Positions 1-64,000 of a stretch of DNA of 64,000 nucleotides are shown here, in pieces. How positions within the stretch are numbered: the first letter of the stretch is position 1; each line of letters starts with the position of its first letter. Under the pieces are notes generated by a model that saw only the letters and a list, made by a program, of their open reading frames with translations, made no database searches and was not told the origin of the DNA. The position numbers and the translations under genes were made by a program. Source of the stretch: a candidate division WOR-3 bacterium (lineage in GTDB: Bacteria; Hydrothermota; Hydrothermia; LBFQ01). Where the stretch lies: the NCBI GenBank assembly GCA_039802605.1, contig JBDRWW010000005.1:1-64000 (forward strand), read 5' to 3'.

Positions 1-999
1 CAAGATGTTATTTGTGGGAATCATTATCGGCTTTGCGGAGGATATAAACACTTGCCCGTCAAGGGCTTTTATAACCTCTTCCGTACCTTCCGGATCCAAA
101 TACACGAAAGGTTCGTCTAAAACCAAAACCGGTTTATCTCCAAGTTTTTCCTCCAAAACTTTCCTCAAAAATAAAACTATTGCCAAGTGTATCCTCCTCT
201 TTTGACCCTCGGATGCATATATCCTTACCGGTTTATCTTCAATTGTTATAAGAAATTCATCCCTTTGAGGCCCCACGAGTGGAAAACCCCTTTTCTTTTC
301 CTCCTCTTCAAAGTTCAATATTTTTTCTCCACTTTGTATATTTGGTCTGTATTTTATGGAACATCCCCTCGGTAGAAATCCATAGTTTAATCCGGAGTTC
401 AGCATATCTACAAACCTCCTTCTCGCGTTTATTATGTAGTCAATGTTAGGAATTAGTGCCTTATTGAACGGTTTTATTATCTGCCCGGATTTAATGGCCA
501 ATCTCTTCTCTTCAAGGAGTTTTCTAAACTCAATAAGGTGTTGGAAATAGTTTTCATCTAGTAGGGATAAAGCCCAATCAAAAAACCTCCTCCTCTCAGA
601 TGGAGGGCCGTCTATAAAGGCGTGTTCCTTTGAACTAAAAGATAGGACGACAAATGTTTTAAAAACCTCCTCGTATGTGCGCACCGTTCTACCGTCGCTC
701 TTATATACCTTTTTCTCTGTTCTCCCCTGCTTGTCAATTTTTACATATACGGTTATGTTCTTTGGGGTTTCAAACCTATAAATTTTTGCGTTTATGTAAA
801 AATAATCCTCACCCCACCTAACGAGGGCGAAATCCCTTACACCCCTAAAAGATCTCGGAACGGAAAGGTATGCTATCCCTTCAAGTAGCGATGTTTTACC
901 GGAGCCATTTGGTCCAAGTATTAAATTTATACCATCGGAAAATGAGAAGCCTCCCTTCAAGTTTTTAAAGTTGTGGAATTCTATCTCCTTTACTCTTAT
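1..999 (-). CDS. recF: DNA replication/repair protein RecF (3' end runs off window; apparent ATA start)
   Basis: Not in ORF track; manual translation gives IRVKEIEFHNFKNL...LGPNGSGKTSLLEGIAYLS..RSFRG and, in the same frame, YASEGQKR...PVLVLDEPFVYLD; AAGGAGG at 1013-1007, 7 nt before ATA at 999. Confidence 0.88.
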   Translation of the reverse strand, partial: MRVKEIEFHNFKNLKGGFSFSDGINLILGPNGSGKTSLLEGIAYLSVPRSFRGVRDFALVRWGEDYFYINAKIYRFETPKNITVYVKIDKQGRTEKKVYKSDGRTVRTYEEVFKTFVVLSFSSKEHAFIDGPPSERRRFFDWALSLLDENYFQHLIEFRKLLEEKRLAIKSGQIIKPFNKALIPNIDYIINARRRFVDMLNSGLNYGFLPRGCSIKYRPNIQSGEKILNFEEEEKKRGFPLVGPQRDEFLITIEDKPVRIYASEGQKRRIHLAIVLFLRKVLEEKLGDKPVLVLDEPFVYLDPEGTEEVIKALDGQVFISSAKPIMIPTNNIL

Positions 1000-1013
1000 G
1001 CAATACCCTCCTT

Positions 1014-2792
1014 TTATGCCGCCTCTCTACTATACCTTTCCGCTTGCGCCCTCAAATCCTGCAAGATTTGTGTTATTGATCTTTCAACATCCTCATCCTT
1101 TAACTCTTTAAGCCTTATTATGGCCTCAACTGCGGGCATTGACGCAATGTTTTTGGGGTCAAACCCCCTTTCCTTGGTATAATACATAAATATTTCAAAG
1201 GCTTCCCTTATGATTTTTGCTATTAGGAAGGTCTTCTTTGGTGAGGAAGAGGCATCTATCTCGTGGAAGGCGTTCTGTTGCAAGAAGGCCAACTTAATGA
1301 TCCTTGCGGTTTCAAGAAGTACCCTTTGCTCATCCTGTAAGGCATCCGGCCCCAAAAGTTGCACTATATCTTGCAACTCCCTATCCTTTTGCAATACATC
1401 GGTCATCCAAACCCTTATATCCGTCCATTCTTCGGAAACATTCTCCTCAAACCACTTTTTAATAAGGTCGTAATAAAGGGTGTAGGATATGTTCCAGTTT
1501 ATCGCGGGGTAATGCCTTGAACGGGCCAAGGAACTGTCCAAAGCCCAAAAGCCACCCACAACCCTCAAAGTGCTCTGAACCACGGGTTCCGAAAAGTCTC
1601 CACCCGGAGGGCTAACGGCCCCAACGGCGGTAACAGAACCCATTTGATTGGAAAGGGATATAACCCTTCCCGTTCTCTCGTAGAAGGCCGCAAGCCTTGA
1701 AGCCAAATAGGTCGGATAACCCTCTTCCCCGGGCATTTCCTCCAACCTTGAAGACATTTCCCTTAGGGCTTCCGCCCACCTGGAAGTAGAGTCGGCCAAA
1801 AGCAGGACATTATAACCCATATCCCTGTAATACTCCGCCAATGTTATCCCGGTATATATTGAAGCCTCCCTTGCCGCAACGGGCATGTTTGAGGTATTTA
1901 CCACAAGTATAGTCCTGTCCATTAATGGGCCTCCGGTCTTGGGATCGGTTAATTCGGGGAACTCAACCAAAACCTCTGTCATCTCGTTTCCCCTTTCACC
2001 ACAACCTATGTAAATAACCACATCGACCAGGGAGTGCTTTGCCAAACTCTGTTCCGTTACGGTTTTACCCGTCCCAAATCCACCGGGTAGGGCCGCGTTT
2101 CCTCCTAAGGCAATCGGGAAGAGGAAATCCAAAATTCTCTGTCCGGTTATCAATGGAACCGTTGGAAGCAATTTCTTTATATAAGGCCTTGCGACCCTAA
2201 CAGGCCATTTATGCGCCATACTGATGTTGTATGTTTTTCCGTCCTTATCCCTCAAAACAGCAATCGTATCCCAAACGGTATATTCTCCAACCTTTATCTC
2301 AACAACCTCAAACTCTTCGTTTAAGTTGGCTTTTAGGTTGGGTGGGACCATTATTTTGTGTTTTAGGTAAGGGGTTTCCTGAACTTCTCCTATTATTGAA
2401 CCCTGTTTAACCCTATCGCCGGTTTTGACCAAAGGTTGAAAGTTCCACTTTTTGTCCCTCGGCAAAGCCGGAATATCCACACCCCTTTCAACAAAATCCC
2501 CTTTTAATTCCCTTATTTGATCCAAAGGCCTTTGTATCCCGTCAAAGGCCTGACCCAACAAACCCGGACCCAGTTCAACCGCCAAAGATTCACCCGTTCT
2601 TTCAACGGGTTCCCCAACCATTAAACCCGATGTATCCTCATAAACCTGAATAAATACTTGGTCTTCCGCAATCCTTATAACCTCACCAACGAGTTTTTCC
2701 TCCCCCACCCTAACCACCTCGTTCATCCTAACCCCTTCAAGTCCCTTTGCTACAACCAATGCACCCGAAATACGATATATCTTTCCGGCCAT
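1014..2792 (-). CDS. atpA: A/V-type ATP synthase subunit A
   Basis: PGGFGTGKT Walker A, GCGERGNEM, NTSNMPVAAREAS, EEMPGEEGYP motifs. Confidence 0.96.
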   Translation of the reverse strand: MAGKIYRISGALVVAKGLEGVRMNEVVRVGEEKLVGEVIRIAEDQVFIQVYEDTSGLMVGEPVERTGESLAVELGPGLLGQAFDGIQRPLDQIRELKGDFVERGVDIPALPRDKKWNFQPLVKTGDRVKQGSIIGEVQETPYLKHKIMVPPNLKANLNEEFEVVEIKVGEYTVWDTIAVLRDKDGKTYNISMAHKWPVRVARPYIKKLLPTVPLITGQRILDFLFPIALGGNAALPGGFGTGKTVTEQSLAKHSLVDVVIYIGCGERGNEMTEVLVEFPELTDPKTGGPLMDRTILVVNTSNMPVAAREASIYTGITLAEYYRDMGYNVLLLADSTSRWAEALREMSSRLEEMPGEEGYPTYLASRLAAFYERTGRVISLSNQMGSVTAVGAVSPPGGDFSEPVVQSTLRVVGGFWALDSSLARSRHYPAINWNISYTLYYDLIKKWFEENVSEEWTDIRVWMTDVLQKDRELQDIVQLLGPDALQDEQRVLLETARIIKLAFLQQNAFHEIDASSSPKKTFLIAKIIREAFEIFMYYTKERGFDPKNIASMPAVEAIIRLKELKDEDVERSITQILQDLRAQAERYSREAA

Positions 2793-2806
2793 AAGTGGGT
2801 ATTATA
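2793..2806 (-). promoter_or_regulatory. -10 box directly upstream of atpA start (leaderless-type)
   Basis: Minus strand reads TATAAT-ACCCACTT-ATG. Confidence 0.7.
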
Positions 2807-2899
2807 CCCGGGAAAAGTTTTTAAGCTTTGTAAGCGTTATTGGTGTGGGATATTCGGCGGTAAATACCGCTTTATTCATCCAAGTTCGGCATTTTGCTC

Positions 2900-3676
2900 T
2901 TAACATTTGCCTTTCGGTATTTTCCTACAAACTCCCCCCCTTTCCTTTCTTTCCTTAAATGTCTTCCTGACAACATGTTTTGACAACTCACGCTCAACCC
3001 TAGGTATTTCGTTTTTGTAATTTTCCAACCTTCTTATGCTATATTCCACATATTCTCTTGATATGTCAATACCTATAAAATGATGCCCGAGAATTTTTGC
3101 CGCAACAAGTGTGGTACCGCTACCGCAATAAGGGTCAATTATAACACCACCTTTTTTATCATCCATCATTGAGTATATTATTCTTGCCGGCAATTCAATT
3201 GGAAATGGAGCGGGATGCGGGTTATCTTTCTCCGGTGGGAATCTCCAAATTGATGTTAAAAGTGCGTGTTTTGACTTTAATTCCTCACCAATAATGTTTT
3301 TTCGTTCATCAACCTGCCAGAACCTCCAACCTCTTATATTTGCCGCTATCATTCTATCCCATATGATTTCCTGTCTTATAATCCATTTCGTTTTTCTTAA
3401 CCAATTGATTTTATGATTGTAGAAGAATGAACCGCCGGGTTTGATAATCCTATAAAGTTCATTTAAAACTTCTATTTGGATTTTCTGATATTCCTCCTCG
3501 GGTAGGTTGTCGGTTGCACCTTCATAAATTACCCTATCAACAAGCCATCCCCTTTTATTCTCCCCTTTATTATAGGGTGGCGAGGTTATACCCAAATCTA
3601 CGCTATTATCCGGTATTTGTTTTAACACATCCAGAGCATCACCGCATATTACCTTATCAATGAAATTTTCAATCAT
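2900..3676 (-). CDS. Site-specific DNA methyltransferase (N4/N6, beta class), probably with internal deletions
   Basis: TSPPYN motif IV, HPAPFP, DPYCGSGTT motif I; ATG at 3676 preceded by AAGGAGG. Confidence 0.85.
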   Translation of the reverse strand: MIENFIDKVICGDALDVLKQIPDNSVDLGITSPPYNKGENKRGWLVDRVIYEGATDNLPEEEYQKIQIEVLNELYRIIKPGGSFFYNHKINWLRKTKWIIRQEIIWDRMIAANIRGWRFWQVDERKNIIGEELKSKHALLTSIWRFPPEKDNPHPAPFPIELPARIIYSMMDDKKGGVIIDPYCGSGTTLVAAKILGHHFIGIDISREYVEYSIRRLENYKNEIPRVERELSKHVVRKTFKERKERGGVCRKIPKGKC

Positions 3677-4188
3677 TGGGGGCAACCTCCTTTAAAAATT
3701 CATAAAATTCTTTAACTATGTTCTTTTCATACTTCACAAGTTCAAGTTTAGGAAGGCAGAAAACCACCTTTAACCCTTTACAATTAATATAATCCTTGTA
3801 GTTAAAACGCGCACTTCTTTAAGTTCTCTTTGCGATCCCTCTCCAATCGCTCAGGAGTATAATCTGTAAAATTTCCTCCACCGTCTAATTTTCTTTCCCC
3901 GTTTTTACTAACATTTTTGGGTTTTGCCTCGCACATTAATGGTTTTCCATAACTACTAAGTTTATACCCGTCATAACCAACCTTTTCCTTTTTATGCTCA
4001 TAACCGGCAATTGAAACAGTAATGAATTCTCTCAAAGTTGAGGAATTTTTGTCGTTGATATACAAAGTAATTAAATCAACTAAAATTGCTATCAAGTCCT
4101 TTTTGGATTTTTCCAAAAGATATTCCATCAACTCTTTTTCCGGTCTTGTGGCATATATCTTTATGACCTCTGCCAGTTCCCAATTCAC
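3669..4188 (-). pseudogene. Type II restriction endonuclease-like gene broken by a frameshift near 3819
   Basis: GYDG...CEAKPKN (PD-(D/E)xK-like) in 3802-4188; a second frame 3818-3669 (RSARFNYKDYINC...EVAPND*) continues to overlap the MTase start. Confidence 0.6.
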
Positions 4189-4250
4189 TTATTCGTGTAT
4201 TATAAAGATGCTCAATCCAAATCATCTTATGCCGAAGTAAAATACCCACT

Positions 4251-5015
4251 ATGAAAACGGTTAAGTTTGAAGTAAAAGATGGAATTGGCAGGATAGTTTT
4301 AAACAGGCCGGAGGTTGGCAATGCTTTTAATAAAGATATGCTTTTGGAGTTAAAGTACTTAGCCGAAAGTTTAAGGGATAAAAAGGATTTAAGGGTTGTG
4401 GTAATAGAGGGGGAGGGTAAGCACTTTTGTGCGGGTGGAGATTTGAACTGGATGAAGGAAATGGGAGAATCTAAATATTCCGAAAACTTTGAGGACGCTC
4501 AAACCCTATACGATACCTACCTTGCAATAGAGAATATACCGGTGCCGGTTATATCAAAGGTTAAGGGTGCCGTTAGGGGCGGTGGGATGGGAATTTTAAG
4601 CGTAAGCGATATTGTAATAGCCCAGAGGGGGGCAACCTTTTCCTTCTCCGAGGTTAAACTGGGTTTAGTACCTTCGGTTGTTTCGTCGTTTGCCCTGAGG
4701 AGGATAGGATTTTCAAAGGCGCGGAGGTTTTTCTTAACGGGTGAGGTTTTTGATGTTGAAAAGGCAAAAGAAATAGGTTTGGTTGATGAGATAGCAGGGG
4801 AAGGGGAATTAGACGAATTCTGCGATAGGTTTGTAAAAGCAATACTTTCGAATAAACCGGAAGCGGTTAGGAAGACAAAGGAACTTTTAAGAATTTATAG
4901 GCCTTTTTATTCGGAATGTTATAGGGAGATAACATCACATATACTTGCCACCACAAGGATGGGAGAGGAGGCATTAGAAGGAATAAGGGAGTTCTTGGAA
5001 AGGAAAACAAAATAA
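4251..5015 (+). CDS. Enoyl-CoA hydratase/isomerase (methylglutaconyl-CoA hydratase-like)
   Basis: LNRPEVGNAF, FCAGGDL, GGGMG, FSEVKLGLVP crotonase motifs. Confidence 0.88.
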   Translation: MKTVKFEVKDGIGRIVLNRPEVGNAFNKDMLLELKYLAESLRDKKDLRVVVIEGEGKHFCAGGDLNWMKEMGESKYSENFEDAQTLYDTYLAIENIPVPVISKVKGAVRGGGMGILSVSDIVIAQRGATFSFSEVKLGLVPSVVSSFALRRIGFSKARRFFLTGEVFDVEKAKEIGLVDEIAGEGELDEFCDRFVKAILSNKPEAVRKTKELLRIYRPFYSECYREITSHILATTRMGEEALEGIREFLERKTK

Positions 5016-5051
5016 ATTACGATAAATAAAACAGGGGTATAATTCCCGCTT

Positions 5052-6113
5052 ATGATTAAAAGGCCATTGCTATTAATCCCCTTTGCTTTGTTATATACCG
5101 GATGCGCTACCGTGGGTTCCCCGGCCGCGTCGAGCACAAAGATATACATACAACAAAACGACCTACAAAAGGCCGAGGAAAACGCCAATAAGTGGATATC
5201 CGACGAACCCAACTCACCAAAGCCCTACATTTGGAGAGGATTTATATACACGAGAAAAGGGGAATATATTAAGGCTTCCGAAGACTTTCTAAAAGCATTC
5301 CTCTTAGACCCAACATACAAGGATAAGAAAAGGTTTGAAAAAGAACTCTCAATAGCGGGGCAAAGCCTAATGCCCTATGAGGCGGTTGCGACCGTCCTAC
5401 AAAACGCGGCAATACAAAGCGTTCAAAACGAGAAATATGATGATGCCATAAAATACCTGGATGAGGCCAAACGCATAGACCCCAACAATGCAAACATTTA
5501 CCTTTTGCTCCACAGTATATATAACGCCAAAGGCGATGAAGAAAAGTCAAGGGAATACCTTGAAAAGGCGGTTAGTATAGACCCCAAAAATCCAAAGGCG
5601 AGGCTTCAATTGGCCGTATTGTATTCCTTTGAGGGCAAAAAGGATACAGCCGAAAAGATTTTGAGGGGAATATTAAAGGACACTGTAATGGTAGAGGCGT
5701 ATAAGGAATTGGGTATATTACTCTTTGAAAAGGGTGACCATAAAGGTGCGGCGGAAAACCTACAAAAGGCCTATGAATTAAAACCCAACGATTACGAAAT
5801 CCTTGCAAATTTGGGTCAGGCATATGCGGAATTAAAGGAATACGATAAAGCCTTTGAATACCTCAAAAAGGCTTATGAATTAAAGAGCGATGAATACAGG
5901 ATACCCTTCTCCATAGCGGGCGTTTTATACGATGCGAAAAGGTATAACGATGCCCTAAAATACATAAACGAGGCTATTAACTTAAATCCGGATGAGCCCA
6001 CACTTTACGAATTAAGGGGGGCTATATACAGGGCCTTGGGCAAGAAAAGGGAATCATTGAACGACTTTAAAAAGGCCGAGGAATTGAGGAAATCTAAGGG
6101 TAAAGGGAAGTAA
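5052..6113 (+). CDS. TPR-repeat lipoprotein
   Basis: Lipobox LYTGC; many TPR-like repeats (A...DP.N). Confidence 0.8.
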   Translation: MIKRPLLLIPFALLYTGCATVGSPAASSTKIYIQQNDLQKAEENANKWISDEPNSPKPYIWRGFIYTRKGEYIKASEDFLKAFLLDPTYKDKKRFEKELSIAGQSLMPYEAVATVLQNAAIQSVQNEKYDDAIKYLDEAKRIDPNNANIYLLLHSIYNAKGDEEKSREYLEKAVSIDPKNPKARLQLAVLYSFEGKKDTAEKILRGILKDTVMVEAYKELGILLFEKGDHKGAAENLQKAYELKPNDYEILANLGQAYAELKEYDKAFEYLKKAYELKSDEYRIPFSIAGVLYDAKRYNDALKYINEAINLNPDEPTLYELRGAIYRALGKKRESLNDFKKAEELRKSKGKGK

Positions 6114-6116
6114 AAT

Positions 6117-7046
6117 ATGAGGGGGAGATATTACATCTCGGTTTTAGACCTTGATAGGGATGCAACCCTTGAAGTGCTTGAAATAGCGCAACATTACAAG
6201 GTTGAAAGAAAGGCGGGTAGGAGAAAGCAGGACAATATACTATACGGGAAAATATGGGCTATACTCTTTGAAAAGCCCTCTTTGAGGACAAGGGTTACAT
6301 TTGAGGTAGCCATAAGGGAACTCGGTGGGGAAACATTTTACCTCTCCCCGAACGATGTGGGTCTTGGGAAAAGGGAACCCGTAAAGGATGTGGCGAGAAA
6401 CCTTGAAAGGTGGGTTGATGGGGTTTTTGCAAGGGTTTATGACCATAAGGTTTTTGAAGAATTTAGGAAATATGCCCCGAATTTATCGGTTATAAACGCC
6501 TTATCGGATTTAGAACACCCTTGCCAAGCCCTTGCGGACTTTCAAACCATGATTGAAGTAAGCGGAGACCTCGGTTTTCATTTGGTTTTCGTGGGGGATG
6601 GGAACAATGTGGCAAACTCCCTTATGTTGATGTCAGCCCTTCTTGGCTCGGATTTTACGATAGCATGCCCCGAGGGGTACGAACCCCCGGAGGGAATAGT
6701 TAATAAGGCTTTGGAAATATCAAAGAAAACGGGTTCCCAAATAAACATCCTAAGGGATCCCAAAGAAGCGGTTTCCAGGGCGGATTTCATATATACGGAT
6801 GTTTGGGCATCAATGGGGCAGGAGGCCGAAGCGGAGATAAGAAAAAAGGTTTTTCAACCTTACCAGGTTAATAGGGAACTTTTGGCATTTGCCCCCAATC
6901 ACGCAAAAATTATGCATTGCCTTCCCGCACATAGGGGAGAAGAAATAACGGACGATATTATTGAAAGCGATAGGTCTTTGGTATTCACACAGGCGGAAAA
7001 TAGGCTTCACACCATAAAAGCCCTTTTGAGTTTTCTATCACAATAA
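6117..7046 (+). CDS. argF: Ornithine carbamoyltransferase
   Basis: FEKPSLRT, HPCQALAD, DVWASMGQE, MHCLP. Confidence 0.95.
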   Translation: MRGRYYISVLDLDRDATLEVLEIAQHYKVERKAGRRKQDNILYGKIWAILFEKPSLRTRVTFEVAIRELGGETFYLSPNDVGLGKREPVKDVARNLERWVDGVFARVYDHKVFEEFRKYAPNLSVINALSDLEHPCQALADFQTMIEVSGDLGFHLVFVGDGNNVANSLMLMSALLGSDFTIACPEGYEPPEGIVNKALEISKKTGSQINILRDPKEAVSRADFIYTDVWASMGQEAEAEIRKKVFQPYQVNRELLAFAPNHAKIMHCLPAHRGEEITDDIIESDRSLVFTQAENRLHTIKALLSFLSQ

Positions 7047-7048
7047 TC

Positions 7049-8347
7049 ATGGAAGCCTTTAAGCAATTAAAAGAGCTTATAAAGAAAAAGTCCGCCAAGG
7101 TATGCGTTATAGGCGGAGGATATGTCGGACTTCCTATAGCCGTAGAGTTTGCCAAAAAGGGTTTCAAAACCGTGGTTTTTGACATAGATGCCAAGAAAAT
7201 AGAAATGATAAACCGAGGTGAAAGCTACATAGAGGATGTACCATCCGAGGAATTATCCCCATTGGTTAAGAGCGGAAAACTTGAAGGAATGAACGATAAA
7301 GGGGTTATTTCCACATCAAATGTGATTATTATTACCGTTCCAACCCCTTTGAACGAGAGGCACGAACCCGATTTATCCTATATAAACAGGGCATTCAATG
7401 ACATTGCGGATTATATGCAACCCCCCGTGTTAATAAGTTTGGAAAGTACAACATATCCCGGAAATACGGAAGAAATGGGAGATTTTCTAAGGGGCAGGGG
7501 TTATAAATACGGCGAAGACTTCTTTTTGGGTTTTTCGCCGGAAAGGATAAACCCGGGGGATAGGGTTTGGAAATTCCACAACACTCCAAAGATCGTTGGG
7601 GGATTGGATCCTTTATCAACGCAACTTTTGGTTGAATTGTATTCTACGGTGGTGGAAAAAGTTGTCCCAGTATCAAATAGTAGGACGGCGGAATTGACAA
7701 AACTTTTGGAGAATACATTTCGTGCCGTAAATATAGCCCTCGTAAACGAGTTTGCCATAATCTCCCATAAACTAAATGTTGATGTTTGGGAGGTAATAGA
7801 GGCTGCGGGCACAAAACCCTTTGGTTTTGTAAAGTTTTATCCAGGGCCGGGTGTTGGGGGGCATTGCATACCGATAGACCCGTTATATTTGTTGTGGAAG
7901 GTTAGGCAGTTGGGAATAAACGCCGAGTTTATAGAGTTGGCGGATAAGGTTAATAGGTATATGCCCCGTTTTGTGGTATCCCTTTTGGAAGAAGCCCTTT
8001 CGCAAGGGGGGAGGGTTTTGGCGGGTGAAAGGGTTTTAATAGTGGGTATAGCGTATAAGAAAAACATATCCGATACCCGTGAAAGCCCGGCAATAGAGAT
8101 TATCAAAATTTTGAGGGAAAAGGGTGCCGAAGTATCGTATCACGACCCATATGTACCCAGATTTGGCGAAATGAAATCAAAAGGTTTAAAGGAAGGCCTT
8201 GAATGGACGGATATCGTGGTCATCACAACGGATCACGATAACATAGACTACAACCTCATAGGGGAAAAGGCGGAAATCATCGTTGATACCCGTAATGTTA
8301 TGAGGAGAAAGGGCATAAATCCTATCGGAAGATTGGTTGTATTATGA
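7049..8347 (+). CDS. Nucleotide-sugar dehydrogenase (UDP-GlcNAc/ManNAc dehydrogenase family)
   Basis: GGGYVG, SPERINPG, KLLENTFR, GVGGHCIPID, DTRESP. Confidence 0.92.
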   Translation: MEAFKQLKELIKKKSAKVCVIGGGYVGLPIAVEFAKKGFKTVVFDIDAKKIEMINRGESYIEDVPSEELSPLVKSGKLEGMNDKGVISTSNVIIITVPTPLNERHEPDLSYINRAFNDIADYMQPPVLISLESTTYPGNTEEMGDFLRGRGYKYGEDFFLGFSPERINPGDRVWKFHNTPKIVGGLDPLSTQLLVELYSTVVEKVVPVSNSRTAELTKLLENTFRAVNIALVNEFAIISHKLNVDVWEVIEAAGTKPFGFVKFYPGPGVGGHCIPIDPLYLLWKVRQLGINAEFIELADKVNRYMPRFVVSLLEEALSQGGRVLAGERVLIVGIAYKKNISDTRESPAIEIIKILREKGAEVSYHDPYVPRFGEMKSKGLKEGLEWTDIVVITTDHDNIDYNLIGEKAEIIVDTRNVMRRKGINPIGRLVVL

Positions 8348-9261
8348 GAGGGAATTTGGAGGATATACTTGATAGGTTTGAAAGGGGTGAGGAGAGGGCC
8401 TTGGCCCGCGTTATAACATATGTAGAAAACCTTTGGGAAACCGAAAAGATATTTAAAAGGATTTATCATAAAGTTGGTAAGGCTTATAGGGTTGGCATAA
8501 CCGGGCCTCCGGGAGCGGGTAAGAGTACATTGGTTGATAGGTTAGCCGTTGAGTTTGCGGAAAGGGGTTTCAAGCCAGCCATTATAGCAGTTGATCCTTC
8601 ATCACCCTTTACCGGTGGGGCGGTTTTGGGTGATAGGTTGAGGATGGTGAGGGCTATGGAAAAGGGGATTTTCATAAGGAGTATGGCTTCAAGGGGGAGC
8701 TTCGGGGGACTTGCGGAAACGAGCGGAATGGTTGCGGATGTCCTTGATGCTTTCGGATATAATTTAATTTTGATAGAAACCGTGGGAGTTGGGCAGTCGG
8801 AAGTTGATGTTGTTAAGAATGCGGATACCGTTGTTGTGGTTCTGGTTCCGGAATCTGGGGATGCGGTTCAGGCCATGAAGGCCGGCCTTATGGAAGCGGC
8901 GGATGTCTTTGTTATTAATAAGGCGGATAGGGAGGGGGCGGATAAATTCGTAAGGGAGTTGGCGGCGGTTGTATCCTTATCACCCTATGAGTGGAAACCC
9001 CCTATTATTAAAACCGTAGCACTAAGGGGTGAAGGTATAAAGGATGTTGTAGATGCGATTTTAAAACACAGGGAATTCATTAAGGATAAACTTGGGGAAA
9101 AGCGTAAGAACAGGTTGGTTGAACAAATGGAAAACCTTTTGGCCAAAAGGTTTTTGGAAAGGGTTAGGGAGAAATATGATTTAAAGAAGTTTTTGAATAG
9201 CGATATAAACAAAACCCCATACGAAATCCTTGAAATGCTTGAAAAGGAATTTATAAGATGA
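8344..9261 (+). CDS. meaB: Methylmalonyl-CoA mutase-associated GTPase MeaB
   Basis: GPPGAGKST, DPSSPFTGGAVLGDR, ETVGVGQSE, NKAD. Confidence 0.92.
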   Translation: MRGNLEDILDRFERGEERALARVITYVENLWETEKIFKRIYHKVGKAYRVGITGPPGAGKSTLVDRLAVEFAERGFKPAIIAVDPSSPFTGGAVLGDRLRMVRAMEKGIFIRSMASRGSFGGLAETSGMVADVLDAFGYNLILIETVGVGQSEVDVVKNADTVVVVLVPESGDAVQAMKAGLMEAADVFVINKADREGADKFVRELAAVVSLSPYEWKPPIIKTVALRGEGIKDVVDAILKHREFIKDKLGEKRKNRLVEQMENLLAKRFLERVREKYDLKKFLNSDINKTPYEILEMLEKEFIR

Positions 9262-10295
9262 AGGATTATGCCCTACCCTATTATACATCGCTATGGTGGG
9301 CGAGGTTATTCCTTTTAGGTTCCTTTTTTTCTTTAATCTTTGCGGTATTTTCTTGGCAGTTTTTTGATATTTATAAACACCTGCTTTTAGGCTTTGTCTT
9401 ATTTTACATAATAGCCGTTCAACACGCCACAATTACATTCCCGAGAAACAAGGGGGGAATATTTAAAATTTCGTCGGATTTGAGTTTTGTTTTAATGTTT
9501 TTGGGATATGTCTTTTGGATATTGCCCTTATTCAAGTTGGGATTTTTACTATTCCTCCTCTTTCAATTGCTACCGCTTATATATTACCGCCTTAAAAACC
9601 CCAGAAAGGTTTATGACAGGGTTTCATATATCTTTATGGGCGTGGCATTAATAGGGGGGTTAATATCCCTTTTCGTATCAAGTTGGAAACCCTTTATTCA
9701 TGCAACATTTTTGGGGTTTGAACTAAACATGTTTTTGGGTTGTATGGCTTGGATGTTGCCGAGGTTTTCAAAAAACACGAAAGATATAAACCCGATTATT
9801 TACGCTTCAATAGTATTTTCCGCTATATCTTTGGCTTTGAACTTGTACGGCTTCATTACGGTAAGGTATGTTTTACTAAGGCTTGCCTCCATTTTTATGA
9901 TTTTATCCTTAATTATCTTTTGGGTTTTGTTTTTCAAAAAGTTTTTCACATGGCACTTGCACTTACCGTTCTTATACTTCGTAATAGGGTTTGTTTTTGC
10001 GTATATGATTAACCCCCATTGGCATCCAAGATTTGTTTTGTCCGCCATGACTTTATTCGCAATGGTTATGGGTAGCAAGTGGTATCCCCTTATATTTGTA
10101 AATGTACCGCAAAAACCAAACTGGGTTTTTAATATAGCATTTGTCCTATTGTTAATATCGCCCTTTTTTTACAACATTTATAGGGTGTTTGCGGTTGTTT
10201 TTATGATTTGGATAGCCATTGAAGGAATGAAAAGTAACTTTTTATTAAAGGAAACAAAACAAACCTTGTTGTACTACCTTCAACTACGCAAATGA
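9258..10295 (+). CDS. Polytopic membrane protein, NnrS-like histidine motif
   Basis: About 10-12 hydrophobic segments; HATFLGF...GCMAWMLPRF resembles the NnrS-like motif. Confidence 0.5.
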   Translation: MKDYALPYYTSLWWARLFLLGSFFSLIFAVFSWQFFDIYKHLLLGFVLFYIIAVQHATITFPRNKGGIFKISSDLSFVLMFLGYVFWILPLFKLGFLLFLLFQLLPLIYYRLKNPRKVYDRVSYIFMGVALIGGLISLFVSSWKPFIHATFLGFELNMFLGCMAWMLPRFSKNTKDINPIIYASIVFSAISLALNLYGFITVRYVLLRLASIFMILSLIIFWVLFFKKFFTWHLHLPFLYFVIGFVFAYMINPHWHPRFVLSAMTLFAMVMGSKWYPLIFVNVPQKPNWVFNIAFVLLLISPFFYNIYRVFAVVFMIWIAIEGMKSNFLLKETKQTLLYYLQLRK

Positions 10296-10318
10296 AACGG
10301 GGATAAAATTCCCAACTT

Positions 10319-10660
10319 ATGGCCGGGCACAATCACCATAAAGTTGAAGATAAGTGGCTTGTTGATGAGGTTATAGAGTTGGAAAAGGAATACGAGAGGG
10401 AATTGGAGGAGGCGGAGAAAAAAGCCAAGGAAATTATCCAAAAGGCTCAAGAGAGGGCTCAGTTAATAATTGAGAAAGCGGAGTTTGAAGGGGTAGAACT
10501 GATAAGGGCTTATAAGGAAAAGGGGAAGTTGAAGGGTGAGGAGGATGCAAAAAAGATCCTACAAGAGGCGGAGGAAAAAGCCGAAAAACTGAGAAGGGAT
10601 AAGGATAAAAGGGCGGAAATCATAGCAAAACTCTTGGTTGAAAGGGTCGTAAGGGGATGA
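10319..10660 (+). CDS. Probable A/V-type ATPase stator subunit G/H
   Basis: Charged coiled coil with E/K/A periodicity (EEAEKKAKEIIQKAQERA), 113 aa. Confidence 0.6.
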   Translation: MAGHNHHKVEDKWLVDEVIELEKEYERELEEAEKKAKEIIQKAQERAQLIIEKAEFEGVELIRAYKEKGKLKGEEDAKKILQEAEEKAEKLRRDKDKRAEIIAKLLVERVVRG

Positions 10661-11427
10661 GATATTTGGTTTTCTGGATAGGGGATCAAGTTTATAGGAT
10701 AAAAACCGATGAAGTGTCATCAATAATCAAGACGGATAAGTATTTTAGCCTACCCTTTAAGGATACTTTTACCATTGTATATAGGGGAAAACCCTACATA
10801 TCCATAAGTGGAGAACCCAAAAGATATGCGATAATATTGAGGGATGATTTTTTTATATTTTGTGATAGGGTTGAGGGGATAATTGAAGGGGAAAGGGTTT
10901 TTAACGGAAAGATTCCAAAGGATTTTGAATTGAAAGTTGAGTTTAAGCCTTTGTTTAACTTTAAGGTTTCACCGGTTGAGTTTAAAACGGAGGTAAAGGA
11001 AGAAAAGAAAAAAGGCGGGAGGGTATTTTTAATATTTGCGGGGGATATGGGGTATATGGCGTTTGATATAAACGACATAATTTCGGTAGAAGAGGAGTTA
11101 AAGGAGGAGGAGAATACCATATACTTAACGAACTTTCCGAGATATTCAATAAAGGTCAAGCAGGATGATAAGATATACAATGTATGGGTTTTAAATATCC
11201 TTGACTTTGTTGAGGTTAAGAATGTTAAGGCCTCAAAAAACCCCGTGTTTAAAGAGGTTTTTGAGATAAAAAACCAAAAGATAGGCATTCCAAACCTGAA
11301 ATTCTTGGAGGATAAGGATAATTTAAAGTTCATCGTAGAAGCCTTGGAAAAAATGTTAAAAGATTTGGATTTACCGGAGATAAGGGAGGCTTACGAGAAG
11401 CTCTCAAAACTTATAAAGAATGGATAA
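10657..11427 (+). CDS. Hypothetical protein with degenerate CheW-like domains
   Basis: MRYLVFWIGDQVYRIKTDEVSSII resembles a CheW N-terminus; second similar segment FLIFAGDMGYMAFDINDIISV. Confidence 0.45.
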   Translation: MRYLVFWIGDQVYRIKTDEVSSIIKTDKYFSLPFKDTFTIVYRGKPYISISGEPKRYAIILRDDFFIFCDRVEGIIEGERVFNGKIPKDFELKVEFKPLFNFKVSPVEFKTEVKEEKKKGGRVFLIFAGDMGYMAFDINDIISVEEELKEEENTIYLTNFPRYSIKVKQDDKIYNVWVLNILDFVEVKNVKASKNPVFKEVFEIKNQKIGIPNLKFLEDKDNLKFIVEALEKMLKDLDLPEIREAYEKLSKLIKNG

Positions 11428-12085
11428 GGGGAAGTTGTTTATCGTTGCAACACCCATAGGGAACTTGGAGGATATAACTTTAAGGGCTATAAGGACATTA
11501 AAGGAATGCGATTTTATACTCTGTGAGGATACCCGAAGGGCAAAAATACTTTTAAAACATTATGATATAGAAAAGCCGTTAATATCATACTTTGAAGGCA
11601 ATGAAGAAAAAAGGATTCCAGAGGTTTTGGAAATGTTAAGGGAGGGGAAAAAAATAGCCCTAATTTCGGATGCCGGAACCCCTTTGATTTCAGACCCCGG
11701 TTATAAATTGGTTAGAAGGTGCAGGGAGGAAGGTTTTGATGTTATACCTATTCCGGGACCTTCGGCGGTTATATCGGCATTGTCGGTAAGCGGATTGGAA
11801 ACGGATAAGTTTGCCTTTATTGGCTTTCCACCCAAGAAAAGGGGTAAGAGGTTAAAACTTTTGGAAAGTTTAAAGGATTTTGAAGGGAGTTTGGTTTTTT
11901 ATGTATCGCCTTATAAGGTTAAGGAGTTTTTAAAAGAAATTTTAGAAGTCTTTGGGGATAGGCAAGTTTGCGTTTGCAGGGAGATGACAAAAATGTTTGA
12001 GGAGTATGTTTATGGAAAAATCACCGAGGTGATGGATAAGGTAAAGGAAAAGGGGGAATTCGTTATAGTTGTTGGAAAGGGGTGA
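11420..12085 (+). CDS. rsmI: 16S rRNA C1402 2'-O-methyltransferase
   Basis: VATPIGNLEDIT, CEDTR, SDAGTPLISDPG, REMTKMFEE. Confidence 0.95.
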   Translation: MDKGKLFIVATPIGNLEDITLRAIRTLKECDFILCEDTRRAKILLKHYDIEKPLISYFEGNEEKRIPEVLEMLREGKKIALISDAGTPLISDPGYKLVRRCREEGFDVIPIPGPSAVISALSVSGLETDKFAFIGFPPKKRGKRLKLLESLKDFEGSLVFYVSPYKVKEFLKEILEVFGDRQVCVCREMTKMFEEYVYGKITEVMDKVKEKGEFVIVVGKG

Positions 12086-12086
12086 G

Positions 12087-13256
12087 TTATACTATTTTAG
12101 AAATAAGTCCGTTATCTTGCAAGGATTTTATAAACTCATCCAGCGCATTCCATTCGTTTTGGGGCAAATTTACGGTGATGGATTTGCGTTGAACCTCAAA
12201 GCTAAGCTCCGAATTTTCGGGCATAAACCTTGATTTTGCCACTATAAAGAACCCCTCATAAGAATTATTTACTTTGAGGATTTTAAACATTAACGGCGAA
12301 GCGCGGCGCAAGGTTTTCCCATCTTTTTTAAGGTGAATCATACCTCCCTTTTTCAACGATGAAAAATAGAAACCCAAAGGTAAGCCAAAAATTGGTCTTT
12401 CAAAGGTTGGACTTTGCCGCATTTTATATTCCAAAATATCCTTTGCGCTTGAATAATCGGGATTTCTATAACTCCTAAAAGCCATAAGTAGAAAGCCCAT
12501 AAAATCAAGGAGTCCCATCCAGTCGGTTATATTATTTAAACCCCAGGAACTTTTGAGGTAATTACCCCTTCTATCCCTTTGAACTCGTTGTATCCATTGC
12601 TTTAAATTTGAAAGGTTAGCCGTATTAACCTTGTAAATCTCAAAATTAGAACTATCAAAAACATAAGGTATATTTTCCCGAGGTTTCCAATAAATCAAAC
12701 CTTTTATATTTCGTAAGTTTCGTTTTATCCATTCGTTAATCGGTTGAGTAGGCCTAAATTCCAATCCTTCTGGTAATTCTCCACTAACCCCTTCAACCAT
12801 TATTGAACCAAAACCCCTTCTACTCCTACTACCAAAATTCCCGAGATTAAATGCGCACCACACTGCGGAGAAGAATTTTTTAATATCGTCGTCCGTGGCT
12901 TTGGGATGAAAGCGGATGATTAGGTCAAAGGTTTGATTTTCTTTAATATATTCCCTTTGGCGTAACGAAAAACCCAAATAACTAATTCCATTATACCGCC
13001 TAGAATCAATCTTTTGGAATATGTCAGTTTTAAGATTATCAAAGTTGCGAAGGGAAATCCTTACCAAACCCTGATTGGCCTCTTCTCCACCCCACCCGAA
13101 AAGCCTCTTTTCATCCTCAAAAGAGCCTCCCAAAGCTCTAAACCACCACCTTAAAACCCCGTTTATGCTTTGTGTCCTTAACTCCGCCTGACTATTTGCC
13201 CCTCCCATAAATAGCGGAGTTACGATTTTGCACCTTAATTCAAATTTCCTATTCAT
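12087..13256 (-). CDS. cmr1: Type III-B CRISPR RAMP Cmr1 (copy 2)
   Basis: TPLFMGGA, GVLRWWFR, GNFGSRSRRGFGS, FGLP, RRASP. Confidence 0.9.
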   Translation of the reverse strand: MNRKFELRCKIVTPLFMGGANSQAELRTQSINGVLRWWFRALGGSFEDEKRLFGWGGEEANQGLVRISLRNFDNLKTDIFQKIDSRRYNGISYLGFSLRQREYIKENQTFDLIIRFHPKATDDDIKKFFSAVWCAFNLGNFGSRSRRGFGSIMVEGVSGELPEGLEFRPTQPINEWIKRNLRNIKGLIYWKPRENIPYVFDSSNFEIYKVNTANLSNLKQWIQRVQRDRRGNYLKSSWGLNNITDWMGLLDFMGFLLMAFRSYRNPDYSSAKDILEYKMRQSPTFERPIFGLPLGFYFSSLKKGGMIHLKKDGKTLRRASPLMFKILKVNNSYEGFFIVAKSRFMPENSELSFEVQRKSITVNLPQNEWNALDEFIKSLQDNGLISKIV

Positions 13257-13257
13257 G

Positions 13258-14061
13258 CTACAACTTCTTTATTTCTAAGGTATCTAAATACTTCAATGCG
13301 TTCTTAAAATCGTTAAGCCTATTCCACCCGTTGTAAACCAAAACGACGCCAAAGTATTTGCCGTTATCCGTTCTCTTTATTTGGATAACCACGGGTGAAA
13401 CATTCCTTTGGCCTTTCGGCGGTTTGTAGGAGATAGAACGCACATTCAAAAACCCCTTTATCTTAGTATAAAAATCATTCCTCAAACCATAAATAGCCTT
13501 TTCCCAATTCTGCCAAAATCCGTTTCTAGGCTTTACGATATAAACACCGGTGTTGCTTATGTTCATAAAGCCTTGGCTTATATTATTGGCAAAATTACCC
13601 AAAGAATCCAAATCCCTACCCCTCCATTCAAAACCTTTCACCTCAACACTTCCGAAACCCCTCCTCCACCTAGCCCCCAAACCACCGAACAAGGAGAGGA
13701 ACCGTAAAGAATTTTCCAAGTGTTGGGACCAATTATCGTACATAAATGGGGATTCAAAGAGAAGGGTAAATTCTTGATCGGGAAGATAAACCAAGCGTTT
13801 GAGGGGTTTGTAATATTTTCTTTTTTCTGGATAATATATAACCCTTAGGTAAAACGGACAAGACCTTTCCGTTGAGCCAAAGGTTTTATCTTCATTTTCC
13901 CTTAATTCTTTCAAATCATTCACCATACCCGCATAATAAAACCTAAACCACCACCTAAGCATACCCTTTATTGAAGGTATCCTAAACTCCAAATTCCTAT
14001 TTGCCCCTCCCATTGCAAGTGGGGTTAGGATGCGGAAGGAATAATATTTTTTTATCTCCAT
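13258..14061 (-). CDS. cmr1: Type III-B CRISPR RAMP Cmr1 (copy 1, short)
   Basis: TPLAMGGA, FRIPSIKGMLRWWFR, GGLGARWRRGFGS. Confidence 0.85.
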   Translation of the reverse strand: MEIKKYYSFRILTPLAMGGANRNLEFRIPSIKGMLRWWFRFYYAGMVNDLKELRENEDKTFGSTERSCPFYLRVIYYPEKRKYYKPLKRLVYLPDQEFTLLFESPFMYDNWSQHLENSLRFLSLFGGLGARWRRGFGSVEVKGFEWRGRDLDSLGNFANNISQGFMNISNTGVYIVKPRNGFWQNWEKAIYGLRNDFYTKIKGFLNVRSISYKPPKGQRNVSPVVIQIKRTDNGKYFGVVLVYNGWNRLNDFKNALKYLDTLEIKKL

Positions 14062-14073
14062 ACACCAACCCGT

Positions 14074-15381
14074 TTACAAATTATTAATAAGCAATTTTTT
14101 GATTTCTTTCTCCTTCTGCGGGTTATAACGAAGGTATATATGTTTTCCTGAACATTTAAACTGTATTACCGAATCTTCAAAACCCGCGTGGGCAAAGAAA
14201 TTTCTTTGAAATTTTTTCGTATCTTGGGCATTGTCGGAGTGAAAACTGTTCCAAGTGTTTATATTCCTACAATTATCATTACACCTTTTACGCAAATTTT
14301 CCAATTCAACACCTAAATAGCCTTTATGCGTTGAAAGGGAGAAGGTATCGTAAATGCCTCCACCACAAAATTGCGTCTTTATTGTATTTATATGAACGCC
14401 ACTATTTATGTCATATTTATGAACATCTTTAGATAAAACTTCTACAATCCCCGCATAAAAACCCAATGCCAAGAGTGTGTTAATGTAATCGTTCTTTCGC
14501 AAATTTTGGGATTTTTGCCAATTTTGGGATAAAAGTTCTTTTATCTTTCCTATCAAACCTTTAATGGCATTTTTAATCTCTTTGTAATCATGGTAGTCGA
14601 AATGATATATTGCCAAAGGGGTGTTGTTCTTCAAGGCGGAAAAAACTATGGCAAATTTTTCTAAGTAATCTCTTAGATTATCCCTTATAGGCTTTTTTAT
14701 ACCCTCAGCTTTTATGGGTGAGGAGAAAAAGGCTTTAAACTTCATTTCTTCGGTATATATTCTGACTTCTCCTTCCGATGATCCGAGTATTGGTTCGGTA
14801 AATGCTATATAAATTTTGGGTCTAAAATTTTTATTAAGCCAGTTAAACAGATAACCGAACACGGAAATGTGTTTTGCCGCCTCCAATAATGCGGAAACAT
14901 ATATGTTGTGCCCGGAAGATATATCAAAGTAAAACACGGTTTGCGTCCTATCCTTCAAATACCTCTCTATCAAGTCGCATACTATCCCAAGAACTACATC
15001 GCCATACGACCCTTCAAATATCACATCTCCACTCCCATCGGGTTTTTTATATTTTCCGAGGGAATGAACGACGATAAAGTCATCCGCTTCTTTGTTATGA
15101 GGGTGTTCTTTTAAAACTTCGTAGGGATTGGATAAATATGAATCCAACTCGTTAAGGATTTTGGAGACAAAATCGTCATTGCCTTTTAACCTATTTACAA
15201 CATATTCGTTATAAACGATGCTAACCGGATAAACGAGTACTACTTCTGCATCGTTCCCAAAGTGTTCCTTCAAAGCCAAAGATGATAGGGGTTTTTCGTG
15301 GGGTTTACCCTCATATACAAACCGCAAATTATTGCGGTAATTAACATCAAACCTTCCTATTTGATATATAAACCTCTTCAT
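14074..15381 (-). CDS. csx1: CARF-HEPN ribonuclease Csx1
   Basis: CARF DISSGHN motif; HEPN RNFFAH motif; position in cmr operon. Confidence 0.85.
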   Translation of the reverse strand: MKRFIYQIGRFDVNYRNNLRFVYEGKPHEKPLSSLALKEHFGNDAEVVLVYPVSIVYNEYVVNRLKGNDDFVSKILNELDSYLSNPYEVLKEHPHNKEADDFIVVHSLGKYKKPDGSGDVIFEGSYGDVVLGIVCDLIERYLKDRTQTVFYFDISSGHNIYVSALLEAAKHISVFGYLFNWLNKNFRPKIYIAFTEPILGSSEGEVRIYTEEMKFKAFFSSPIKAEGIKKPIRDNLRDYLEKFAIVFSALKNNTPLAIYHFDYHDYKEIKNAIKGLIGKIKELLSQNWQKSQNLRKNDYINTLLALGFYAGIVEVLSKDVHKYDINSGVHINTIKTQFCGGGIYDTFSLSTHKGYLGVELENLRKRCNDNCRNINTWNSFHSDNAQDTKKFQRNFFAHAGFEDSVIQFKCSGKHIYLRYNPQKEKEIKKLLINNL

Positions 15382-17966
15382 ATCCTAACCTCCTTTGCAA
15401 GTGCATTGGAAATTATAAGCAGGTTTGCGAAGTTTAGGGGGTCAAGTTTGTCAAACCAATATAACATTTCCCCAAAGAACTTTTTAACCTTTTCCTCGCT
15501 TTTAACCTTACGGAAAAACACCCTTTTCAATTCGGATTTCAGGATCTTCCTTAAATCTTCGCTATCCTTTCCGTATAAACTTTCAACTATTTCAAGGTAT
15601 TTCCCCGGGAAGTTTGAGGATATTTCTTCCGTCCTAAACTTACATATTAGTTCATTTATAAAATCTATCAACTCCCAGTTTCCACCGCATTCCCTGGCTT
15701 CTCCGCTATGCCTTAAAAATCTAAGGCAAAATGCGTTTTTCTGGTAATGGTCCTTTGCCCTTTTCTCGGCATATCTAACCTCATCCAAAGCCAAATACAA
15801 GGGGTATTTGTAATGCACTATAACTATACCGGCACTCATAGTAGCCCTGGGGCTCAAAGTATCTTTAAAGGCTTTCTGCAAATCATAAGCACAACCTAAG
15901 ACTTCTTCAATCGGTAAAAGTGCTAAAACATCATCCCCACCGGCATATACGAGTTTTCCATAGTGTTCTTCCTCCACTATTTTCCTAACACTTTCAAGGG
16001 CGAAGGTTGATAGCCTTCTTGAAAACGCCTGATGTATTGATGGTGAAGTGGGATGCGGAGAACAGAGGATTTTTAAAACCTTGTCATCCCCATGGGAAAT
16101 AAGCTCCTCCTTTACACCGGGGTGTATTACATCTCCTATTTTTGGGTTAAACTCACCTCTTAGCCACTTACCCATGTTATCCCCATCCATTTGTAAAATT
16201 GCGTAATATCTGGAAGGGTTTATTTCTCTTCCCTGTAAAAAAGATCGCATTTCTTCAAGATACTTTTCATCAACATTTTTTAAGTTGTATTCCCTTTCAA
16301 GGTACTCCTTCCTATAACTGGTTGTAATTAGCCACTGCCCGTCTATGTCGTAAAGGATATCGTCTTTTAATTTTGGGACGGATACCGTTTTGGGTATTTT
16401 TCGGTATTTGCACCTGAAAATTTTAAACTCCCCTTTAAAACACTTTTTAATTTCTTTGGATAACCTCCTCTTCTCCCCTATGCTCGCCATTTCAGAAGTT
16501 GATGGGAACCTTATTGCGTTTTTTAATCCAAAGATATCCTCTATTATTTCGGGAAACAGCCTCTTGGTTGTGCAAACGCCGCAGAGCCTTTCGCCTTCTT
16601 TCACAAGATTTGGTTTTTTATTTCTTAGTTCTTCCCAATTTATATTTAAAACCTCATACTCACCGCAAAGATGACACTTTTCACCCGGTTGCTCCAAATA
16701 TTTAAAATCCCTCACGCTTTTCCTTGCACCGAGAAGTTTTTCCACAAGTTCAATTATCAAGGAATATGCGGAACCAACATTTGCACCTTTATAATACCTA
16801 TGGTCTATTACCTCTTTAACGGTATAGTACAAGGGGGTTTGGCCTATAAGTTTTTTGTAATCTTCAAGGACATCGTCAGGTTTGTAATCATTTTCATCAA
16901 CAACCCAAGGCAAAACCGCCCAATAAACCTGAAAATGAGATAAAAGTTGCTCTTTTATAATTTCCTTCAATCCATCGTTCTGAGAATTAACCTTTTCAGA
17001 AACCTTTTTGGAAATTTTCTCTAATGCCTCCTTAAAGTTATTTTCACAAATATTTGCATTAGAGCTATCGTATGGGATTATGGCGACAAACTTGTTTGGA
17101 ATGTTTGCAATTGTTAGTTCTCCTTCGTTCCTTTTGCACCGTTCTATAAGTTCTTTAAATTCCTCCGTGTTAATCGGGCTATTTTTAAACTTTTCATAAA
17201 GCCATAGGTCGCACAGGGGCTGACCGTAAAGGTTTGGGTATATTATAACATCCGGCCCAAAATCTTCAACCAACGCTTTCATACTCTTCCATGTTAGGTA
17301 CGAAAGCATATAGCTGCCCGCCCATAGATCCGAAGTTTTTCTCGCCTTTGAAATGAAGCTTTGAACTGGCCCTATGGTGAATATTAATATTGCCGGTTTT
17401 GGTAAAGCCGATACTATGGCCGAGGTTTGCACAAGGTGGTCGTAAATGGAGTGGTTTGGAGCCCTAAGGTCTGCTGGGTGTTTTTCAATTTCTGGGAATA
17501 TCTCCGGGTAAAACCTCCAAAGGAAAAGAAATATAAACTTTGCCTTTTCTTCGTCGTTTTCAAACCGTAACCTTCCGAGTTTATCAAACAAATCTTGAAC
17601 TTCTTTGTAATCCGGACTTTCTATGCCTTCCTTTCGAGCGGAAAATATATCTATGAAAATTTTATTCCTCGAAACCACTTTATTGACCCTATTCTCAAAA
17701 TCCTTCTCAGCCAGCTCGGGTTTTACAATTAACCTGCTCATTGAAGAGGCAATTTTATCGGCATTCTTTACATCTTCATCATCAATGTCCTCGTTTGGAA
17801 ACAGCCTTTTTATTAGATCGCAGGCCCATTTTTCGTGAAGGTTTCTATGATGATCACAAAGTAGATTTTTGTTCATCTCCATTTTTGCCCTATCATCCCA
17901 CACCAACCCCTTATATGGCGGGTCGTGAAGCAAAGCCTTTAACTTTTTAAGCCAGAATTTTTTCAT
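15378..17966 (-). CDS. cmr2: Cas10/Cmr2
   Basis: LLHDPP, GPVQSFI..ARKTSDLWAGSY, CxxC pairs, MDGDNMG, YAGGDD cyclase motif. Confidence 0.95.
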   Translation of the reverse strand: MKKFWLKKLKALLHDPPYKGLVWDDRAKMEMNKNLLCDHHRNLHEKWACDLIKRLFPNEDIDDEDVKNADKIASSMSRLIVKPELAEKDFENRVNKVVSRNKIFIDIFSARKEGIESPDYKEVQDLFDKLGRLRFENDEEKAKFIFLFLWRFYPEIFPEIEKHPADLRAPNHSIYDHLVQTSAIVSALPKPAILIFTIGPVQSFISKARKTSDLWAGSYMLSYLTWKSMKALVEDFGPDVIIYPNLYGQPLCDLWLYEKFKNSPINTEEFKELIERCKRNEGELTIANIPNKFVAIIPYDSSNANICENNFKEALEKISKKVSEKVNSQNDGLKEIIKEQLLSHFQVYWAVLPWVVDENDYKPDDVLEDYKKLIGQTPLYYTVKEVIDHRYYKGANVGSAYSLIIELVEKLLGARKSVRDFKYLEQPGEKCHLCGEYEVLNINWEELRNKKPNLVKEGERLCGVCTTKRLFPEIIEDIFGLKNAIRFPSTSEMASIGEKRRLSKEIKKCFKGEFKIFRCKYRKIPKTVSVPKLKDDILYDIDGQWLITTSYRKEYLEREYNLKNVDEKYLEEMRSFLQGREINPSRYYAILQMDGDNMGKWLRGEFNPKIGDVIHPGVKEELISHGDDKVLKILCSPHPTSPSIHQAFSRRLSTFALESVRKIVEEEHYGKLVYAGGDDVLALLPIEEVLGCAYDLQKAFKDTLSPRATMSAGIVIVHYKYPLYLALDEVRYAEKRAKDHYQKNAFCLRFLRHSGEARECGGNWELIDFINELICKFRTEEISSNFPGKYLEIVESLYGKDSEDLRKILKSELKRVFFRKVKSEEKVKKFFGEMLYWFDKLDPLNFANLLIISNALAKEVRI

Positions 17967-18898
17967 CTTTCGCCCTCCCCCATTATAACATCAAAAACTT
18001 TAACATCCTTTGTGTTTGTCGATACATACGCGAAATACCTATCATAAGTTGATGAGTAAAAGGCCCCTGCTATACTTTGAATTTTTTGTCCTCCGGTGGT
18101 ATCAATGATTATTTGCTTATCTTTTAATCTTTTTTCCCTCAAATTTTCAAAAGCCTTTTTGAGGGCGTCGATATTTTTATCCAATTCCTCAAAGTCAATG
18201 GCTTCATAATGCTCTATAACTTCTATATTCGGGAAAAAGTGTTTAACTATTTCTTTGAATATGGATATTTGTTCTTTTGAACTGTTGCTACCTATTACAT
18301 AGACAAATTTCAAAGTATCGCTATATTTTTCAATCAATCGCAATTGCATTTCCCAAGGGCCTCCCCTGTGTTTGTGAAAATCATCGGGTTTTTTAAATTC
18401 AAGCAAATCGTTGGATAAACTTTTGGGGATTTCTTTCCAATAACTCAAAAACATTACCAACCCCTTCACATCTTTGGGTTCAACCTTTTTAATGGAAATG
18501 TTTATATCCAGCTCTTTTATATACAACCAAGAGGATGTAAAAATTCCCAAAGAAAGGAATAATTGAATGATGGGGATGGTGCTATCAATTTCCCAATTTA
18601 AGTAAAGTTTTAAAACCGGTAAGATAAAGGTAAGGGCAATTGTTAATAAGGCGCTTATAAACAAAGCCGTCTCGTAGGTAGGTTTTTTATAGATATTTTT
18701 GTAAATCCAAAATACAACAACGGGTGGAATTACCGAAAGTAAAGCAATAGCTCCCCAAAACCAACCCTTTAACAGAAAGCCTATCACCCCTATTAAACCA
18801 TCTGCAAACCAGGATATTGAGAGAATAAAGGTAGCCGCAAAAATAAATCCCTGGAAGGTTTTTATTTTACCCAACTGATTGACGAGAAAACCTATCAT
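17963..18898 (-). CDS. Transmembrane CARF effector (Cam1-like, about 4 TM)
   Basis: N-terminal about 125 aa of hydrophobic helices; C-terminal KGLVMFLS...IIIDTTGGQKIQSIAGA CARF-type motif. Confidence 0.72.
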   Translation of the reverse strand: MIGFLVNQLGKIKTFQGFIFAATFILSISWFADGLIGVIGFLLKGWFWGAIALLSVIPPVVVFWIYKNIYKKPTYETALFISALLTIALTFILPVLKLYLNWEIDSTIPIIQLFLSLGIFTSSWLYIKELDINISIKKVEPKDVKGLVMFLSYWKEIPKSLSNDLLEFKKPDDFHKHRGGPWEMQLRLIEKYSDTLKFVYVIGSNSSKEQISIFKEIVKHFFPNIEVIEHYEAIDFEELDKNIDALKKAFENLREKRLKDKQIIIDTTGGQKIQSIAGAFYSSTYDRYFAYVSTNTKDVKVFDVIMGEGER

Positions 18899-19242
18899 AA
18901 CGGATTTAGGGGTATAACTTGACCTTCCTTAAATCTCACATCGTGCGATGCGACGATTACGGCGCCTTCAAGCCTCGGGTCGTATATGGCGAGGGCTTTC
19001 ACGATATGGTACCTGTGTACTATAAACGCATAAAACCATATAGGTCCCCTTCCTGAAATTATAACGGTCTTTGAACTGAAGCCGAGTTTTATAGCGTCGG
19101 GAGGGGTTATTCCGTTTAGATCCGTTGGCTCTAGGTTCCTTTTCAGATCAAACTCCACCAGAGCGGTATTCTCATCAACGAAATAAACCTTCCACTTAAC
19201 TATTTGCCCATCTTCTTCAAAGATCACCTTCAAATATTCCAT
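18895..19242 (-). CDS. csx3: CRISPR ring nuclease Csx3/Crn3
   Basis: VIISGRGPIWFYAFIVHRYH, YDPRLEGAVIVASH; likely ATG at 19242. Confidence 0.88.
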   Translation of the reverse strand: MEYLKVIFEEDGQIVKWKVYFVDENTALVEFDLKRNLEPTDLNGITPPDAIKLGFSSKTVIISGRGPIWFYAFIVHRYHIVKALAIYDPRLEGAVIVASHDVRFKEGQVIPLNPL

Positions 19243-20173
19243 ATCCCAACCTCGTTTTCGCACCGACGCCAAACTCTTTTAACGCGCTTTCAATCCAACC
19301 TTTAAGCAAATTTTCCAAGTCATCCGGCTTATGAATCCATTCTTCTAAGATTTTTTTAATCCATGCCTTTAAAATTTCTTTTTTCTGGTTTTTTTCTCCT
19401 TTTTGGTTTTCCAGAATATCGTTATTCTCCAATATCCTATTTGCCCTGAACTCATCAAAAAGAACATAAAACTTAAAAGGTATTCCCCTTTTAACCGTTA
19501 GGAATATTATGGGATTGGGATTTTCCCAATCACCCGGATCACCTTTATCACCGTAATAACTTTTGTAATGAACATTCATAATGTCAAGTTCAAAGATTTC
19601 TTGGTCTTCGTTTATTTCGGGATAGGCATCAAGGAAAACCAAAAGACCCTTAAATCCCTGCGTCCCAAATAGCAGTTTGTGTTTTACAATATCTTCATTC
19701 TCAGAATCGTATAGATCATCTTCGTAAAGTTGTTCTTGTAAGTCTTCCAAGCCTTCTTTACGATCTTTTGCGATTTCCCAAAAGCTAACCATCCTTACAA
19801 CACCCTTTAAAGCGGTGCCGGGGATATACGGAATTCCGAATATATGGTGTAAGGTCAATGAGGTTTCCAAGACATTTGATGATCCAAGACCAACAACGAG
19901 GCGGTAGGCGGTTCTAAGGGTTTTATCAAAAACGACCTTATAGCCTTGCTTTTTAAGATTACAAATTTGGTCTTCTATCCTTTCAATTGGTTTTAGCGGG
20001 ATTTCTGGTATCCTTCTTAAAGATGCCAAAGATCCAGATTTATCTATCTGTTCTTTTTCCCATATGATTTTAACGAGTTTCCCAATACAAAGGCCAACAT
20101 TTTCAATTGTATTTTGTTTTTGGTGAAGGAAATTTAAAAGTTCTTTAAAATTATTCAATTTCCACCTCCACAA
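19217..20173 (-). CDS. cmr6: Type III-B RAMP Cmr6
   Basis: RLVVGLG, LHHIFGIPYIPGTALKG, DIMNVHY, GVGAKTRLGYG. Confidence 0.92.
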   Translation of the reverse strand: MWRWKLNNFKELLNFLHQKQNTIENVGLCIGKLVKIIWEKEQIDKSGSLASLRRIPEIPLKPIERIEDQICNLKKQGYKVVFDKTLRTAYRLVVGLGSSNVLETSLTLHHIFGIPYIPGTALKGVVRMVSFWEIAKDRKEGLEDLQEQLYEDDLYDSENEDIVKHKLLFGTQGFKGLLVFLDAYPEINEDQEIFELDIMNVHYKSYYGDKGDPGDWENPNPIIFLTVKRGIPFKFYVLFDEFRANRILENNDILENQKGEKNQKKEILKAWIKKILEEWIHKPDDLENLLKGWIESALKEFGVGAKTRLGYGIFEGDL

Positions 20174-20507
20174 TTCTCTTTAACCATTGCGCCAGCGCCA
20201 AAGCCTCAACCGTCGCAAGGCGTAGGGTGTTGAAATCGGATTCCGCAATTTCTTTAAGGGCATCCTCTTTAACAATGTTTCGGTTTTTTAGCCATTTATT
20301 AACAATTTCATATATCGGCTTTCTCTCGTCTTTTGAATTGTAAAAGGCAAGGGTGGGAACTAAACCGTTATTTACTATAAGTGCGGGAAGTCTCATAGCC
20401 CCCGTTTTAAATTTTTCGTGTTTAAGTTTGTCGTTTTTTTCTTTAAACTCTCTAACTTCGTTCAAACAAAATGCTGCCCTTTCCTGCTCAAGCGTTCTTT
20501 TGCTCAT
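20151..20507 (-). CDS. cmr5: Type III-B small subunit Cmr5
   Basis: TLEQERAAF, LPALIVNNGL..TLAF, WLKR. Confidence 0.9.
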   Translation of the reverse strand: MSKRTLEQERAAFCLNEVREFKEKNDKLKHEKFKTGAMRLPALIVNNGLVPTLAFYNSKDERKPIYEIVNKWLKNRNIVKEDALKEIAESDFNTLRLATVEALALAQWLKRIVEVEIE

Positions 20508-21534
20508 TCTCTCCTCCTTTGTTTTCCGGATAAAGCCTTACCCTCATAATTCCCCTTCCAAGCGTTTCATCCCCACCGAGTTGGATGATGGGATTATCCT
20601 TAATTAATTCGGATATTTTATTAAAAACATCTTTATACTCCTTAATCTTGTTGTCGTTATTCCTCTTCTTGTCATTATTCTCAACCTCGTTGTTATTACT
20701 CCCTTCGTTCCTCTTTTTCGGATCGGATACAAACAAAAGGGAATAGAATACGCTTTCCGATGGTATAAGTTCCTCCGTGAATAGCGCCCTGCTCTTAACC
20801 GTTCCAGTTAATTGGTTTATCCTTATCCTCGTCCTTATCTCAACGGCATATGTAACAAAGTCCTTGAAAACATTATTGGAAACTATTACCAAACGCTCTT
20901 CAAGGCTTTGGGTTAGGTCATTTTCGGGTAGGATTTTATTTAAGGTTTCAGCCAAATCAATAAATAAATCACTTTGATAAACCTCAAAAACAAACTCTTC
21001 AAGGGCAACACTTTTCTTGTTTTGACCAATTATAAGCGATGAATTCTGTGAAACCAAAACTTTATCATCGCTAAAATTTTCCATTTTTTTCATTTTTTCC
21101 ATCAGACTTTCAATTTTTGATATAAGTTCATTTAAGGTATCATCGGCTTTCAAATTCTGATTTTTTGGAGTTATCTTTAATATCTCTAAATTCTCCTTAA
21201 ACCTTTTCAATACAAGGGGGCAGGTTATCCAAGCGAAAACACCCCTAACGGAACGAACTGGGTAAAGCAATATCTTGGCATCGGTTATGCTTATGCAACT
21301 TGCAAAATCGGAAGAATCTTCCTCGGGCCCGAATATTATTTCCACGGCATCCTTATTCCAATTTCTATAAGCCAAATCCCTTAGAACACCCTTTATTCCG
21401 CTTGACCATAGAACCGGAAAGCCCGTATGTCTCTCCCTTTGAACGGGCAAATCCACATAAGAGACGCTTTGCCCGGCACCCATATGCACCGGCGTTTCCG
21501 CATAAAATGTTATCAATGCGCCCTCTTTATACAT
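20488..21534 (-). CDS. cmr4: Type III-B RAMP Cmr4
   Basis: TPVHMGAG, VDLPVQRE (catalytic Asp retained), QLGGDETLGRG. Confidence 0.93.
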   Translation of the reverse strand: MYKEGALITFYAETPVHMGAGQSVSYVDLPVQRERHTGFPVLWSSGIKGVLRDLAYRNWNKDAVEIIFGPEEDSSDFASCISITDAKILLYPVRSVRGVFAWITCPLVLKRFKENLEILKITPKNQNLKADDTLNELISKIESLMEKMKKMENFSDDKVLVSQNSSLIIGQNKKSVALEEFVFEVYQSDLFIDLAETLNKILPENDLTQSLEERLVIVSNNVFKDFVTYAVEIRTRIRINQLTGTVKSRALFTEELIPSESVFYSLLFVSDPKKRNEGSNNNEVENNDKKRNNDNKIKEYKDVFNKISELIKDNPIIQLGGDETLGRGIMRVRLYPENKGGENEQKNA

Positions 21535-21536
21535 AT

Positions 21537-22628
21537 CTAACCCCCTTTTACTACCAAAACCAAATTTGTCCCTATAAACTCCTGATCTCCCGCCATATCC
21601 TTAACCTTGTACCCGTTCCCATCCTTTACCAAAAACCCAAGCGTTTCTATTGAAATGTCTTCCTCACACTCCGCCCAAATAACCGCTCCGGGTGGTAAAG
21701 ACTTAACGGTTTTTCTTCCCTTATTCTTTGAATTAATACCCAGAATACTATACCCATCAACACACATAGAAATCACCTTAAAACCTTCAATCTTTGGAAC
21801 GAAGTTATCCCCTTCAAAAACCCCATAACTCAAAAACAAAAACATAACCCTATCCTCCCTTTTTAAATCCAGTTTTTCGTCTAATCCAAGTTCTTTAAGA
21901 AGGAATTCCCGGAAATCACAATTTTCGGCTTTATATCTCACACTTCTCATTTCCCCACCGAGTTTTAAAACCATAGGTGTGTTATATAAAAACCCTTCGT
22001 CATTTTTATCTTTGAAATCCACCCAAAAAGCGAAGGAACAATCATCATTCAACTCCAAATACTTTACCCTATACATCGCATTTTCCTCTCCTCCTACGGA
22101 ATTTAAGTTTCTGTCCATCTTTATACCGACCCTACCATCATATTTAAAGATACTCGCATTTCCTACAATATCCCTATTCAAAGTGTTAGGATTACCTTTT
22201 AAAAGTTCCTTTAAGCCTTTAAGATTGATAAACCCCCGAAAACCCTCAATTTCCTCAGAACCTTTATAAATCGGAAGCATTTCAATATTCGGTTTATTCG
22301 TGTTTTTATATTTAAAAATCCTAAAATTGCCATCATTTTGGGGTTTTAATATGAAGAATCTATTACCGGAGTCTTTTTTCCTCTCGCCATAAAGGTTGCA
22401 AGGCTTGGGTAATAAAAGTTCTCCCTTATACTCCACAAAAGGACCATAAACGGCGTTTAAAATGTTTGAAACATCTTTATTTTTGTGGGTGTATATCTTT
22501 GAACACACCGCACCCGCAAATGTTGTGGGATGGGGTGGGAATACGCTTTCGGCCACATCACCCATGTTAAAAGGTTTTCCAGAACCAAAGAACAAAACAT
22601 CAAAGGGTTTAATGGTTAGTTTTATCAC
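21537..22628 (-). CDS. cmr3: Type III-B Cmr3
   Basis: PFDVLFFGSGKPF, FPPHPTTFAGA, LKLGGE, LPPGAV. Confidence 0.9.
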   Translation of the reverse strand: MIKLTIKPFDVLFFGSGKPFNMGDVAESVFPPHPTTFAGAVCSKIYTHKNKDVSNILNAVYGPFVEYKGELLLPKPCNLYGERKKDSGNRFFILKPQNDGNFRIFKYKNTNKPNIEMLPIYKGSEEIEGFRGFINLKGLKELLKGNPNTLNRDIVGNASIFKYDGRVGIKMDRNLNSVGGEENAMYRVKYLELNDDCSFAFWVDFKDKNDEGFLYNTPMVLKLGGEMRSVRYKAENCDFREFLLKELGLDEKLDLKREDRVMFLFLSYGVFEGDNFVPKIEGFKVISMCVDGYSILGINSKNKGRKTVKSLPPGAVIWAECEEDISIETLGFLVKDGNGYKVKDMAGDQEFIGTNLVLVVKGG

Positions 22629-23470
22629 TCTATGGATTTCAATATACTAAGGGCAACCAACCTTATAAGCGGTTTCTTATTTTTGTTGTAAATATACTCT
22701 TCAAAAGCAATTTCAACCTCTTCTGGTGGTATAGTGTATGATATTTCTATAGGAAGCCAAGGGAAGGGAAAACCATATTTACGCCATAAGTAATACCAAT
22801 CTTCAATTGTCCAATACCAACGATTGTGCGGAATTGGCACATCGTTATGCTTCCACAAATCCAAAAAGTGAGGAATGGCATAATCGGGATATTTCAACCA
22901 ATAGTAATAACCGGCATATTCCCCGGGTCTATTTTTAAGAAAATACGAAAGTTTTGAAATTTCAGATCTCATATGGTAATAAGCGGTGGCTTCGCATAAA
23001 CTTTCCTCAATTACCTTGTAATAATCGGGAAAACTACCCGATCTGTATTTATGATTTGGGGCATCAAGGTATGCATGCGTTAATTCGTGAATTAGAACGA
23101 ATTTAAAAACGCTTTCGGGATTTTGATATTTCCAAATCCTTTCGGGGCATAGATAAATTCTACCATTAGTATAGCAACCCAAATTTACAATCTTTGTTTT
23201 ACATCTTGAAAGCATACGGTCAAGTTCCTCCGATGAAATATGCTCTCCCCTTTCCATCCTACTTTCAATGACTTGCATAATATCCTTTACGCATTCTTCG
23301 CTTAATCCATCACTCGGCGGGCAAACCTGATCCATAGTGCTTTCGTTTACGGTTATAACCTCCGTAATTTTGTGCCAAGCCATTATAAGATATGTTAGCC
23401 TATTGACTACATCGTTATACAAATCCATAGGCACATTTATGCTGCTGTCCATATTATGTATGACCGGCAT
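22625..23470 (-). CDS. Putative gluzincin-type metallopeptidase, first gene of the cmr operon
   Basis: VLIHELTHAY (HExxH) plus downstream IEESLCEA; GTGA overlap with cmr3. Confidence 0.65.
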   Translation of the reverse strand: MPVIHNMDSSINVPMDLYNDVVNRLTYLIMAWHKITEVITVNESTMDQVCPPSDGLSEECVKDIMQVIESRMERGEHISSEELDRMLSRCKTKIVNLGCYTNGRIYLCPERIWKYQNPESVFKFVLIHELTHAYLDAPNHKYRSGSFPDYYKVIEESLCEATAYYHMRSEISKLSYFLKNRPGEYAGYYYWLKYPDYAIPHFLDLWKHNDVPIPHNRWYWTIEDWYYLWRKYGFPFPWLPIEISYTIPPEEVEIAFEEYIYNKNKKPLIRLVALSILKSIE

Positions 23471-23485
23471 AGGATGGTAATTATA
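23471..23485 (-). promoter_or_regulatory. -10 box of the cmr operon (leaderless-type)
   Basis: Minus strand TATAAT-TACCATCCT-ATG. Confidence 0.65.
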
Positions 23486-23585
23486 TAACGGAATCCGGTT
23501 ATGCGTTATAGGGCTTAAAACCCAAGGTCTTAACGAATATTATACGGGTATATGCGATTATTTGAACACTTATCAGTTAAAAACC

Positions 23586-24236
23586 TTATTTTACAGGTTT
23601 AAAGCCCGCGATTTTAACCAATACAATTTTACCCAAAACCGAAGAAAAAAGGTCGGATAAAACCGCTTGGGTGTTCTCTATTAACTGTTTGTTCCAAATA
23701 TCTATTTCTTCCTTCGCCTTCCTTTTAGCATAAACCATCATACTATCAAAAACGGGTGAGGCCTCAAAAGACTTCATGGGTGTTCCGAAAATCCCCAATT
23801 CTTCCGAAACAACCCACCACTTTTGAATACTTACATCTATCTTTGGTTCCGGCATAACTATATCCACAGTTATCGTATCCCCCTTATGCCCGAGTTTGAT
23901 ATCCTCTTTCTTTATCTTTGAAATATCAAAACCCAACTTGTAAAGGACAACATAGCTTATGTTTGTTTTTCTTCCCCCTATCTTTATGGGCCCGGGTATT
24001 AAAGGGCTAACGGTATCCTGATAGATATACTCCCTTTGAACCTCCAATGTTATCAAATCCGCCACACTTCTCATTGACCTTAAAATCCCATCGGGGGTAA
24101 TAACAAAGGTATAATGCTTATCCCTGAACAAAGCGGAAATCCCTGCCCTGTTTATATATAAAACTCCTATTACCGTCCATATCAAACCCCATATAACCAT
24201 AAACCAACAAACCTTTTTCCAAAAACCTTTAAACAT
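23586..24236 (-). CDS. Single-TM protein, DUF4230-like
   Basis: N-terminal TM; LITLE...KLGFDISKI...VDIVMPEPKI pattern. Confidence 0.6.
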   Translation of the reverse strand: MFKGFWKKVCWFMVIWGLIWTVIGVLYINRAGISALFRDKHYTFVITPDGILRSMRSVADLITLEVQREYIYQDTVSPLIPGPIKIGGRKTNISYVVLYKLGFDISKIKKEDIKLGHKGDTITVDIVMPEPKIDVSIQKWWVVSEELGIFGTPMKSFEASPVFDSMMVYAKRKAKEEIDIWNKQLIENTQAVLSDLFSSVLGKIVLVKIAGFKPVK

Positions 24237-24283
24237 AAGCGGATATTGTAAGGTTAATCCCTATGCCACCTTAAAATTACGGG
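24237..24283. promoter_or_regulatory. Back-to-back divergent -10 boxes
   Basis: CCT-TACAAT on minus (24250-24245) and CCT-TAAAAT on plus (24272-24277), 8 and 6 nt from the starts. Confidence 0.65.
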
Positions 24284-25213
24284 TTGAAAACCGTTATAGC
24301 CCTTGGCGGGAATGCTTTAAGGAAAAAGGGTGAGGGCTTTGATTTTGATACGCATTACGAAAACGCCTATTTAACCTTTTCAAATTTAGCCGATACGGGG
24401 ATATTCTCGGATGAGTTTAAGGTGTGTATAACGCATGGAAATGGGCCACAGGTAGGTATGGAATTTATGAAAAACTTTTTGAGTAAGGATAAGTTTCCGA
24501 TATTTCCCCTTGATTCGCTAACGGCATCCACGCAGGGATGGATAGGTTATATCTTTGAGAGGGCTTTGAGAAAGGTTTTTAAAGAGAGGGGAATAAAAAG
24601 GGAAGTTGTTGCCATAATTACCCTCGTTGAGGTTGATAAAAACGACCCATCCTTGAAAAATCCCACAAAGCCAATAGGCGAATTTCTAAACGAAAAGGAG
24701 GCAAAGGAGTTGTCAATATTAACGGGTTTGCCCGTAAAGATGGATTCAAACAGGGGTTGGAGGTTTGTCGTTGGCTCACCTTACCCAAAGAGGGTTTTAA
24801 ACGCCGGTATAATCAACACGCTTTTAGAAATGGGAATGGTGGTTATAGCGGTGGGTGGGGGTGGTATCCCGGTTGATAAGGATTTAAACGGCGTTCCCGC
24901 CGTAATTGATAAAGATTTGGCATCCTCGCTTTTGGCAAGGGAGATCAATGCAAACGAGTTTATAATTTTAACCGAGGTTCCGGAAGTTTATATAAACTTT
25001 GGAAAGGCAAACCAAAAGCCTTTAAAAAACATTAGAATTTCCGATTTGGAAAGGTTTTTAAAGGAAGGGCATTTTGCACCGGGAAGTATGGAGCCCAAAA
25101 TAAGGGCCGTTATAGAGTTTGTAAAAAACGGAAGCGGAAAAGCCCTTATTACATCACCCGAACACTTAAAGGAAGCGTTAAGAGGTGAAAGGGGTACCTG
25201 GATTTTACATTAA
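24284..25213 (+). CDS. arcC: Carbamate kinase
   Basis: ALGGNAL, THGNGPQVG, NPTKPIG, AVIDKD, GSMEPKI. Confidence 0.95.
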   Translation: MKTVIALGGNALRKKGEGFDFDTHYENAYLTFSNLADTGIFSDEFKVCITHGNGPQVGMEFMKNFLSKDKFPIFPLDSLTASTQGWIGYIFERALRKVFKERGIKREVVAIITLVEVDKNDPSLKNPTKPIGEFLNEKEAKELSILTGLPVKMDSNRGWRFVVGSPYPKRVLNAGIINTLLEMGMVVIAVGGGGIPVDKDLNGVPAVIDKDLASSLLAREINANEFIILTEVPEVYINFGKANQKPLKNIRISDLERFLKEGHFAPGSMEPKIRAVIEFVKNGSGKALITSPEHLKEALRGERGTWILH

Positions 25214-26410
25214 AACCTCTTCGGGAACAAAGAGAAACCTTTTCATAACCTCACGGGAAAGGCTTTTTAGTGTATCCGTTGGCAAAACCGAAGATAACTC
25301 CCTTAAACTACCTTCAACCTCTACCTTTATACTCTCCTCCGCATCCGGGTCATAGGGGGTATATGCAACATCCTTAGGGGTTCTTTCAACAATATAATAA
25401 CGTGGATCAAAATCCAACTTTTTACATATGCCCTCCAACTCCTTGTACTTTTCCAAAAAATCCCCCTTTATCTCCACAGCCTTAAACCTAACACGGTTTA
25501 TAACCCTCCTTGAAAGGTCTGAAAGAATCTTATCCTTTTCCTTCTGCCATTCGGAAATCGTGTAAAATATTAGGGGATCGTCTATGTATAAAAGGTGTTC
25601 AGCCGCCTCATAGGGATCCCTTGCGTTTATACAAGCCCTAAGGGGTTCTGGTATAAAAATGTTTTTCCCGTCCGACAACAAATCCTTAACCCTCTTGAAA
25701 AGTGAAAACAGTATAGCCTGAAAACCTATATTCGTCTTGTGGTAATAAACGGACCAATACATCAGATACCTCGCTATAATATAACTTTCCGCCGCAAAAA
25801 TCCCCTTTAAAGTTATCACAAATTCCCTTCCCCTCGGTGTTTTAAAGAGTTTTGAAGATTGGATTAACCTTTCAACATCTATTAAGCCGTAATCAACGCC
25901 GCAATAGTATGCATCCCTACGCAAATAATCAAGCCTATCCACATCCATCTGCCCTTCTATGAGTTGGTATTTAAAAGGTTCACAATTCCTTTTGAATATA
26001 TCCAAAATCCCCTCAACCAAACCTTCGCCTAGGATTTCCCTAAACTTTGTTTCTACGATTGCAATTCCAACCTCCTCGTGCCTAAAAGGTAAAAGCGTGA
26101 ATTCAAGGGCATGGGATAAGGAGGTATGCCCTATATCGTGAAGCAAGGCGGCAAACCTTATGGTATCCCAATCATCCTTGGTTATAACTTCACCCGTTTC
26201 CTTGAACTTCCTTAAAAACTTCACGCTTAAATGATATACCCCTAACATATGGGAAAACCTCGTATGCGTAGCGCCGGGATATACATAATCCGCCAAACCC
26301 AAGTGCTTGATCCTCCTCATCCTTTGAAAATACGGGTGTGAAATGACCTTTAAGGCCAAATCATCCAACTCTATAAAGTCCGAATATATCGGATCCCTTA
26401 TGTATTTCAT
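25205..26410 (-). CDS. HD-domain phosphohydrolase (dNTPase-like)
   Basis: RDPIY, QRMRRIKHLG, HTRFSH, LLHDIGH, DVDRLDYL; ATG at 26410 forms an ATGA overlap with ispDF. Confidence 0.88.
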   Translation of the reverse strand: MKYIRDPIYSDFIELDDLALKVISHPYFQRMRRIKHLGLADYVYPGATHTRFSHMLGVYHLSVKFLRKFKETGEVITKDDWDTIRFAALLHDIGHTSLSHALEFTLLPFRHEEVGIAIVETKFREILGEGLVEGILDIFKRNCEPFKYQLIEGQMDVDRLDYLRRDAYYCGVDYGLIDVERLIQSSKLFKTPRGREFVITLKGIFAAESYIIARYLMYWSVYYHKTNIGFQAILFSLFKRVKDLLSDGKNIFIPEPLRACINARDPYEAAEHLLYIDDPLIFYTISEWQKEKDKILSDLSRRVINRVRFKAVEIKGDFLEKYKELEGICKKLDFDPRYYIVERTPKDVAYTPYDPDAEESIKVEVEGSLRELSSVLPTDTLKSLSREVMKRFLFVPEEVLM

Positions 26411-27471
26411 ACGGGTAGCAATATTTCCACAAGGGCATAACACTGTACGGCGTTATCAAAAAATGTATTCCCACTTTTGGCCTTTAAAGATATGTTTTCG
26501 GTATTAAAAAGGGTTTTTAAGGAGTTGACGATTTTATCCCTATAAGGCGCCAACTTGGGCTTTGAAAGGATTACGGTTATATCCAAAAATTTTATTGAAA
26601 CACCCCTTTCCTCCAACAACTCCATTGCCTTCCTCGCAAAAACCTCGCTCCTTACACCTTCCCATTTTGGATCGTTATCCGGAAATACCGTACCTATGTC
26701 CCCATATCCGAGACCAGAAAGTAAAGCATCAACAACCGCGTGAATAATAACATCACCGTCGGAATGCCCTACGGCACCAAAATCTTCCGAGATTTTAACA
26801 CCACCCAGGTATAAAGGCCTGCCCAATTCAAGCCTATGAACATCATAACCGAAAAAAGTCATCTTTTCCATCTTCAACCTTTCAAGAACCATTAAATCTT
26901 CCGGATATGTTATTTTGAAATTCCACCTATTGCCCTCAACAAAAACGGGTTTTATACCCAAAACCCCACTCATTAAGCTACCCTCATCCGGATAGATTCC
27001 CTTGGCGCTTTCATAAGCCTTTAAAAACAAATCCCTTTTTACCTTCTGGGGTGTTTGAACCAAATATACGAGATCCCTATTTATGTAATCCCCATTGTAT
27101 ATAACGCTATCCGGAGGTTTTATAACCGGGATTACGCAGTCCCCTTGGGTTTCAATAACCCTTTTTACAACCTCTGGGGAAATGTTTGCCCTTGCACCAT
27201 CGTGTATTAAAACATAATCGCCGGACGAGATTAAAACCCCGTTATAAACCGAATGCATCCTTTCATTGCCACCCTCAACAACCTTAACACCTAAGCCCCT
27301 CCACCCTTCAACATCTTCACTTGGAACAACCAGGACAATGTCCTCAACCTTTAAACTTTTAAAAACTTCAATTGAAAAGAGGATTAAAGGTTTATTTCCG
27401 ATTTTATAGAATTGCTTTTTAAAACCGATTCTCCTCCCCTTGCCACCCGCAACTATAACCGCACTTACCAT
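26407..27471 (-). CDS. ispDF: Bifunctional IspD/IspF
   Basis: AGGKGRR, LIHDGAR, VQTPQ, KITYPEDL then GYDVH, GHSDGDVIIHA. Confidence 0.92.
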   Translation of the reverse strand: MVSAVIVAGGKGRRIGFKKQFYKIGNKPLILFSIEVFKSLKVEDIVLVVPSEDVEGWRGLGVKVVEGGNERMHSVYNGVLISSGDYVLIHDGARANISPEVVKRVIETQGDCVIPVIKPPDSVIYNGDYINRDLVYLVQTPQKVKRDLFLKAYESAKGIYPDEGSLMSGVLGIKPVFVEGNRWNFKITYPEDLMVLERLKMEKMTFFGYDVHRLELGRPLYLGGVKISEDFGAVGHSDGDVIIHAVVDALLSGLGYGDIGTVFPDNDPKWEGVRSEVFARKAMELLEERGVSIKFLDITVILSKPKLAPYRDKIVNSLKTLFNTENISLKAKSGNTFFDNAVQCYALVEILLPV

Positions 27472-27977
27472 TCCACCTGGGAGAACAGGTGTCTAATACC
27501 CTGCCTGTAAAAATCCTCAATAGCCTTTTTTAAGGCCTCATCTTCGCTTTCCCTATCGGGAAACCACAAAGAATTACCCGTAATATTCGCATCGCCTACA
27601 AATTTCTCTCCGCTGGCCAGGTCAATAAACTCTATTTTACCAATTAAGGAAAGCCTGTATGATATAACCTTTCCGGAATTGTCATACTGTTCGGGGGTTT
27701 TCACATATGCGTTAAATACGGTTTTTATCATAAGTTTGGCGTTTGAGCTATCCGTTGGCTTCAACCTTCCATCGGACCTTATAGAGTTCAAACCGTAGTT
27801 TAAAGACAAATCCTGAACCAAAGGGTAATCGGTTTTGTTTTCGGGTATAGAAAAATATACCCTATTATACCCCTTGGGTAGGCTTACACCAAATGTGTAT
27901 ATACAATTAATAACCCATAGAGCGCAGAATGGTAAGGAATTCCTTAGTGTCTTTAAGGGCAGTCTCAAAATCCACAT
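27465..27977 (-). CDS. lptE: LPS assembly lipoprotein LptE-like (start uncertain)
   Basis: C-IYTF after a hydrophobic stretch, ENKT, SEDEALKKAI, terminal W. Confidence 0.6.
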   Translation of the reverse strand: MWILRLPLKTLRNSLPFCALWVINCIYTFGVSLPKGYNRVYFSIPENKTDYPLVQDLSLNYGLNSIRSDGRLKPTDSSNAKLMIKTVFNAYVKTPEQYDNSGKVISYRLSLIGKIEFIDLASGEKFVGDANITGNSLWFPDRESEDEALKKAIEDFYRQGIRHLFSQVEW

Positions 27978-28167
27978 CGTATTCCGCCACGAGGTCGCTT
28001 GCTATCTGTTCTGCGTTCCTACCCTCCTTATAGCCCTTATATATCCTTGCGGCCGTCTCGTTCATAATCAAGCTTTCCGCTTTAAGCCTTTTCGCGGTTA
28101 GAAGGCCTCCTATCCCAAGGGTTAATGCCCCCAAACCCATAAGTTTTAAAAATTCCCTTCTTGTCAT
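27907..28167 (-). CDS. Tat-signal PqqD/RRE-domain protein
   Basis: MTRREFLK twin-arginine motif and hydrophobic helix; MNETAARIY...EQIASDLVAEYDVDFETALKDTKEFL..L is PqqD-like. Confidence 0.7.
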   Translation of the reverse strand: MTRREFLKLMGLGALTLGIGGLLTAKRLKAESLIMNETAARIYKGYKEGRNAEQIASDLVAEYDVDFETALKDTKEFLTILRSMGY

Positions 28168-28217
28168 GATGCAGGTATTATAAGGGTGAAAATTTACCCC
28201 CTTAGAATAATCGCCTT

Positions 28218-30767
28218 ATGATATCCGAACCCTATAAGGGCAAGATAGTTTCAAATTTAAAGGTTTTGGATTATTCCGAAAGGCTAAACTTAGCGGAAAA
28301 TTACGGTTGGAATGTCCATAAAATCCCAGCCGGTTATGTTCTCGTGGATTTCTACGACCATACGCATAACTCCCTATCCGAGGAGCAGTTTGCCGCATTA
28401 TTCTTAGGGGATGAAGCGTATGCCGGGAGCGAAAACTTTCTAAACATTCAAAGGAAAGTTAAGGAAGTTTTTGGAAAGGATTGGGTTGTACCAGCCCACA
28501 ATATTAGGGGAGCGGAACACCTTCTGTTTAAATCCTATTTACAGGAACAAAGGTTTGCCGCAAATCATCCAACGGATACATTAAGGGTTTTGGCAAAATA
28601 CTTTAAATCGGAAATCTATGAGTTTTCCGATATTTCGGAAATTCCAAAGGACATAAAGTTCGTATATATATCCGCATCGCCAAAAAACATAGAGAAGTTA
28701 GGGGTTTGGTTGGGGGAGTTGAAAAAGGCGGGTAAGTTTTTAATCCTTGACGGTTCAAATCTGTTTTCACTCCTGGCTTTTATGAGCATTGAAAAAAACG
28801 GTGATATTGGGGATTTAAAGGGTGGGGTTTTGGAACTGGTTTCCTTTGCCGATGTTTTGCTAATTGACGCCTCACAGGATCTCTTTTCACATGTCGGCGC
28901 ATTGATTATTACGGGTTATGAGGAGGTTTATCGTAAGTTCCAAAGTTGGGTGGTTTCCTTTGAGGGTTTGCACACATACGGGGGGCTTGCGGGTAGGGAT
29001 ATGGAGGTGATTTATAGGGGGTTTGATGAGGCACTTAGGGGTGATTATCACCTTTGGAGGTATAAGGAAATTGAGAGGTTTTATAAAAAGGTTAAGGAAC
29101 TCGGTTATGAGGTTTCGCCAAAGTTCTCACCTATGGGGTTCCATATAAAGGTTGAAAATCCATACCCTTTTAACTTAGCCCTTTACCTTTCCGGCCAGGT
29201 TAGGGGGTTTGCAAAGAAGAATACCCTTTGCCTTCACATACCCAAAAGGACATATTTAAGGGAACATTACGAATACTTTGCGGATGTTTTGAAATACTTA
29301 AAGGATAAACCCCTGCCGAACCTATCGCCCGACTTTGAAACGGATTTCAAAGAGGATGAGGTCTTAACATTTACCCCCTCAAAACCCCTTTATAGGTATG
29401 ATGTTGTGCCCTTTAACGCATACCCTTACAGGTTCAAATCCGTTGAACTCCTTATACACAGGAGCAGGGAGTATAGGGAAAGGGCTATAGAGGAGGCGGG
29501 TTATAATACCTTCCTTTTGAGAAGTGAGGATGTTTATATAGACCTACTCACGGATTCGGGTACGGCGGCTATGAGCGATGAGCAGTGGGCTGATGCCTTA
29601 TATTATGAATGGAAGGACCCTTATGAGTATTTGAGGCAGGCGGTTTATGATGTTTTCGGATTTAATTACTTTATACCCACACATCAGGGAAGGCAGGCGG
29701 AGCACTTCATATCACAGGCCCTGATAAAACCGGGGCAATATGTCATAAACAATATGTATTTTACGACCACGAGGTTCCATCAGGAATATGCCGGTGGAAT
29801 ATTTGTAGATCTTATAATACCGGAGGCTCACGACCCCACATCCGAACATCCCTTTAAAGGGAACCTTGATGTTGATGCGGTTTATAGATTTATTAAGGAA
29901 AAGGGTCCAAAAAATGTGGCGTATATATGCGTTGAAACGAATGTGAATATGGCGGGTGGACAACCCGTATCCCTTGAAAATGTTAAGAAAATAAGGGAAA
30001 TAGCCGATGAGTTTGGAATTCCCGTAGTTTTTGATGCAACAAGGATTGCGGAAAACGCGTACTTTATAAAAACGAGGGAAAAGGGTTATGAAAATTGGAG
30101 TATAAAGGACATAATAAGGGAACTGCTTTCTTATGCGGATGCGGCAAGTATATCCGCAAAAAAGGATCCTCTAACCAACATAAGCGGATTACTCCTTATA
30201 AGGGATCCGGAGGTTTATAATAGGGTTTATGAGTTTGCAACCGCCTTTGACGGTTCCCCTTATGACGGGGGTTTGGCCGATAGGGATTTGGCCATATTGG
30301 CAAGGGGCCTTTACGAGATGACGGATTACCATTACCTAAGGAGTAGGATTCAGCAGGTTCAATATTTGGGGGAGAAATTGCATTCCCTCGGAATACCGGT
30401 TGTTAGGCCCATTGGTGGGCATGCGGTTTATTTGGATGCCAAGAGTTTTTTACCCCATATACCGCAGGATGAATATCCAGCCCAGGTTTTGGCGGCGGAG
30501 ATTTATATAGAGGGTGGGGTTAGGGTTATGGAGAGGGGAACGGTTTCGGCGGGAAGGGATCCGGAAACCGGAGAGAATAGAAAACCAAAACTTGAACTCG
30601 TTAGGATCACAATATCTAGGAGGGTATACACAACGGATCATATGGATCAGGTGATAGAAACCATATTGGGTGTTTGGAACAGGAGGGAAAGTATAAGGGG
30701 TTTGGAATTCGTTTATGAGGCGCCCTTTTTGAGGTTCTTCACATCAAGGTTCAAAAGGAAGGGATAG
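28218..30767 (+). CDS. tpl: Tandem-duplicated tyrosine phenol-lyase (two beta-eliminating lyase domains)
   Basis: C-copy: IDLLTDSG, THQGR, YFTTTR, DATR, SAKKD, MERG, LRFFTSRF (TPL-type rather than tryptophanase-type); N-copy: GDEAYAGS, EGLHTYGGLAGRDME. Confidence 0.88.
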   Translation: MISEPYKGKIVSNLKVLDYSERLNLAENYGWNVHKIPAGYVLVDFYDHTHNSLSEEQFAALFLGDEAYAGSENFLNIQRKVKEVFGKDWVVPAHNIRGAEHLLFKSYLQEQRFAANHPTDTLRVLAKYFKSEIYEFSDISEIPKDIKFVYISASPKNIEKLGVWLGELKKAGKFLILDGSNLFSLLAFMSIEKNGDIGDLKGGVLELVSFADVLLIDASQDLFSHVGALIITGYEEVYRKFQSWVVSFEGLHTYGGLAGRDMEVIYRGFDEALRGDYHLWRYKEIERFYKKVKELGYEVSPKFSPMGFHIKVENPYPFNLALYLSGQVRGFAKKNTLCLHIPKRTYLREHYEYFADVLKYLKDKPLPNLSPDFETDFKEDEVLTFTPSKPLYRYDVVPFNAYPYRFKSVELLIHRSREYRERAIEEAGYNTFLLRSEDVYIDLLTDSGTAAMSDEQWADALYYEWKDPYEYLRQAVYDVFGFNYFIPTHQGRQAEHFISQALIKPGQYVINNMYFTTTRFHQEYAGGIFVDLIIPEAHDPTSEHPFKGNLDVDAVYRFIKEKGPKNVAYICVETNVNMAGGQPVSLENVKKIREIADEFGIPVVFDATRIAENAYFIKTREKGYENWSIKDIIRELLSYADAASISAKKDPLTNISGLLLIRDPEVYNRVYEFATAFDGSPYDGGLADRDLAILARGLYEMTDYHYLRSRIQQVQYLGEKLHSLGIPVVRPIGGHAVYLDAKSFLPHIPQDEYPAQVLAAEIYIEGGVRVMERGTVSAGRDPETGENRKPKLELVRITISRRVYTTDHMDQVIETILGVWNRRESIRGLEFVYEAPFLRFFTSRFKRKG

Positions 30768-31332
30768 AGACTTCCAATTTTATCCAATCGCCCGAACCTA
30801 TTAAGTTTTCCCAAATGGTTTTATCCACGGTTTCTTTTAACAAAATCCTCCTCAAAACCTCAATGGCCAGTTGGTGTGATACCACAAAAACGACATTATA
30901 AGCGTTTATTTCGGAAAACCACAAAATATCCCTTACGGCCTTTTCGAGCCTTTCCGCCATATCAAGAACGCTCTCTCCGCCGGGTGGCGCCACATCAACC
31001 GTCCCCCAAAGTTCCGGAAATTCCTCCCTTATACCTTCGTAAAATTTCCCTTCCAATTCCCCCATATTCCTCTCCCTCAGTCTCCAATCGAGTAAAACGG
31101 GCGCATTTGGATGTAGTCGCCTTATAAGGTTTGCGGATATTATGGCCCTTTTTAAGTCGGATGAGAATATTACATCGGGATTATCCGGTATTTTTCCGAC
31201 CTTTTCCAAGAATATCTTTTTGGCCTCTTCATAAGGTTCTATATCCGCCCACCCTTGTATTCTCCTCTCATCATTCCAAACCGTTCTCGCGTGCCTTATT
31301 AGGTAGATTTTCATAATGTATCGTCCAGCCAA
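30751..31332 (-). CDS. Histidine phosphatase family protein
   Basis: LIRHART.WN, SSDLKRA, LRERNMG.LEG, GGES, VSH. Confidence 0.9.
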   Translation of the reverse strand: MAGRYIMKIYLIRHARTVWNDERRIQGWADIEPYEEAKKIFLEKVGKIPDNPDVIFSSDLKRAIISANLIRRLHPNAPVLLDWRLRERNMGELEGKFYEGIREEFPELWGTVDVAPPGGESVLDMAERLEKAVRDILWFSEINAYNVVFVVSHQLAIEVLRRILLKETVDKTIWENLIGSGDWIKLEVSIPSF

Positions 31333-31595
31333 GGGAATTTGCTTTTGTAAAACCTAACAAAGCGGGGGTATAATATCCCTCCGAGGATATCCTTTATAAA
31401 CTGCTTAACCTCTTCGTGGGAGACCTTCCCCGAGTATATCTCGTCTATAAATTCCGCAACACTGTAAGCCCCGGGTGGCATGGCCATGGCATCGTATCCG
31501 GAGAGTTTGTAATCCATAAACTCCCAAGAAACCATATATATTGCCAAAAGGATGGCCTCAACATATTCCCTGTTTTCAACCTTTTGCAATTTCAT
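31311..31595 (-). CDS. Hypothetical protein
   Basis: ORF overlapping both neighbours in a co-directional run; no motif recognised. Confidence 0.55.
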   Translation of the reverse strand: MKLQKVENREYVEAILLAIYMVSWEFMDYKLSGYDAMAMPPGAYSVAEFIDEIYSGKVSHEEVKQFIKDILGGILYPRFVRFYKSKFPWLDDTL

Positions 31596-32418
31596 CAACA
31601 ACCCCTTCTATTTTTCTCTTATTTTCCTCGGAAGGTTCAACCAGGGGGAGTCTATAAGGCCCCATTTTAAAACCGATATGGTTTAATGCCCATTTAAGGG
31701 GAATGGGATTGGGTTCAACGAAAAGGACTTTAAACAAGGGGTATAGTTTTAGGTGCATTTTCGGGTCCTTGGTTTTAACGAGTTGAACTACGAGTTGGGG
31801 GAAGACATTGCTGGCAACGGAAACAACCCCGGATGCCCCTATGGACATAAAGGGTAATGTCATTGAATCGTCGCCGGATAAAACGAAAAACCCTTCCCTT
31901 GCCTTTAAAAGGATTTCCGAAACCGCATCGCAAGAACCCGAAGCCTCCTTTATACCCACTATGTTTTCAATATAAGATAGTTCCGCAACGGTTGAAGGGG
32001 ATATGGAAATCCCAGTCCTTGAAGGCACATTGTATAAAACTATTGGAATTCCCACCTTTGAGACCTCCCTAAAAAACTCGTAAAGTCCCCTTTGTGAGGT
32101 TTTAAGGTAATAGGGGACAACCACGAGGGCGTAATCGTACCCCAGATTATAAACCCTTTCCGTCCACTTTAAAACACTTTTTAAGTTGTTTGTCCCAGTC
32201 CCCGCTATAAGTTTTAAACCCTCTGGCGAGTTTTCCTTCAAAACCCTAAAAACCTCATCTTTCTCTTTATCGTCCAACAACGGCGCCTCACCCGTTGTAC
32301 CCAAAACGACTACCCCATCCACACCGTTTTTGTGCTGAAACTCCAAGAGTTTGATATACTCTTCAAAGTTTATACTCCCGTCCTCTTTATAAGGTGTTGG
32401 TAAGGCCGTCCAAACCAT
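31576..32418 (-). CDS. dapA: 4-hydroxy-tetrahydrodipicolinate synthase
   Basis: GTTGE, PYY, YNVPSRTG, GIKEASG, SGDD, EPNPIP; start moved to ATG 32418 (TAAAAT 8 nt upstream). Confidence 0.93.
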   Translation of the reverse strand: MVWTALPTPYKEDGSINFEEYIKLLEFQHKNGVDGVVVLGTTGEAPLLDDKEKDEVFRVLKENSPEGLKLIAGTGTNNLKSVLKWTERVYNLGYDYALVVVPYYLKTSQRGLYEFFREVSKVGIPIVLYNVPSRTGISISPSTVAELSYIENIVGIKEASGSCDAVSEILLKAREGFFVLSGDDSMTLPFMSIGASGVVSVASNVFPQLVVQLVKTKDPKMHLKLYPLFKVLFVEPNPIPLKWALNHIGFKMGPYRLPLVEPSEENKRKIEGVVDEIAKG

Positions 32419-32490
32419 AAACGGGAATTTTAACGGGGATTTGGAAGTCCCATTTAGCAAAAAATCCGGCTTTACAATACCCGCTAACTT

Positions 32491-33180
32491 ATGAAGCTCC
32501 TATACGAAGGGAAATCAAAAAAGGTTTATGAAATCAGCGATAATGAGGTTTTTGTGGAGTTTAAAGATGAGGTTACGGCTTTTAACGCGCAGGTAAAGGC
32601 GGAGTTTAAGGGTAAAGGGTATTACACATTCAAAATATCCTCCCTCCTCTTTGAACTCCTGAAAAGCAAGGGAATACCAACACACTACATAGAGCCGGAT
32701 ACGAATGGGTTTAAGGCGTATAAGGTTAAAATCCTCCCCGTTGAGGTGGTTTTAAGGAATAGGGCGGCGGGTAGTATCGTTAAAAGGCTTGGTATTCCCG
32801 AAAATACGGAGTTCAAACCCCCTCTAATTGAATTTTTCTATAAGTCCGACGAGTTGGGAGACCCATTGGTTTGTAAGGAACACATACTGAGGTTTGGCTG
32901 GATGGGCGAGAAGGAGTTAAGGGAGGTTGAGGCATTAGCCTTTGAGATTACGAAAATTCTAACGGACTTTTTCGCCGGGAAAAACCTTCTACTCGTTGAT
33001 ATAAAATACGAATTTGGGATTACAAACGATAACCGTATAGTCCTTGCGGATGAAATAAGTCCGGATACTTTCAGGGTTTGGACGGTAAAGGGTGAGAGCC
33101 TTGACAAGGATGTTTTCAGGAAAGAGGGTAGGAATGTGGTTGAGGTTTATAAAAAGCTTTACGAAACATTGGTGGGGTAA
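32491..33180 (+). CDS. purC: SAICAR synthase
   Basis: [44 protein letters not shown]. Confidence 0.95.
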
Positions 33181-33185
33181 AATCT

Positions 33186-33668
33186 ATGGAAAGGCCTTTG
33201 GTTTCAATAGTAATGGGCAGCGCATCGGATAAGGATAAAATGGAGGGCGCGGCGGAGGTTTTGAAGGAATTCGGCGTTCCCTTTGAGGTTAAGGTTGTAT
33301 CCGCCCACAGAAGCCCCGATGTCGCTTATGAATACGCGAAAAATGCGAGGGAAAGGGGTATAGAGGTTATAATCGCGGGTGCCGGAGGCGCCGCCCATTT
33401 ACCGGGGGTTTTGGCCGCAATAACAACATTGCCGGTTATAGGGGTACCCATAAACGCATCACCTTTAAACGGCGTTGATTCCCTGTATTCAATAGTTCAA
33501 ATGCCACCCGGAATACCCGTCGCAACCGTTGGTATAGATTCGTCGAGAAATGCGGGGCTCTTGGCGATTAGAATACTGTCCATAAAATACCCGGAATACG
33601 CCGAAAAATTGCAGAAATATGCCGAAAAATTAAGGGAAAAGGTTTTAAACAGCAAGGTGGAATATTAG
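33186..33668 (+). CDS. purE: N5-CAIR mutase
   Basis: [35 protein letters not shown]. Confidence 0.96.
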
Positions 33669-35109
33669 GGAACGCTTAGGGCTTTTCTTAATCCCGTCTC
33701 TTATAACATTCGTTTTTTATAGTAAGAGTTTGGGTTTCTCCTTTGTTTGGGATGATTTGGCAAACTTTAACACCCTTTCGCATATGGCCCTATCCGATGT
33801 CATTAAGCCATCACCCAAAATAATATCTTTGAGTTCCCTCTTTGCCTCAAACTGGCGACCTTTAACAAACGGTTTATTTGTTTTTTTCGGCAACTTTACC
33901 CCCTTCTTCGCCCACTTTGTAAATCTCTTATTCTTCTCCCTCAGCGTTGGGGTTTTATCCCTTTTGATATTCGAATTAACGAAAAATACCGCATCTTCTT
34001 TAACTTTTTCCCTAACGTTCTCCCTACACCCCGCAAGTGTTGAGAGTGCGGTATGGCCTTCATCCTTTTCCCTATATATCCTCCCCTCCCTGTTATCCGT
34101 ATATCTCGCTTTGAAAAATAGAAAATCCTTATCCGCGGTTTTCTACTCGGCTGCCCTACTATTTAAGGAAAGCGCTTTGGCCGTTTTCCCGGTATTATTT
34201 TTTATAACGGGGGGAAAGGGAAAGGTTGTATATACCGCGATAACCGCTTCATATCTCATTTTAAGGCAGTTTGCCGTAGGGGTTATACCATACGAGCAAA
34301 AGCCGCATTATGACATAAACACACTAAGGGACATGCTTTTGGGCTTGGGTTTTTATGTTAAAAGCACCTTCTTCCCCTACCCTTTTAGGGTTTATACCCC
34401 CGATGTTCCAAAGGATTTTTGGGTAATATTGTTCTTGATAATTGGTATAATTGCCTCTTTCTTTCTCTTTTTAAGGTTTAGGGAAACGGGGGTATGGGTT
34501 ATCCTATTCTTTTCAAACCTTTTATTGCACCTTTTGGTTGTGGGTTTTGAGAGGGCGCCTTCCGTACTGTCTTATAGGTATATGGCTTTGAGTTTGGCCG
34601 CACTTGTAATAATTTTGGCGTTAGTGTTTAAGGAAAGGGGGCAGATTTTCTTCTTACCGGTTCTCGGAATATCCTCGGTGTTTTCCTTTAATGTTATGGA
34701 CATTTGGAGGGATAATTTTAACTTTTGGGAAAAGGCTTATGATAACAACCCGGATGACCCAACGGTTTTATTAAACTACGGTTCAACACTGCTTTCAAGG
34801 GGTGATACACTCGGATTAAATTTAATGTGGAAGATAATAAAGGGGAATTATGAAAACGAGGATAAGTTTGATGCCGGTGTAAATATAATGGCTTATCACT
34901 TCAACAAGGGGGATTTTGAAAGATGCCTTGAATTTTCCGACAAAATAAGGTCTTTGGGTGAAAACGATTTGTACTATTACCTCAAAACGTTGTGCGCGTT
35001 AAATGTGGGGGATACGCTTGGGGCAAAGGAGAGTATAAAGGAAGGTATAACAAAATACCCACATAGGCCTGAACTCTTAGACCTGGCCAAAAAATTGGGA
35101 GTTATTTGA
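33664..35109 (+). CDS. GT-C-fold membrane glycosyltransferase with C-terminal TPR (TMTC-like); start probably upstream of the track's 33730
   Basis: FVWDD, WRPL, LHP..VESAVW, LLFKE motifs; frame open from 33661 with a first TM helix. Confidence 0.7.
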
Positions 35110-35428
35110 CGGATTCGTCAATCCATTTTAAGTAATCCGGGTTTCCGGCAATTATAGGCAGTGCTATTATTTCGGGGACTGTGTATGGATGGTTTTCCTT
35201 TATGGTTTTTTCAAGGGTTTCAAACTTTTCCGTGGATGTCTTTATTATAAGTAGTTCTTCGTCGTCCCTTTCAATGTTTCCCTTCCACCAATAGAAAGAC
35301 CTCAAACCCTTAACCACATTTACGCACGCCGCAACCTTTTCCTTAACGAGGATATCCGCCAACTCCTCCCCTTTGCCCCTTGGGACGGTGCAAAAAACGA
35401 CTATATAATGGATTTCGTTTCTTCCCAT
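35102..35428 (-). CDS. cutA: Divalent-cation tolerance protein CutA
   Basis: AACVN, SFYWWKG, HPYTVPEI. Confidence 0.93.
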   Translation of the reverse strand: MGRNEIHYIVVFCTVPRGKGEELADILVKEKVAACVNVVKGLRSFYWWKGNIERDDEELLIIKTSTEKFETLEKTIKENHPYTVPEIIALPIIAGNPDYLKWIDESVK

Positions 35429-36138
35429 AGCTTATCCATCTCCTCCAATGTTAAATCGCTTAAATTCTTGCCCCTTTCCTTGGCGAGTTTCTCCATTAAG
35501 GAAAACCTCTCTATAAACTTTTTATTTGTGAATTTCAGGGAATCCTCGGCGTAATACCCGGCTTTCCTCGCAAACTGCGCCAAGGTAAATAGCAAATCCC
35601 CCAACTCCTTAAACCTATCTTCACCCTTTGAGCTCATAAACTCGGAGAATTCTTCCTCAACCTTTTTTAGGACTTCGTCATCGCTTTTCCAATCAAAACC
35701 AACCCTGGCAACCTTCTCGCCCAAGCGGTGCGCCAAAATTAAGGCCGGCCTTCTAAAATCAATTCCGGAAAGCATACCGTCCTTTTTTGTAATCTCCCAA
35801 TTCCTCAAAAGTTCCTTTATACCCCAACCCCTTTTATCTCCAAATATATGTGGGTGTTTAAACACGAGTTTGTTTTTTGCGTTTTCAATTATTTCCTCTG
35901 CCTTTCCGATACCCTCGTCTTCGGCAATGAAGAGTAGCATAACAACCGTAGCCAACAAATCCCCTATCTCCTCTTTTATCCTGTCCTTATTGTTATCCTC
36001 AACCGCCTCTATGTATTCATAAACCTCTTCCAAAGCCTGATACCTCAAAGAGAAAAGGGTTTGCTGCCTATCCCAAGGGCATTCCCTTCTCAAAACTTTG
36101 ATTATTTCAACGAATTCCGCTAGATTTTTTAATCCCAT
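35401..36138 (-). CDS. mazG: Nucleoside triphosphate pyrophosphohydrolase MazG
   Basis: CPWDRQQT, EEIGDLL, HPHIFG, GFDW, ELGDLLF. Confidence 0.92.
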   Translation of the reverse strand: MGLKNLAEFVEIIKVLRRECPWDRQQTLFSLRYQALEEVYEYIEAVEDNNKDRIKEEIGDLLATVVMLLFIAEDEGIGKAEEIIENAKNKLVFKHPHIFGDKRGWGIKELLRNWEITKKDGMLSGIDFRRPALILAHRLGEKVARVGFDWKSDDEVLKKVEEEFSEFMSSKGEDRFKELGDLLFTLAQFARKAGYYAEDSLKFTNKKFIERFSLMEKLAKERGKNLSDLTLEEMDKLWEETKSII

Positions 36139-37148
36139 TCCATCACCTTCTTTATAGCCCTCTTTATTCTAAAAGCATCCGGGTGATAATACACCTGTTG
36201 GGCGAAGGGGTATGGGGTATCGTATCCGGTTACCCTAATTATAGGCGCTAAAAGGTATTCTATGGCCTTTTCCGCAACGAATGCGGAAAGTTCGGAGGCC
36301 ATACTCGCTATCTTTGGGGATTCATTAACGACTATTAGCCTACCGGTTTTCGCCACGGAATTCAATATGGCCTCCCTATCAAAGGGTATTATGGTTTGAA
36401 GGTCTATAACCTCAACGGATATACCCTCTTCCCTTTCAATCTCATCCGCCGCTTGCTTTGAAGGATAAACCATATAACCGTATGTTATTATCGTTACATC
36501 CTTTCCTTCCCTAACTATTCTCGCCTTACCAAAGGGTATTGTGTAATCCTCGTCCGGAACCTCCTCCTTAACCGCCATATAAATCTTTTTGGGTTCAAGG
36601 TAAATAACGGGGTCATCCCCCCTTAAAGCCGTTCTCAAAAGACCCTTTGCGTTATAAGGGGTTGAGGGTATTGCTATAAAAACCCCACCCATATGAGCAA
36701 ATATTGCTTCCGGGCTTTGGCTGTGATAATGTCCACCACCTATCCCGCCGCCGTATGGTGCCCTTATTACAACGGGAGCCTTCCACTGGCCTCCCGATCT
36801 ATACCTTATTTTTGATATTTCGCTCATAAGTTGATCAAATCCCGGCCAGATAAAGTCTATAAACTGTATCTCCGCAACGGGTTTTAAACCGTATAAAGCC
36901 ATACCGAAAGCCGCCCCTAAGATCCCGGCTTCGGATAGGGGTGTATCTATAACCCTTTCTTCGCCGAATTCATCTATTAGCCCTTCCGTAACCAGGAAAA
37001 CCCCACCCCTCCTACCCACATCCTCGCCGAGTACAATTATCCTGTCATCCCTACGCATTTCCTCCGCGAGGGTATCCCTTATAGCCTGTCTCAATTGAAC
37101 CGCCTTTTTACTCGTGGGTTGTGCTCCCTCTTCAAGTTTTATTACCAT
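36129..37148 (-). CDS. 2-oxoacid dehydrogenase E1 beta subunit (PDH/BCKDH)
   Basis: GEDVG, DTPLSEAGI, EIQFIDF, HSQSPE; start moved to ATG 37148 (TAAAAT 7 nt upstream). Confidence 0.93.
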   Translation of the reverse strand: MVIKLEEGAQPTSKKAVQLRQAIRDTLAEEMRRDDRIIVLGEDVGRRGGVFLVTEGLIDEFGEERVIDTPLSEAGILGAAFGMALYGLKPVAEIQFIDFIWPGFDQLMSEISKIRYRSGGQWKAPVVIRAPYGGGIGGGHYHSQSPEAIFAHMGGVFIAIPSTPYNAKGLLRTALRGDDPVIYLEPKKIYMAVKEEVPDEDYTIPFGKARIVREGKDVTIITYGYMVYPSKQAADEIEREEGISVEVIDLQTIIPFDREAILNSVAKTGRLIVVNESPKIASMASELSAFVAEKAIEYLLAPIIRVTGYDTPYPFAQQVYYHPDAFRIKRAIKKVMEWD

Positions 37149-37181
37149 AGCGGGAATTTTAAGGGAGTAAAATTCCATCCT

Positions 37182-37210
37182 TTGACAAAAATTAAACACA
37201 CCCTTAGAAT
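37182..37210 (+). promoter_or_regulatory. Sigma70-type promoter TTGACA-N17-TAGAAT
   Basis: TTGACA 37182-37187, 17-nt spacer, TAGAAT 37205-37210. Confidence 0.75.
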
Positions 37211-37218
37211 ATCGGTAT

Positions 37219-38962
37219 ATAGTAATTGCAACCATTATTTCGGCGGGTTTAATTCTCTCACAGGATTTTGAGGGCGCTTCCCACCTAGCGGGTGGGTAAA
37301 GCTGGATTTGGGCGCAAGTTCTTCGGATGGGTGGAGGAGGGCCAGTTATAAGGCGAGGTCTGGTGTATATTCGGCGACCGTGGTTTATACAACATCTTAC
37401 CAAAACGAATGGTTAATAACCCCCGCACTGGACTTATCAACGGCTACCCATGTTATACTTTGGTTTTATGAGGACGAATACTACTGGGATGGATGGGGTG
37501 AACACCACAGGATAAGGGTTTCAACCACATCCCAAACGGATACCTCAACATTTACAACCGTTTTGGATATGACGCCTTATACCCATAACATCAACGGTTT
37601 CAAAGGGGATCCGGTTGTTGTTGATCTGTCATCGTTTGCCGGAAACTCAACGGTATATGTGGCATTTCAGTATGAAGGTACGGATGCGGATGTTTGGATG
37701 GTGGATGATATAGGCGTATGGGTGGCTCATCCAAACGATGTAAGACCCGTAGCGCTCGTTTCACCTTCGGAGTATGCCCCCTCTTACTTCACGCCAAGGG
37801 TAAGGATTCAAAACTTCGGAGACAACCCACAAAGCAACATACCCATCAGACTCATATTTGAAACATTGGACGGAACACCCGTTTATAATCAGGTGGCAAA
37901 TTATACGGGAACTTTGAACTTTTTCGACACCGCAACCGTTAACTTTCCGACATTCACCGGCTCCGACAACAGGGTTTATAGGTATTACATAATAACCGAG
38001 TTGCCCTCGGATAATTACAGGGGAAACGATACCATTACCGGATATATATATACATACACAACGCCTATGATGGTATTGTTTGAAAGGTTCACCCAGCACA
38101 ACTGTGGCCCTTGCGCCTCGGCGGATCCCTATCAACTCAGCATATACCAATCACATGTGGATACCGCTTATAACATAGGCATGATAACATATCACGCCTG
38201 GTGGCCGGGTTCAAACAACGACCCATTTTATAGATACGATACGATGCCACAAAGGCAGAGGATAATTTATTACGGCGTAAACGCCGTTCCTTGGTTGGTA
38301 TTGAACGGTGTTAACAATGTGGGACCCAATTGGACAACCTGGGCTTCTCAGGTTTCATATGAAGAATCTTACAGGAAAACGCCCGTTGAGTTCAAGTTTG
38401 ATTTATCAAATACCTTTGTGGATTTAAACGGTGATGGTTTTATATCGCTTTGGATTAAGCAGATAGGCGAAATGGTTAATAAACCCTATAAGCTCCGCGC
38501 GGTTATAGTGCAGGATAGCGTCTATTACAACGCCCCCAACGGTACAAATTTCCACATAATGAAGTTCAGGCAGTGGAGGGATACATCCTTTACAGCGTTG
38601 GCTATGGGGGATTCGGTTTATTACAGCATACCTTTTAACCTCGTGGTTCCACCCACATATCCTACGGATCCGGGAATAGAACTTGATAAACTCGTTGCAG
38701 TAGTATTTATACAAAGCGATGACGATAAAAAGGTTTGGGGTGTTGGTACTTTCCCCGTGGGTAGGTTCTTAGGTGTATCCGAAAGTGTATCCAAAAGGTG
38801 TTCTTACCTTCCAAACAAAGGGTTGAGATTAAGGTTTATTCCACTTCCGGTAGGTTGGTAAAGGTATATACAACCGAATTCGCCGGTTGGAAGGAGTTTA
38901 AACCCGTTTTACCAAAAGGTACATATATTGCGGAGGTTAAAGTTGGAGGGAATAAATCTTAG
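37219..38962 (+). pseudogene. Omp28-related/choice-of-anchor-J surface protein with T9SS-like CTD; frameshifts near 37277 and 38797
   Basis: Frame 1 IVIATIISAGLILSQDFEGA joins frame 2 FPPSGW...WLITP.LDLS...ERFTQHNCGPC; CTD VEIKVYSTSGRLVK...LPKGTYIAEVK lies out of frame at 38798-38962. Confidence 0.7.
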
Positions 38963-39864
38963 CCGTTATTTTTGCTTATTCGTGCAAGAAAAGAGGAGAA
39001 GGTGGAAGCGGGGGTGGGGAGGAACTCCCCTACCCCATCCTTGTGGAACAGGTCACAAATTATCAGTGTACCCCATGTAAGGGGGCAAACGAGGTTATAG
39101 ACTCCTTGGCGGATGCCCATCCCGACAAAATATTCCCAATACGCTACCATGTGAATACCCCTTACCCAGGTGATCCCCTCAACAACGAATACGCCGATAG
39201 TATGGTTTCCTTCCACGGTTTGGATTTGAGTCGTGGTGTTCCTATAACCTTAATAGGAGGTGATTTTGTGGATTACGGATATGACGATAACCAGAGGGCG
39301 GATTATGTTCAGAGGTGGTATAACAGAATAAAGGAAAAGTCCCAAACCCAACCTTACTATAATCCAACGGTTGAACTAATATACGGCGACGGCGCCATTG
39401 ATGTCAGTATTTCTCTTGATAAGCCGCTTCAAAGCGGTGATAATCCAAAGATATTCCTATCGGAATACAATGTTCCCCTACCACCCGGAAGCGAAAAACC
39501 CTATTCCAATTACGCCCTTCGCGGTATGATAAACGGTACAGGTGGAACATTTGTTGTAGATACCGCCTGGGATGTAAATAACCTTTATGTTATTTTTGCG
39601 ATCTTTAACCCCTCAAAACGGGTTGTTGGGTTAAGCAGGGTAAAGGTTTCGAACACATCAAACACCTTTACATTCTACGCTACCGACCCGGTTGTCGATA
39701 CGGTTGATTCGGGTGCAATATCTAAGTTTCATCTATATGCAAAAAACAATACAAATAAGGATCTGGTTATGACCTTAATGATTTCGGGAGTTCCGAGGTT
39801 TTGGAATACCGCCGTATGTTGGGGTATATGTATTTCGGGGAACAGGATAACGGATACCTTATAA
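38956..39864 (+). pseudogene. Omp28-related lipoprotein lacking a start codon, probably C-terminally truncated
   Basis: In-frame upstream ILAVIFAYSC lipobox preceded by TAA; VEQVTNYQCTPC, IRYH..P.PGDP. Confidence 0.6.
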
Positions 39865-39918
39865 CACCTACAACCAAAGACTCGGCGAAAGGAGTGTAAA
39901 TTTCAAGGTATATGTCAG

Positions 39919-40332
39919 ATGATTTGGATATTTATAGGATTTGTTGCAACCGATATATACGGCAACAAAGTGGATTTTGACGGCATAGTTAAAGAAAAGC
40001 ATGTGGTTTTAAACTTCTGGGCTACATGGTGCAATCACTGCGATGAGGAACTTGACAAACTAAACAAGCACTTTTCGGATAGAGACGATATCGTAATTAT
40101 AGCGATTAGTCAGGATACAAAAAGGGACATAGAAAGGGTGAAGAGTATGGCCAAATCCCACGGTTGGAAAATGCCAATAGTGATAGACGACGGTAAAAGG
40201 ATATCATCACAATTTGCCGTATTAGGCCTACCCACGGTTATAATATTTGAAAAGGGTGGGAAATTGAAGAAAAAGGTTTTCGGATACAACCCCAAGATAG
40301 TTGAAATAATAAGGGAAACCCTCAAACTGTGA
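39919..40332 (+). CDS. TlpA-family thiol:disulfide oxidoreductase
   Basis: LNFWATWCNHC, GLPT. Confidence 0.9.
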   Translation: MIWIFIGFVATDIYGNKVDFDGIVKEKHVVLNFWATWCNHCDEELDKLNKHFSDRDDIVIIAISQDTKRDIERVKSMAKSHGWKMPIVIDDGKRISSQFAVLGLPTVIIFEKGGKLKKKVFGYNPKIVEIIRETLKL

Positions 40333-41561
40333 TATTCTTTTCCATATACAATTCCTTATGGTTATCCGATAGTGTTCGCAATCTCGGTAAGATTCTATTT
40401 GATTACAATTATGGTAGTTTTGGGTTATCATGCGAGATAAGGGATTATAGGACACCATCTCCTATATATGGCGATACCTATAAACTCAATTTGTTCAAAC
40501 TTTCCGCAAAATATTTCGGAGGGGATTGGGAAATGCACTTGGGCGATAACAACATTACGGCTGGAAGGGGTTTATCGGTTTTTCTCTCATACGATGATAG
40601 GGCGCTTTTGGAGAGCTTCCTAAGGGGTGCATATTTCAGGTGGAGGTTTTTAAACCTGTACGGGGGATTAAAGAGAAAGTGGATATATTTTCAAGGGGAT
40701 AGCGATACCACATATATAGGTGGCGTAAATTTTGATTTCAAAACCTTGGGAATAAATGGAATAAGGTATTTCATAAATTCAAAGGGGGGTTATTTGATCT
40801 CGGGAAACCTGAACGCATCCTTAGGATTATTGAAGGCCTATTTGGAAGGGGCTTATAGGTTTGGATACGACCCAACGGTCTTTGCGGAGGATACCGGTTA
40901 TGGAATTTTCGGCAATTTAACATTTTCTTATGGTGACCTTTCCCTATCCCTTGAAGGTAAAAATTACAAAAGGTTGTATGTGGGATTCAATATACCGGCA
41001 CCCGCAAACGGATACGGACTTTTGCCCACAAACGCCCGTTATGAAAGGGGAGGTTCGGTATACCTGTATTATAAAACCCTATACGCCGAATTTTCAAGGG
41101 GACTTTCAACATTAAACGGCGAGAAGGTTATGGATTTTATAAAACTGCAATATTACACCAATGTTTTAAACGACTTTATAACCTTAAAGGTTTCCGCCCA
41201 TAGATTGTATTGGTTTCAAAATCTTGATGAATATTTGGCCTTTTGGGAAATCAAAACAAAAACGGAACCTTCCTTTATTGGATACTTAGAATATCGTAAA
41301 AGGAAAGGGGATGAACCCTTTGCATCTTTTTCTATACTCTATAAAGGTATAACCCTCGGAATATCCGGCAGATATTATAAATTCCAAAAGAAGAGGGATT
41401 ACCTTCTTGGAATCGCCTACGATAACTACCGCTTCTTAAGGTTATCCCTGAGTTATGGTAGTTTTTCGGGGGATATAGTTTGCTCTTCCGGTGTTTGCAG
41501 GTATGAGCCTCCCTTTAAGGGTTTTAAAGGGGAAATTCAAGTGTCTATAACCCATCCTTAG
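40329..41561 (+). CDS. Outer-membrane beta-barrel protein (DUF6029-like)
   Basis: Amphipathic aromatic strands, GRGL, C-terminal CSSGVCRYEP motif; located after TlpA and Omp28 genes. Confidence 0.6.
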   Translation: MIFFSIYNSLWLSDSVRNLGKILFDYNYGSFGLSCEIRDYRTPSPIYGDTYKLNLFKLSAKYFGGDWEMHLGDNNITAGRGLSVFLSYDDRALLESFLRGAYFRWRFLNLYGGLKRKWIYFQGDSDTTYIGGVNFDFKTLGINGIRYFINSKGGYLISGNLNASLGLLKAYLEGAYRFGYDPTVFAEDTGYGIFGNLTFSYGDLSLSLEGKNYKRLYVGFNIPAPANGYGLLPTNARYERGGSVYLYYKTLYAEFSRGLSTLNGEKVMDFIKLQYYTNVLNDFITLKVSAHRLYWFQNLDEYLAFWEIKTKTEPSFIGYLEYRKRKGDEPFASFSILYKGITLGISGRYYKFQKKRDYLLGIAYDNYRFLRLSLSYGSFSGDIVCSSGVCRYEPPFKGFKGEIQVSITHP

Positions 41562-41582
41562 CATCCTTATAATACCCATTGT

Positions 41583-42527
41583 ATGAAAAAGGTTTTATTG
41601 GTTTTCGGTTTTGCCTCGCCGTTGTTTGCCCAGCCCTTCACATATCTGGGTATAATAGATGGGCAAATGGGTGCCTTCTCGGGTAATAGGAAGGATTCTA
41701 CATATATAACGGGTTCGGGTTCTACCGTAAATACCGCCGTAAAAGCGGAAACACTATTCGTGGATCAGAGTTTCACATACATGGGCTACAACGCAAAGGG
41801 GATACAGAGAAAGGCGTATTACAACGGAAGTCCCTCGCCAATATTTGAAGACACGGTTTACGAGGTTGGCGATACTATGCACAGGTTAATGGTTGTGGGC
41901 AGGTCAAGTAGTTCAACATATGTGAAGGCGGATGTTAAAGCGCTGGTAGTTCCCTTTGTCGTCGGAAATTCCTGGACATTGGGTATAGCGGGCAACACCT
42001 ATGTGGCGGACATTGACGGGGATAACAACTGGGCGAATCCCGACACATTCGTTATAACAAAGGATTCAATGTACGTTGTGTCTATGGGTACCGTTACGGT
42101 TCCGGCCGGAACATTTGACAGCGTATATACCATAAGGTTAAGGCTTGAAGGCAGGCTTTGGTCATCACTCGTATATTCCAACACCGGAAGTTCATCCGCC
42201 GCTTGGTCGGATTCCCTTTATAGGGATTATTACATTTGGTGGAAGCCCGGCCTTGGGTATGTTAAGGATTCAATGTTCCAGTTCGCCAAATGGAGATATC
42301 TCTTTGTTACAATACGTAACTTCTCCTGGGAAACTTCCGAGTTAAACGGTTATTGGGTAGATTTGGCCGAGAAGGGGAAATATCCCGAGTTATCGGGAAA
42401 GGGATACGCGGTTATATACGATATAACGGGTAAAAAGGTGGCGGAAGGTAAAGGTAAAATCTCTCTAAGGAAGGGTATATACTTTATTGTGCAAAAGGGG
42501 AGGGTGTATAAATACATTGTGAAGTGA
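41583..42527 (+). CDS. Secreted protein with short T9SS-like CTD
   Basis: Signal MKKVLL...LFA-Q; VTVPAGTF; IYDITGKKV...LRKGIYFI. Confidence 0.7.
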   Translation: MKKVLLVFGFASPLFAQPFTYLGIIDGQMGAFSGNRKDSTYITGSGSTVNTAVKAETLFVDQSFTYMGYNAKGIQRKAYYNGSPSPIFEDTVYEVGDTMHRLMVVGRSSSSTYVKADVKALVVPFVVGNSWTLGIAGNTYVADIDGDNNWANPDTFVITKDSMYVVSMGTVTVPAGTFDSVYTIRLRLEGRLWSSLVYSNTGSSSAAWSDSLYRDYYIWWKPGLGYVKDSMFQFAKWRYLFVTIRNFSWETSELNGYWVDLAEKGKYPELSGKGYAVIYDITGKKVAEGKGKISLRKGIYFIVQKGRVYKYIVK

Positions 42528-43804
42528 GGGGAATAATCAAAGTGGCCCCCCTATGGGGGGCCGTCTTTTTCTCCTGTTTTGGTCCCAATTTTGGTGCCTA
42601 TTTCAATACATATTACAACATAGATCGTATAGTTAAAAGGATTGAAAGGCTTGAATCCTTGGGCGATACATTATTGGCAAAACCATTATACGATTCCCTT
42701 GAAACAAAATGCGCATACCTTATAAAATACTATCCCAATTCCAAATACCTACCGGATGCCGTTTTCTATTTGGGCTTAGCCTTTTCAAGAAAGGGACAAT
42801 ACGAAAAGGCCATACAGAAGTTTAGGGAGTTTTTGGAATTTTTCCCAAACCACCCTTTAAGTAATAGGGCAAAATTAGAATTGGGAAGGGTTTACGCCCT
42901 TGACCCGAGGTATACGGATTTGTCTATAAGCGTTTTGAAAGATGTAAAAAGCGATGAGGCGTATTATTGGATGGCTTATTCCTACTATCAAATCGGCGAT
43001 TACAATTCGGCCCAAGTGTATTTTGAAAAGTTAAACATAAAAGAAAAGCCTAATAAGGCAAAGAGGTATATACCTTTGGGCTTGGACATATACATTAAGG
43101 CAAACAAAGCGGATAGGGCCCAGGAACTGTTAAAAATTTATCTATCCTTAAACTTACTGCCTTCCGAAAAGAAGTTAGCAGAGGAGAAAAAGGGGGATAT
43201 ACTTTTTAGCACCAACAGGATAAAGGAGGCAATTGAAGTTTATAACTCCTTAGATTATCCGCCTAGGGGTTCGGATGACGGTAGGTTAAAGTTTAAGTTG
43301 GGTAAGGCGTATATGCTATTAGGGGATACATCAAAGGCCTTGGAAAATTACGAGATATGCTATTCATCTTCTGCTTATGAAAAGTGGGAGTGTGGATACG
43401 AGGCGGCGGGGATATATATACTAAAAGGGGATTACGATAAGGCCGCGAGGTTTTATGACGGTATATACACACAGGGTGGGGGTGAATGGAGATCAAAAGC
43501 CTTTATAAAAAAGTTGGTTTTGGATGAATGGAGGCATTTAAAGGGCAAGGATGACCCAAAATCCACTTATAGAAAGGCGGAAATTTACTATTTTCACCTG
43601 AACAGTACGGATACGGCAATGGCCATTTGGAAAAACTTATCAAAATCTTCGGATAAAGAGATCTCCATAAAAAGCGCGTTGGCGTTAATTTACGCGTATT
43701 CCCAAAAAGGCGAAAAGGATTCGGCGGAAAATGTATATCGTACGATAAGGCATGAGGTTAAGGATACTTTTCTTATTAATTGGATTCGCTCTATCATACA
43801 TTAG
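42524..43804 (+). CDS. TPR lipoprotein (BamD-like N-terminus)
   Basis: Lipobox FFSC, YFNTYYN, YPNSKY.PDA, TPR repeats. Confidence 0.7.
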   Translation: MRGIIKVAPLWGAVFFSCFGPNFGAYFNTYYNIDRIVKRIERLESLGDTLLAKPLYDSLETKCAYLIKYYPNSKYLPDAVFYLGLAFSRKGQYEKAIQKFREFLEFFPNHPLSNRAKLELGRVYALDPRYTDLSISVLKDVKSDEAYYWMAYSYYQIGDYNSAQVYFEKLNIKEKPNKAKRYIPLGLDIYIKANKADRAQELLKIYLSLNLLPSEKKLAEEKKGDILFSTNRIKEAIEVYNSLDYPPRGSDDGRLKFKLGKAYMLLGDTSKALENYEICYSSSAYEKWECGYEAAGIYILKGDYDKAARFYDGIYTQGGGEWRSKAFIKKLVLDEWRHLKGKDDPKSTYRKAEIYYFHLNSTDTAMAIWKNLSKSSDKEISIKSALALIYAYSQKGEKDSAENVYRTIRHEVKDTFLINWIRSIIH

Positions 43805-45263
43805 TTGCGTTTCAACCGGTAAAGAAACCGGCAAACTGGAAAGAATGGAGGTTTATAAACCGAACGATGTAAGGGTATTAAAATTAAAGCAAATATTTCC
43901 CAAAGAACCGAGGATAAAGGTGGGTATAGGCAAGGGCAGAATTATAAGGTTAAAAACCCTTGGAGGGTGTTCCCTTAGGGATAGCTCAACCCTTTCGGTG
44001 AATGGAGAATTCCCAACACTAACCTTTAAAGCATTAAAATCCCAAAAACCGGTAATATATCATTGGGTAATTTTAGAGGATTACCTTGACCCCACCTTGG
44101 CAAAGGCTTACCAACTCTCCTTTCCGGATGTTAAAATCCTTAAACTCGGCATATATCCGAGGTATTTTGTGGCGTTGGGGCCTTTTGAGGATTTTAAAGA
44201 AGCGTTAAGGTTTAAACATCCAAACAAAAAAGCCGTTTTTTCCATTTTAGAAAAACCATCGTCCGGCGAGATTTATGTTGAAGAATTGGATAAGGTGTTA
44301 AAATCTCCCGTGTATATAAGTTGTGCCGGATACTTCTCATACAAGGGTAATAGGTATAAAGGCGATATGATTATTATGACGGATTACGAAAATGGTTTAG
44401 TGTTGATAAACGATATAGACATAGAGGATTATTTAAGGGGTGTTATACCTTGGGAAATATCACCCTCTTATCCGGAAGAGGCATTAAAGGCCCAGGCCGT
44501 AGCCGCAAGGACACACGCGGTTGATGTCGCTGGAATAAAATGGTATCTCTTGAAAGAACCTTATGATATTACCGACGATTTTACAACACAGGTTTATAAA
44601 GGATTTACGGACTATGCAATAATTGACAGCGTTATAAATGAAACCAAAGGTATAGTTATGATGAACGGTGAAAGGTTTTCAATAGCAACATTTTTTACGA
44701 ATTGTGGGGGGGTTTTGGAAAGCGGTAGGGAATGGGGGGATAGTTTAATAAGGCCGAAAACGGATGCATTTATTGATATGAAACCCTCTTTAAGTCTTTT
44801 AAAGGTTAAAAGCGATACGAATTTTGCATGCTCACCGTCCAAGGATTTACCGAGAATTTTAAAGGTAGGCGCGGAAAGCTTTCGCTGGGAAAAAAAAGTA
44901 TCATTGACGGAAATTTCGGAAAGTATTAAAAAGAACTTTGGAGTTGATGTCGGAAGGATAAAAAGTTTAGAAGTGTTAATGAGGAGTGAAACGGGAAGGG
45001 TTAAAGAGGTAAAGGTAGTTGGGAGTAAGAATTCCTTTGTTGTCCGTGGGGATTGGAATATTAGGGTTGCACTCGGAAACTTAAAGTCATCGTATTTTAC
45101 ATTCAAGCGAAAGGGGAATTATATTTACTTTTACGGTGGTGGATGGGGGCACGGTATAGGTATGTGCCAGGTGGGGGCGGGGGTTAGGGCTTTAAAGGGT
45201 TGGAATTATGAGGAGATTTTAAAGTTTTATTACGGCAATGTTGAACTCGTAAAGGTGTGGTAA
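43752..45263 (+). CDS. SpoIID/LytB-domain lytic transglycosylase
   Basis: EDYLRGVIPWE, ALKAQAVAART, QVYKG, GWGHGIGMCQ. Confidence 0.9.
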   Translation: MRLRILFLLIGFALSYISCVSTGKETGKLERMEVYKPNDVRVLKLKQIFPKEPRIKVGIGKGRIIRLKTLGGCSLRDSSTLSVNGEFPTLTFKALKSQKPVIYHWVILEDYLDPTLAKAYQLSFPDVKILKLGIYPRYFVALGPFEDFKEALRFKHPNKKAVFSILEKPSSGEIYVEELDKVLKSPVYISCAGYFSYKGNRYKGDMIIMTDYENGLVLINDIDIEDYLRGVIPWEISPSYPEEALKAQAVAARTHAVDVAGIKWYLLKEPYDITDDFTTQVYKGFTDYAIIDSVINETKGIVMMNGERFSIATFFTNCGGVLESGREWGDSLIRPKTDAFIDMKPSLSLLKVKSDTNFACSPSKDLPRILKVGAESFRWEKKVSLTEISESIKKNFGVDVGRIKSLEVLMRSETGRVKEVKVVGSKNSFVVRGDWNIRVALGNLKSSYFTFKRKGNYIYFYGGGWGHGIGMCQVGAGVRALKGWNYEEILKFYYGNVELVKVW

Positions 45264-45290
45264 GGTTTTCAACCTTAAAATATTTAAACT

Positions 45291-45740
45291 ATGCTAATGG
45301 TTTTTTTTACCCAGGTAAGGGTTGATATAGTGGATGTTATGGGAAACTTTTTAATACTCGGTAAAAGGGAAACCTCTTCGTATGTTATAATGACCATAGG
45401 TGAAAGCGAAGCATTTTCAATAAAAGTTGCCTTGGAAAACATTCCATTTGAGAGGCCGTTATCCCACGACCTTATGAAGAGCATAATAAACCTCTCCGGC
45501 TTTAAGCCCAAAAAGGTGGTTATATACGATGTAAAGAACGGGGCATATCTGGCAAAGATCTATATGGAAAAGGGGGTATTTATATTTAAACAGACCGTTG
45601 TCCTTGACAGTAGGCCTTCGGATGCGGTTGCCTTGGCCCTAAGGTTTAAAATCCCTATATATGTTATGCCCCACCTCTTCATAAACCCCTTAGAAATCAA
45701 ACCCGACACCTTACAAAAACCAAAGGGCATTGAGGGATGA
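45291..45740 (+). CDS. Bifunctional nuclease domain protein (DUF151)
   Basis: IGESEA, RPLSHDL, DSRPSDAVALALR. Confidence 0.88.
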   Translation: MLMVFFTQVRVDIVDVMGNFLILGKRETSSYVIMTIGESEAFSIKVALENIPFERPLSHDLMKSIINLSGFKPKKVVIYDVKNGAYLAKIYMEKGVFIFKQTVVLDSRPSDAVALALRFKIPIYVMPHLFINPLEIKPDTLQKPKGIEG

Positions 45741-46576
45741 TACCTTACGAAGAGGAATTCATAAAGCATTTGATGTCCTTAGGTAGGGGTGAAAAAACCG
45801 TAGAGGCGTATCTCAGGGATATAAAAGCGCTCTCCGAATTTGCCGGGGATTTGGGGAAAGGAATAGACGAATTGGACAAAGGGGATTTCAGATTTTTCAT
45901 ACCTTACCTTCAAAACAAAGGTTTAAATCCAACAACCATTAACAGGAAGATAACCTCTATAAGGGTTTATTTTAAGTTTTTGTTAAAAAGGGGATATATT
46001 AAGAAAGACCCCACAGCTCATATCCAACGACCAAAGAATCCCAAAAGGTTTCCAAGGCCCGTTGATAAGGATAAAATTTTAGGAATTATCCTACTTTGGA
46101 ATCCGGAAAAGGATGAAGAGGTATTGGCAAAGGATATTATAATTTTGCTCTACTCCACCGGGATGAGGATAAGCGAACTCTTATCTTTAAGGGGTAGGGA
46201 CATAAACCTTTCGGATATGTCAATAGTTGTTAAGGGCAAAAGGGGCAAGTTTAGGAAGCTGCCTATTATAAAAGTCGCCTACGATGTGATTATGAAGTAC
46301 ATTAAGGGGCCAGAAGAAAAACTTTTTAACATCAGCAGGTTTAAGGCTTATAGGCTTGTTAAAAGGGCTTTTGAAAAAATCGCCAAGATCAGCGGAGTAC
46401 ATCCGCATACATTAAGGCATTCATTTGCAACCCATCTTTTGGAAAATGGGGCGGATTTAAAGAGCGTTCAAGAGTTGTTGGGACATTCAAATTTAACATC
46501 AACACAAATCTATACGAAAGTTTCTTTAAACCATATAAGGAAGGTGTATAAAAGGGTTTGGGAGGGAGAGGATTAA
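45737..46576 (+). CDS. XerC/XerD-family tyrosine recombinase
   Basis: LYSTGMRISE, GKRGK.R, HPHTLRHSFATHLL, LLGH, TQIY. Confidence 0.9.
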   Translation: MIPYEEEFIKHLMSLGRGEKTVEAYLRDIKALSEFAGDLGKGIDELDKGDFRFFIPYLQNKGLNPTTINRKITSIRVYFKFLLKRGYIKKDPTAHIQRPKNPKRFPRPVDKDKILGIILLWNPEKDEEVLAKDIIILLYSTGMRISELLSLRGRDINLSDMSIVVKGKRGKFRKLPIIKVAYDVIMKYIKGPEEKLFNISRFKAYRLVKRAFEKIAKISGVHPHTLRHSFATHLLENGADLKSVQELLGHSNLTSTQIYTKVSLNHIRKVYKRVWEGED

Positions 46577-46610
46577 AAACCTTTCAACCTTAAAATATCC
46601 GCTTTTCGGT

Positions 46611-46695
46611 GCCGGGGTGGCGGAATTGGCAGACGCGCTGGGTTCAGGACCCAGTGGGTTTTATACCCGTGCGGGTTCAAGTCCCGCCCCCGGCA
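46611..46695 (+). tRNA. tRNA-Leu(CAG), CCA not encoded
   Basis: GCCGGGG/CCCCGGC acceptor stem, CTGGG-TTCAGGA-CCCAG anticodon arm, long variable arm, GGTTCAAGTCC T arm. Confidence 0.95.
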
Positions 46696-46696
46696 T

Positions 46697-47179
46697 TTGA
46701 GGGAAATATATGGAGGGTTGGAAACGCCTTTCTATGTTTACGACAGGGAAAAGATAGAGGAAAAGTGTAACAAGCTTTTAAACGGTTTTCCGTTTGCAAA
46801 AATCCTTTATTCCGTAAAGGCAAATTCAAATCCCGAAATATTAAAAGTTATTAAAGGGTGTGGGCTTGATTTTGAGGTGGTATACCTAGTTGCAGATGCG
46901 AGGTTTATAATAAAGAGAGATTATCCTTACATCATAAGACCCGCTTTATACGGTGTAAAACATTCCATAAGGGCGTTAAAATCTTCTGTAGGTCCCGTTT
47001 TTGGGGTTTATGAATTGCCAATTATGAGGAAGGAGGATATGGTTGTTATTGAGGAGGCCGGGGCTTATGGTTATAGTATGGCCAGCAATTACAACGGTCG
47101 CCCAAAACCCGCCGAATATATGTTGGAAAACGGCGGGTTAAGGATTATCAGGCCGAGGCAGGATTATAGGGTTTTATAA
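46697..47179 (+). pseudogene. lysA: Diaminopimelate decarboxylase remnant with large in-frame deletions
   Basis: TPFYVYD, YSVKAN, RPALY, GAYGYSMASNYNGRP present in 160 aa; HIGSQ, EPGR and CES-D motifs missing. Confidence 0.8.
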
Positions 47180-47195
47180 AAAAGGAGGTAGAGGA

Positions 47196-47624
47196 TTGGA
47201 AAAGTTGGAGCACTCCACCTTGGGGGAGCACTATATAGTGGAAGCCTCGGGTTGCAACCCCGAGGTTATAGGGGATATACAAAAGGTTCAAAAGATTTTG
47301 GTTGAGGCGGCGCAAAGGGCAAGGGTCACCATATGGAATATTTCCTTTCACAGGTTTCCTCCCAATGGGGTGAGCGGTGTTATAGTAATTGCGGAATCAC
47401 ACATATCAATACACACATGGCCCGAGGTGGGGTACGCCGCCATAGACATATATACCTGCGGTGATAACGCCTTACCAGAAGAAGCGGTAAATTATGCCAT
47501 AAAGGAGTTTGGCGCAACGCACGTACATATAACGGAAATTACCCGCGGTATAGACGATGGGGATAGGATTTTCTACCATACAATAGCCACCTGGGAGGAG
47601 GCGACAAAAGAGAAGTTCTTATAA
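47196..47624 (+). CDS. speD: S-adenosylmethionine decarboxylase proenzyme
   Basis: GVSGVIVIAESHISIHTWPE, DIYTCG; AAGGAGG upstream of TTG. Confidence 0.93.
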   Translation: MEKLEHSTLGEHYIVEASGCNPEVIGDIQKVQKILVEAAQRARVTIWNISFHRFPPNGVSGVIVIAESHISIHTWPEVGYAAIDIYTCGDNALPEEAVNYAIKEFGATHVHITEITRGIDDGDRIFYHTIATWEEATKEKFL

Positions 47625-48268
47625 TTATACCCTGTTATAACTGCGTACCGGAACTTATAGAGGTTTTGGATGAATGGAAAATTTTGGGTTATGATATTTT
47701 GGTTGTGGATGACGGGTCAGAAAGTGATGTAAGGGAGGTATGTGAGAGATTTGGGGTTTATTATATCAAACTTGAAAAAAACTACGGTAAGGGATATGCC
47801 TTAAAGGAAGGTTTTAAATGGGGAATGCTTAGGGGGTATAACCTCTTTGCCACGGTTGATGGGGATAGGCAGCATAAGGCAGAAAATTTCCAAAAATTTT
47901 TAGAAGCAATAAAATCGTTTGATATTGTAATCGGAAGTAGAAGGGGTGAAATATCCCGTATGGATTTACCGAGGAAGTTATCAAACCGCATAACGAGTTC
48001 CTTTATCTCCATTATGACGGGTAAAAGGATTGAGGATTCCCAATGCGGTTATAGGCTTATAAAAAGGGAGGTTTTGGAGAAGGTTGAACTAAAAAGGAAT
48101 AGATACGACCTAGAATCGGAGCTCTTGGTAAAGGGCATTTGGATGGGTTTCAAGGTGGGTTTTGTCCCCATAAGCGTTGTAAAATCCAAAAAATCCTACA
48201 TAAAACCCCTTAGGGATATATTTTTGGCCATATCCTTAGCTTTGGAGCTGATTTTTTTGAAATCTTAG
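47591..48268 (+). CDS. Glycosyltransferase family 2 (start uncertain, upstream of the track's 47666)
   Basis: In-frame VLIIIPCYN (IIIPCYN at 47621), VVDDGS, NYGKG, DGDRQH, DSQCGYR. Confidence 0.85.
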   Translation: MGGGDKREVLIIIPCYNCVPELIEVLDEWKILGYDILVVDDGSESDVREVCERFGVYYIKLEKNYGKGYALKEGFKWGMLRGYNLFATVDGDRQHKAENFQKFLEAIKSFDIVIGSRRGEISRMDLPRKLSNRITSSFISIMTGKRIEDSQCGYRLIKREVLEKVELKRNRYDLESELLVKGIWMGFKVGFVPISVVKSKKSYIKPLRDIFLAISLALELIFLKS

Positions 48269-48939
48269 CGGGGCCTTAAATATCTCTTTATGTCCATTTT
48301 TTGGGACAACACCGCTATTGTCGTCGGCATGAGCCAAATTATTGATATGTCCGTGGAGGTATATCCGTAAAATAGCCATAAGAAAAACCATATTTCGGAT
48401 ACCGCATATATTCCAAAGGCTATAAACCTTATGGTCCATGCCCTATCGTAAAATGCGGGTGGGAATATGAGTATGGTGTTTAAAATTCCGAGGAACATAT
48501 ACAATATGTTAAAAAATGTGCCAATCCTTGAAACAAAAGCGGGTTCAATTTGGACGGCCAGATAATACGATACAAAGGGTGATAAAAGCAATAGTATAAA
48601 TATCAACATCAAATACACCCTTGACCCCTCATTCCACATATACCAAGCCGAGCCGGTAAAGAACATAAGGTAAGCACCCATATACAATGCATCGGCGATG
48701 TAGTAAAACTCTTGGGGTAATTTAAAGGAATTTATAAGGGAGTATAGGGCAAGGAATAAAAAACCACCAGCCCAGACCCTTTCAAAAACCCTACCCTCAA
48801 CAAAAGTTATAAAGGAAGATATTAGATAAACAAGCGTTCCCATTTGATATACATAGTTTTCGCTTATCTCCCTCATATAAGGTGAAACGGCCATGGCGGT
48901 TATCACAAAAATCACAAATACACCCTTAAAAACCCTCAT
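48265..48939 (-). CDS. Polytopic membrane protein, unknown function
   Basis: About 7-8 hydrophobic segments. Confidence 0.65.
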   Translation of the reverse strand: MRVFKGVFVIFVITAMAVSPYMREISENYVYQMGTLVYLISSFITFVEGRVFERVWAGGFLFLALYSLINSFKLPQEFYYIADALYMGAYLMFFTGSAWYMWNEGSRVYLMLIFILLLLSPFVSYYLAVQIEPAFVSRIGTFFNILYMFLGILNTILIFPPAFYDRAWTIRFIAFGIYAVSEIWFFLWLFYGYTSTDISIIWLMPTTIAVLSQKMDIKRYLRPR

Positions 48940-51900
48940 CTTATTACCACAAACCTTGTAAAGTTTTTCACCTTTTCTTCCCGCGTTTTAGCCTCTACAA
49001 GGGCAACATATATCCCGTTTGAGAGGGAGTTTATCGGAACATTTAAGGAGTTAAAGCCCGGTGGGAGGTTCATAAAATACCGTTCAATGGCCACTTTACC
49101 CGTAGGCGTGTATATCCTTAACCTTACATCGGCGGATTTTGTCAGTTTAAAGGTTATGTAAAAATTACCACCCCTATAAGGGTTTGGGTATGTCAAAAGG
49201 TCAAAAACCCTTAAAGAATCCGAAACGAAGTTTAAATCCCAAATGTTATACCCCCTTATACCTTTTGCGGATGTTATTGATACGCCTATCCTATGGGTTC
49301 CCGGGGATGTGGAAAAATCAAAATCGTAGCTCGCTTCCGCCAAGGTATCGTTTAAAATTTTCACTTCCAAAACATCGGTAAAGGAATTGTCTATTATAAT
49401 TCTTGGGGGTGAAGCGTTGTCCCCACTTGTCCTTATATCAAACCCCTCGTGGCTAATAAATTGAAACCTAAGGGTTGTTTTTGCGGGTAAATTCATCCCG
49501 TTTCTTAAACCCTCATCCTTATAAAAGCCCAAAACCTTAGGCCTTTCCGTTCCGATTGTGGAATCGGCATAAGATATAGGGTATAACCCCGCATAACCCC
49601 TATCCCCCTTCCACCACAAAAGGCTTGCCTTTTGCCAAGCGGATGTATCGGAGGATATATGCCCGCGAAATGGTATCCAAAACCCAATCGTATCCCCTTT
49701 TACATCCCCGTAAAACATAACTGTCCTTTCCGAGTAGTAAGGGTACTTTACGCTTAAACAGGTAAATGAAACCGTATCAATATCCGGTATATCAAGGACC
49801 AAGAATTTACCATCTTCCGGTATTATTGCCGAATTTTTCGCCCCCCTACGCAGAGTATCGGATATTAAAGGCCCAACACTGTCGGGGAATTTAAGCATTA
49901 TCCCGGGATCCCCTAGGAGAACATAATACCTATCGTTTTTACCAACAAGGGAAAGGTATCCCAACGGCGTTTTACCATAAGTGTTCAGATAAGAGTATAT
50001 AGCCCGTGCGTACAAAGCGTTGTTTCCCGCATATGCCAAGGCCGTGGTTGATAAAACCGCTATTCCCCTGTTTTTATGCAACATCATCTCCTCACCCAAT
50101 ACATGCTCGGGGTCCAACCTATCATAAGCCCCCACCTTACAAGACAAAACCGTAATAAACGGTTCTCTACCCCTTGTGTTTAGTTTTGGAACATCGTCTA
50201 AGGTAAATAATCTCTCGTGGGCCATTTGGCTGGGATTTCCGTGTATAAAGAAGCTAACCATCAGGACACCGGAGTTTAAAATCCTTATTAAATCCCTAGT
50301 GGCCTTAGGTTTTGTGTATCCTTCAAGGGGATAATTTTGTAAAAGAAAGGGGATCGTGTTTATCCTTGGGGATAGTTGTGGTCTAACGGTATATAAAACA
50401 TCGTATGTATGGAATATTTCGCAAGATGAAGGGCTATCGCTCTTCTCGTCATCGGCAACCAGCATAATCCTATAACGCCAAAAACCATCGTTTATAAGGC
50501 TTTCGTATTCAATAACCTTGTTTATATATTCCGCAAGTTCCGTGTTATCCCTTACGGGTATTCTCCCAATACCTATATCGGAATAGTAATCGCCATCGAA
50601 ATCACCGTAAAAATCGTCATAAGCACCAAAGTTATCGAGATTAACGGATAAACTGGAATCAATGGGATAATATGGGGGAACTTGCTTTGGGAAGTAATTC
50701 TGGGTAAATCCCTTATAATCGTATGTTCCATCCCCAACGAGAACGGCATATAAAGGTTTGTTTCCACCACTCCTTAAAAAAATGTTATACAAAAAGTTCC
50801 TTATAGCCACGGGATCGGGATTTCCCAAAGAGAACTGGGTATATATGTCTTCAAGGTTTATCCACAAAACGGTACCTACGGAATACTCCCAATTTCTACC
50901 GTTAAAAACCGGTATCCTGTTCCTTCTAAAATTTAGGAGTTTCCAAAATGTCCCGGAAAACCCTTTATTCCCTATTGCCACATAATCGGGGGAGATGTTG
51001 TACAAATCTTGCGACAAATCTATCAACTCAATGGATATAGGTCTCCTCGCAAAGTTTGATAGGTATATCTTAGTCCAACCGTTTGCCGAGTCGTTTATGA
51101 AAAGGTTCCCCGAGGAATAAGTATAACTTTCAATTATTTTGGGATTATACGGGTCTGATACATCCCATACAAACACGGGCCTATTACCCTTTAAATTTAC
51201 CGTAAATTTCCCCGAAGCGTTTATAAAGAAAATGCCCTCATTTCCATAAGAGCCGGTTGATATGTATGAAACCTGATAGTAGTCCAGGTATAGGGTTTGG
51301 GAGCCACCAGAGGGTTTTATAACATAATCAACATTGTTGTTTTCGGACAAATTGGGGATGCAGGTTATGGTACGGTAGTTCCTTGGTAAAACCCCAATGG
51401 AATCGCAAATTTGACCGTTTATTCTTACAACAACGGATGTTATACTATCCGAGAATTCACTATTTGCTATCCTTGTTCTAAATTCAACTCCGGATAAAAC
51501 ATCGTTCAATGCAAAGCCGTATGTATAAACCCTCTCGGGGTCGGATGGGTTTCTCGTCATCTCCCTTCCAACCCAGACCCTCCCCTTTTTTCCGGGGTTG
51601 TTTATGTTCTCCTCAAACCTGTAAAACTTAACGGGTTGGGCATAAGGACCCGGAGATGCGGTTATTATCCCCATTCTTCCACCTACTTCCCCACCAATAC
51701 CCAAAAAATAATAGGTGGTATCGGTATAAGGATTTTCAAAATAGACAACATTCCCGTTTATTATCCTGAAACCCTTTTGAGATTCACCCCAGAAAAGGAC
51801 CCTTCTCCCGGCTTCATCAATCCAAATGGGAACTTCATATTTTTGGGGAAATGCGGAATCCAAGGGCGATTTAAGGGTATCAAGGAGGGCTATCATTTTA

Positions 51901-52349
51901 AGGGTTTGCAACGGATAAGAATTTATGTTTATGCCAAGTTTTTCTATCTCCGAAAATGGGATTTCGTATATTCCGCTTTTTGTTATTTTAACCTTTATCC
52001 AAACTTCGGATTTTGAAAAGGGGTTTTGGGGAGCGCTTTGGGGTCTAAATACCAGGTATTCCACCCATTCCTCTTTGGGATTTAAAACCGAGTTTAAAAT
52101 TATATGAGTCCTAAAATCCTTAATCTTTGAGGGTTTAACCTTTGGCTCGGGGAATACCACTTCAACCTTCCCATCCTTATAGGCCTTTATTTCAACATAC
52201 CTAACCCCAAAGGAATAACCTTCTCTATGTTCGCACTTATTACAAATAACGGTGTAGGAAACCTTTGGCGGAATTTGAACTTTAAAGGTTTCATATGGCT
52301 TACCTTTAAGGGAAACTTCAAATGAGAAGTTTGAAATAATCCATACCAT
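48936..52349 (-). CDS. Peptidase C25 (PorU-like) with T9SS-like CTD
   Basis: KVKITKSGIY, NPYTDTTYYFL, DPVAIRNFL, GDGTYDYK, IGRIP, HG and SC dyad, TYPNP...LSNGIY. Confidence 0.85.
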   Translation of the reverse strand: MVWIISNFSFEVSLKGKPYETFKVQIPPKVSYTVICNKCEHREGYSFGVRYVEIKAYKDGKVEVVFPEPKVKPSKIKDFRTHIILNSVLNPKEEWVEYLVFRPQSAPQNPFSKSEVWIKVKITKSGIYEIPFSEIEKLGININSYPLQTLKMIALLDTLKSPLDSAFPQKYEVPIWIDEAGRRVLFWGESQKGFRIINGNVVYFENPYTDTTYYFLGIGGEVGGRMGIITASPGPYAQPVKFYRFEENINNPGKKGRVWVGREMTRNPSDPERVYTYGFALNDVLSGVEFRTRIANSEFSDSITSVVVRINGQICDSIGVLPRNYRTITCIPNLSENNNVDYVIKPSGGSQTLYLDYYQVSYISTGSYGNEGIFFINASGKFTVNLKGNRPVFVWDVSDPYNPKIIESYTYSSGNLFINDSANGWTKIYLSNFARRPISIELIDLSQDLYNISPDYVAIGNKGFSGTFWKLLNFRRNRIPVFNGRNWEYSVGTVLWINLEDIYTQFSLGNPDPVAIRNFLYNIFLRSGGNKPLYAVLVGDGTYDYKGFTQNYFPKQVPPYYPIDSSLSVNLDNFGAYDDFYGDFDGDYYSDIGIGRIPVRDNTELAEYINKVIEYESLINDGFWRYRIMLVADDEKSDSPSSCEIFHTYDVLYTVRPQLSPRINTIPFLLQNYPLEGYTKPKATRDLIRILNSGVLMVSFFIHGNPSQMAHERLFTLDDVPKLNTRGREPFITVLSCKVGAYDRLDPEHVLGEEMMLHKNRGIAVLSTTALAYAGNNALYARAIYSYLNTYGKTPLGYLSLVGKNDRYYVLLGDPGIMLKFPDSVGPLISDTLRRGAKNSAIIPEDGKFLVLDIPDIDTVSFTCLSVKYPYYSERTVMFYGDVKGDTIGFWIPFRGHISSDTSAWQKASLLWWKGDRGYAGLYPISYADSTIGTERPKVLGFYKDEGLRNGMNLPAKTTLRFQFISHEGFDIRTSGDNASPPRIIIDNSFTDVLEVKILNDTLAEASYDFDFSTSPGTHRIGVSITSAKGIRGYNIWDLNFVSDSLRVFDLLTYPNPYRGGNFYITFKLTKSADVRLRIYTPTGKVAIERYFMNLPPGFNSLNVPINSLSNGIYVALVEAKTREEKVKNFTRFVVIR

Positions 52350-53075
52350 TTATCCCCAAATTCCGGTAATCGTGGGAAGCCAGTTGTTTAACAAAAAGTA
52401 TATCCTCCCCAATAGTAGGGATATCCTTCCCATAACCGTATAACCGAACGAGGCCCCAAATGCTATCATTATAAAAACTATACCCAACCTTACGATCGGC
52501 TTCATAATACCCTTATGCTCCGTTGAGAAAAAGAAGTAAAGGATTGATGTTATAACACCTACGAAGAATACCCAGTTTGAAAAAACCGTCCAAAAGCTTT
52601 CCCCCCAAAGGGGTAAAAATGTCGCCCTTATTTGGGGAATTATAAAACCTTGAAATGTAGCCGTTAAACCTATACCCGTATATATACCAATAGTGTAAGC
52701 CAATGGGTATAAAGCAAGCCATCTAAGGTTTGGGGCTATGTATCCGAAAATTTCAAGTTTTGTAAGTATTAAAAGTCCGAGTATTACCCCCACTATCACC
52801 GCAAATTGCCCCCAAGACAAAAAGGCGACTTTCTGACCAAAGAGGTATATTTCTCCGAACTTATAAATCATATACTTTGTATCCAACAAACCGTTCTGTA
52901 TTTGTGGCCATATAGCCTGCTGCAAGGTATTAATTATTCCATATCCGGCCGAAACTCCGACAAATATGTGTTCCGCAAGCCTATAAAAGGGGTTTTCCTT
53001 GAAAATCAAAGAGAGTATTGCAAATGTCAGTAAAGCCGCTACCCATATACCCACTATATCCCAGAAACCGTTCAT
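52350..53075 (-). CDS. Conserved-looking membrane protein, unknown function
   Basis: 6-7 TM; KENPFYRLAEHIFVG, FGASFGYTVMGR. Confidence 0.65.
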   Translation of the reverse strand: MNGFWDIVGIWVAALLTFAILSLIFKENPFYRLAEHIFVGVSAGYGIINTLQQAIWPQIQNGLLDTKYMIYKFGEIYLFGQKVAFLSWGQFAVIVGVILGLLILTKLEIFGYIAPNLRWLALYPLAYTIGIYTGIGLTATFQGFIIPQIRATFLPLWGESFWTVFSNWVFFVGVITSILYFFFSTEHKGIMKPIVRLGIVFIMIAFGASFGYTVMGRISLLLGRIYFLLNNWLPTITGIWG

Positions 53076-53311
53076 CTTTTACCTTTTTTGAGGTTTTCCA
53101 CCTCTTTGTAAAGGATTTCGTAGTTCTTTTCCAAAGCCTTTACCTTACCCACGGCGGATGAAACTTCCCCGTTTGCCTCGCTTAACTCGTTTCTCAACCT
53201 ATTAACCTCTATTTCCAACTTTGTTATCCTCTCCTCAAACTTTTTAACATCCCTTCCCGAAGAACAACCCGCAATAACAAAAAGAGACAATAAAAAAATC
53301 AACCTTTTCAT
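53072..53311 (-). CDS. Small coiled-coil lipoprotein
   Basis: Lipobox IAGC followed by heptad repeats. Confidence 0.7.
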   Translation of the reverse strand: MKRLIFLLSLFVIAGCSSGRDVKKFEERITKLEIEVNRLRNELSEANGEVSSAVGKVKALEKNYEILYKEVENLKKGKR

Positions 53312-53683
53312 TCAAAACCAATCCAAACCCTTATACCTATAGGCGTACATCCATCCACCCATTAATATGCTTACAAAAACTACAACAGCCCAAAAGGACA
53401 GGATTGGAGCAACCGAGGTGTATGATACTATCCATGGGAGGAAAAATGCTATTTCCACATCGAAGAGTAAGAACATGAGGGCTATCGGGAAGTACCTTAT
53501 GAAATACCTTTTACGGGCTTCGTCCATCGGTTTTTCACCGGATTCATACGGTTCATACTTTTGGGGTTCGGGTATGGCCCTCGGACGGAGGATTTTGTAT
53601 ATAACAAGCATTCCAGCTATGGCCAAAAATCCGAGTAAGAAGAAGATCCCCAAGGAGGTTAAATTTATCCAGAAGTTTTCCAA
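53312..53683 (-). CDS. nuoA: NADH-quinone oxidoreductase subunit A (copy 1)
   Basis: K.EPYESGE, FLLFDVEIAFFLPW, KGLDW. Confidence 0.92.
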   Translation of the reverse strand: MENFWINLTSLGIFFLLGFLAIAGMLVIYKILRPRAIPEPQKYEPYESGEKPMDEARKRYFIRYFPIALMFLLFDVEIAFFLPWIVSYTSVAPILSFWAVVVFVSILMGGWMYAYRYKGLDWF

Positions 53684-53685
53684 TG

Positions 53686-53758
53686 CTCCCCGGGCAGGAT
53701 TCGAACCTGCGACCCCCCGGTTAACAGCCGGGTGCTCTACCTGCTGAGCTACCGGGGA
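53686..53758 (-). tRNA. tRNA-Asn(GTT), CCA not encoded
   Basis: TCCCCGG/CCGGGGA acceptor stem, CCCGG-CTGTTAA-CCGGG anticodon arm, GGTTCGAATCC T arm. Confidence 0.95.
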
Positions 53759-53830
53759 GCGTAGTAGGGTATTATAAGGGTGAAAGGGTTTTGGGTTAGG
53801 GTAGTTTTTCCGTAATATAATTCCCGGATT

Positions 53831-54418
53831 ATGAAAAGGTATTTAAAGGCTGGGGAAAAGCTCTTGCTCAACCATCCGTTTTATAAGGATTGGGAAAGCG
53901 GAAGGTTATCCGAAAGGGATCTGGCAATATACTCCGCAGAATACGAGCATTTTATAAAAGGGATCTTACCCCTTGCTTGGAAAGAATTGAGATATAACAA
54001 TATCTACGAGGAGGAATTGGAACATGCGGAACTTTGGAAGGTATTCGGCAATTCGGTAAATTATACTCCTACCAAAACCCCACAAACCGACGGTATGAAA
54101 AGGTTAATTCAAAAGTTCAACTCCATAAAACATAACAAACCCTCCCTAATAGGATTCCTTTACGCCTTCGAACATCAACAGCCGGAGGTATCAAAGAGCA
54201 AACTTCAAGGCTTGGAAAAATGGTTTAACATCCCGGATAAAGGCAAGGAGTACTTTTTATTACACGCCAGAAATACGGAGGAAAAGGGGATTTTGGAGAA
54301 CCTTATAAACTCTATGAACAACGATGAATTCTCCAAATGCGAGGAAACATTTGAGGAAACCATAAACATCTTGTGGGATGTTTTAACCGATATACAAAAC
54401 CTTTGCCTTAAAGGTTGA
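53831..54418 (+). CDS. Heme-oxygenase-like diiron enzyme (CADD/PqqC/TenA-like)
   Basis: HPFY..W..G.L, EEELEHAELW, YAFEHQQPEVS..K..GL, YFLLH. Confidence 0.75.
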   Translation: MKRYLKAGEKLLLNHPFYKDWESGRLSERDLAIYSAEYEHFIKGILPLAWKELRYNNIYEEELEHAELWKVFGNSVNYTPTKTPQTDGMKRLIQKFNSIKHNKPSLIGFLYAFEHQQPEVSKSKLQGLEKWFNIPDKGKEYFLLHARNTEEKGILENLINSMNNDEFSKCEETFEETINILWDVLTDIQNLCLKG

Positions 54419-54834
54419 GGGAACAACTCCTGAAATTTTTAGATGAAAGGTTTGGAATAGGGGAGGATGTTTTTAAGGGTTTTAAGTTTGTACAAAGGGG
54501 GGATGATGTTTGGATAATGTCGCAGGATATACCGGATAACCTAAAAGACATAAATAGGGCGGGTTTGAGGTTTGCGAGGGGGGTTTCAAGGAATATAAAG
54601 ATAACAACGGCCGTCATCCAGCTCTTCGGTAAATACGCCACAAAAAATGTGGTTAATATATCGGAGGAACACCTATGGGATTTTCTCGCGGGAAGGGATA
54701 TAATTGTTGGAAAATTGGAAGGCGTTGAAAGGGGTCAGGTTATAGTGAAATTCGGGGAAGATGTTTTGGGTTTGGGTTTGTACGACGGTGAGAAAATTAA
54801 AAATCAAATACCCAAGGCCAGAAGAATAGTTTAG
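54415..54834 (+). CDS. Stand-alone RsmF/NOP2 C-terminal PUA-like protein
   Basis: AGLRFAR, QLFG.YATKNVV, GQVIVKF..DVLGLG, KNQIPK. Confidence 0.6.
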   Translation: MREQLLKFLDERFGIGEDVFKGFKFVQRGDDVWIMSQDIPDNLKDINRAGLRFARGVSRNIKITTAVIQLFGKYATKNVVNISEEHLWDFLAGRDIIVGKLEGVERGQVIVKFGEDVLGLGLYDGEKIKNQIPKARRIV

Positions 54835-55121
54835 AGTATGTCAAAGGATATGGGTTCTATACTCTTCTTTATCCCGAGGATTTCAAAGTTTTCATCAACC
54901 TTATCTATGATCCTCTCCAATATGGAATCCAAAACGCTCGCGGTATTCCCCACAACGACATAAACAACGGTTGCCAGTTGCCATTTATCGTGATTGTCAA
55001 TTTCGGAGAACGCCGCATTAAAATCCCGGGAAATACTTCGCAATGTATAAAGGTATTTCCTCTTTTCCTTTAACGACCTAACAAAGGGGAGGTGTATTTC
55101 CAAAACCAATATTCCCAACAT
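54831..55121 (-). CDS. DUF503/YlxP family protein
   Basis: LHLP-like ..SLKEKR, FNAAFSE, DKWQ. Confidence 0.8.
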   Translation of the reverse strand: MLGILVLEIHLPFVRSLKEKRKYLYTLRSISRDFNAAFSEIDNHDKWQLATVVYVVVGNTASVLDSILERIIDKVDENFEILGIKKSIEPISFDIL

Positions 55122-55122
55122 C

Positions 55123-56067
55123 TTACGATTTTATAGCCGAAGCCCTTATGTATATACAGTCCCCATCTTTAACCACATAATCCCTACCCTCCAACCTTAT
55201 GAAGTTTTTCTCCCTTGCCCCCTTCCAACCCCCATACTTTATAAGTTCTTCCCAGTTTATAACCTCCGCCTTTATAAATGTGCGGGCTAAATCCTTGTGT
55301 ATCTTACCGGCGGCATCAACCGCGGTTGAGCCCTTTTCCAACAACCAGCCCCTAACCTCCTTTTCCGAAGGTGTAAAGAAAACTATAAGTTGTAGGATTT
55401 CAAGGAGTTTTTGGAAAAGTTTTTCCGTAATATCATCAACATCGTCTTTTAAAACATTGAAAAGGAGATACGGGAGGTTTTGGCTTTTGAGTTCTTCATA
55501 TACCGAATCCTCTATTTTGGAGTTTTCGGTAATGTTTAGAACTACCAAGCGGGGTTTTAACGAAAGGAATCCATAGCCTTTTAAGATCTTTCTTTCTTCA
55601 TCGGAAAAATCACCGGAGTTTAACGGTATCCCTTCGGATATGATTTTATAAGCCTTTTCCAAAACCCCTAAAACCTTTTCATCCCCCTTACCTACGGCAA
55701 CCTCTTTTTTTAATCTCTGTATATTCCCCTCTAAAACTTCGGATTCTATGCTCAGAAATTTCAGCGTTGTATCCGTAAATGTGGTAAAGTTTTCGGTCAA
55801 TCCTCCTACAACCTCAATAAAGGCGTCGGCATTAACGAGTTGTTGAAATAACGACCTCTCCTTTCCGTATGAAAACATCTTGCCAAGGGCATCGGAATCG
55901 TAAAGGTTTATGAAGGGTGGGGTAATCTTTTTTGGTTTGAAGAAATCAACAAGTGTTTTGAGCCTTTTATCGTTAAGCTTTAAAGAACCAACACCTTTGC
56001 CACCCGTTAGCCTATACAAAAGCGTACTTTTCCCCGTAAAGGGGGAACCGATTATATAAACATCCAT
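55123..56067 (-). CDS. YchF-like ATPase (divergent) with TGS/DUF933 domain
   Basis: G....GKST, LS.KP, FFT..KEVRGW, AAGKIHKD, FIKAEV, EGRDYVVKDGD. Confidence 0.8.
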   Translation of the reverse strand: MDVYIIGSPFTGKSTLLYRLTGGKGVGSLKLNDKRLKTLVDFFKPKKITPPFINLYDSDALGKMFSYGKERSLFQQLVNADAFIEVVGGLTENFTTFTDTTLKFLSIESEVLEGNIQRLKKEVAVGKGDEKVLGVLEKAYKIISEGIPLNSGDFSDEERKILKGYGFLSLKPRLVVLNITENSKIEDSVYEELKSQNLPYLLFNVLKDDVDDITEKLFQKLLEILQLIVFFTPSEKEVRGWLLEKGSTAVDAAGKIHKDLARTFIKAEVINWEELIKYGGWKGAREKNFIRLEGRDYVVKDGDCIYIRASAIKS

Positions 56068-56498
56068 TAAAGGAGTTCGGCGTTAAGGACTATTTCCGGA
56101 ACACCTCCCAAGGCAACGGATACAGGGCAACCCTTTTTTGCCTGCTCGGCAAATTTTAAAAATGTTTCCCAATCTATACCCTCAACCCTTGCCTTTGTAT
56201 TTAAAACGATTTTTGTAATCCTAGGACCCTCTTCCTTCATCTCCAAATAAACCTCGGCTTCCGTTGAAACCTCATTAACCTTATAACCGTTCTTTTCCAA
56301 GGTCGCGGATAGGGCCATACTAAAACAACCCGCATGAGCCGCCGCTATTAACTCCTCGGGGTTCGTACCCTCACCGCTTTCAAACCTTGAAGCAAAGGTA
56401 AAGGGACCCTCAAACCAACCCCTACCCACAACCATTTTACCCTTTCCATCCCTTAAACCGCCAGACCATACGGCCGATGATTTTCTGATTATCGCCAT
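56067..56498 (-). CDS. osmC: OsmC peroxiredoxin
   Basis: SRFE, GTNPEELIAAAHAGCFSMAL, CPVS. Confidence 0.93.
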   Translation of the reverse strand: MAIIRKSSAVWSGGLRDGKGKMVVGRGWFEGPFTFASRFESGEGTNPEELIAAAHAGCFSMALSATLEKNGYKVNEVSTEAEVYLEMKEEGPRITKIVLNTKARVEGIDWETFLKFAEQAKKGCPVSVALGGVPEIVLNAELL

Positions 56499-56518
56499 AG
56501 GTGGGTATTGTAAGGGCG

Positions 56519-57280
56519 TTATATATTTGATAGGTTTTCCGCAAAATATGTGGGGACTATTTTCAACCTTTCCACATCTTCAAGGGTATGTACGCCCGTT
56601 AAAACAAAAACCGTGGGTATGTTTAGCCTATTCCCGCCGATAATATCCGTATCCAGCCTATCCCCTATTACTATTGCGGTTTCTATACTCCCCGAGAATT
56701 CGTAAATATAACGGTTTGGTTTTCCCATAACGGCATCCGGCTCCCTACCAGAAGCGTATGATATAGCCGAAACCAAGGAACCCGCGCCGGGCAAGATCCC
56801 ATCCGATTTTTTTATATGTGCATCCGTATTTGTGGCTATAAATGTTAGTCCCCTATGAACAAAGTTTGCCGCTTTTTTTAGTTTCTCATAGTTAAAATTC
56901 CTATCCAAACCCACCACAACGGCTTCGGGATTGACATCATCGGTTGTAATACCTTTGCTTTTTAATGGGTCAATCAGTCCGTCCTCACCTATTGCAAAAA
57001 CCCTTTTTATACCCCTTTTAAAAAGGTATTCCGCCGCAACGACGGAAGGGGTTATAACCTTGTCGGGATACAAACCCAAAGCCCTCAACCTTTCGGCATA
57101 GTACTCCGGCGTTCTTGTGGAGTTGTTGGTTAAGAACACCAATTTTTTACCCATTTCCTTTAACCTCTTTAAACCCTCAACATTTTCCCAAATAACTTCC
57201 TCCTCCATCCACACAACACCATCCAAATCGCACAAAACGGTTTCAAACTTTCTAAAATCATCAATTGTTATCCTTTTCAC
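56519..57280 (-). CDS. HAD-IIA hydrolase (NagD-like)
   Basis: DLDGV, TNNS, ATNTD, GKP, GDRLDTDI. Confidence 0.9.
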   Translation of the reverse strand: MKRITIDDFRKFETVLCDLDGVVWMEEEVIWENVEGLKRLKEMGKKLVFLTNNSTRTPEYYAERLRALGLYPDKVITPSVVAAEYLFKRGIKRVFAIGEDGLIDPLKSKGITTDDVNPEAVVVGLDRNFNYEKLKKAANFVHRGLTFIATNTDAHIKKSDGILPGAGSLVSAISYASGREPDAVMGKPNRYIYEFSGSIETAIVIGDRLDTDIIGGNRLNIPTVFVLTGVHTLEDVERLKIVPTYFAENLSNI

Positions 57281-58026
57281 CTAAAACCGTAAATTTTTAC
57301 AATTGTGGGCGAAAAGGACGAGAGGATTTTTGAGGCCAAGAAGTCCCCAAAGGATATAAAAACCTCTTCCTTTTCGCGGATTATTGACTTTACTATTTTA
57401 TCCGCAACCTTATCGGGTGAAACGGCTCTACCAACGGGTTTGGACCTTTCTCCGATGGTTTTTTCAAAAAATGGGGTTTTAACCGCCGGTGGATAAACGT
57501 TTATGATTTTTATCCCCTTATCCTTTAACTCCTCCCTTAGAGACATAAATATAAACCTCTCGGCGGATTTTGAGGTGGCATAAATGTTCCATTTAGGCAA
57601 GGGCAAAAATGCTATAAGGCTTATAACATTGACGATTATGGCCTTTTCGCCGTTTTTAAATTTTGCGAATTCTATTGATAAATCCAAAGGCGCCCAGAAG
57701 TTAACCTCCATTATGGTTTGCAAATCCTTCCAGTTGGAATGTAAAAGACTTCCAAAATAACCCACACCGGCGTTGTTTATCAAGATATCAACACCATCAA
57801 GGATTTCATAGGCGGATGGTATTAAACCCTTTCTCGCGGATGCATCCCTTAAATCCAACCTAAAAGTTTTTATTTCGGGAAATTCCTCTTTTAGTTTTTT
57901 TAATGCCTCTTCGTTTTTGCCCACGGCCAAAATCTTCGCATTTCTCTCGTAGAGTTTCCTAACCAAGGAATAACCTATTCCGGAAGTTGCCCCCGTTATG
58001 ATAACGCCTTTCCCCTCAATTTTCAT
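57277..58026 (-). CDS. Short-chain dehydrogenase/reductase
   Basis: [17 protein letters not shown]. Confidence 0.9.
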
Positions 58027-59116
58027 TTCTTTTCTTTGACAATTCTAGGAGCTTTTTGTAAAGCTCCCTTTCTTCCTTACTTATACCGCGTGGTACTTTT
58101 ATGGTTGCCTTTAACAACAGATCGCCGCTTCCCCCACCCGGATCGGGAATCCCTTTACCCCTAATCCTTGCGAATATTTCACCGTTTTGCAAACCTTCCG
58201 GGATTTTAACCCTTATTTTTTCACCGGTTAAATGTACAAACTCCGTTTCACCACCCAAAACGGCCAATGGTGGCTCAACTTCAAGGTTGTATATTAGGTC
58301 TCTATTGTTTCTCGTGTATTGTGGGTGTGGTTTTTCCTTTATGTGGATAACAAGCCTCCCCCTTCCCCTCCTACCCTCATGCCCCCAATTTTTATAAACC
58401 ACTTTTTGCCCATTAAGAACACCGGGCGGTATATTTACAACCCTTTGTACCTCCTCCCATACAAACCCCCTACCCCCACATCTATAACAGGTTTTACCAC
58501 TAATTCCCCTACCCCCACAGTTTGAGCAAACCGTATCTACATAAAAAGTACCTATGAAAGTCCTGTTGGCCCTCCTAATCCTACCGCTTCCATAACAAAC
58601 GGGACAGGTATGCGGGTCGGTTATACCCTCACCCCTGCAAACCGGACATAAGACCTTTCTGGTATATTTAATCCTTTTCTCCGCTCCCTTAACTATTTCT
58701 TCCAGATCCAATTCCAAATCAATATGCACATCAAGGTCTTCCACCTCTTCATATACCCTTCTACCCCTCCCGAAAAGGGTTTCAAATATATCCTCAAACC
58801 TTCCAAAACCCCTTCCAAATATGTTTTCCAAAATCTCGTCTACGGTCATACCCGAGAAATCAACACCCACATCGGGTGCCCCTGTATCGGGATCCCATCC
58901 CCTATCATACATTTCTCTCTTTTTCGGATCGGATAACACCGCGTAGGCCTCGCTTATCTCCTTGAACTTTTGCTCCGCTTCCGCCTTTTTTTCGGGTGGA
59001 ACCCTGTCGGGATGCCATTGCATTGCCAATTTGGCAAAAGCGGCATCTATTTGTTCTTTCGTTGCATTACGGGGAACGCCCAGAATCTCATAATAATCCT
59101 TTTTATTCGCCCTCAT
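58016..59116 (-). CDS. dnaJ: Chaperone DnaJ
   Basis: J domain with HPD, G/F region, four CxxCxGxG repeats. Confidence 0.93.
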
Positions 59117-59117
59117 A

Positions 59118-59471
59118 TCACAACCACTTTATAGCACCCTTACCCCAAGCATATATATAACCAACCAATAAAACCAAGATAAAGAAACCCCCTTCTAGCG
59201 CCGCCAAAAGCTTCAAATCCCCCACTTGCAACGCCCACGGGAATAACAATATAGCCTCAACATCAAAAATTAAAAATATTACCGCAACCAAAAAGTATTT
59301 TACGGCAAGTTTTCCTTTTGGCCACTTACCGGGCTTCACCCCGGATTCGTAGGGCTCCAACTTCTCCTTATTTGGTCTTTTTGGACCCAAAACAAAGGAC
59401 AAAACAACACCCGAATACCCCAACACTATGGCTATTAACAACATTACACCCAACTTCCAGAGTTCCTCCAT
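59118..59471 (-). CDS. nuoA: NADH-quinone oxidoreductase subunit A (copy 2)
   Basis: [27 protein letters not shown]; start moved to ATG 59471 (TAAAAT 10 nt upstream). Confidence 0.92.
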
Positions 59472-59552
59472 AAAGTTGTGTATTTTAAGGTTGTTAATTG
59501 TGGGTTTAATATGCCACCCCCGGTAAATCACTCACCCTTAAAATACCGTTCT

Positions 59553-59805
59553 TTGAGGGAGAAATTGGGTGAGGAAGCAACGGATTCGCTTAGTTATGGA
59601 AGCCGCCGAGGATAGGTTTGCTAGGAGATTGGCGGAGGAAATTGGGAAGTTAAGGGTGGAAATGTATAACGAAATGGGGAAATTAAGGGCAGAGATGCAC
59701 CAATTCAAAGGGGATATAGTTAAATGGATGTTTGTGTTTTGGATTGGACAGGTTATAGCCCTCGGAAGTTTGATGTTTGCAATGATAAAAATTTTTCGGG
59801 AATAG
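59553..59805 (+). pseudogene. DUF1640/CCDC90-like coiled-coil plus TM protein, frameshifted near 59592
   Basis: TTG 59553 frame LREKLGEEATDSL; second frame MEAAEDRFARRLAEE...IVKWMFVFWIGQ. Confidence 0.55.
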
Positions 59806-59817
59806 AATAACGGCTTA

Positions 59818-60735
59818 ATGAAACACCTACTTGATATTGAAACCCTGCAAGTTGAAGATATTTTAAAAATCCTTGATACCGCCGAGATCTTTTTAAAAGT
59901 TTTGGATCAGCCTTCCAAGAAATTACCAACGCTAAAAGGTAAAACGGTTCTGTTTATGTTCCTTGAACCCTCAACTAGGACTCAAATGTCTTTTGAATTG
60001 GCCGCTAAAAGGCTTTCGGCCGACACCATAAACTTCTCGCCCTCAAAATCCTCCATGCAAAAAGGCGAAACCCTACTTGATACGCTTTTGAACCTACAAT
60101 CTATGGAAATAGATGCAATAGTTGTAAGGAGTTCTTCGCCGGGAGCACCACACTTTTTAGCAAAACACACAAATGCAAGCGTTATAAACGCGGGGGATGG
60201 TATGCACGAACATCCAACGCAGGCCTTGCTTGATGCCTTTACGGTAAGGAAAAAATTGGGGAAATTGGAAAACTTAAAAATACTCATAGTGGGCGATATT
60301 TTGCATTCAAGGGTTGCAAGGTCAAACCTGTTTTTGTGGAAAAAGTTTAATTCAGAGGTTTATTTTAGTGGCCCTCCAACCCTTGTACCTAAGGAATTTG
60401 AAAAATTGGGGGCAAAAATTGTAAATTTTGACGAGTATATTGATAAAGTTGATGTTATAATGGCTTTGAGGGTTCAGAGGGAAAGGATGGAGGGATCGTT
60501 TATACCATCTGTGAGGGAATACAGAAAATTCTGGGGTATAACGGTTGAGAGGCTAAATAAGATTCCGGAGAAAACTATAATTATGCATCCAGGCCCCGTA
60601 AATTGGGGTGTTGAAATGGATTGGGAGGTTAATCATAGGGAAAACACCGTAATTTTGGATCAGGTTAGGAATGGCGTTGCGGTTAGAATGTCCGTATTGT
60701 ATCACTTACTCGCAAAAGCGGAGGATATGAGGTGA
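59818..60735 (+). CDS. pyrB: Aspartate carbamoyltransferase catalytic subunit
   Basis: EPSTRT, NAGDG.HEHPTQALLD, HSRV, RVQRER, MHPGP. Confidence 0.95.
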   Translation: MKHLLDIETLQVEDILKILDTAEIFLKVLDQPSKKLPTLKGKTVLFMFLEPSTRTQMSFELAAKRLSADTINFSPSKSSMQKGETLLDTLLNLQSMEIDAIVVRSSSPGAPHFLAKHTNASVINAGDGMHEHPTQALLDAFTVRKKLGKLENLKILIVGDILHSRVARSNLFLWKKFNSEVYFSGPPTLVPKEFEKLGAKIVNFDEYIDKVDVIMALRVQRERMEGSFIPSVREYRKFWGITVERLNKIPEKTIIMHPGPVNWGVEMDWEVNHRENTVILDQVRNGVAVRMSVLYHLLAKAEDMR

Positions 60736-61892
60736 AGGGGATTTTGTACTATCCTTACAAGGCTTTAACTGTTAAAAAGATCTCATTGGCCTTTATATGG
60801 GTCTTGATAGGGGCGGTTTTGTATTCTTCATTTACATATTTGGCATATTATGTGTCGGGTTTGGATTTATCAAGGGTTTGGGAGATAAACGGTTTATTCC
60901 CCATACCCATATGGGCTAAAACCTTTCCAAAATACTTGCCGGAAAGGGGGGGAAATGTGCTATTCCCCACGGATTTTGAGGTATTCAATTTTTGGGGAAA
61001 GGTTCTTTGGTTCTTAGGAGTTTATGGGGTTATATATTCATACTTTTCGGCGGGCATAGGGATTTCAAGGTTTGTTATAGAGGAGGAAAGGGGAGACCCT
61101 TTTTATCCATTTTTGGATGCCTTAAAGGAATCGTTTAAAAAATCCGGCCTCTTCATAACATCAACCCTAACCGTAATTTCCTCTTTTGTAATAGTGATTA
61201 TAGTTCATCTGTTGATTTCGCTTTGGGGGAATTTTAAAGGTTTGGTTTATTTAACAGGTGCAGTACTGATCATTGTTTTTCCGTTTTTGGTTGTTTTGAG
61301 CGCCCTGTTTTTATACCTGATTTTGGGATTTTTGAGCGTTGTAATCTTTGGCCCCGTAGTTTCCACATCAATGGAAGGGGATACATTTGACCTGTTTTAT
61401 GAAGGCTTCACCATTTTAAACGAGAGATTGGTTAAGGCCATATTTTTGGAAGGCATAAACTTTGCGGTTAAAATTTTCTCATTTTCCCTGTTTTCATATG
61501 TGTTTTTAAGGGCGGTGTTGTTATCTTTAAAAATTTTAACCCTTATATCCCCAAGGCTGAAATTCATCCTTTATTCAAATATAGACCTCGTTTCCTTTCC
61601 ACAACTCCATCCCCTACTATCGCAATACTTTGCCTTTATCATACCCCGTGAGTTTTTCGTTCCCATCGCCACCCCCATACCATCACCGCTTACAAATACA
61701 TTTTCTATCGTATTTTCAGTCTGGTTTTTTGTTTTTATGTTTGTATGTTCGGCGGTTTATGTAAGCCTTACTTGGACGGGTAGAACATATGTTTATAGGG
61801 AAATGGTTAAGGATAAAGATGGCTTGGATATATTTGCAATAAAACCAAAATTGCTAAATTTCAAGGTTGAGACCCAATCCCAAACCGAATAG
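60732..61892 (+). CDS. Polytopic membrane protein, unknown function
   Basis: Multiple TM segments; ERGDPFY, EGDTFD. Confidence 0.65.
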   Translation: MKGILYYPYKALTVKKISLAFIWVLIGAVLYSSFTYLAYYVSGLDLSRVWEINGLFPIPIWAKTFPKYLPERGGNVLFPTDFEVFNFWGKVLWFLGVYGVIYSYFSAGIGISRFVIEEERGDPFYPFLDALKESFKKSGLFITSTLTVISSFVIVIIVHLLISLWGNFKGLVYLTGAVLIIVFPFLVVLSALFLYLILGFLSVVIFGPVVSTSMEGDTFDLFYEGFTILNERLVKAIFLEGINFAVKIFSFSLFSYVFLRAVLLSLKILTLISPRLKFILYSNIDLVSFPQLHPLLSQYFAFIIPREFFVPIATPIPSPLTNTFSIVFSVWFFVFMFVCSAVYVSLTWTGRTYVYREMVKDKDGLDIFAIKPKLLNFKVETQSQTE

Positions 61893-63434
61893 CGTATTTA
61901 TTTTCCTTTCTTCTTTGGTTTTACCGTTTATAGCCTTTGATATTTCGGATAACTTAATCCTTTCGGCGGAAATCATCAAAATCCAAGGGGTATCCTTATA
62001 CTTGTAATTTAAAGATGTTCTCAGGGATGCGGGGTTTTTACCCCCTTCGTTTAGTATTCCTATGCCCATAGCGAGTTTTAAGGATTTATAGGTGTATAGC
62101 CCTTCAAACCTAAGCCTCTCATATCCCCCCAAAAATGCTATGAACCTTACAAAGGGTGCTCCCAAACCCATCCCAAAGGAAGAATTCTTTACGACATAAA
62201 GCGTTGTATTCCAAAACATTAAATCAACACCTAAGAATGCCTCCATCCTATCATCGGGGGTTAAGGTGTTATCACCGTAGAGGAAGTTGTCCGCGTAACC
62301 CCTCACAAAATATACACCAAATTCAACCGTTCTCTTCTTCTTATAAACGCTGCCAATATTTACAGGCTTGGGAGCTTCAACGCTTAAAGTTTCCCCTTTT
62401 CCTTTATCCTCTTCGGACTCTGTGGATTCTTCGTAGGTTTCTTCTTTTGCGGTGGTATCTTTCTCCTCGGGGTTCAAAAGTTTTTCAACGGTTTCCTTAT
62501 TATAGTTATCGTCAAACAGGGATGGTTTGAGTTTATAAGCGGTGTTGTATTCCCTTTGCGCTATCTTGTAAGCATTATACTTATAGGCCAAGAATCCGTA
62601 AAAGAAATGCCCTTCGGCGTAATTTGGGTCTATTTCTATGGCCTTTTGGGCGTGGGTTATAGCCTCGTTGTAATCTTCAAAGAAGAGGGCCTTTATCAAA
62701 CCCCTTCCCAGTTCCTCATAAGCCTCATACATATCCGTACCCGCATATTTTCCTTTGAAACCCCTGAGATCCACCTTCCTCAAAACCTTTTTGACAACAT
62801 GCGTGGGTACGGCATAAGATATCGCTTCCCTGCCGCCTCCCTCTTTGGCAAACACAACTCCAATAACATCCCCATTCCTATCAATCAAAGGCCCCCCACT
62901 ATTTCCCGGATTTACACTCATGTTTAAGGCAATGGGATTTGCATTTTTATCGGAGGCCACAAACCCAAACATAACCTTTAATTCGTTGTCATGATAAGAT
63001 GTTCCCGGATATCCCAGGGCGGCTACCGGTTCCCCCTGGTTCAAGGTTTCCCTTGAAGAAAGACTTATGGTTGGAAAATTCTCACCGGTAATCTTTAAGA
63101 CTGCGATATCGTTATCCGGGTCATCGTATATAACCTCCGCAAAGTATAACCTATCAACCAACTCTTTAAAGTTTGTAGCAGTAGGACCGTTTAACAAAAC
63201 CGCTATTATCTTACCCGACCTTATAACATGACTATTGGTTATTATTGTACCGTTTTTATCAACAAAGAAACCAGAACCCGTTGATACATTCCAATCCGCG
63301 ACCACATCCCCAACGGATCTGAGTTTTGGCAAACCAAAGGATATTATCCTGATCACGGCATCCTTTTTGTCCTTAGTTAATAGCGCATCCCAATTGGGTA
63401 AAGTTATCTGTCCTAAAAGCATTAGCATATGCAA
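61854..63434 (-). CDS. Trypsin-like serine protease with TPR, acidic linker and beta-rich C-terminus
   Basis: GSGFFV, TNSHV (His), DIAVLK (Asp), NPGNSGGP (Ser); AIEIDPNYAEGH TPR. Confidence 0.82.
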   Translation of the reverse strand: MHMLMLLGQITLPNWDALLTKDKKDAVIRIISFGLPKLRSVGDVVADWNVSTGSGFFVDKNGTIITNSHVIRSGKIIAVLLNGPTATNFKELVDRLYFAEVIYDDPDNDIAVLKITGENFPTISLSSRETLNQGEPVAALGYPGTSYHDNELKVMFGFVASDKNANPIALNMSVNPGNSGGPLIDRNGDVIGVVFAKEGGGREAISYAVPTHVVKKVLRKVDLRGFKGKYAGTDMYEAYEELGRGLIKALFFEDYNEAITHAQKAIEIDPNYAEGHFFYGFLAYKYNAYKIAQREYNTAYKLKPSLFDDNYNKETVEKLLNPEEKDTTAKEETYEESTESEEDKGKGETLSVEAPKPVNIGSVYKKKRTVEFGVYFVRGYADNFLYGDNTLTPDDRMEAFLGVDLMFWNTTLYVVKNSSFGMGLGAPFVRFIAFLGGYERLRFEGLYTYKSLKLAMGIGILNEGGKNPASLRTSLNYKYKDTPWILMISAERIKLSEISKAINGKTKEERKINTLFGLGLGLNLEI

Positions 63435-63498
63435 CCAATATTATAAAGCCGATGTGTTTGTTCGTTAAACAAAGCATTCCCATTTACAATAAACACCT

Positions 63499-64000
63499 AT
63501 GAAATTGCTGGAAAAGTTCAATTTTAGGAGATTGTACGCGGTATATCCCACTTCCGCGGTCGTGGCCACGGCATATGATGGGGAAAATAAGGCCGTTATG
63601 AGCTTGGTATGGCACACCCCATTGTCCTTTGATCCGCCTTTATACGGCATTTCAGTATCCCCCAAAAGGTTTAGCCACGATATATTTTTAAAGGCGCGGG
63701 CCTTTGCGGTTCATTATTTCCATTATAATTATTCCGATTTCGTTGAAAAGGTTGGTTCGGTTAGCGGGAGGGATGTTGATAAATACAAAGAGTTTAAAAT
63801 TGATTTCTTCACCTCACCGTTAAACAATCCCATAATAAAAACTGCTTTTTTGGTTTTGGATTGCTATTATGTTGAACACTATGTAATAGGCGATCATACG
63901 CTAATTGTTGGGGAGGTTCAAAGGGTATATTACGACGAAGGAAAAGTTGAAATAAAGGATGATTATATTTTGCTGAAAGACAAGAGAACGGTCTTATATG
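63499..64000 (+). CDS. Flavin reductase family protein (runs off window)
   Basis: Not in ORF track; MKLLEKF...WHTPLSFDPPLYGISV...GSVSGRDVDK...GDHTLIVGEV; TACAAT 8 nt before ATG. Confidence 0.88.
   Translation, partial: MKLLEKFNFRRLYAVYPTSAVVATAYDGENKAVMSLVWHTPLSFDPPLYGISVSPKRFSHDIFLKARAFAVHYFHYNYSDFVEKVGSVSGRDVDKYKEFKIDFFTSPLNNPIIKTAFLVLDCYYVEHYVIGDHTLIVGEVQRVYYDEGKVEIKDDYILLKDKRTVLY

Follow-up and report, generated by a model that had tools for sequence, protein, structure and literature searches.

The locus examined here raises the question of whether a small HExxH protein encoded at the head of a type III-B CRISPR operon belongs to that immune system, and, if it does, in what capacity. 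The locus lies in a stretch of 64,000 nt of contig JBDRWW010000005.1 (the window) from a candidate division WOR-3 bacterium (Hydrothermota). In the literature searched, as far as its available text extends, most type III accessory proteins are sensor-fused nucleases, membrane proteins, or Lon- and CHAT-type proteases. The initial annotation had listed CHAT/caspase-like and Lon-like enzymes; the type III-fused or type III-linked proteases described in those texts are Lon, CHAT or aspartic-peptidase-like, and the HExxH family is not among them. The family is likewise not described in the available portions of the type III accessory surveys searched, whose supplementary catalogues may list it as an unnamed cluster.

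The initial annotation correctly recognized a 281-aa ORF, but its upper limit (23485) overshoots the ATG start codon by 15 nt, such that the true end is at 23470 (Table 1). The ORF is on the minus strand; the annotation had given no strand. The translation contains all of the motifs reported for it, namely LGCY (aa 97–100), IYLCPERI (aa 105–112), HELTH, and EESLCEA. The region described as rich in Trp, Tyr and Pro is also evident: residues 186–262 comprise 31% W/Y/F and nine Pro, against 10% W/Y/F in residues 1–185, and in an alignment of 59 family members the W/Y/F medians are 22% for the C-terminal segment vs 11% for the N-terminal part. In the AlphaFold2 (AF2) model, mean pLDDT is 59–74 in the 10-residue blocks that span residues 211–250. 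No CARF or SAVED sensor was found in the protein, in agreement with the initial annotation, nor was any Lon, CHAT or TPR domain of the kind known from CalpL, SAVED-CHAT and Csx29 (Pfam, NCBIfam and PADLOC searches), and the AF2 model consists of a single zincin domain (residues 1–281). No Pfam, NCBIfam or PADLOC family matches the protein; PADLOC-DB (5027 defence-system models) gave no match at E ≤ 10, and the only Pfam rows at E ≤ 10 were M76, DA1-like and SprT-like, none better than E 0.049.

The HExxH gene is flanked in the window by genes for a DUF4230 protein and Cmr3, and indeed leads the operon, as proposed at the outset: it is the first of 11 tightly packed same-strand genes, which extend down to position 12087. 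It is followed by genes for Cmr3, Cmr4, Cmr5, Cmr6, Csx3, a membrane protein with a probable CARF domain (TM-CARF), Cas10, Csx1, and two Cmr1 paralogues. Adjacent genes of the operon overlap by up to 56 nt or are separated by up to 12 nt, and four of the junctions are 4-nt overlaps. The reported overlap between the TGA stop codon of the HExxH gene and the GTG start codon of cmr3 was confirmed (plus-strand positions 22625–22628 read tcac, i.e., GTGA on the minus strand), and, based on this overlap, the two genes are probably translationally coupled and co-transcribed. The TM-CARF protein has CARF matches that are all sub-threshold (PF23400, E 3.5e-4; TIGR02710, E 4.7e-6; Crn1 Sso2081, E 0.034), and a model with long N-terminal helices and an alpha/beta C-terminal part; the pLDDT of 65 is too poor for a fold search, so that the label ‘Cam1-like’ denotes architecture and sub-threshold CARF matches only. 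No CRISPR array was found in the window; arrays are located at contig ends elsewhere in the genome.

Table 1. Features of the HExxH–cmr locus, with positions in the window.
Feature	Position	Strand	Evidence
HExxH zincin-fold protein, 281 aa	22625..23470	-	ORF; 197 relatives; AF2 pLDDT 91
cmr3, GTG start overlapping HExxH stop	21537..22628	-	TIGR01888 E 7e-51, 173 bits vs cut-off 100; PF09700
cmr4	20488..21534	-	TIGR02580 E 1.3e-80
cmr5	20151..20507	-	TIGR01881 E 3.8e-29
cmr6	19217..20173	-	TIGR01898 E 7.5e-63
csx3/crn3 ring nuclease	18895..19272	-	TIGR02579 E 5.4e-29
Membrane protein, probable C-terminal CARF domain (Cam1-like architecture)	17963..18898	-	Sub-threshold CARF matches
cas10/cmr2 with GGDD cyclase motif	15378..17966	-	TIGR02577 E 8.4e-115; GGDD read in translation
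csx1 (CARF-HEPN)	14074..15381	-	TIGR01897 E 7.9e-48; R-x4-H motif RNFFAH read in translation
cmr1 paralogue	13258..14061	-	TIGR01894 E 5.4e-26
cmr1 paralogue, last operon gene	12087..13256	-	TIGR01894 E 8.6e-14
Promoter-like match TTCAAA-16-TATAAT, 10 of 12, upstream of HExxH gene	23539..23566	-	Candidate only
HELTH, predicted zinc-binding and catalytic helix (aa 128–132)	23075..23089	-	Invariant in 59 sequences; model helix 118–135
EESLCEA with E156, predicted third zinc ligand (aa 155–161)	22988..23008	-	Model helix 149–166
Aromatic- and Pro-rich C-terminal segment, lower model confidence (aa 186–262)	22685..22915	-	Composition and pLDDT

The initial annotation held that the only −10 box for the entire operon is directly in front of the HExxH gene; this view had to be given up, as there are 14 minus-strand promoter-like sites between 11800 and 24400. 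A minus-strand site with an equal score and a TG extension is located inside cas10 (17269..17242). Promoter-like sites number 31 in total vs 35.6 ± 6.0 in shuffled sequences, and the count, not being above that of the shuffles, indicates that these matches are no more than expected by chance.

Relatives of the protein comprise 197 cluster representatives in an exhaustive profile search, and the 10 family clusters that were looked up are named only as ‘hypothetical’. Of the 152 proteins collected, 147 contain HE..H. Across the 59-sequence alignment, the members of which are 21–69% identical to the query, five residues are invariant (H128, E129, H132, E156, and Y185), and E155 is at least 90% conserved. 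E156 is 24 residues past H132, on the helix that follows; in gluzincins the third zinc ligand is a Glu on the next helix, ~20–30 residues beyond the second His, and by analogy E156 would hold the zinc ion. The description of the protein as gluzincin-like, with HExxH plus a downstream Glu, is thus borne out by a full gluzincin-type catalytic residue set on a predicted zincin fold.

The AF2 model (pTM 0.90) is consistent with this assignment. Nearly all of the top 50 structural rows are zincin metallohydrolases, with Z-scores that are middling by the tool’s own scale: the VIA-align matches include YbeY (Z 8.9–9.2), the M1 F3 factor (Z 8.9, 172 residues), M3 peptidases (Z 8.8–8.9), and thermolysin (Z 7.3, 175 aa). 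Features in common with the gluzincins of clan MA (thermolysin M4, M1, and M3) are the fold, an HExxH helix followed by a helix that bears the Glu, and a later Tyr; the protein is, however, small and devoid of their flanking domains, and could be assigned to none of their sequence families (Z 7–9, identity 7–12%). Foldseek searches with the model gave no match at E ≤ 0.001 against either the PDB or BFVD. A profile search of all PDB sequences yielded one chain, the site-2 protease homologue 3b4r, as a helix match (E 0.24), and a single-sequence search of the PDB (phmmer) yielded Spartan (E 0.085). SprT/Wss1/WLM was considered as an affiliation and rejected: the SprT-like match has E 0.19 and 12 bits vs a cut-off of 25.6, the SprT-type metal motif is HExxHx5H, and there is no conserved third His in the family.

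Genomic context was sampled by a metagenome scan with 13 close sequences, and therefore pertains to the closer subfamily only. One match (G116; a 393-aa ORF that ends in a ParE-like tail and aligns to 51 profile positions at E 5.9e-8) was left out of the context tallies, and the tree left out two degraded or partial loci (L012 and L036) and five outside the BLAST cluster (L037, L039, and L041–L043). Homologues located mostly away from CRISPR loci would have spoken against the proposal of the initial annotation; for the sampled relatives this is not so, as, among the matches listed, 18 of the 31 loci with readable flanks lie within or next to type III cas genes. These type III-linked loci represent, among the matches listed, seven lineages with at least six gene orders. 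The HExxH gene may head cmr3 or, right after a 66-repeat array, cmr1; it may follow a ring nuclease gene and precede either cmr6 or the TM-CARF gene, or itself precede the ring nuclease gene; it may be placed between cmr6 and csx1, between a CARF-HTH gene and cas10 (III-D-like), or across a 22-repeat array from cmr3. The 4-nt overlap with cmr3 recurs in the sister species locus, and a 4-nt overlap with cmr6 is found in three further loci. The family has thus been kept in type III loci through changes of gene order. A homologous TM-CARF gene is present in five HExxH loci, the pairing being confined to three of the seven lineages. No neighbour is constant across loci, so no partner or substrate is indicated by context.

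Among the matches listed, the other 13 of the 31 informative loci are non-CRISPR loci, so the family cannot be described as rarely found outside cas loci. Three of these encode type I restriction-modification (R-M) systems with a YgjP-like peptidase (HsdR > YgjP-like peptidase > HExxH), five encode AAA_5 ATPase modules (L027, L039, and L041–L043), and one has an HSDR_N_2 protein and housekeeping genes. In one genome (G017), the HExxH gene is located by uvrB/aspS, although two Cmr2 genes are present elsewhere in the genome, and another (G014) has a degraded, non-CRISPR copy. One relative (P0027) is fused to an EVE domain. The scan of the genome contigs gave one locus only. No relative was found among 63 pattern matches in viral contigs, and tblastn detected none in 72,556 plasmid and 50,697 phage records. 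The nearest Atlas clusters of the wider family are labelled as commonest in Bacteroidota. The idea of a type III ancillary protease, put forward in the initial annotation, is therefore upheld in part: the gene recurs in type III loci in several gene orders, but a substantial share of its loci lie elsewhere.

Within the phylum, a Cmr2 match was identified in 5/7 genomes with the HExxH gene vs 36/265 without it. Conversely, the gene is absent from 36 of the 41 Cmr2-bearing genomes of the phylum, which indicates an accessory protein rather than a core subunit. One III-B clade (Cas10 46–62% identical) accounts for six of the seven type III-linked lineages, so that independent associations are few; the association may rest on about two origins plus retention. 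The HExxH proteins are 27–39% identical vs 46–62% for Cas10, and thus diverge faster than core Cas proteins. Between two genomes (G000 and G002), flanking proteins are 89–95% identical, compared to 67% for the HExxH protein, 79% for Cmr3 and 70% for Cmr4, and in two congeneric species, a BFN nuclease and a tyrosine recombinase are encoded behind the DUF4230 gene instead; both the drop in identity and the alternative content of the site support membership of the HExxH gene in the same cassette as the cmr genes.

Based on the above, we read the family as a putative new, type III-linked zinc metallopeptidase family, judging from catalytic residues and predicted fold; as part of what we consider the best explanation, the query gene would be the founding example of this unnamed family. 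Our preferred reading, which we regard as about evenly poised between right and wrong, is that the protein is a sensor-less predicted zinc peptidase that serves as a type III-B accessory, with some protein of the response as its target in trans. H128, H132 and E156 would hold zinc, E129 would act as the general base, and Y185 is the likely transition-state residue. The protein is predicted to be soluble and single-domain, and would be made from the same operon as a cA4-type type III-B system; given that it has no CARF or SAVED sensor, a nucleotide signal could not switch it directly. The most likely mechanism would be that, through this target, it adjusts how strong or how long-lasting the signalling is, in parallel with the ring nuclease; candidate targets are a CARF effector (for example, Csx1 or the membrane CARF protein), the ring nuclease itself, and inhibitors made by phages. 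We infer zinc binding and peptidase activity, and likewise the substrate and the direction of the effect. A more elaborate arrangement, which we consider doubtful, is a split two-gene effector, of which the HExxH family would be the catalytic half: a stand-alone CARF protein would sense cA4 and then recruit or activate the peptidase, which has no sensor of its own. Recruitment would possibly be at the membrane via the aromatic-rich tail, the sensor would differ by locus (membrane CARF, Crn1-like protein, or CARF-HTH protein), and the peptidase module would be re-used with other sensors near type I R-M and AAA-ATPase systems; if true, type III CRISPR signalling would thereby gain its first metalloprotease output.

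The chief competitor to an accessory peptidase, possible but with the balance clearly tilted away from it, is a gene of defence islands in general. It would encode a peptidase that works on its own in stress or defence and is merely carried along in cmr operons, unconnected with type III signalling in particular, whether as a Lit-like Abi toxin, as an enzyme that destroys inhibitors made by phages, or as a controller of the restriction-alleviation type. The R-M, HSDR_N_2 and AAA_5 neighbourhoods and the EVE fusion fit such a gene, as do the fast divergence relative to core Cas proteins and the lack of a sensor domain. PADLOC and Pfam libraries hold a Lit (Peptidase U49) model, and the protein has neither a PADLOC-DB match at E ≤ 10 nor a Pfam match to Lit; in addition, the gene is embedded within cmr operons, with 4-nt overlaps with cmr3 or cmr6, rather than at their edges, it has been retained in one III-B clade through several rearrangements, and it is missing from the phages, plasmids and viral contigs searched. 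A precedent for the Abi variant is Lit, which, according to the available text of PMC3506569, is a zincin-like peptidase with EF-Tu as its substrate in T4 infection. Much the same fold could instead support a non-protease, namely a YbeY-like phosphodiesterase or RNase that cuts RNA or cyclic oligoadenylate as an extra ring nuclease, which we judge to be unlikely. The metallo-endoribonuclease YbeY is the top Foldseek match (E 0.06) and the top VIA-align match (121–123 residues, rmsd 3.2–3.6), tied with peptidase rows. The metal site of YbeY is H-x3-H-x5-H, without a Glu; the family instead has HExxH, a downstream Glu and a Tyr, the peptidase set, and its HExxH region (HELTHAYLDAPNH) has the next His 8 residues past H132, at a position that is neither invariant nor nearly so. 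The longer alignments (170–185 residues) are to M1, M3, and M4 peptidases. A ring nuclease of the Csx3 or Crn1-like type is already present within the fetched stretch in 14 of the 18 type III-linked loci among the matches listed, which argues against the need for an extra one. A possible precedent for such a reassignment is nonetheless the Csx15/20 cluster, labelled ‘peptidase’ in the accessible part of PMC6546367; Csx15, Csx16 and Csx20 were later counted as ring nucleases, as given in the available sections of PMC12409355 and PMC13148439.

That the protein is an ImmA/IrrE/CapP-type regulatory protease, which would cleave a repressor and induce the cas operon upon infection or damage, appears quite unlikely. 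The position of the gene as first in the operon is in keeping with a regulator, and in two loci (L030 and L033) the gene immediately upstream encodes a Cas_NE0113 CARF protein whose HTH matches are sub-threshold; for CBASS, a two-protein regulator of the CapH/CapP type has been described (10.1101/2022.04.27.489752, available text). Nevertheless, the parallel drawn in the initial annotation is weakened by the lack of a paired HTH repressor in the window, and there is no adjoining HTH gene in L001, L010, L016 or the L018 group either; the query has no Peptidase_M78/ImmA/IrrE match (E ≤ 10), nor do 100 relatives (M78, E ≤ 0.001). Least probable, in our estimation, is a structural role as an additional Cmr-complex subunit, possibly without catalytic activity, in the manner of Cmr7 of Sulfolobales. 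The coupling with cmr3 or cmr6 may suggest matched stoichiometry, but the invariant catalytic residues would argue for an active enzyme, position within loci varies, and 13 loci are without any cas genes (among the matches listed). Cmr7 structures are in the PDB, and the profile search of PDB sequences returned no Cmr7 chain and the fold lists no Cmr7 row. Cmr7 itself is entered in a table of PMC3973734, the part of that source available, as a metalloprotease-domain protein of about 200 aa in III-B variants.

The accessory peptidase that we favour resembles several described systems in part. CalpL (SAVED-Lon), with CalpT and CalpS, and SAVED-CHAT are also proteases of type III loci and belong to the response to Cas10-made signals (PMC11229360, in the text available); these are Ser/Cys-type enzymes with a fused SAVED sensor, in contrast to the sensor-less zincin described here. 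CARF-2TM-Lon fusions and stand-alone TM-CARF proteins are likewise cases from type III loci in which a membrane CARF is combined with a protease (10.1101/270033, in part), but in the window the putative protease is encoded by a separate gene and is of another catalytic class. ImmA, IrrE and CapP (M78) are sensor-less HExxH peptidases that are similarly tied to defence or mobile-element loci, unlike which the HExxH family has no M78 match and a paired HTH protein in only the two loci noted above. Lit of prophage e14, also a zincin-like peptidase of defence, targets a host protein upon infection (PMC3506569, accessible portion); it is prophage-borne, whereas the HExxH family was not found in the phage, plasmid and viral-contig records searched. 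YgjP-like proteins (PF01863) are also small HExxH proteins of defence loci, and in two of the R-M loci (L014 and L024) such a gene lies directly between hsdR and the HExxH homologue; however, the profile comparison (hhalign) covers the HExxH helix only, at a probability of 12%, and there is no Pfam match.

With a conserved sensor-less predicted zinc peptidase in cmr operons, the type III accessories would gain a new catalytic class, and there would be reason to suspect a layer of control or attack at the protein level that is absent from current models. Such a layer might control the lifetime of effectors, the ring nuclease, or phage-made inhibitors. The family is also found beside type I restriction enzymes and AAA-ATPase modules, and so a mechanism that is common to defence systems may emerge from its substrate; a protein that is small, predicted to be soluble, and modelled with high confidence should be easy to express and test.

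The HExxH gene encodes a zincin-like protein in which the ORF and motifs of the initial annotation were recovered: LGCY, IYLCPERI, HELTH (aa 128-132) and EESLCEA (aa 155-161), with an aromatic C-terminal region (31% Trp/Tyr/Phe in aa 186-262 vs. 10% elsewhere in the protein). As also first described, its TGA stop overlaps the GTG start of the next minus-strand ORF (GTGA), which is Cmr3 (TIGR01888, E 7e-51). On the same strand follow Cmr4, Cmr5, Cmr6, Csx3/Crn3, a membrane protein with a probable CARF domain, Cas10/Cmr2 (containing GGDD), Csx1 (containing R-x4-H) and two Cmr1 paralogues, with adjoining genes overlapping by as much as 56 nt or separated by at most 12 nt (4-nt overlaps at four junctions). 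Together these 11 genes make up an 11.4-kb type III-B locus of the cA4-signaling kind. The Cmr1 paralogues stand side by side, and two Cmr1 genes likewise occur in L010, L018, and L022. Co-transcription of the HExxH gene with the cmr genes would be expected from this packing. The operon had been thought to have a single -10 box, in front of the HExxH gene; a promoter-like match is present there, but the claim is unsupported because a promoter scan found 14 minus-strand sites in 11800-24400, including an equal-scoring one inside cas10, and the 31 sites in total fall below the shuffle mean of 35.6. No CRISPR array lies within the 64-kb window. The arrays of the genome carrying it (G000) share a single repeat type and none adjoins the cmr operon; they sit at six contig ends, one of these on the window's contig, and thus break the assembly.

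No Pfam, NCBIfam, or PADLOC family matched the HExxH protein at E ≤ 0.01, the only Pfam rows at E ≤ 10, all sub-threshold, being Peptidase_M76 (0.049), DA1-like (0.081), and SprT-like (0.19). It contains no sensor domain, which bears out the initial reading that CARF and SAVED are absent. A word-indexed search gave 4 relatives among 280 candidates; a profile search run exhaustively over 1.84 billion representatives gave 197 at E ≤ 0.001, of which 68 passed E ≤ 1e-10 and 8 passed E ≤ 1e-30. HE..H is kept in 147 of 152 family proteins examined, and none of 100 relatives scanned with Pfam reached the cut-off of any peptidase family. In ten clusters looked up, the public names were "hypothetical protein", save one JGI member labeled as a GntR-family regulator. 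In one relative (P0027, 464 aa), the zincin part is joined at its N-terminal side to an EVE domain (PF01878, E 5.4e-9).

Across 59 aligned sequences, which share 21-69% identity with the query, five residues never vary: H128, E129, H132, E156, and Y185. Conservation reaches 90% or more at D47, P51, G98, Y100, R111, E155, P182, and E184. Gluzincin peptidases (clan MA) have a catalytic arrangement of HExxH, a Glu on the following helix, and a Tyr. The family shows the same elements, with the Glu 24 residues further on and the Tyr invariant; by analogy, these residues would have the matching catalytic roles. AF2 modeled the protein with high confidence (pLDDT 91, pTM 0.90). Foldseek returned no match to it at E ≤ 0.001, and nearly all rows from an exhaustive structural aligner were zincin metallohydrolases: YbeY (Z 8.9-9.2, 121-123 aligned residues), M1 F3 factor (8.9, 172), M3 (8.8-8.9, 156-160), LTA4 hydrolase (8.7, 177), thermolysin (7.3, 175), and Wss1 (6.2-6.9, 93-104). 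The aligner's own note grades such Z values as middling, and we therefore claim from the model the zincin fold in general, without assignment to a particular family.

Family members were found at 37 or more loci: the window, six from species genomes, and at least 30 from one metagenome scan that used patterns from 13 close sequences, its loci being among the matches listed. Flanks were annotated with NCBIfam and Pfam, plus BLAST clustering of neighbors; six loci (L025, L028, L031, L032, L035, and L037) were too short to judge. Among the matches listed, 18 of 31 judgeable loci lie within or adjoining type III cas genes and 13 elsewhere, so that homologues are not mostly away from CRISPR loci. 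The 13 comprise L012, L014, L021, L024, L027, L029, L038-L043, and L054. No relative was found in viral contigs, plasmids, or phages.

Features and gene orders of the loci discussed (> denotes gene order)
Locus	Coordinates	Strand	Feature or gene order
Window	22625-23470	minus	HExxH gene, ATG-started, 281 aa
Window	23566..23539		TTCAAA-16-TATAAT match upstream of HExxH gene
Window	12087-14061		Cmr1 paralogues, operon end
G000	C5:111232-111439; ends of C9, C13, C15, C18, C23		CRISPR arrays, all outside window
Window, L001			HExxH>cmr3
L016			cas3-4-1-2, 66-repeat array, then HExxH>cmr1-3-4-5...6-csx3-csx1-cas10
L015, L017-L020, L022, L036			Crn1-like CARF protein>HExxH>cmr6
L010			Crn1-like>HExxH, then TM-CARF>csx1>cas10
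L011			Crn1-like>HExxH, cut by contig end
L026			HExxH>Crn1-like; 2.3-kb contig, accessory genes only
L013			cmr6>HExxH>csx1>cas10
L023			cmr operon, 22-repeat array, then HExxH reading outward
L030, L033, L034			Cas_NE0113 CARF protein (sub-threshold HTH matches)>HExxH>III-D-like cas10
L030; L033	8694-9644; 2097-3047		Cas_NE0113 CARF, sub-threshold C-terminal HTH, directly upstream of HExxH
L018	5279-6026		DUF6036/AbiEii-like nucleotidyltransferase, 186 aa
L010; L018; L011; L022	13993-14752; 4249-4897; 2493-3141; 4362-5010		MntA/HepT insertions
L010	1456-2763		CDC48/FtsH-like AAA ATPase, final gene of III-B operon
L014, L021, L024			hsdR>YgjP-like peptidase>HExxH; partial in L021
L014; L024	6412-10852; 1-4064		Tandem HExxH proteins after hsdR (YgjP-like PF01863 peptidase, then HExxH family)
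L041; L042; L043; L039; L027	2547-5678; 7851-10987; 4792-7931; 3-5576; 297-3377		Modules with AAA_5/MCM-type ATPase
L029			HSDR_N_2 protein and housekeeping genes
L038			Near RelA/SpoT-type HD protein, addAB, mcrB
L054 (G017)			Between uvrB and class II tRNA synthetase
L012 (G014:C41)	10001-10604		Second copy, degraded, in-frame stops, beside phnE permease genes
L064; L067	4472-5529; 511-1805		BFN-domain nuclease and tyrosine recombinase

Several III-B loci carry further accessory genes. The DUF6036/AbiEii-like gene lies within the III-B operons of at least nine (L011, L013, L016, L017, L018, L019, L020, L022, and L026), and is preceded in six of these by an ORF of 73-79 aa; together they resemble a toxin-antitoxin-like pair amid cmr genes. 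MntA/HepT (type VII toxin-antitoxin) genes lie inside III-B operons between cmr4 and cmr5 or cmr1. Over a short N-terminal stretch, the AAA ATPase of L010 matches NF002008, whose sole description is "hypothetical protein". The Cas_NE0113 CARF protein of L030 and L033, encoded between a III-B module and a III-D-like module, is probably a CARF-regulated transcription factor. Away from CRISPR, a three-gene module recurs in which the AAA_5/MCM-type ATPase is accompanied by a distant family member and an unannotated protein of 283-336 aa, with almost no family matches among surrounding genes; hhalign (probability 97.8%) shows the L041-type protein to be a true, though distant, member. The flanks of L040 gave no NCBIfam or Pfam match. 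The genome with the degraded copy (G014) also carries an intact one inside its III-B locus.

In a 30-row tree, which leaves out L012 and L036 (degraded or partial) and L037, L039, and L041-L043 (outside the BLAST cluster), type III-linked copies fall into seven lineages with non-CRISPR copies interleaved: sister pairs here are L016 and the restriction-modification clade, L023 and the L027 clade, and L013 and G017. Mapping type III linkage onto this tree takes 6-7 changes. Cas10 proteins of six type III-linked lineages share 46-62% identity (27-29% to the L030-group Cas10), and therefore seven independent acquisitions were rejected; the association is best read, from these sequences, as long retention in one III-B clade whose gene order changed repeatedly, together with one or more additional associations. 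The HExxH proteins of type III-linked loci share 26-39% identity and, on these comparisons, evolve faster than Cas10 or Cmr4.

A full-text literature search found no description of the family. The accessible portions of PMC11229360, PMC12409355, 10.1101/270033, PMC6546367, PMC10910872, and PMC3973734 contain no HExxH or zinc peptidase family of ~280 aa tied to type III systems, and supplementary tables or the online catalogue may list the family as an unnamed cluster. The nearest statements in those portions concern Cmr7 "with metalloprotease domain" (PMC3973734), CARF-2TM-Lon fusions (10.1101/270033), and clusters of peptidases assigned as aspartic-peptidase-like, Lon, or AB hydrolase family members (PMC6546367).

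The family is real, conserved and unnamed, a zincin according to its model, with a solid but non-exclusive link to type III-B loci; it would represent a CRISPR-linked accessory protease. Our preferred reading, to which we give about even chances, is that the product would be a soluble zinc peptidase expressed together with the Cmr complex; it would target, in trans, a protein belonging either to the response or to the invader and would not itself sense the nucleotide signal. Among the seven type III-linked lineages, four have a CARF-domain protein (Crn1-like, TM-CARF, CARF-HTH, or Csx1) encoded immediately beside the HExxH gene, in either order, as would suit a part in the layer that controls cA4 signaling. 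This neighborhood would also allow a split CARF-protease effector, which we consider unlikely. The main rival, a generic defense-island peptidase not specifically tied to type III, draws on the restriction-modification, AAA-ATPase, and EVE-fusion contexts and is somewhat doubtful in our estimation. A YbeY-like phosphodiesterase role, suggested only by fold rank, conflicts with the catalytic residues present and seems improbable. Slightly less probable again is an ImmA/CapP-like regulator, given the absence of a family match and, in most loci, of an HTH partner, while the invariant active site and the loci without cas genes render a Cmr7-like structural subunit very improbable.

Across the phylum's 272 species genomes, the family occurs in 7, Cmr2 in 41, and both in 5, counts that overstate independence because the genomes are related to one another. 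The sister species G002, in which cmr3 and cmr4 adjoin the HExxH gene and the contig then ends, is counted among the family-only genomes; G116 has only a weak partial family match. The 36 Cmr2-bearing genomes without the HExxH gene imply that it is dispensable for III-B as such. Between G000 and G002, ten shared flanking proteins are 89-95% identical, and identity falls to 67% for the HExxH protein, 79% for Cmr3, and 70% for Cmr4; in two other species of the genus, a conserved DUF4230 gene is followed by a BFN-domain nuclease and then a tyrosine recombinase. These comparisons place the HExxH gene in the variable cmr cassette, outside the conserved flank. The site after the DUF4230 gene, where the nuclease and recombinase replace the cmr cassette, may be a variable integration spot.

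Follow-up and report, generated by a model that had tools for sequence, protein, structure and literature searches.

A fused tyrosine phenol-lyase-like protein of a WOR-3 bacterium is probably a single-chain catalytic dimer with one composite active site

We describe here a gene whose product is, with good probability, a natural single-chain form of the catalytic dimer of tyrosine phenol-lyase (TPL), featuring one composite active site and one PLP per chain. The gene lies at 28218..30767 of the window, as we call the whole 64,000-nucleotide stretch analysed, on the forward strand like every feature mentioned below. It comprises 849 codons plus stop and encodes a tandem-fused TPL-like protein (P0001); only four in-frame codons separate its ATG from an upstream stop, giving an open frame of 853 aa.

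The preliminary description of this DNA had presented an 849-residue frame with two homologous halves, and both this layout and every motif quoted from either half proved to be correctly placed. Residues 1-400 and 401-849 share 23% identity over 343 columns (BLASTP, E 8e-19). Pfam PF01212 matches the protein twice, with 268.3 bits for the whole, 45.4 for the N-half and 227.3 for the C-half at a gathering cut-off of 27 bits, placing each half in the beta-eliminating lyase superfamily. The NCBIfam TPL equivalog TIGR02618, whose curated cut-off is 720.7 bits, gives 757.4 bits for the whole protein, summed over three stretches, and 633.7 and 130.4 bits for the C-half and N-half, respectively. Since the C-half alone stays below the cut-off, a TPL-like substrate specificity is suggested by four residues that it carries, discussed below. 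The halves are joined by the linker SKPLYRYDVVPFNAYP (aa 388-403; 29379..29426), which contigs of all four sequencing runs span. The neighbouring genes are unrelated housekeeping genes, and no operon partner was seen; a promoter and terminator scan returned three promoter-like sites, where 6.1 are expected, and no terminators, where 4.1 are expected.

The C-half (aa 396-849; 29403..30764) is a full-length copy of the catalytic TPL type, as judged by phmmer against 1c7g and by Foldseek. Its alignment to 1c7g (E 4.2e-165) contains a single gap, of four residues, at TPL 67-70, and structural alignment to 2ez1 and 9j3u by Foldseek gives a TM (target) of 0.95-0.97 at an rmsd of 1.4-2.0 and 52-54% identity. 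All residues that define the PLP site of TPL are present here and absent as a set from the N-half: the PLP lysine K649 (TPL Lys257) in SAKKD (aa 646-650; 30153..30167), D606 (Asp214) and R609 (Arg217) in DATR (aa 606-609; 30033..30044), N577 (Asn185), and the phosphate-binding Q490-G491-R492 (Gln98, Gly99, Arg100) in HQGR (aa 489-492; 29682..29693). The C-half likewise holds the residues of tyrosine specificity, namely T516 (Thr124), which follows F515 (Phe123) in YFTTTR (aa 514-519; 29757..29774), R773 (Arg381) in MERG (aa 771-774; 30528..30539), and F840 and F841 (Phe448 and Phe449; 30735..30740), together with R796 (Arg404; 30603..30605) for the substrate carboxylate. TDSGT (aa 445-449; 29550..29564) provides T445 (Thr49) and G448 (Gly52), R802 corresponds to Arg410, and N654 (Asn262; 30177..30179) is a predicted contact of the N-half residue E66 in the two-chain prediction described below. 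What has degenerated in this copy are two loops. DALYYEWKDPYE (aa 459-470; 29592..29627) is a remnant of the GDEAY loop that carries the four-residue deletion relative to TPL 67-70, and DGSPYDGGLADRD (aa 678-690; 30249..30287) replaces EGMPSYGG as a degenerate YGG loop with Met288 changed to Ser and Tyr291 to Asp. HMMER sets Y463 of the C-half opposite TPL Tyr71 across the deletion; this column shows no conservation across the family (A30 Y22 V15 T13 G8 S5 of 98 representatives), and among the closest relatives the one flanking it holds Y, N, S, L or H.

The N-half (aa 1-395; 28218..29402) is a degenerate lyase copy, which phmmer, residue losses and dN/dS lead us to regard as a putative pseudo-subunit supplying trans-acting loops. 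In phmmer, it matches the tryptophanase 1ax4 in three stretches (E 4.5e-36) and TPL slightly more weakly (to E 5.8e-33). It retains exactly the loops with the Tyr71 and Tyr291 equivalents: GDEAYAGS (aa 64-71; 28407..28430), with E66 as Glu69 and Y68 as Tyr71, the general acid in trans, and EGLHTYGG, part of EGLHTYGGLAGRD (aa 249-261; 28962..29000), the second trans-acting loop, with L251 as Met288 and Y254 as Tyr291. The PLP lysine position, in the motif DASQD, is taken by Q220 (codon 28875..28877), and the counterparts of Gln98/Gly99, Phe123/Thr124, Arg217, Arg381, Arg404 and Phe448/449 are missing as well; C338 stands at the place of Arg404, and R344 at that of Arg410. In known TPLs, Glu69, Tyr71 and Tyr291 are found in every subunit. 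Here the C-half is devoid of all three, which only E66, Y68 and Y254 of the N-half supply, so that the trio is complete per whole chain but not per copy.

The same division of residues recurs throughout the fusion family, which we sampled as 98 fusion-length cluster representatives, 94 rows of which form the main clade. In the C-half, the equivalents of Q98, G99, R100, F123, T124, D214, S254, K256, K257, N262 and R404 are invariant (98/98 each), as are Thr49, Gly52 and the aspartate of SAKKD, while R217, R381, F448 and F449 are each kept in 96/98. Tyr71, by contrast, is retained in only 4/98 C-halves, and their Tyr291 column reads S31 N27 D21 T8 Q5 H3. In the N-half, the Glu69 equivalent is E in 94/98, the Tyr71 equivalent Y in 93/98 (with two F and three gaps) and the Tyr291 equivalent Y in 95/98, and G250 is found in all 98; GDEAYAGS and EGLHTYGG are the best-conserved parts of this half, at 87-98 of 98 per position. 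Its Lys257 column has drifted (E51 Q12 G9 K8 F6 Y5), as has its Arg404 column (G26 F13 Y8 A8 W8 H7 P6). Lysine persists at the former in eight representatives, four close relatives among them, and the other PLP residues of these N-halves are gone. The conservation profile of the 94 main-clade rows is accordingly mirrored: N-half stretches 61-80 and 241-260 score 0.69 and 0.81, and C-half stretches 461-480 and 661-680 score 0.42 and 0.49, against mean column conservations of 0.45 for the N-half and 0.69 for the C-half. With 98 fusion-length cluster representatives sharing it, the reciprocal pattern goes far beyond chance. The exceptions P0019, P0025, P0105 and P0119, although of fusion length, break the pattern and lie outside the main clade. 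Three short, seemingly standalone proteins within the fusion clade (P0077, P0087 and P0103) start in the linker and have no GDEAY; we read them as partial gene calls, and P0077 is nearly identical to the C-half of P0015. The reciprocal losses on which the preliminary description was built are thus confirmed by residue mapping to solved TPL, and the homologues it had proposed to look for share them.

Why these particular losses matter follows from how the family builds its sites. Glu69 acts in trans in the K+ site, and Met288 also acts in trans. In the tryptophan indole-lyase of Proteus, Tyr72*, which the partner chain of the catalytic dimer contributes, is reported as the proton donor (PMC11301627), and in E. 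coli tryptophanase Tyr74 and Tyr307 are reported to form bonds with the phosphate of the PLP held by the neighbouring subunit (PMC2770544), which backs, for tryptophanases, the premise of a catalytic tyrosine and a second tyrosine donated in trans. For TPL, the roles of Tyr71, Arg381 and Thr124 are described in PMC10170061. The TPLs of Citrobacter freundii and Erwinia herbicola (EC 4.1.99.2; 2ez1, 1tpl, 1c7g) share the pocket residues Lys257, Lys256, Asp214, Arg217, Asn185, Phe123, Thr124, Arg381, Arg404 and Phe448/449 with our C-half, and Glu69, Tyr71 and Tyr291 with our N-half. However, in known TPLs four identical subunits of ~456 residues make up a homotetramer whose four sites are equal, whereas the protein described here carries two unequal copies per 849-residue chain; since each copy lacks what the other keeps, a pair should yield a single site. 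The tryptophanases of Proteus vulgaris (1ax4) and E. coli (2oqx) have the same fold and belong to the same family, and the N-half scores slightly higher against 1ax4 than against TPL. The specificity residues of tryptophanase differ, while the C-half is of the TPL type: a separate tryptophanase-like gene in the same genome has Asp at the position of Thr124, Val at Arg381 and His-Phe at 448/449.

We therefore propose the following scheme. An ancestral TPL gene would have undergone tandem duplication and fusion, after which the two copies would have lost complementary parts. The C-half would bind PLP on K649 and provide the whole substrate pocket (the equivalents of Thr124, Asn185, Arg217, Arg381, Arg404 and Phe448/449). 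The N-half would fold as a pseudo-subunit, pack onto the C-half in the manner of the second subunit of a catalytic dimer, and reach into its pocket with Y68 as general acid, E66 and the L251/Y254 loop. The second, symmetry-related site, consisting of the N-half pocket and the C-half loops, would be dead, leaving one active site and an expected single PLP per chain. The reaction predicted from the conserved residues is the reversible beta-elimination of L-tyrosine to phenol, pyruvate and ammonium. What the data establish is the sequence pattern, its conservation, the selection on the N-half and the continuity of the gene; this activity, the PLP stoichiometry and, from structure models, the packing of the halves are predicted.

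AlphaFold2 models the whole chain, from a 95-row alignment, with a mean pLDDT of 95.4 and a pTM of 0.94, and no linker residue falls under a pLDDT of 50. When the N-half and the C-half with PLP were predicted as two chains, they scored 0.90, compared to 0.00 for the best of three controls; of 157 solved complexes 116 attain the mark set for this score, as do 2 of 215 mismatched pairs. The pass may stem from the solved TPL and tryptophanase dimers, and it shows likeness, not binding. Between the two-chain runs, at least 93% of contacts are shared, and the partner pLDDT is at least 92. Residues 654 and 449 of the C-half are both predicted to contact residue 66 of the N-half, and the two-fold-related pairs comprise 654/655 with 258 against 687 with 225/226, as well as 489 with 94. 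The predicted interface takes in N-half residues 65-72, 246-252 and 256-261, with Y254 absent from the interface residues named, and would place the two YGG-type loops in two-fold-related positions. Both structure predictions can echo the solved TPL dimer. In structural searches, Foldseek returned only single-chain TPL and tryptophanase matches, all to the C-half, and a wide VIA-align search for an overlay with a pseudo-dimer gave no glycine decarboxylase P-protein among the 50 matches listed, at least a fifth of which cover only residues 419-825; neither search bears on the packing.

The two-chain prediction would look the same whether the halves pair within one chain or between two. It is thus conceivable, though we consider it unlikely, that the N-half complements the C-half of a second chain, making the site intermolecular and the protein an obligate domain-swapped dimer. 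TPL and tryptophanase are described as tetramers of two catalytic dimers (PMC10170061; PMC2770544), and both halves retain the N-terminal strand of the non-catalytic interface (strands 6-13 and 404-411), as such an arrangement would allow. However, the single-chain model is confident throughout, including a linker that is not of low confidence, which, at the level of a prediction, favours pairing within the chain.

But what about the second pocket? The preliminary description had suggested that the dead site might be free for a regulatory or binding role. We find this suggestion unsupported, since the N-half has also lost the counterpart of the carboxylate-binding Arg404 and none of our results points to a ligand, and we would give little credence to a recruitment of the pocket as a regulatory or ligand-binding site alongside the single catalytic one. 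Some residues would fit such a use: the N-half equivalent of R100 is R in 76/98, that of T216 is S in 89/98 and that of D258 is D in 86/98, and non-covalent PLP has been predicted in the lysine-less N-terminal fold of glycine decarboxylase (PMC7259800). On the other hand, the equivalents of Phe123/Thr124, Gln98/Gly99 and Arg217 are variable, the loops by which the C-half would complete this pocket are its least conserved parts, and in the window's lineage the N-half, at 397 aa versus about 468 in P0062, is without whole pocket-lid segments.

Could the N-half be dispensable altogether, being merely stabilising or vestigial, while the C-half needs no tyrosine in trans and acts on compounds with good leaving groups instead of tyrosine? 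Replacing Tyr71 is reported to affect substrates differently, and Tyr71 and Arg381 not to be indispensable for all reactions of the family (PMC3870968), so that a site without the tyrosine is not necessarily inert towards good leaving groups. The N-half also evolves faster, with a mean conservation of 0.45 against 0.69 and 62% identity to the homologue in genome G150 against 87% for the C-half. Nevertheless, we regard this explanation as very improbable: no stretch of the N-half is better conserved than the two loops that it renders useless, 96-98 of 98 C-halves have retained Thr124, Arg381 and Phe448/449, which are specific for tyrosine, and the N-half is under purifying selection, with a dN/dS of 0.104 against the closest, 94%-identical orthologue (0.064 for the C-half). 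Residue mapping, mirrored conservation, selection on the N-half, the whole-chain model and the predicted interface all fit a composite site of the kind that the preliminary description had proposed from the reciprocal losses, and this reading is supported by the sequence and modelling evidence.

That two adjacent genes were joined by an assembly or frameshift error, as adjacent but separate TPL and tryptophanase genes elsewhere (L060, L067) might suggest, is scarcely credible, given a half-junction bridged by contigs in 4/4 runs from four studies with zero indels, a same-genus orthologue that likewise has an 853-aa open frame, an architecture common to all 98 cluster representatives and an N-half that is not a normal gene copy. 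In two of the four runs, one contig spans the full 3 kb, and open frames of at least 800 aa with an N-half match occur in 20 of the 201 genomes sampled from the phylum and in 4/4 of the genus; bridging contigs and phylum-wide occurrence together exclude the assembly chimera that had been named as a possible refutation. A split alpha/beta form with two unfused genes was not found among the 80 loci kept of 595. The candidates for an unfused precursor turned out to be neighbouring TPL and tryptophanase genes of the ordinary, complete kind, both equipped with a lysine and a tyrosine of their own (L060, L067), or a locus whose sole lyase-type frame is a complete tryptophanase-like gene (L022).

We would like to place the fused protein in the context of other fold-type-I enzymes with unequal halves. 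The glycine decarboxylase P-protein (GcvP/GLDC) is described either as a single chain whose two halves are homologous or as a pair of alpha and beta subunits, with the PLP lysine only in the C-terminal half and a glutamine at the corresponding position of the N-terminal half (PMC7259800). It shares a design principle with the protein described here, but belongs to another family with another reaction, and its halves are far more diverged; in our searches, PF01212 is the sole Pfam family to pass the cut-off, and the NCBIfam models that pass are those of TPL and tryptophanase alone, with no sign of P-protein membership. In serine palmitoyltransferase, the homologous fold-type-I subunits LCB1 and LCB2 carry the PLP lysine in LCB2 only, and the lysine-less LCB1 is thought to supply other catalytic residues to a single active site (PMC3794620). 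Unlike our fusion of the beta-eliminating lyase family, LCB1 and LCB2 are separate polypeptides, bound to the membrane, and belong to the alpha-oxoamine synthase family. Fused or tandem forms of TPL or tryptophanase did not turn up in the literature searched, which covers few subscription journals, and a natural, covalently tethered catalytic dimer of either enzyme with a single composite site is undescribed there.

Both TPL and tryptophanase serve as models for PLP enzymes, and L-DOPA is made industrially with TPL as the catalyst (PMC10170061). In the literature searched, a fused form of this textbook enzyme has gone unnoticed, its architecture concealed by the database labels 'tyrosine phenol-lyase' and 'tryptophanase'. 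At the sequence level, it cleanly illustrates how two copies, once duplicated in tandem and fused, can degenerate in complementary ways, with a conserved pseudoenzyme half that would be kept only for the loops it lends. The fused protein allows tests of whether the second site is dispensable, whether tethering stabilises the dimer (tryptophanase is reported to lose activity through cold dissociation; PMC2770544) and how the tetramer interface has adapted.

The distribution of fused forms makes speculation about their evolution tempting. The main clade, with about 94 cluster representatives from genomes labelled Nitrospirota, Chloroflexota, Myxococcota, Deltaproteobacteria and WOR-3/Hydrothermia, appears to have settled on a catalytic C-half and a donor N-half. 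In the cyanobacteria-labelled P0019 and P0025, the N-half has the PLP lysine but Phe in place of Tyr71 and Cys in place of Tyr291, while the C-half features GDEAYAGS and His in place of Arg217; judging by these residues, this lineage seems to be a separate fusion resolving in the opposite direction. We tentatively entertain the idea, without thinking it probable, that tethered pseudo-heterodimers, with a single site for each pair, have arisen repeatedly among beta-eliminating lyases from a symmetric enzyme with four sites, and that we would see different stages of their reciprocal degeneration. If so, the hot-spring form in the window, whose N-half is cut down to 397 residues, would represent the stage of greatest reduction, and may also have an altered oligomeric state or make regulatory use of its pseudo-subunit.

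The fusion gene (28218..30767, plus strand) is a single open reading frame of 849 codons, with only 4 in-frame codons 5′ of its start before a stop (open frame of 853 aa), and its product carries two Pfam matches to the beta-eliminating lyase family (PF01212). Against TIGR02618, the NCBIfam equivalog model for tyrosine phenol-lyase (TPL; cut-off 720.7 bits), the whole protein scores 757.4 bits, aa 401-849 alone 633.7 bits and aa 1-400 alone 130.4 bits. The N-half (aa 1-395) and the C-half (aa 396-849) are homologous (23% identity over 343 columns, E 8e-19). At its 3′ end the gene overlaps a convergent histidine-phosphatase-family gene (30751..31332, minus strand) by 17 bases (30751..30767), and no terminator-like hairpin was found between the two. 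Immediately upstream lies a divergent 86-aa ORF (27907..28167, minus strand) with a PqqD-family match of 44.9 bits and a twin-arginine-like N terminus (MTRREFLKLMGLGALTLG). It overlaps, in another frame, the 3′ portion of an ORF with a weak LptE-like match (27465..27977; 21.8 bits, below the cut-off), so one of these two calls may be spurious.

An assembly error that joined two genes is excluded: contigs bridge the half-junction near 29400 in all four runs that cover the region without an indel, each from a different study (the window may itself derive from one of the four), establishing that the fusion is genuine. The full 3 kb lies on a single contig in two of the four, and for 28900-29900, which spans the junction, at least 0.89 of sampled words are present in 12 runs from 5 studies of hot-spring and related metagenomes. 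At 29333 the contigs of all four runs have T where the window has C, and at 29353 G where it has A; the window thus departs at two positions from the form common in those samples.

Over its full length the C-half aligns with Erwinia herbicola TPL (1c7g; E 4.2e-165), and since the sole gap is one of 4 residues at TPL 67-70, TPL numbers follow by subtracting 392 from fusion positions beyond residue 462 and 396 from earlier ones. Counting along 1c7g verified the TPL positions T49, G52, E69, Y71, F123, T124, N185, D214, R217, K257, N262, M288, Y291, R381 and R404. On this numbering the C-half keeps Thr49 and Gly52 (T445, G448), Gln98-Arg100 (Q490-G491-R492), Phe123 and Thr124 (F515, T516), Asn185 (N577), Asp214 and Arg217 (D606, R609), Ser254, Lys256 and the PLP lysine Lys257 (S646, K648, K649), Asn262 (N654), Arg381 (R773), Arg404 (R796) and Phe448/449 (F840/F841). 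It lacks Glu69 and Tyr71 because the loop that bears them is swapped and shorter (DALYYEWKDPYE), and has Ser at the Met288 and Asp at the Tyr291 position. The N-half, which matches tryptophanase and TPL in three stretches (1ax4: E 4.5e-36), shows the opposite pattern. It keeps GDEAYAGS with E66 and Y68, and EGLHTYGGLAGRD with L251 and Y254. The PLP lysine is replaced by Q220, Gln98-Gly99 by N95-I96, Arg217 by N181 and Arg404 by C338; neither Phe123 nor Thr124 is found at its position, and the Arg381 region and the C-terminal Phe-Phe are missing. Mapped onto 1c7g and 1ax4, the motifs bear out every residue call of the preliminary description, which had read these losses as reciprocal.

That reciprocity is a property of the family. 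A search of 5.8 billion proteins returned, among the best 120 matches listed, 99 that cover the whole query and have at least 780 aa. Omitting P0002, which is identical to the query, left 98 fusion-length rows for counting; 22 shorter rows were set aside, 18 (440-500 aa) as standalone comparators for the tree and 4 partial ones (527-605 aa) unused. Across these 98 rows from the best 120 matches listed, the pattern proposed from the one sequence is kept. In the N-half, the Glu69 position is Glu in 94, the Tyr71 position Tyr in 93 (2 Phe; 3 gaps in truncated rows) and the Tyr291 position Tyr in 95, while the remaining positions of both motifs are conserved in 87-98 each; the PLP-lysine column holds E51 Q12 G9 K8 F6 Y5. 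In the C-half, T49, G52, Q98, G99, R100, F123, T124, D214, S254, K256, K257, N262 and R404 are each present in 98/98, and R217, R381, F448 and F449 each in 96/98. Its Tyr291 column reads S31 N27 D21 T8 Q5 H3, and a GDEAY-type tyrosine is retained in just four rows. Profiles built on the 94 main-clade rows are mirror images: mean conservation of the N-half is 0.45, with peaks at 61-80 (0.69) and 241-260 (0.81), and that of the C-half 0.69, with troughs at 461-480 (0.42) and 661-680 (0.49). Nor is the N-half decaying, as its dN/dS is 0.104 (C-half 0.064) against an orthologue from the same genus that is 94% (N-half) and 96% (C-half) identical. The closest relatives (P0003, P0004, P0007 and P0008; 73-79% identical) have Lys where the window has Q220; their remaining N-half PLP residues are lost, and the difference is probably neutral.

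The fusion extends well beyond one lineage. With the N-half as query, 201 sampled genomes from the phylum yielded 20 (the window's own included) with an open frame of at least 800 aa at the match, among them all four of the window's genus and six of the seven from a sister family within its order; the frame in the seventh is 539 aa long. Elsewhere, named loci with a single long frame occur in MAGs labelled Deltaproteobacteria and Anaerolineales, and other long matches in MAGs labelled Nitrospiraceae, Myxococcales and unclassified bacteria. Source labels among the matches listed include Candidatus Hydrothermia, WOR-3, Calescibacterium, Nitrospirae and bacterium HR21. Searched against proteins clustered at 50%, the N-half gave 18 representatives at E 1e-30 or better, and 11 of the top matches listed are of fusion length. 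In a FastTree phylogeny (SH-like supports only) of the 98 C-halves and the 18 standalone proteins, with the paralogue from the window's genome as outgroup, 90 C-halves form a single group (support 93), together with three short proteins, apparently fusions that were called only in part; four further C-halves adjoin it. The N-half of the window's hot-spring lineage is the most reduced among those compared: it has 397 residues, where a member labelled Nitrospiraceae has about 468, and segments near the active-site lids are deleted.

Four fusion-length proteins outside the main C-half group depart from the pattern. In P0019 and P0025 (927 and 944 aa; the latter labelled Chroococcales by a source), the N-half keeps QGR, DASR and SAKK, including the PLP lysine, has GDESF (Tyr71 to Phe) and Cys for Tyr291, and lacks Arg381; in the C-half, GDEAYAGS and the TPL pocket persist, with His for Arg217. 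These two proteins possibly stem from an independent fusion whose degeneration runs with opposite polarity. P0105 and P0119 (899 and 910 aa) have both the PLP lysine and the Tyr71 motif in each half, with Val at Arg381 and Ala-Thr at Phe448/449 of the C-half, and may be two-site fusions of different specificity. Complete TPL and tryptophanase genes also lie adjacent, in either order, at loci L060 (5914..8741, abutting) and L067 (5992..8799) of MAGs labelled Planctomycetaceae and Bacteroidetes, an ordinary unfused pairing.

How would the two halves fit together? AlphaFold2, given a 95-row family alignment (three N-terminally truncated rows omitted), modelled the whole chain with a mean pLDDT of 95.4 and a pTM of 0.94, a value that requires the halves to be placed confidently relative to each other; the modelled C-half superposes on TPL structures with TM 0.95-0.97 and rmsd 1.4-2.0. 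Predicted as separate chains with PLP included, the halves scored 0.90 (best of three controls 0.00), with at least 93% contact agreement between runs and partner pLDDT of at least 92; of solved complexes, 116 of 157 attain the mark for this score, and of mismatched pairs, 2 of 215 do. As TPL and tryptophanase dimers are already solved, the pass may reflect the predictor's familiarity with them; it indicates likeness to those dimers rather than binding. In this prediction N-half residues 65-72 and 246-252/256-261 face C-half segments 444-450, 489-493, 517-524 and 654-655. In the K+ site of TPL, Glu69 reaches across the subunit boundary to Gly52 and Asn262 of the partner; here E66 is predicted to contact N654 and T449. 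Y254 is absent from the named contacts. Two-fold-related pairs (654/655 with 258 versus 687 with 225/226; 489 with 94; 466/467 with 37/39 versus 436 with 70/72) give the predicted geometry of a catalytic dimer.

The residue pattern, its conservation, the selection on the N-half and the unbroken gene are shown directly, whereas packing, stoichiometry and activity we infer: one chain would most likely be one catalytic dimer with a single live site. K649 would bind PLP in a pocket formed by the C-half, Y68 would deliver the proton to the leaving ring, and E66 and the 249-256 loop would supply the rest of the surroundings of cation and phosphate. The second site, related by symmetry, would have lost its pocket in the N-half and its donors in the C-half. 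The suggestion that this dead site serves regulation finds no support and is improbable, as Arg404 is gone from the N-half along with most of the pocket. TPL chemistry is favoured by the specificity residues, which are of the tyrosine type. Elsewhere the genome encodes a separate 445-aa tryptophanase-like protein (contig C15, locus L003, 1393..2730, minus strand) with Asp at Thr124, Val at Arg381, His-Phe at 448/449 and its own ADESYAG, SAKKD and EGFIHYGG motifs; it scores 591 bits with the tryptophanase subfamily model NF009709 and misses both equivalog cut-offs. A threonine-aldolase-like PF01212 protein is also encoded, so that no TPL-type gene other than the fusion was found in the genome, which is 90% complete.

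Finally, we would like to place the fusion among known systems. Tyr71 of TPL is the general acid, Arg381 the base, and Thr124 fixes the phenol hydroxyl (PMC10170061); in Proteus tryptophan indole-lyase the proton donor is Tyr-72*, contributed by the opposite chain of the catalytic dimer (PMC11301627). In E. coli tryptophanase the PLP phosphate of one subunit forms hydrogen bonds with Tyr74 and Tyr307 of its neighbour (PMC2770544), and we take Tyr307, by position rather than alignment, to be the YGG-loop tyrosine. A literature search, with most subscription journals outside its coverage, turned up no description of TPL or tryptophanase in fused form. In its predicted working the fusion is TPL-like; it departs from textbook TPL in that its subunits are not identical and its catalytic copy lacks a Tyr71 of its own. 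The design principle is already known from other fold-type-I PLP enzymes: the glycine decarboxylase P-protein has two homologous halves in one polypeptide, or an alpha-beta pair, with a glutamine at the PLP-lysine position of the N-terminal fold (PMC7259800), and the LCB1/LCB2 pair of serine palmitoyltransferase is believed to contain just one active site (PMC3794620).
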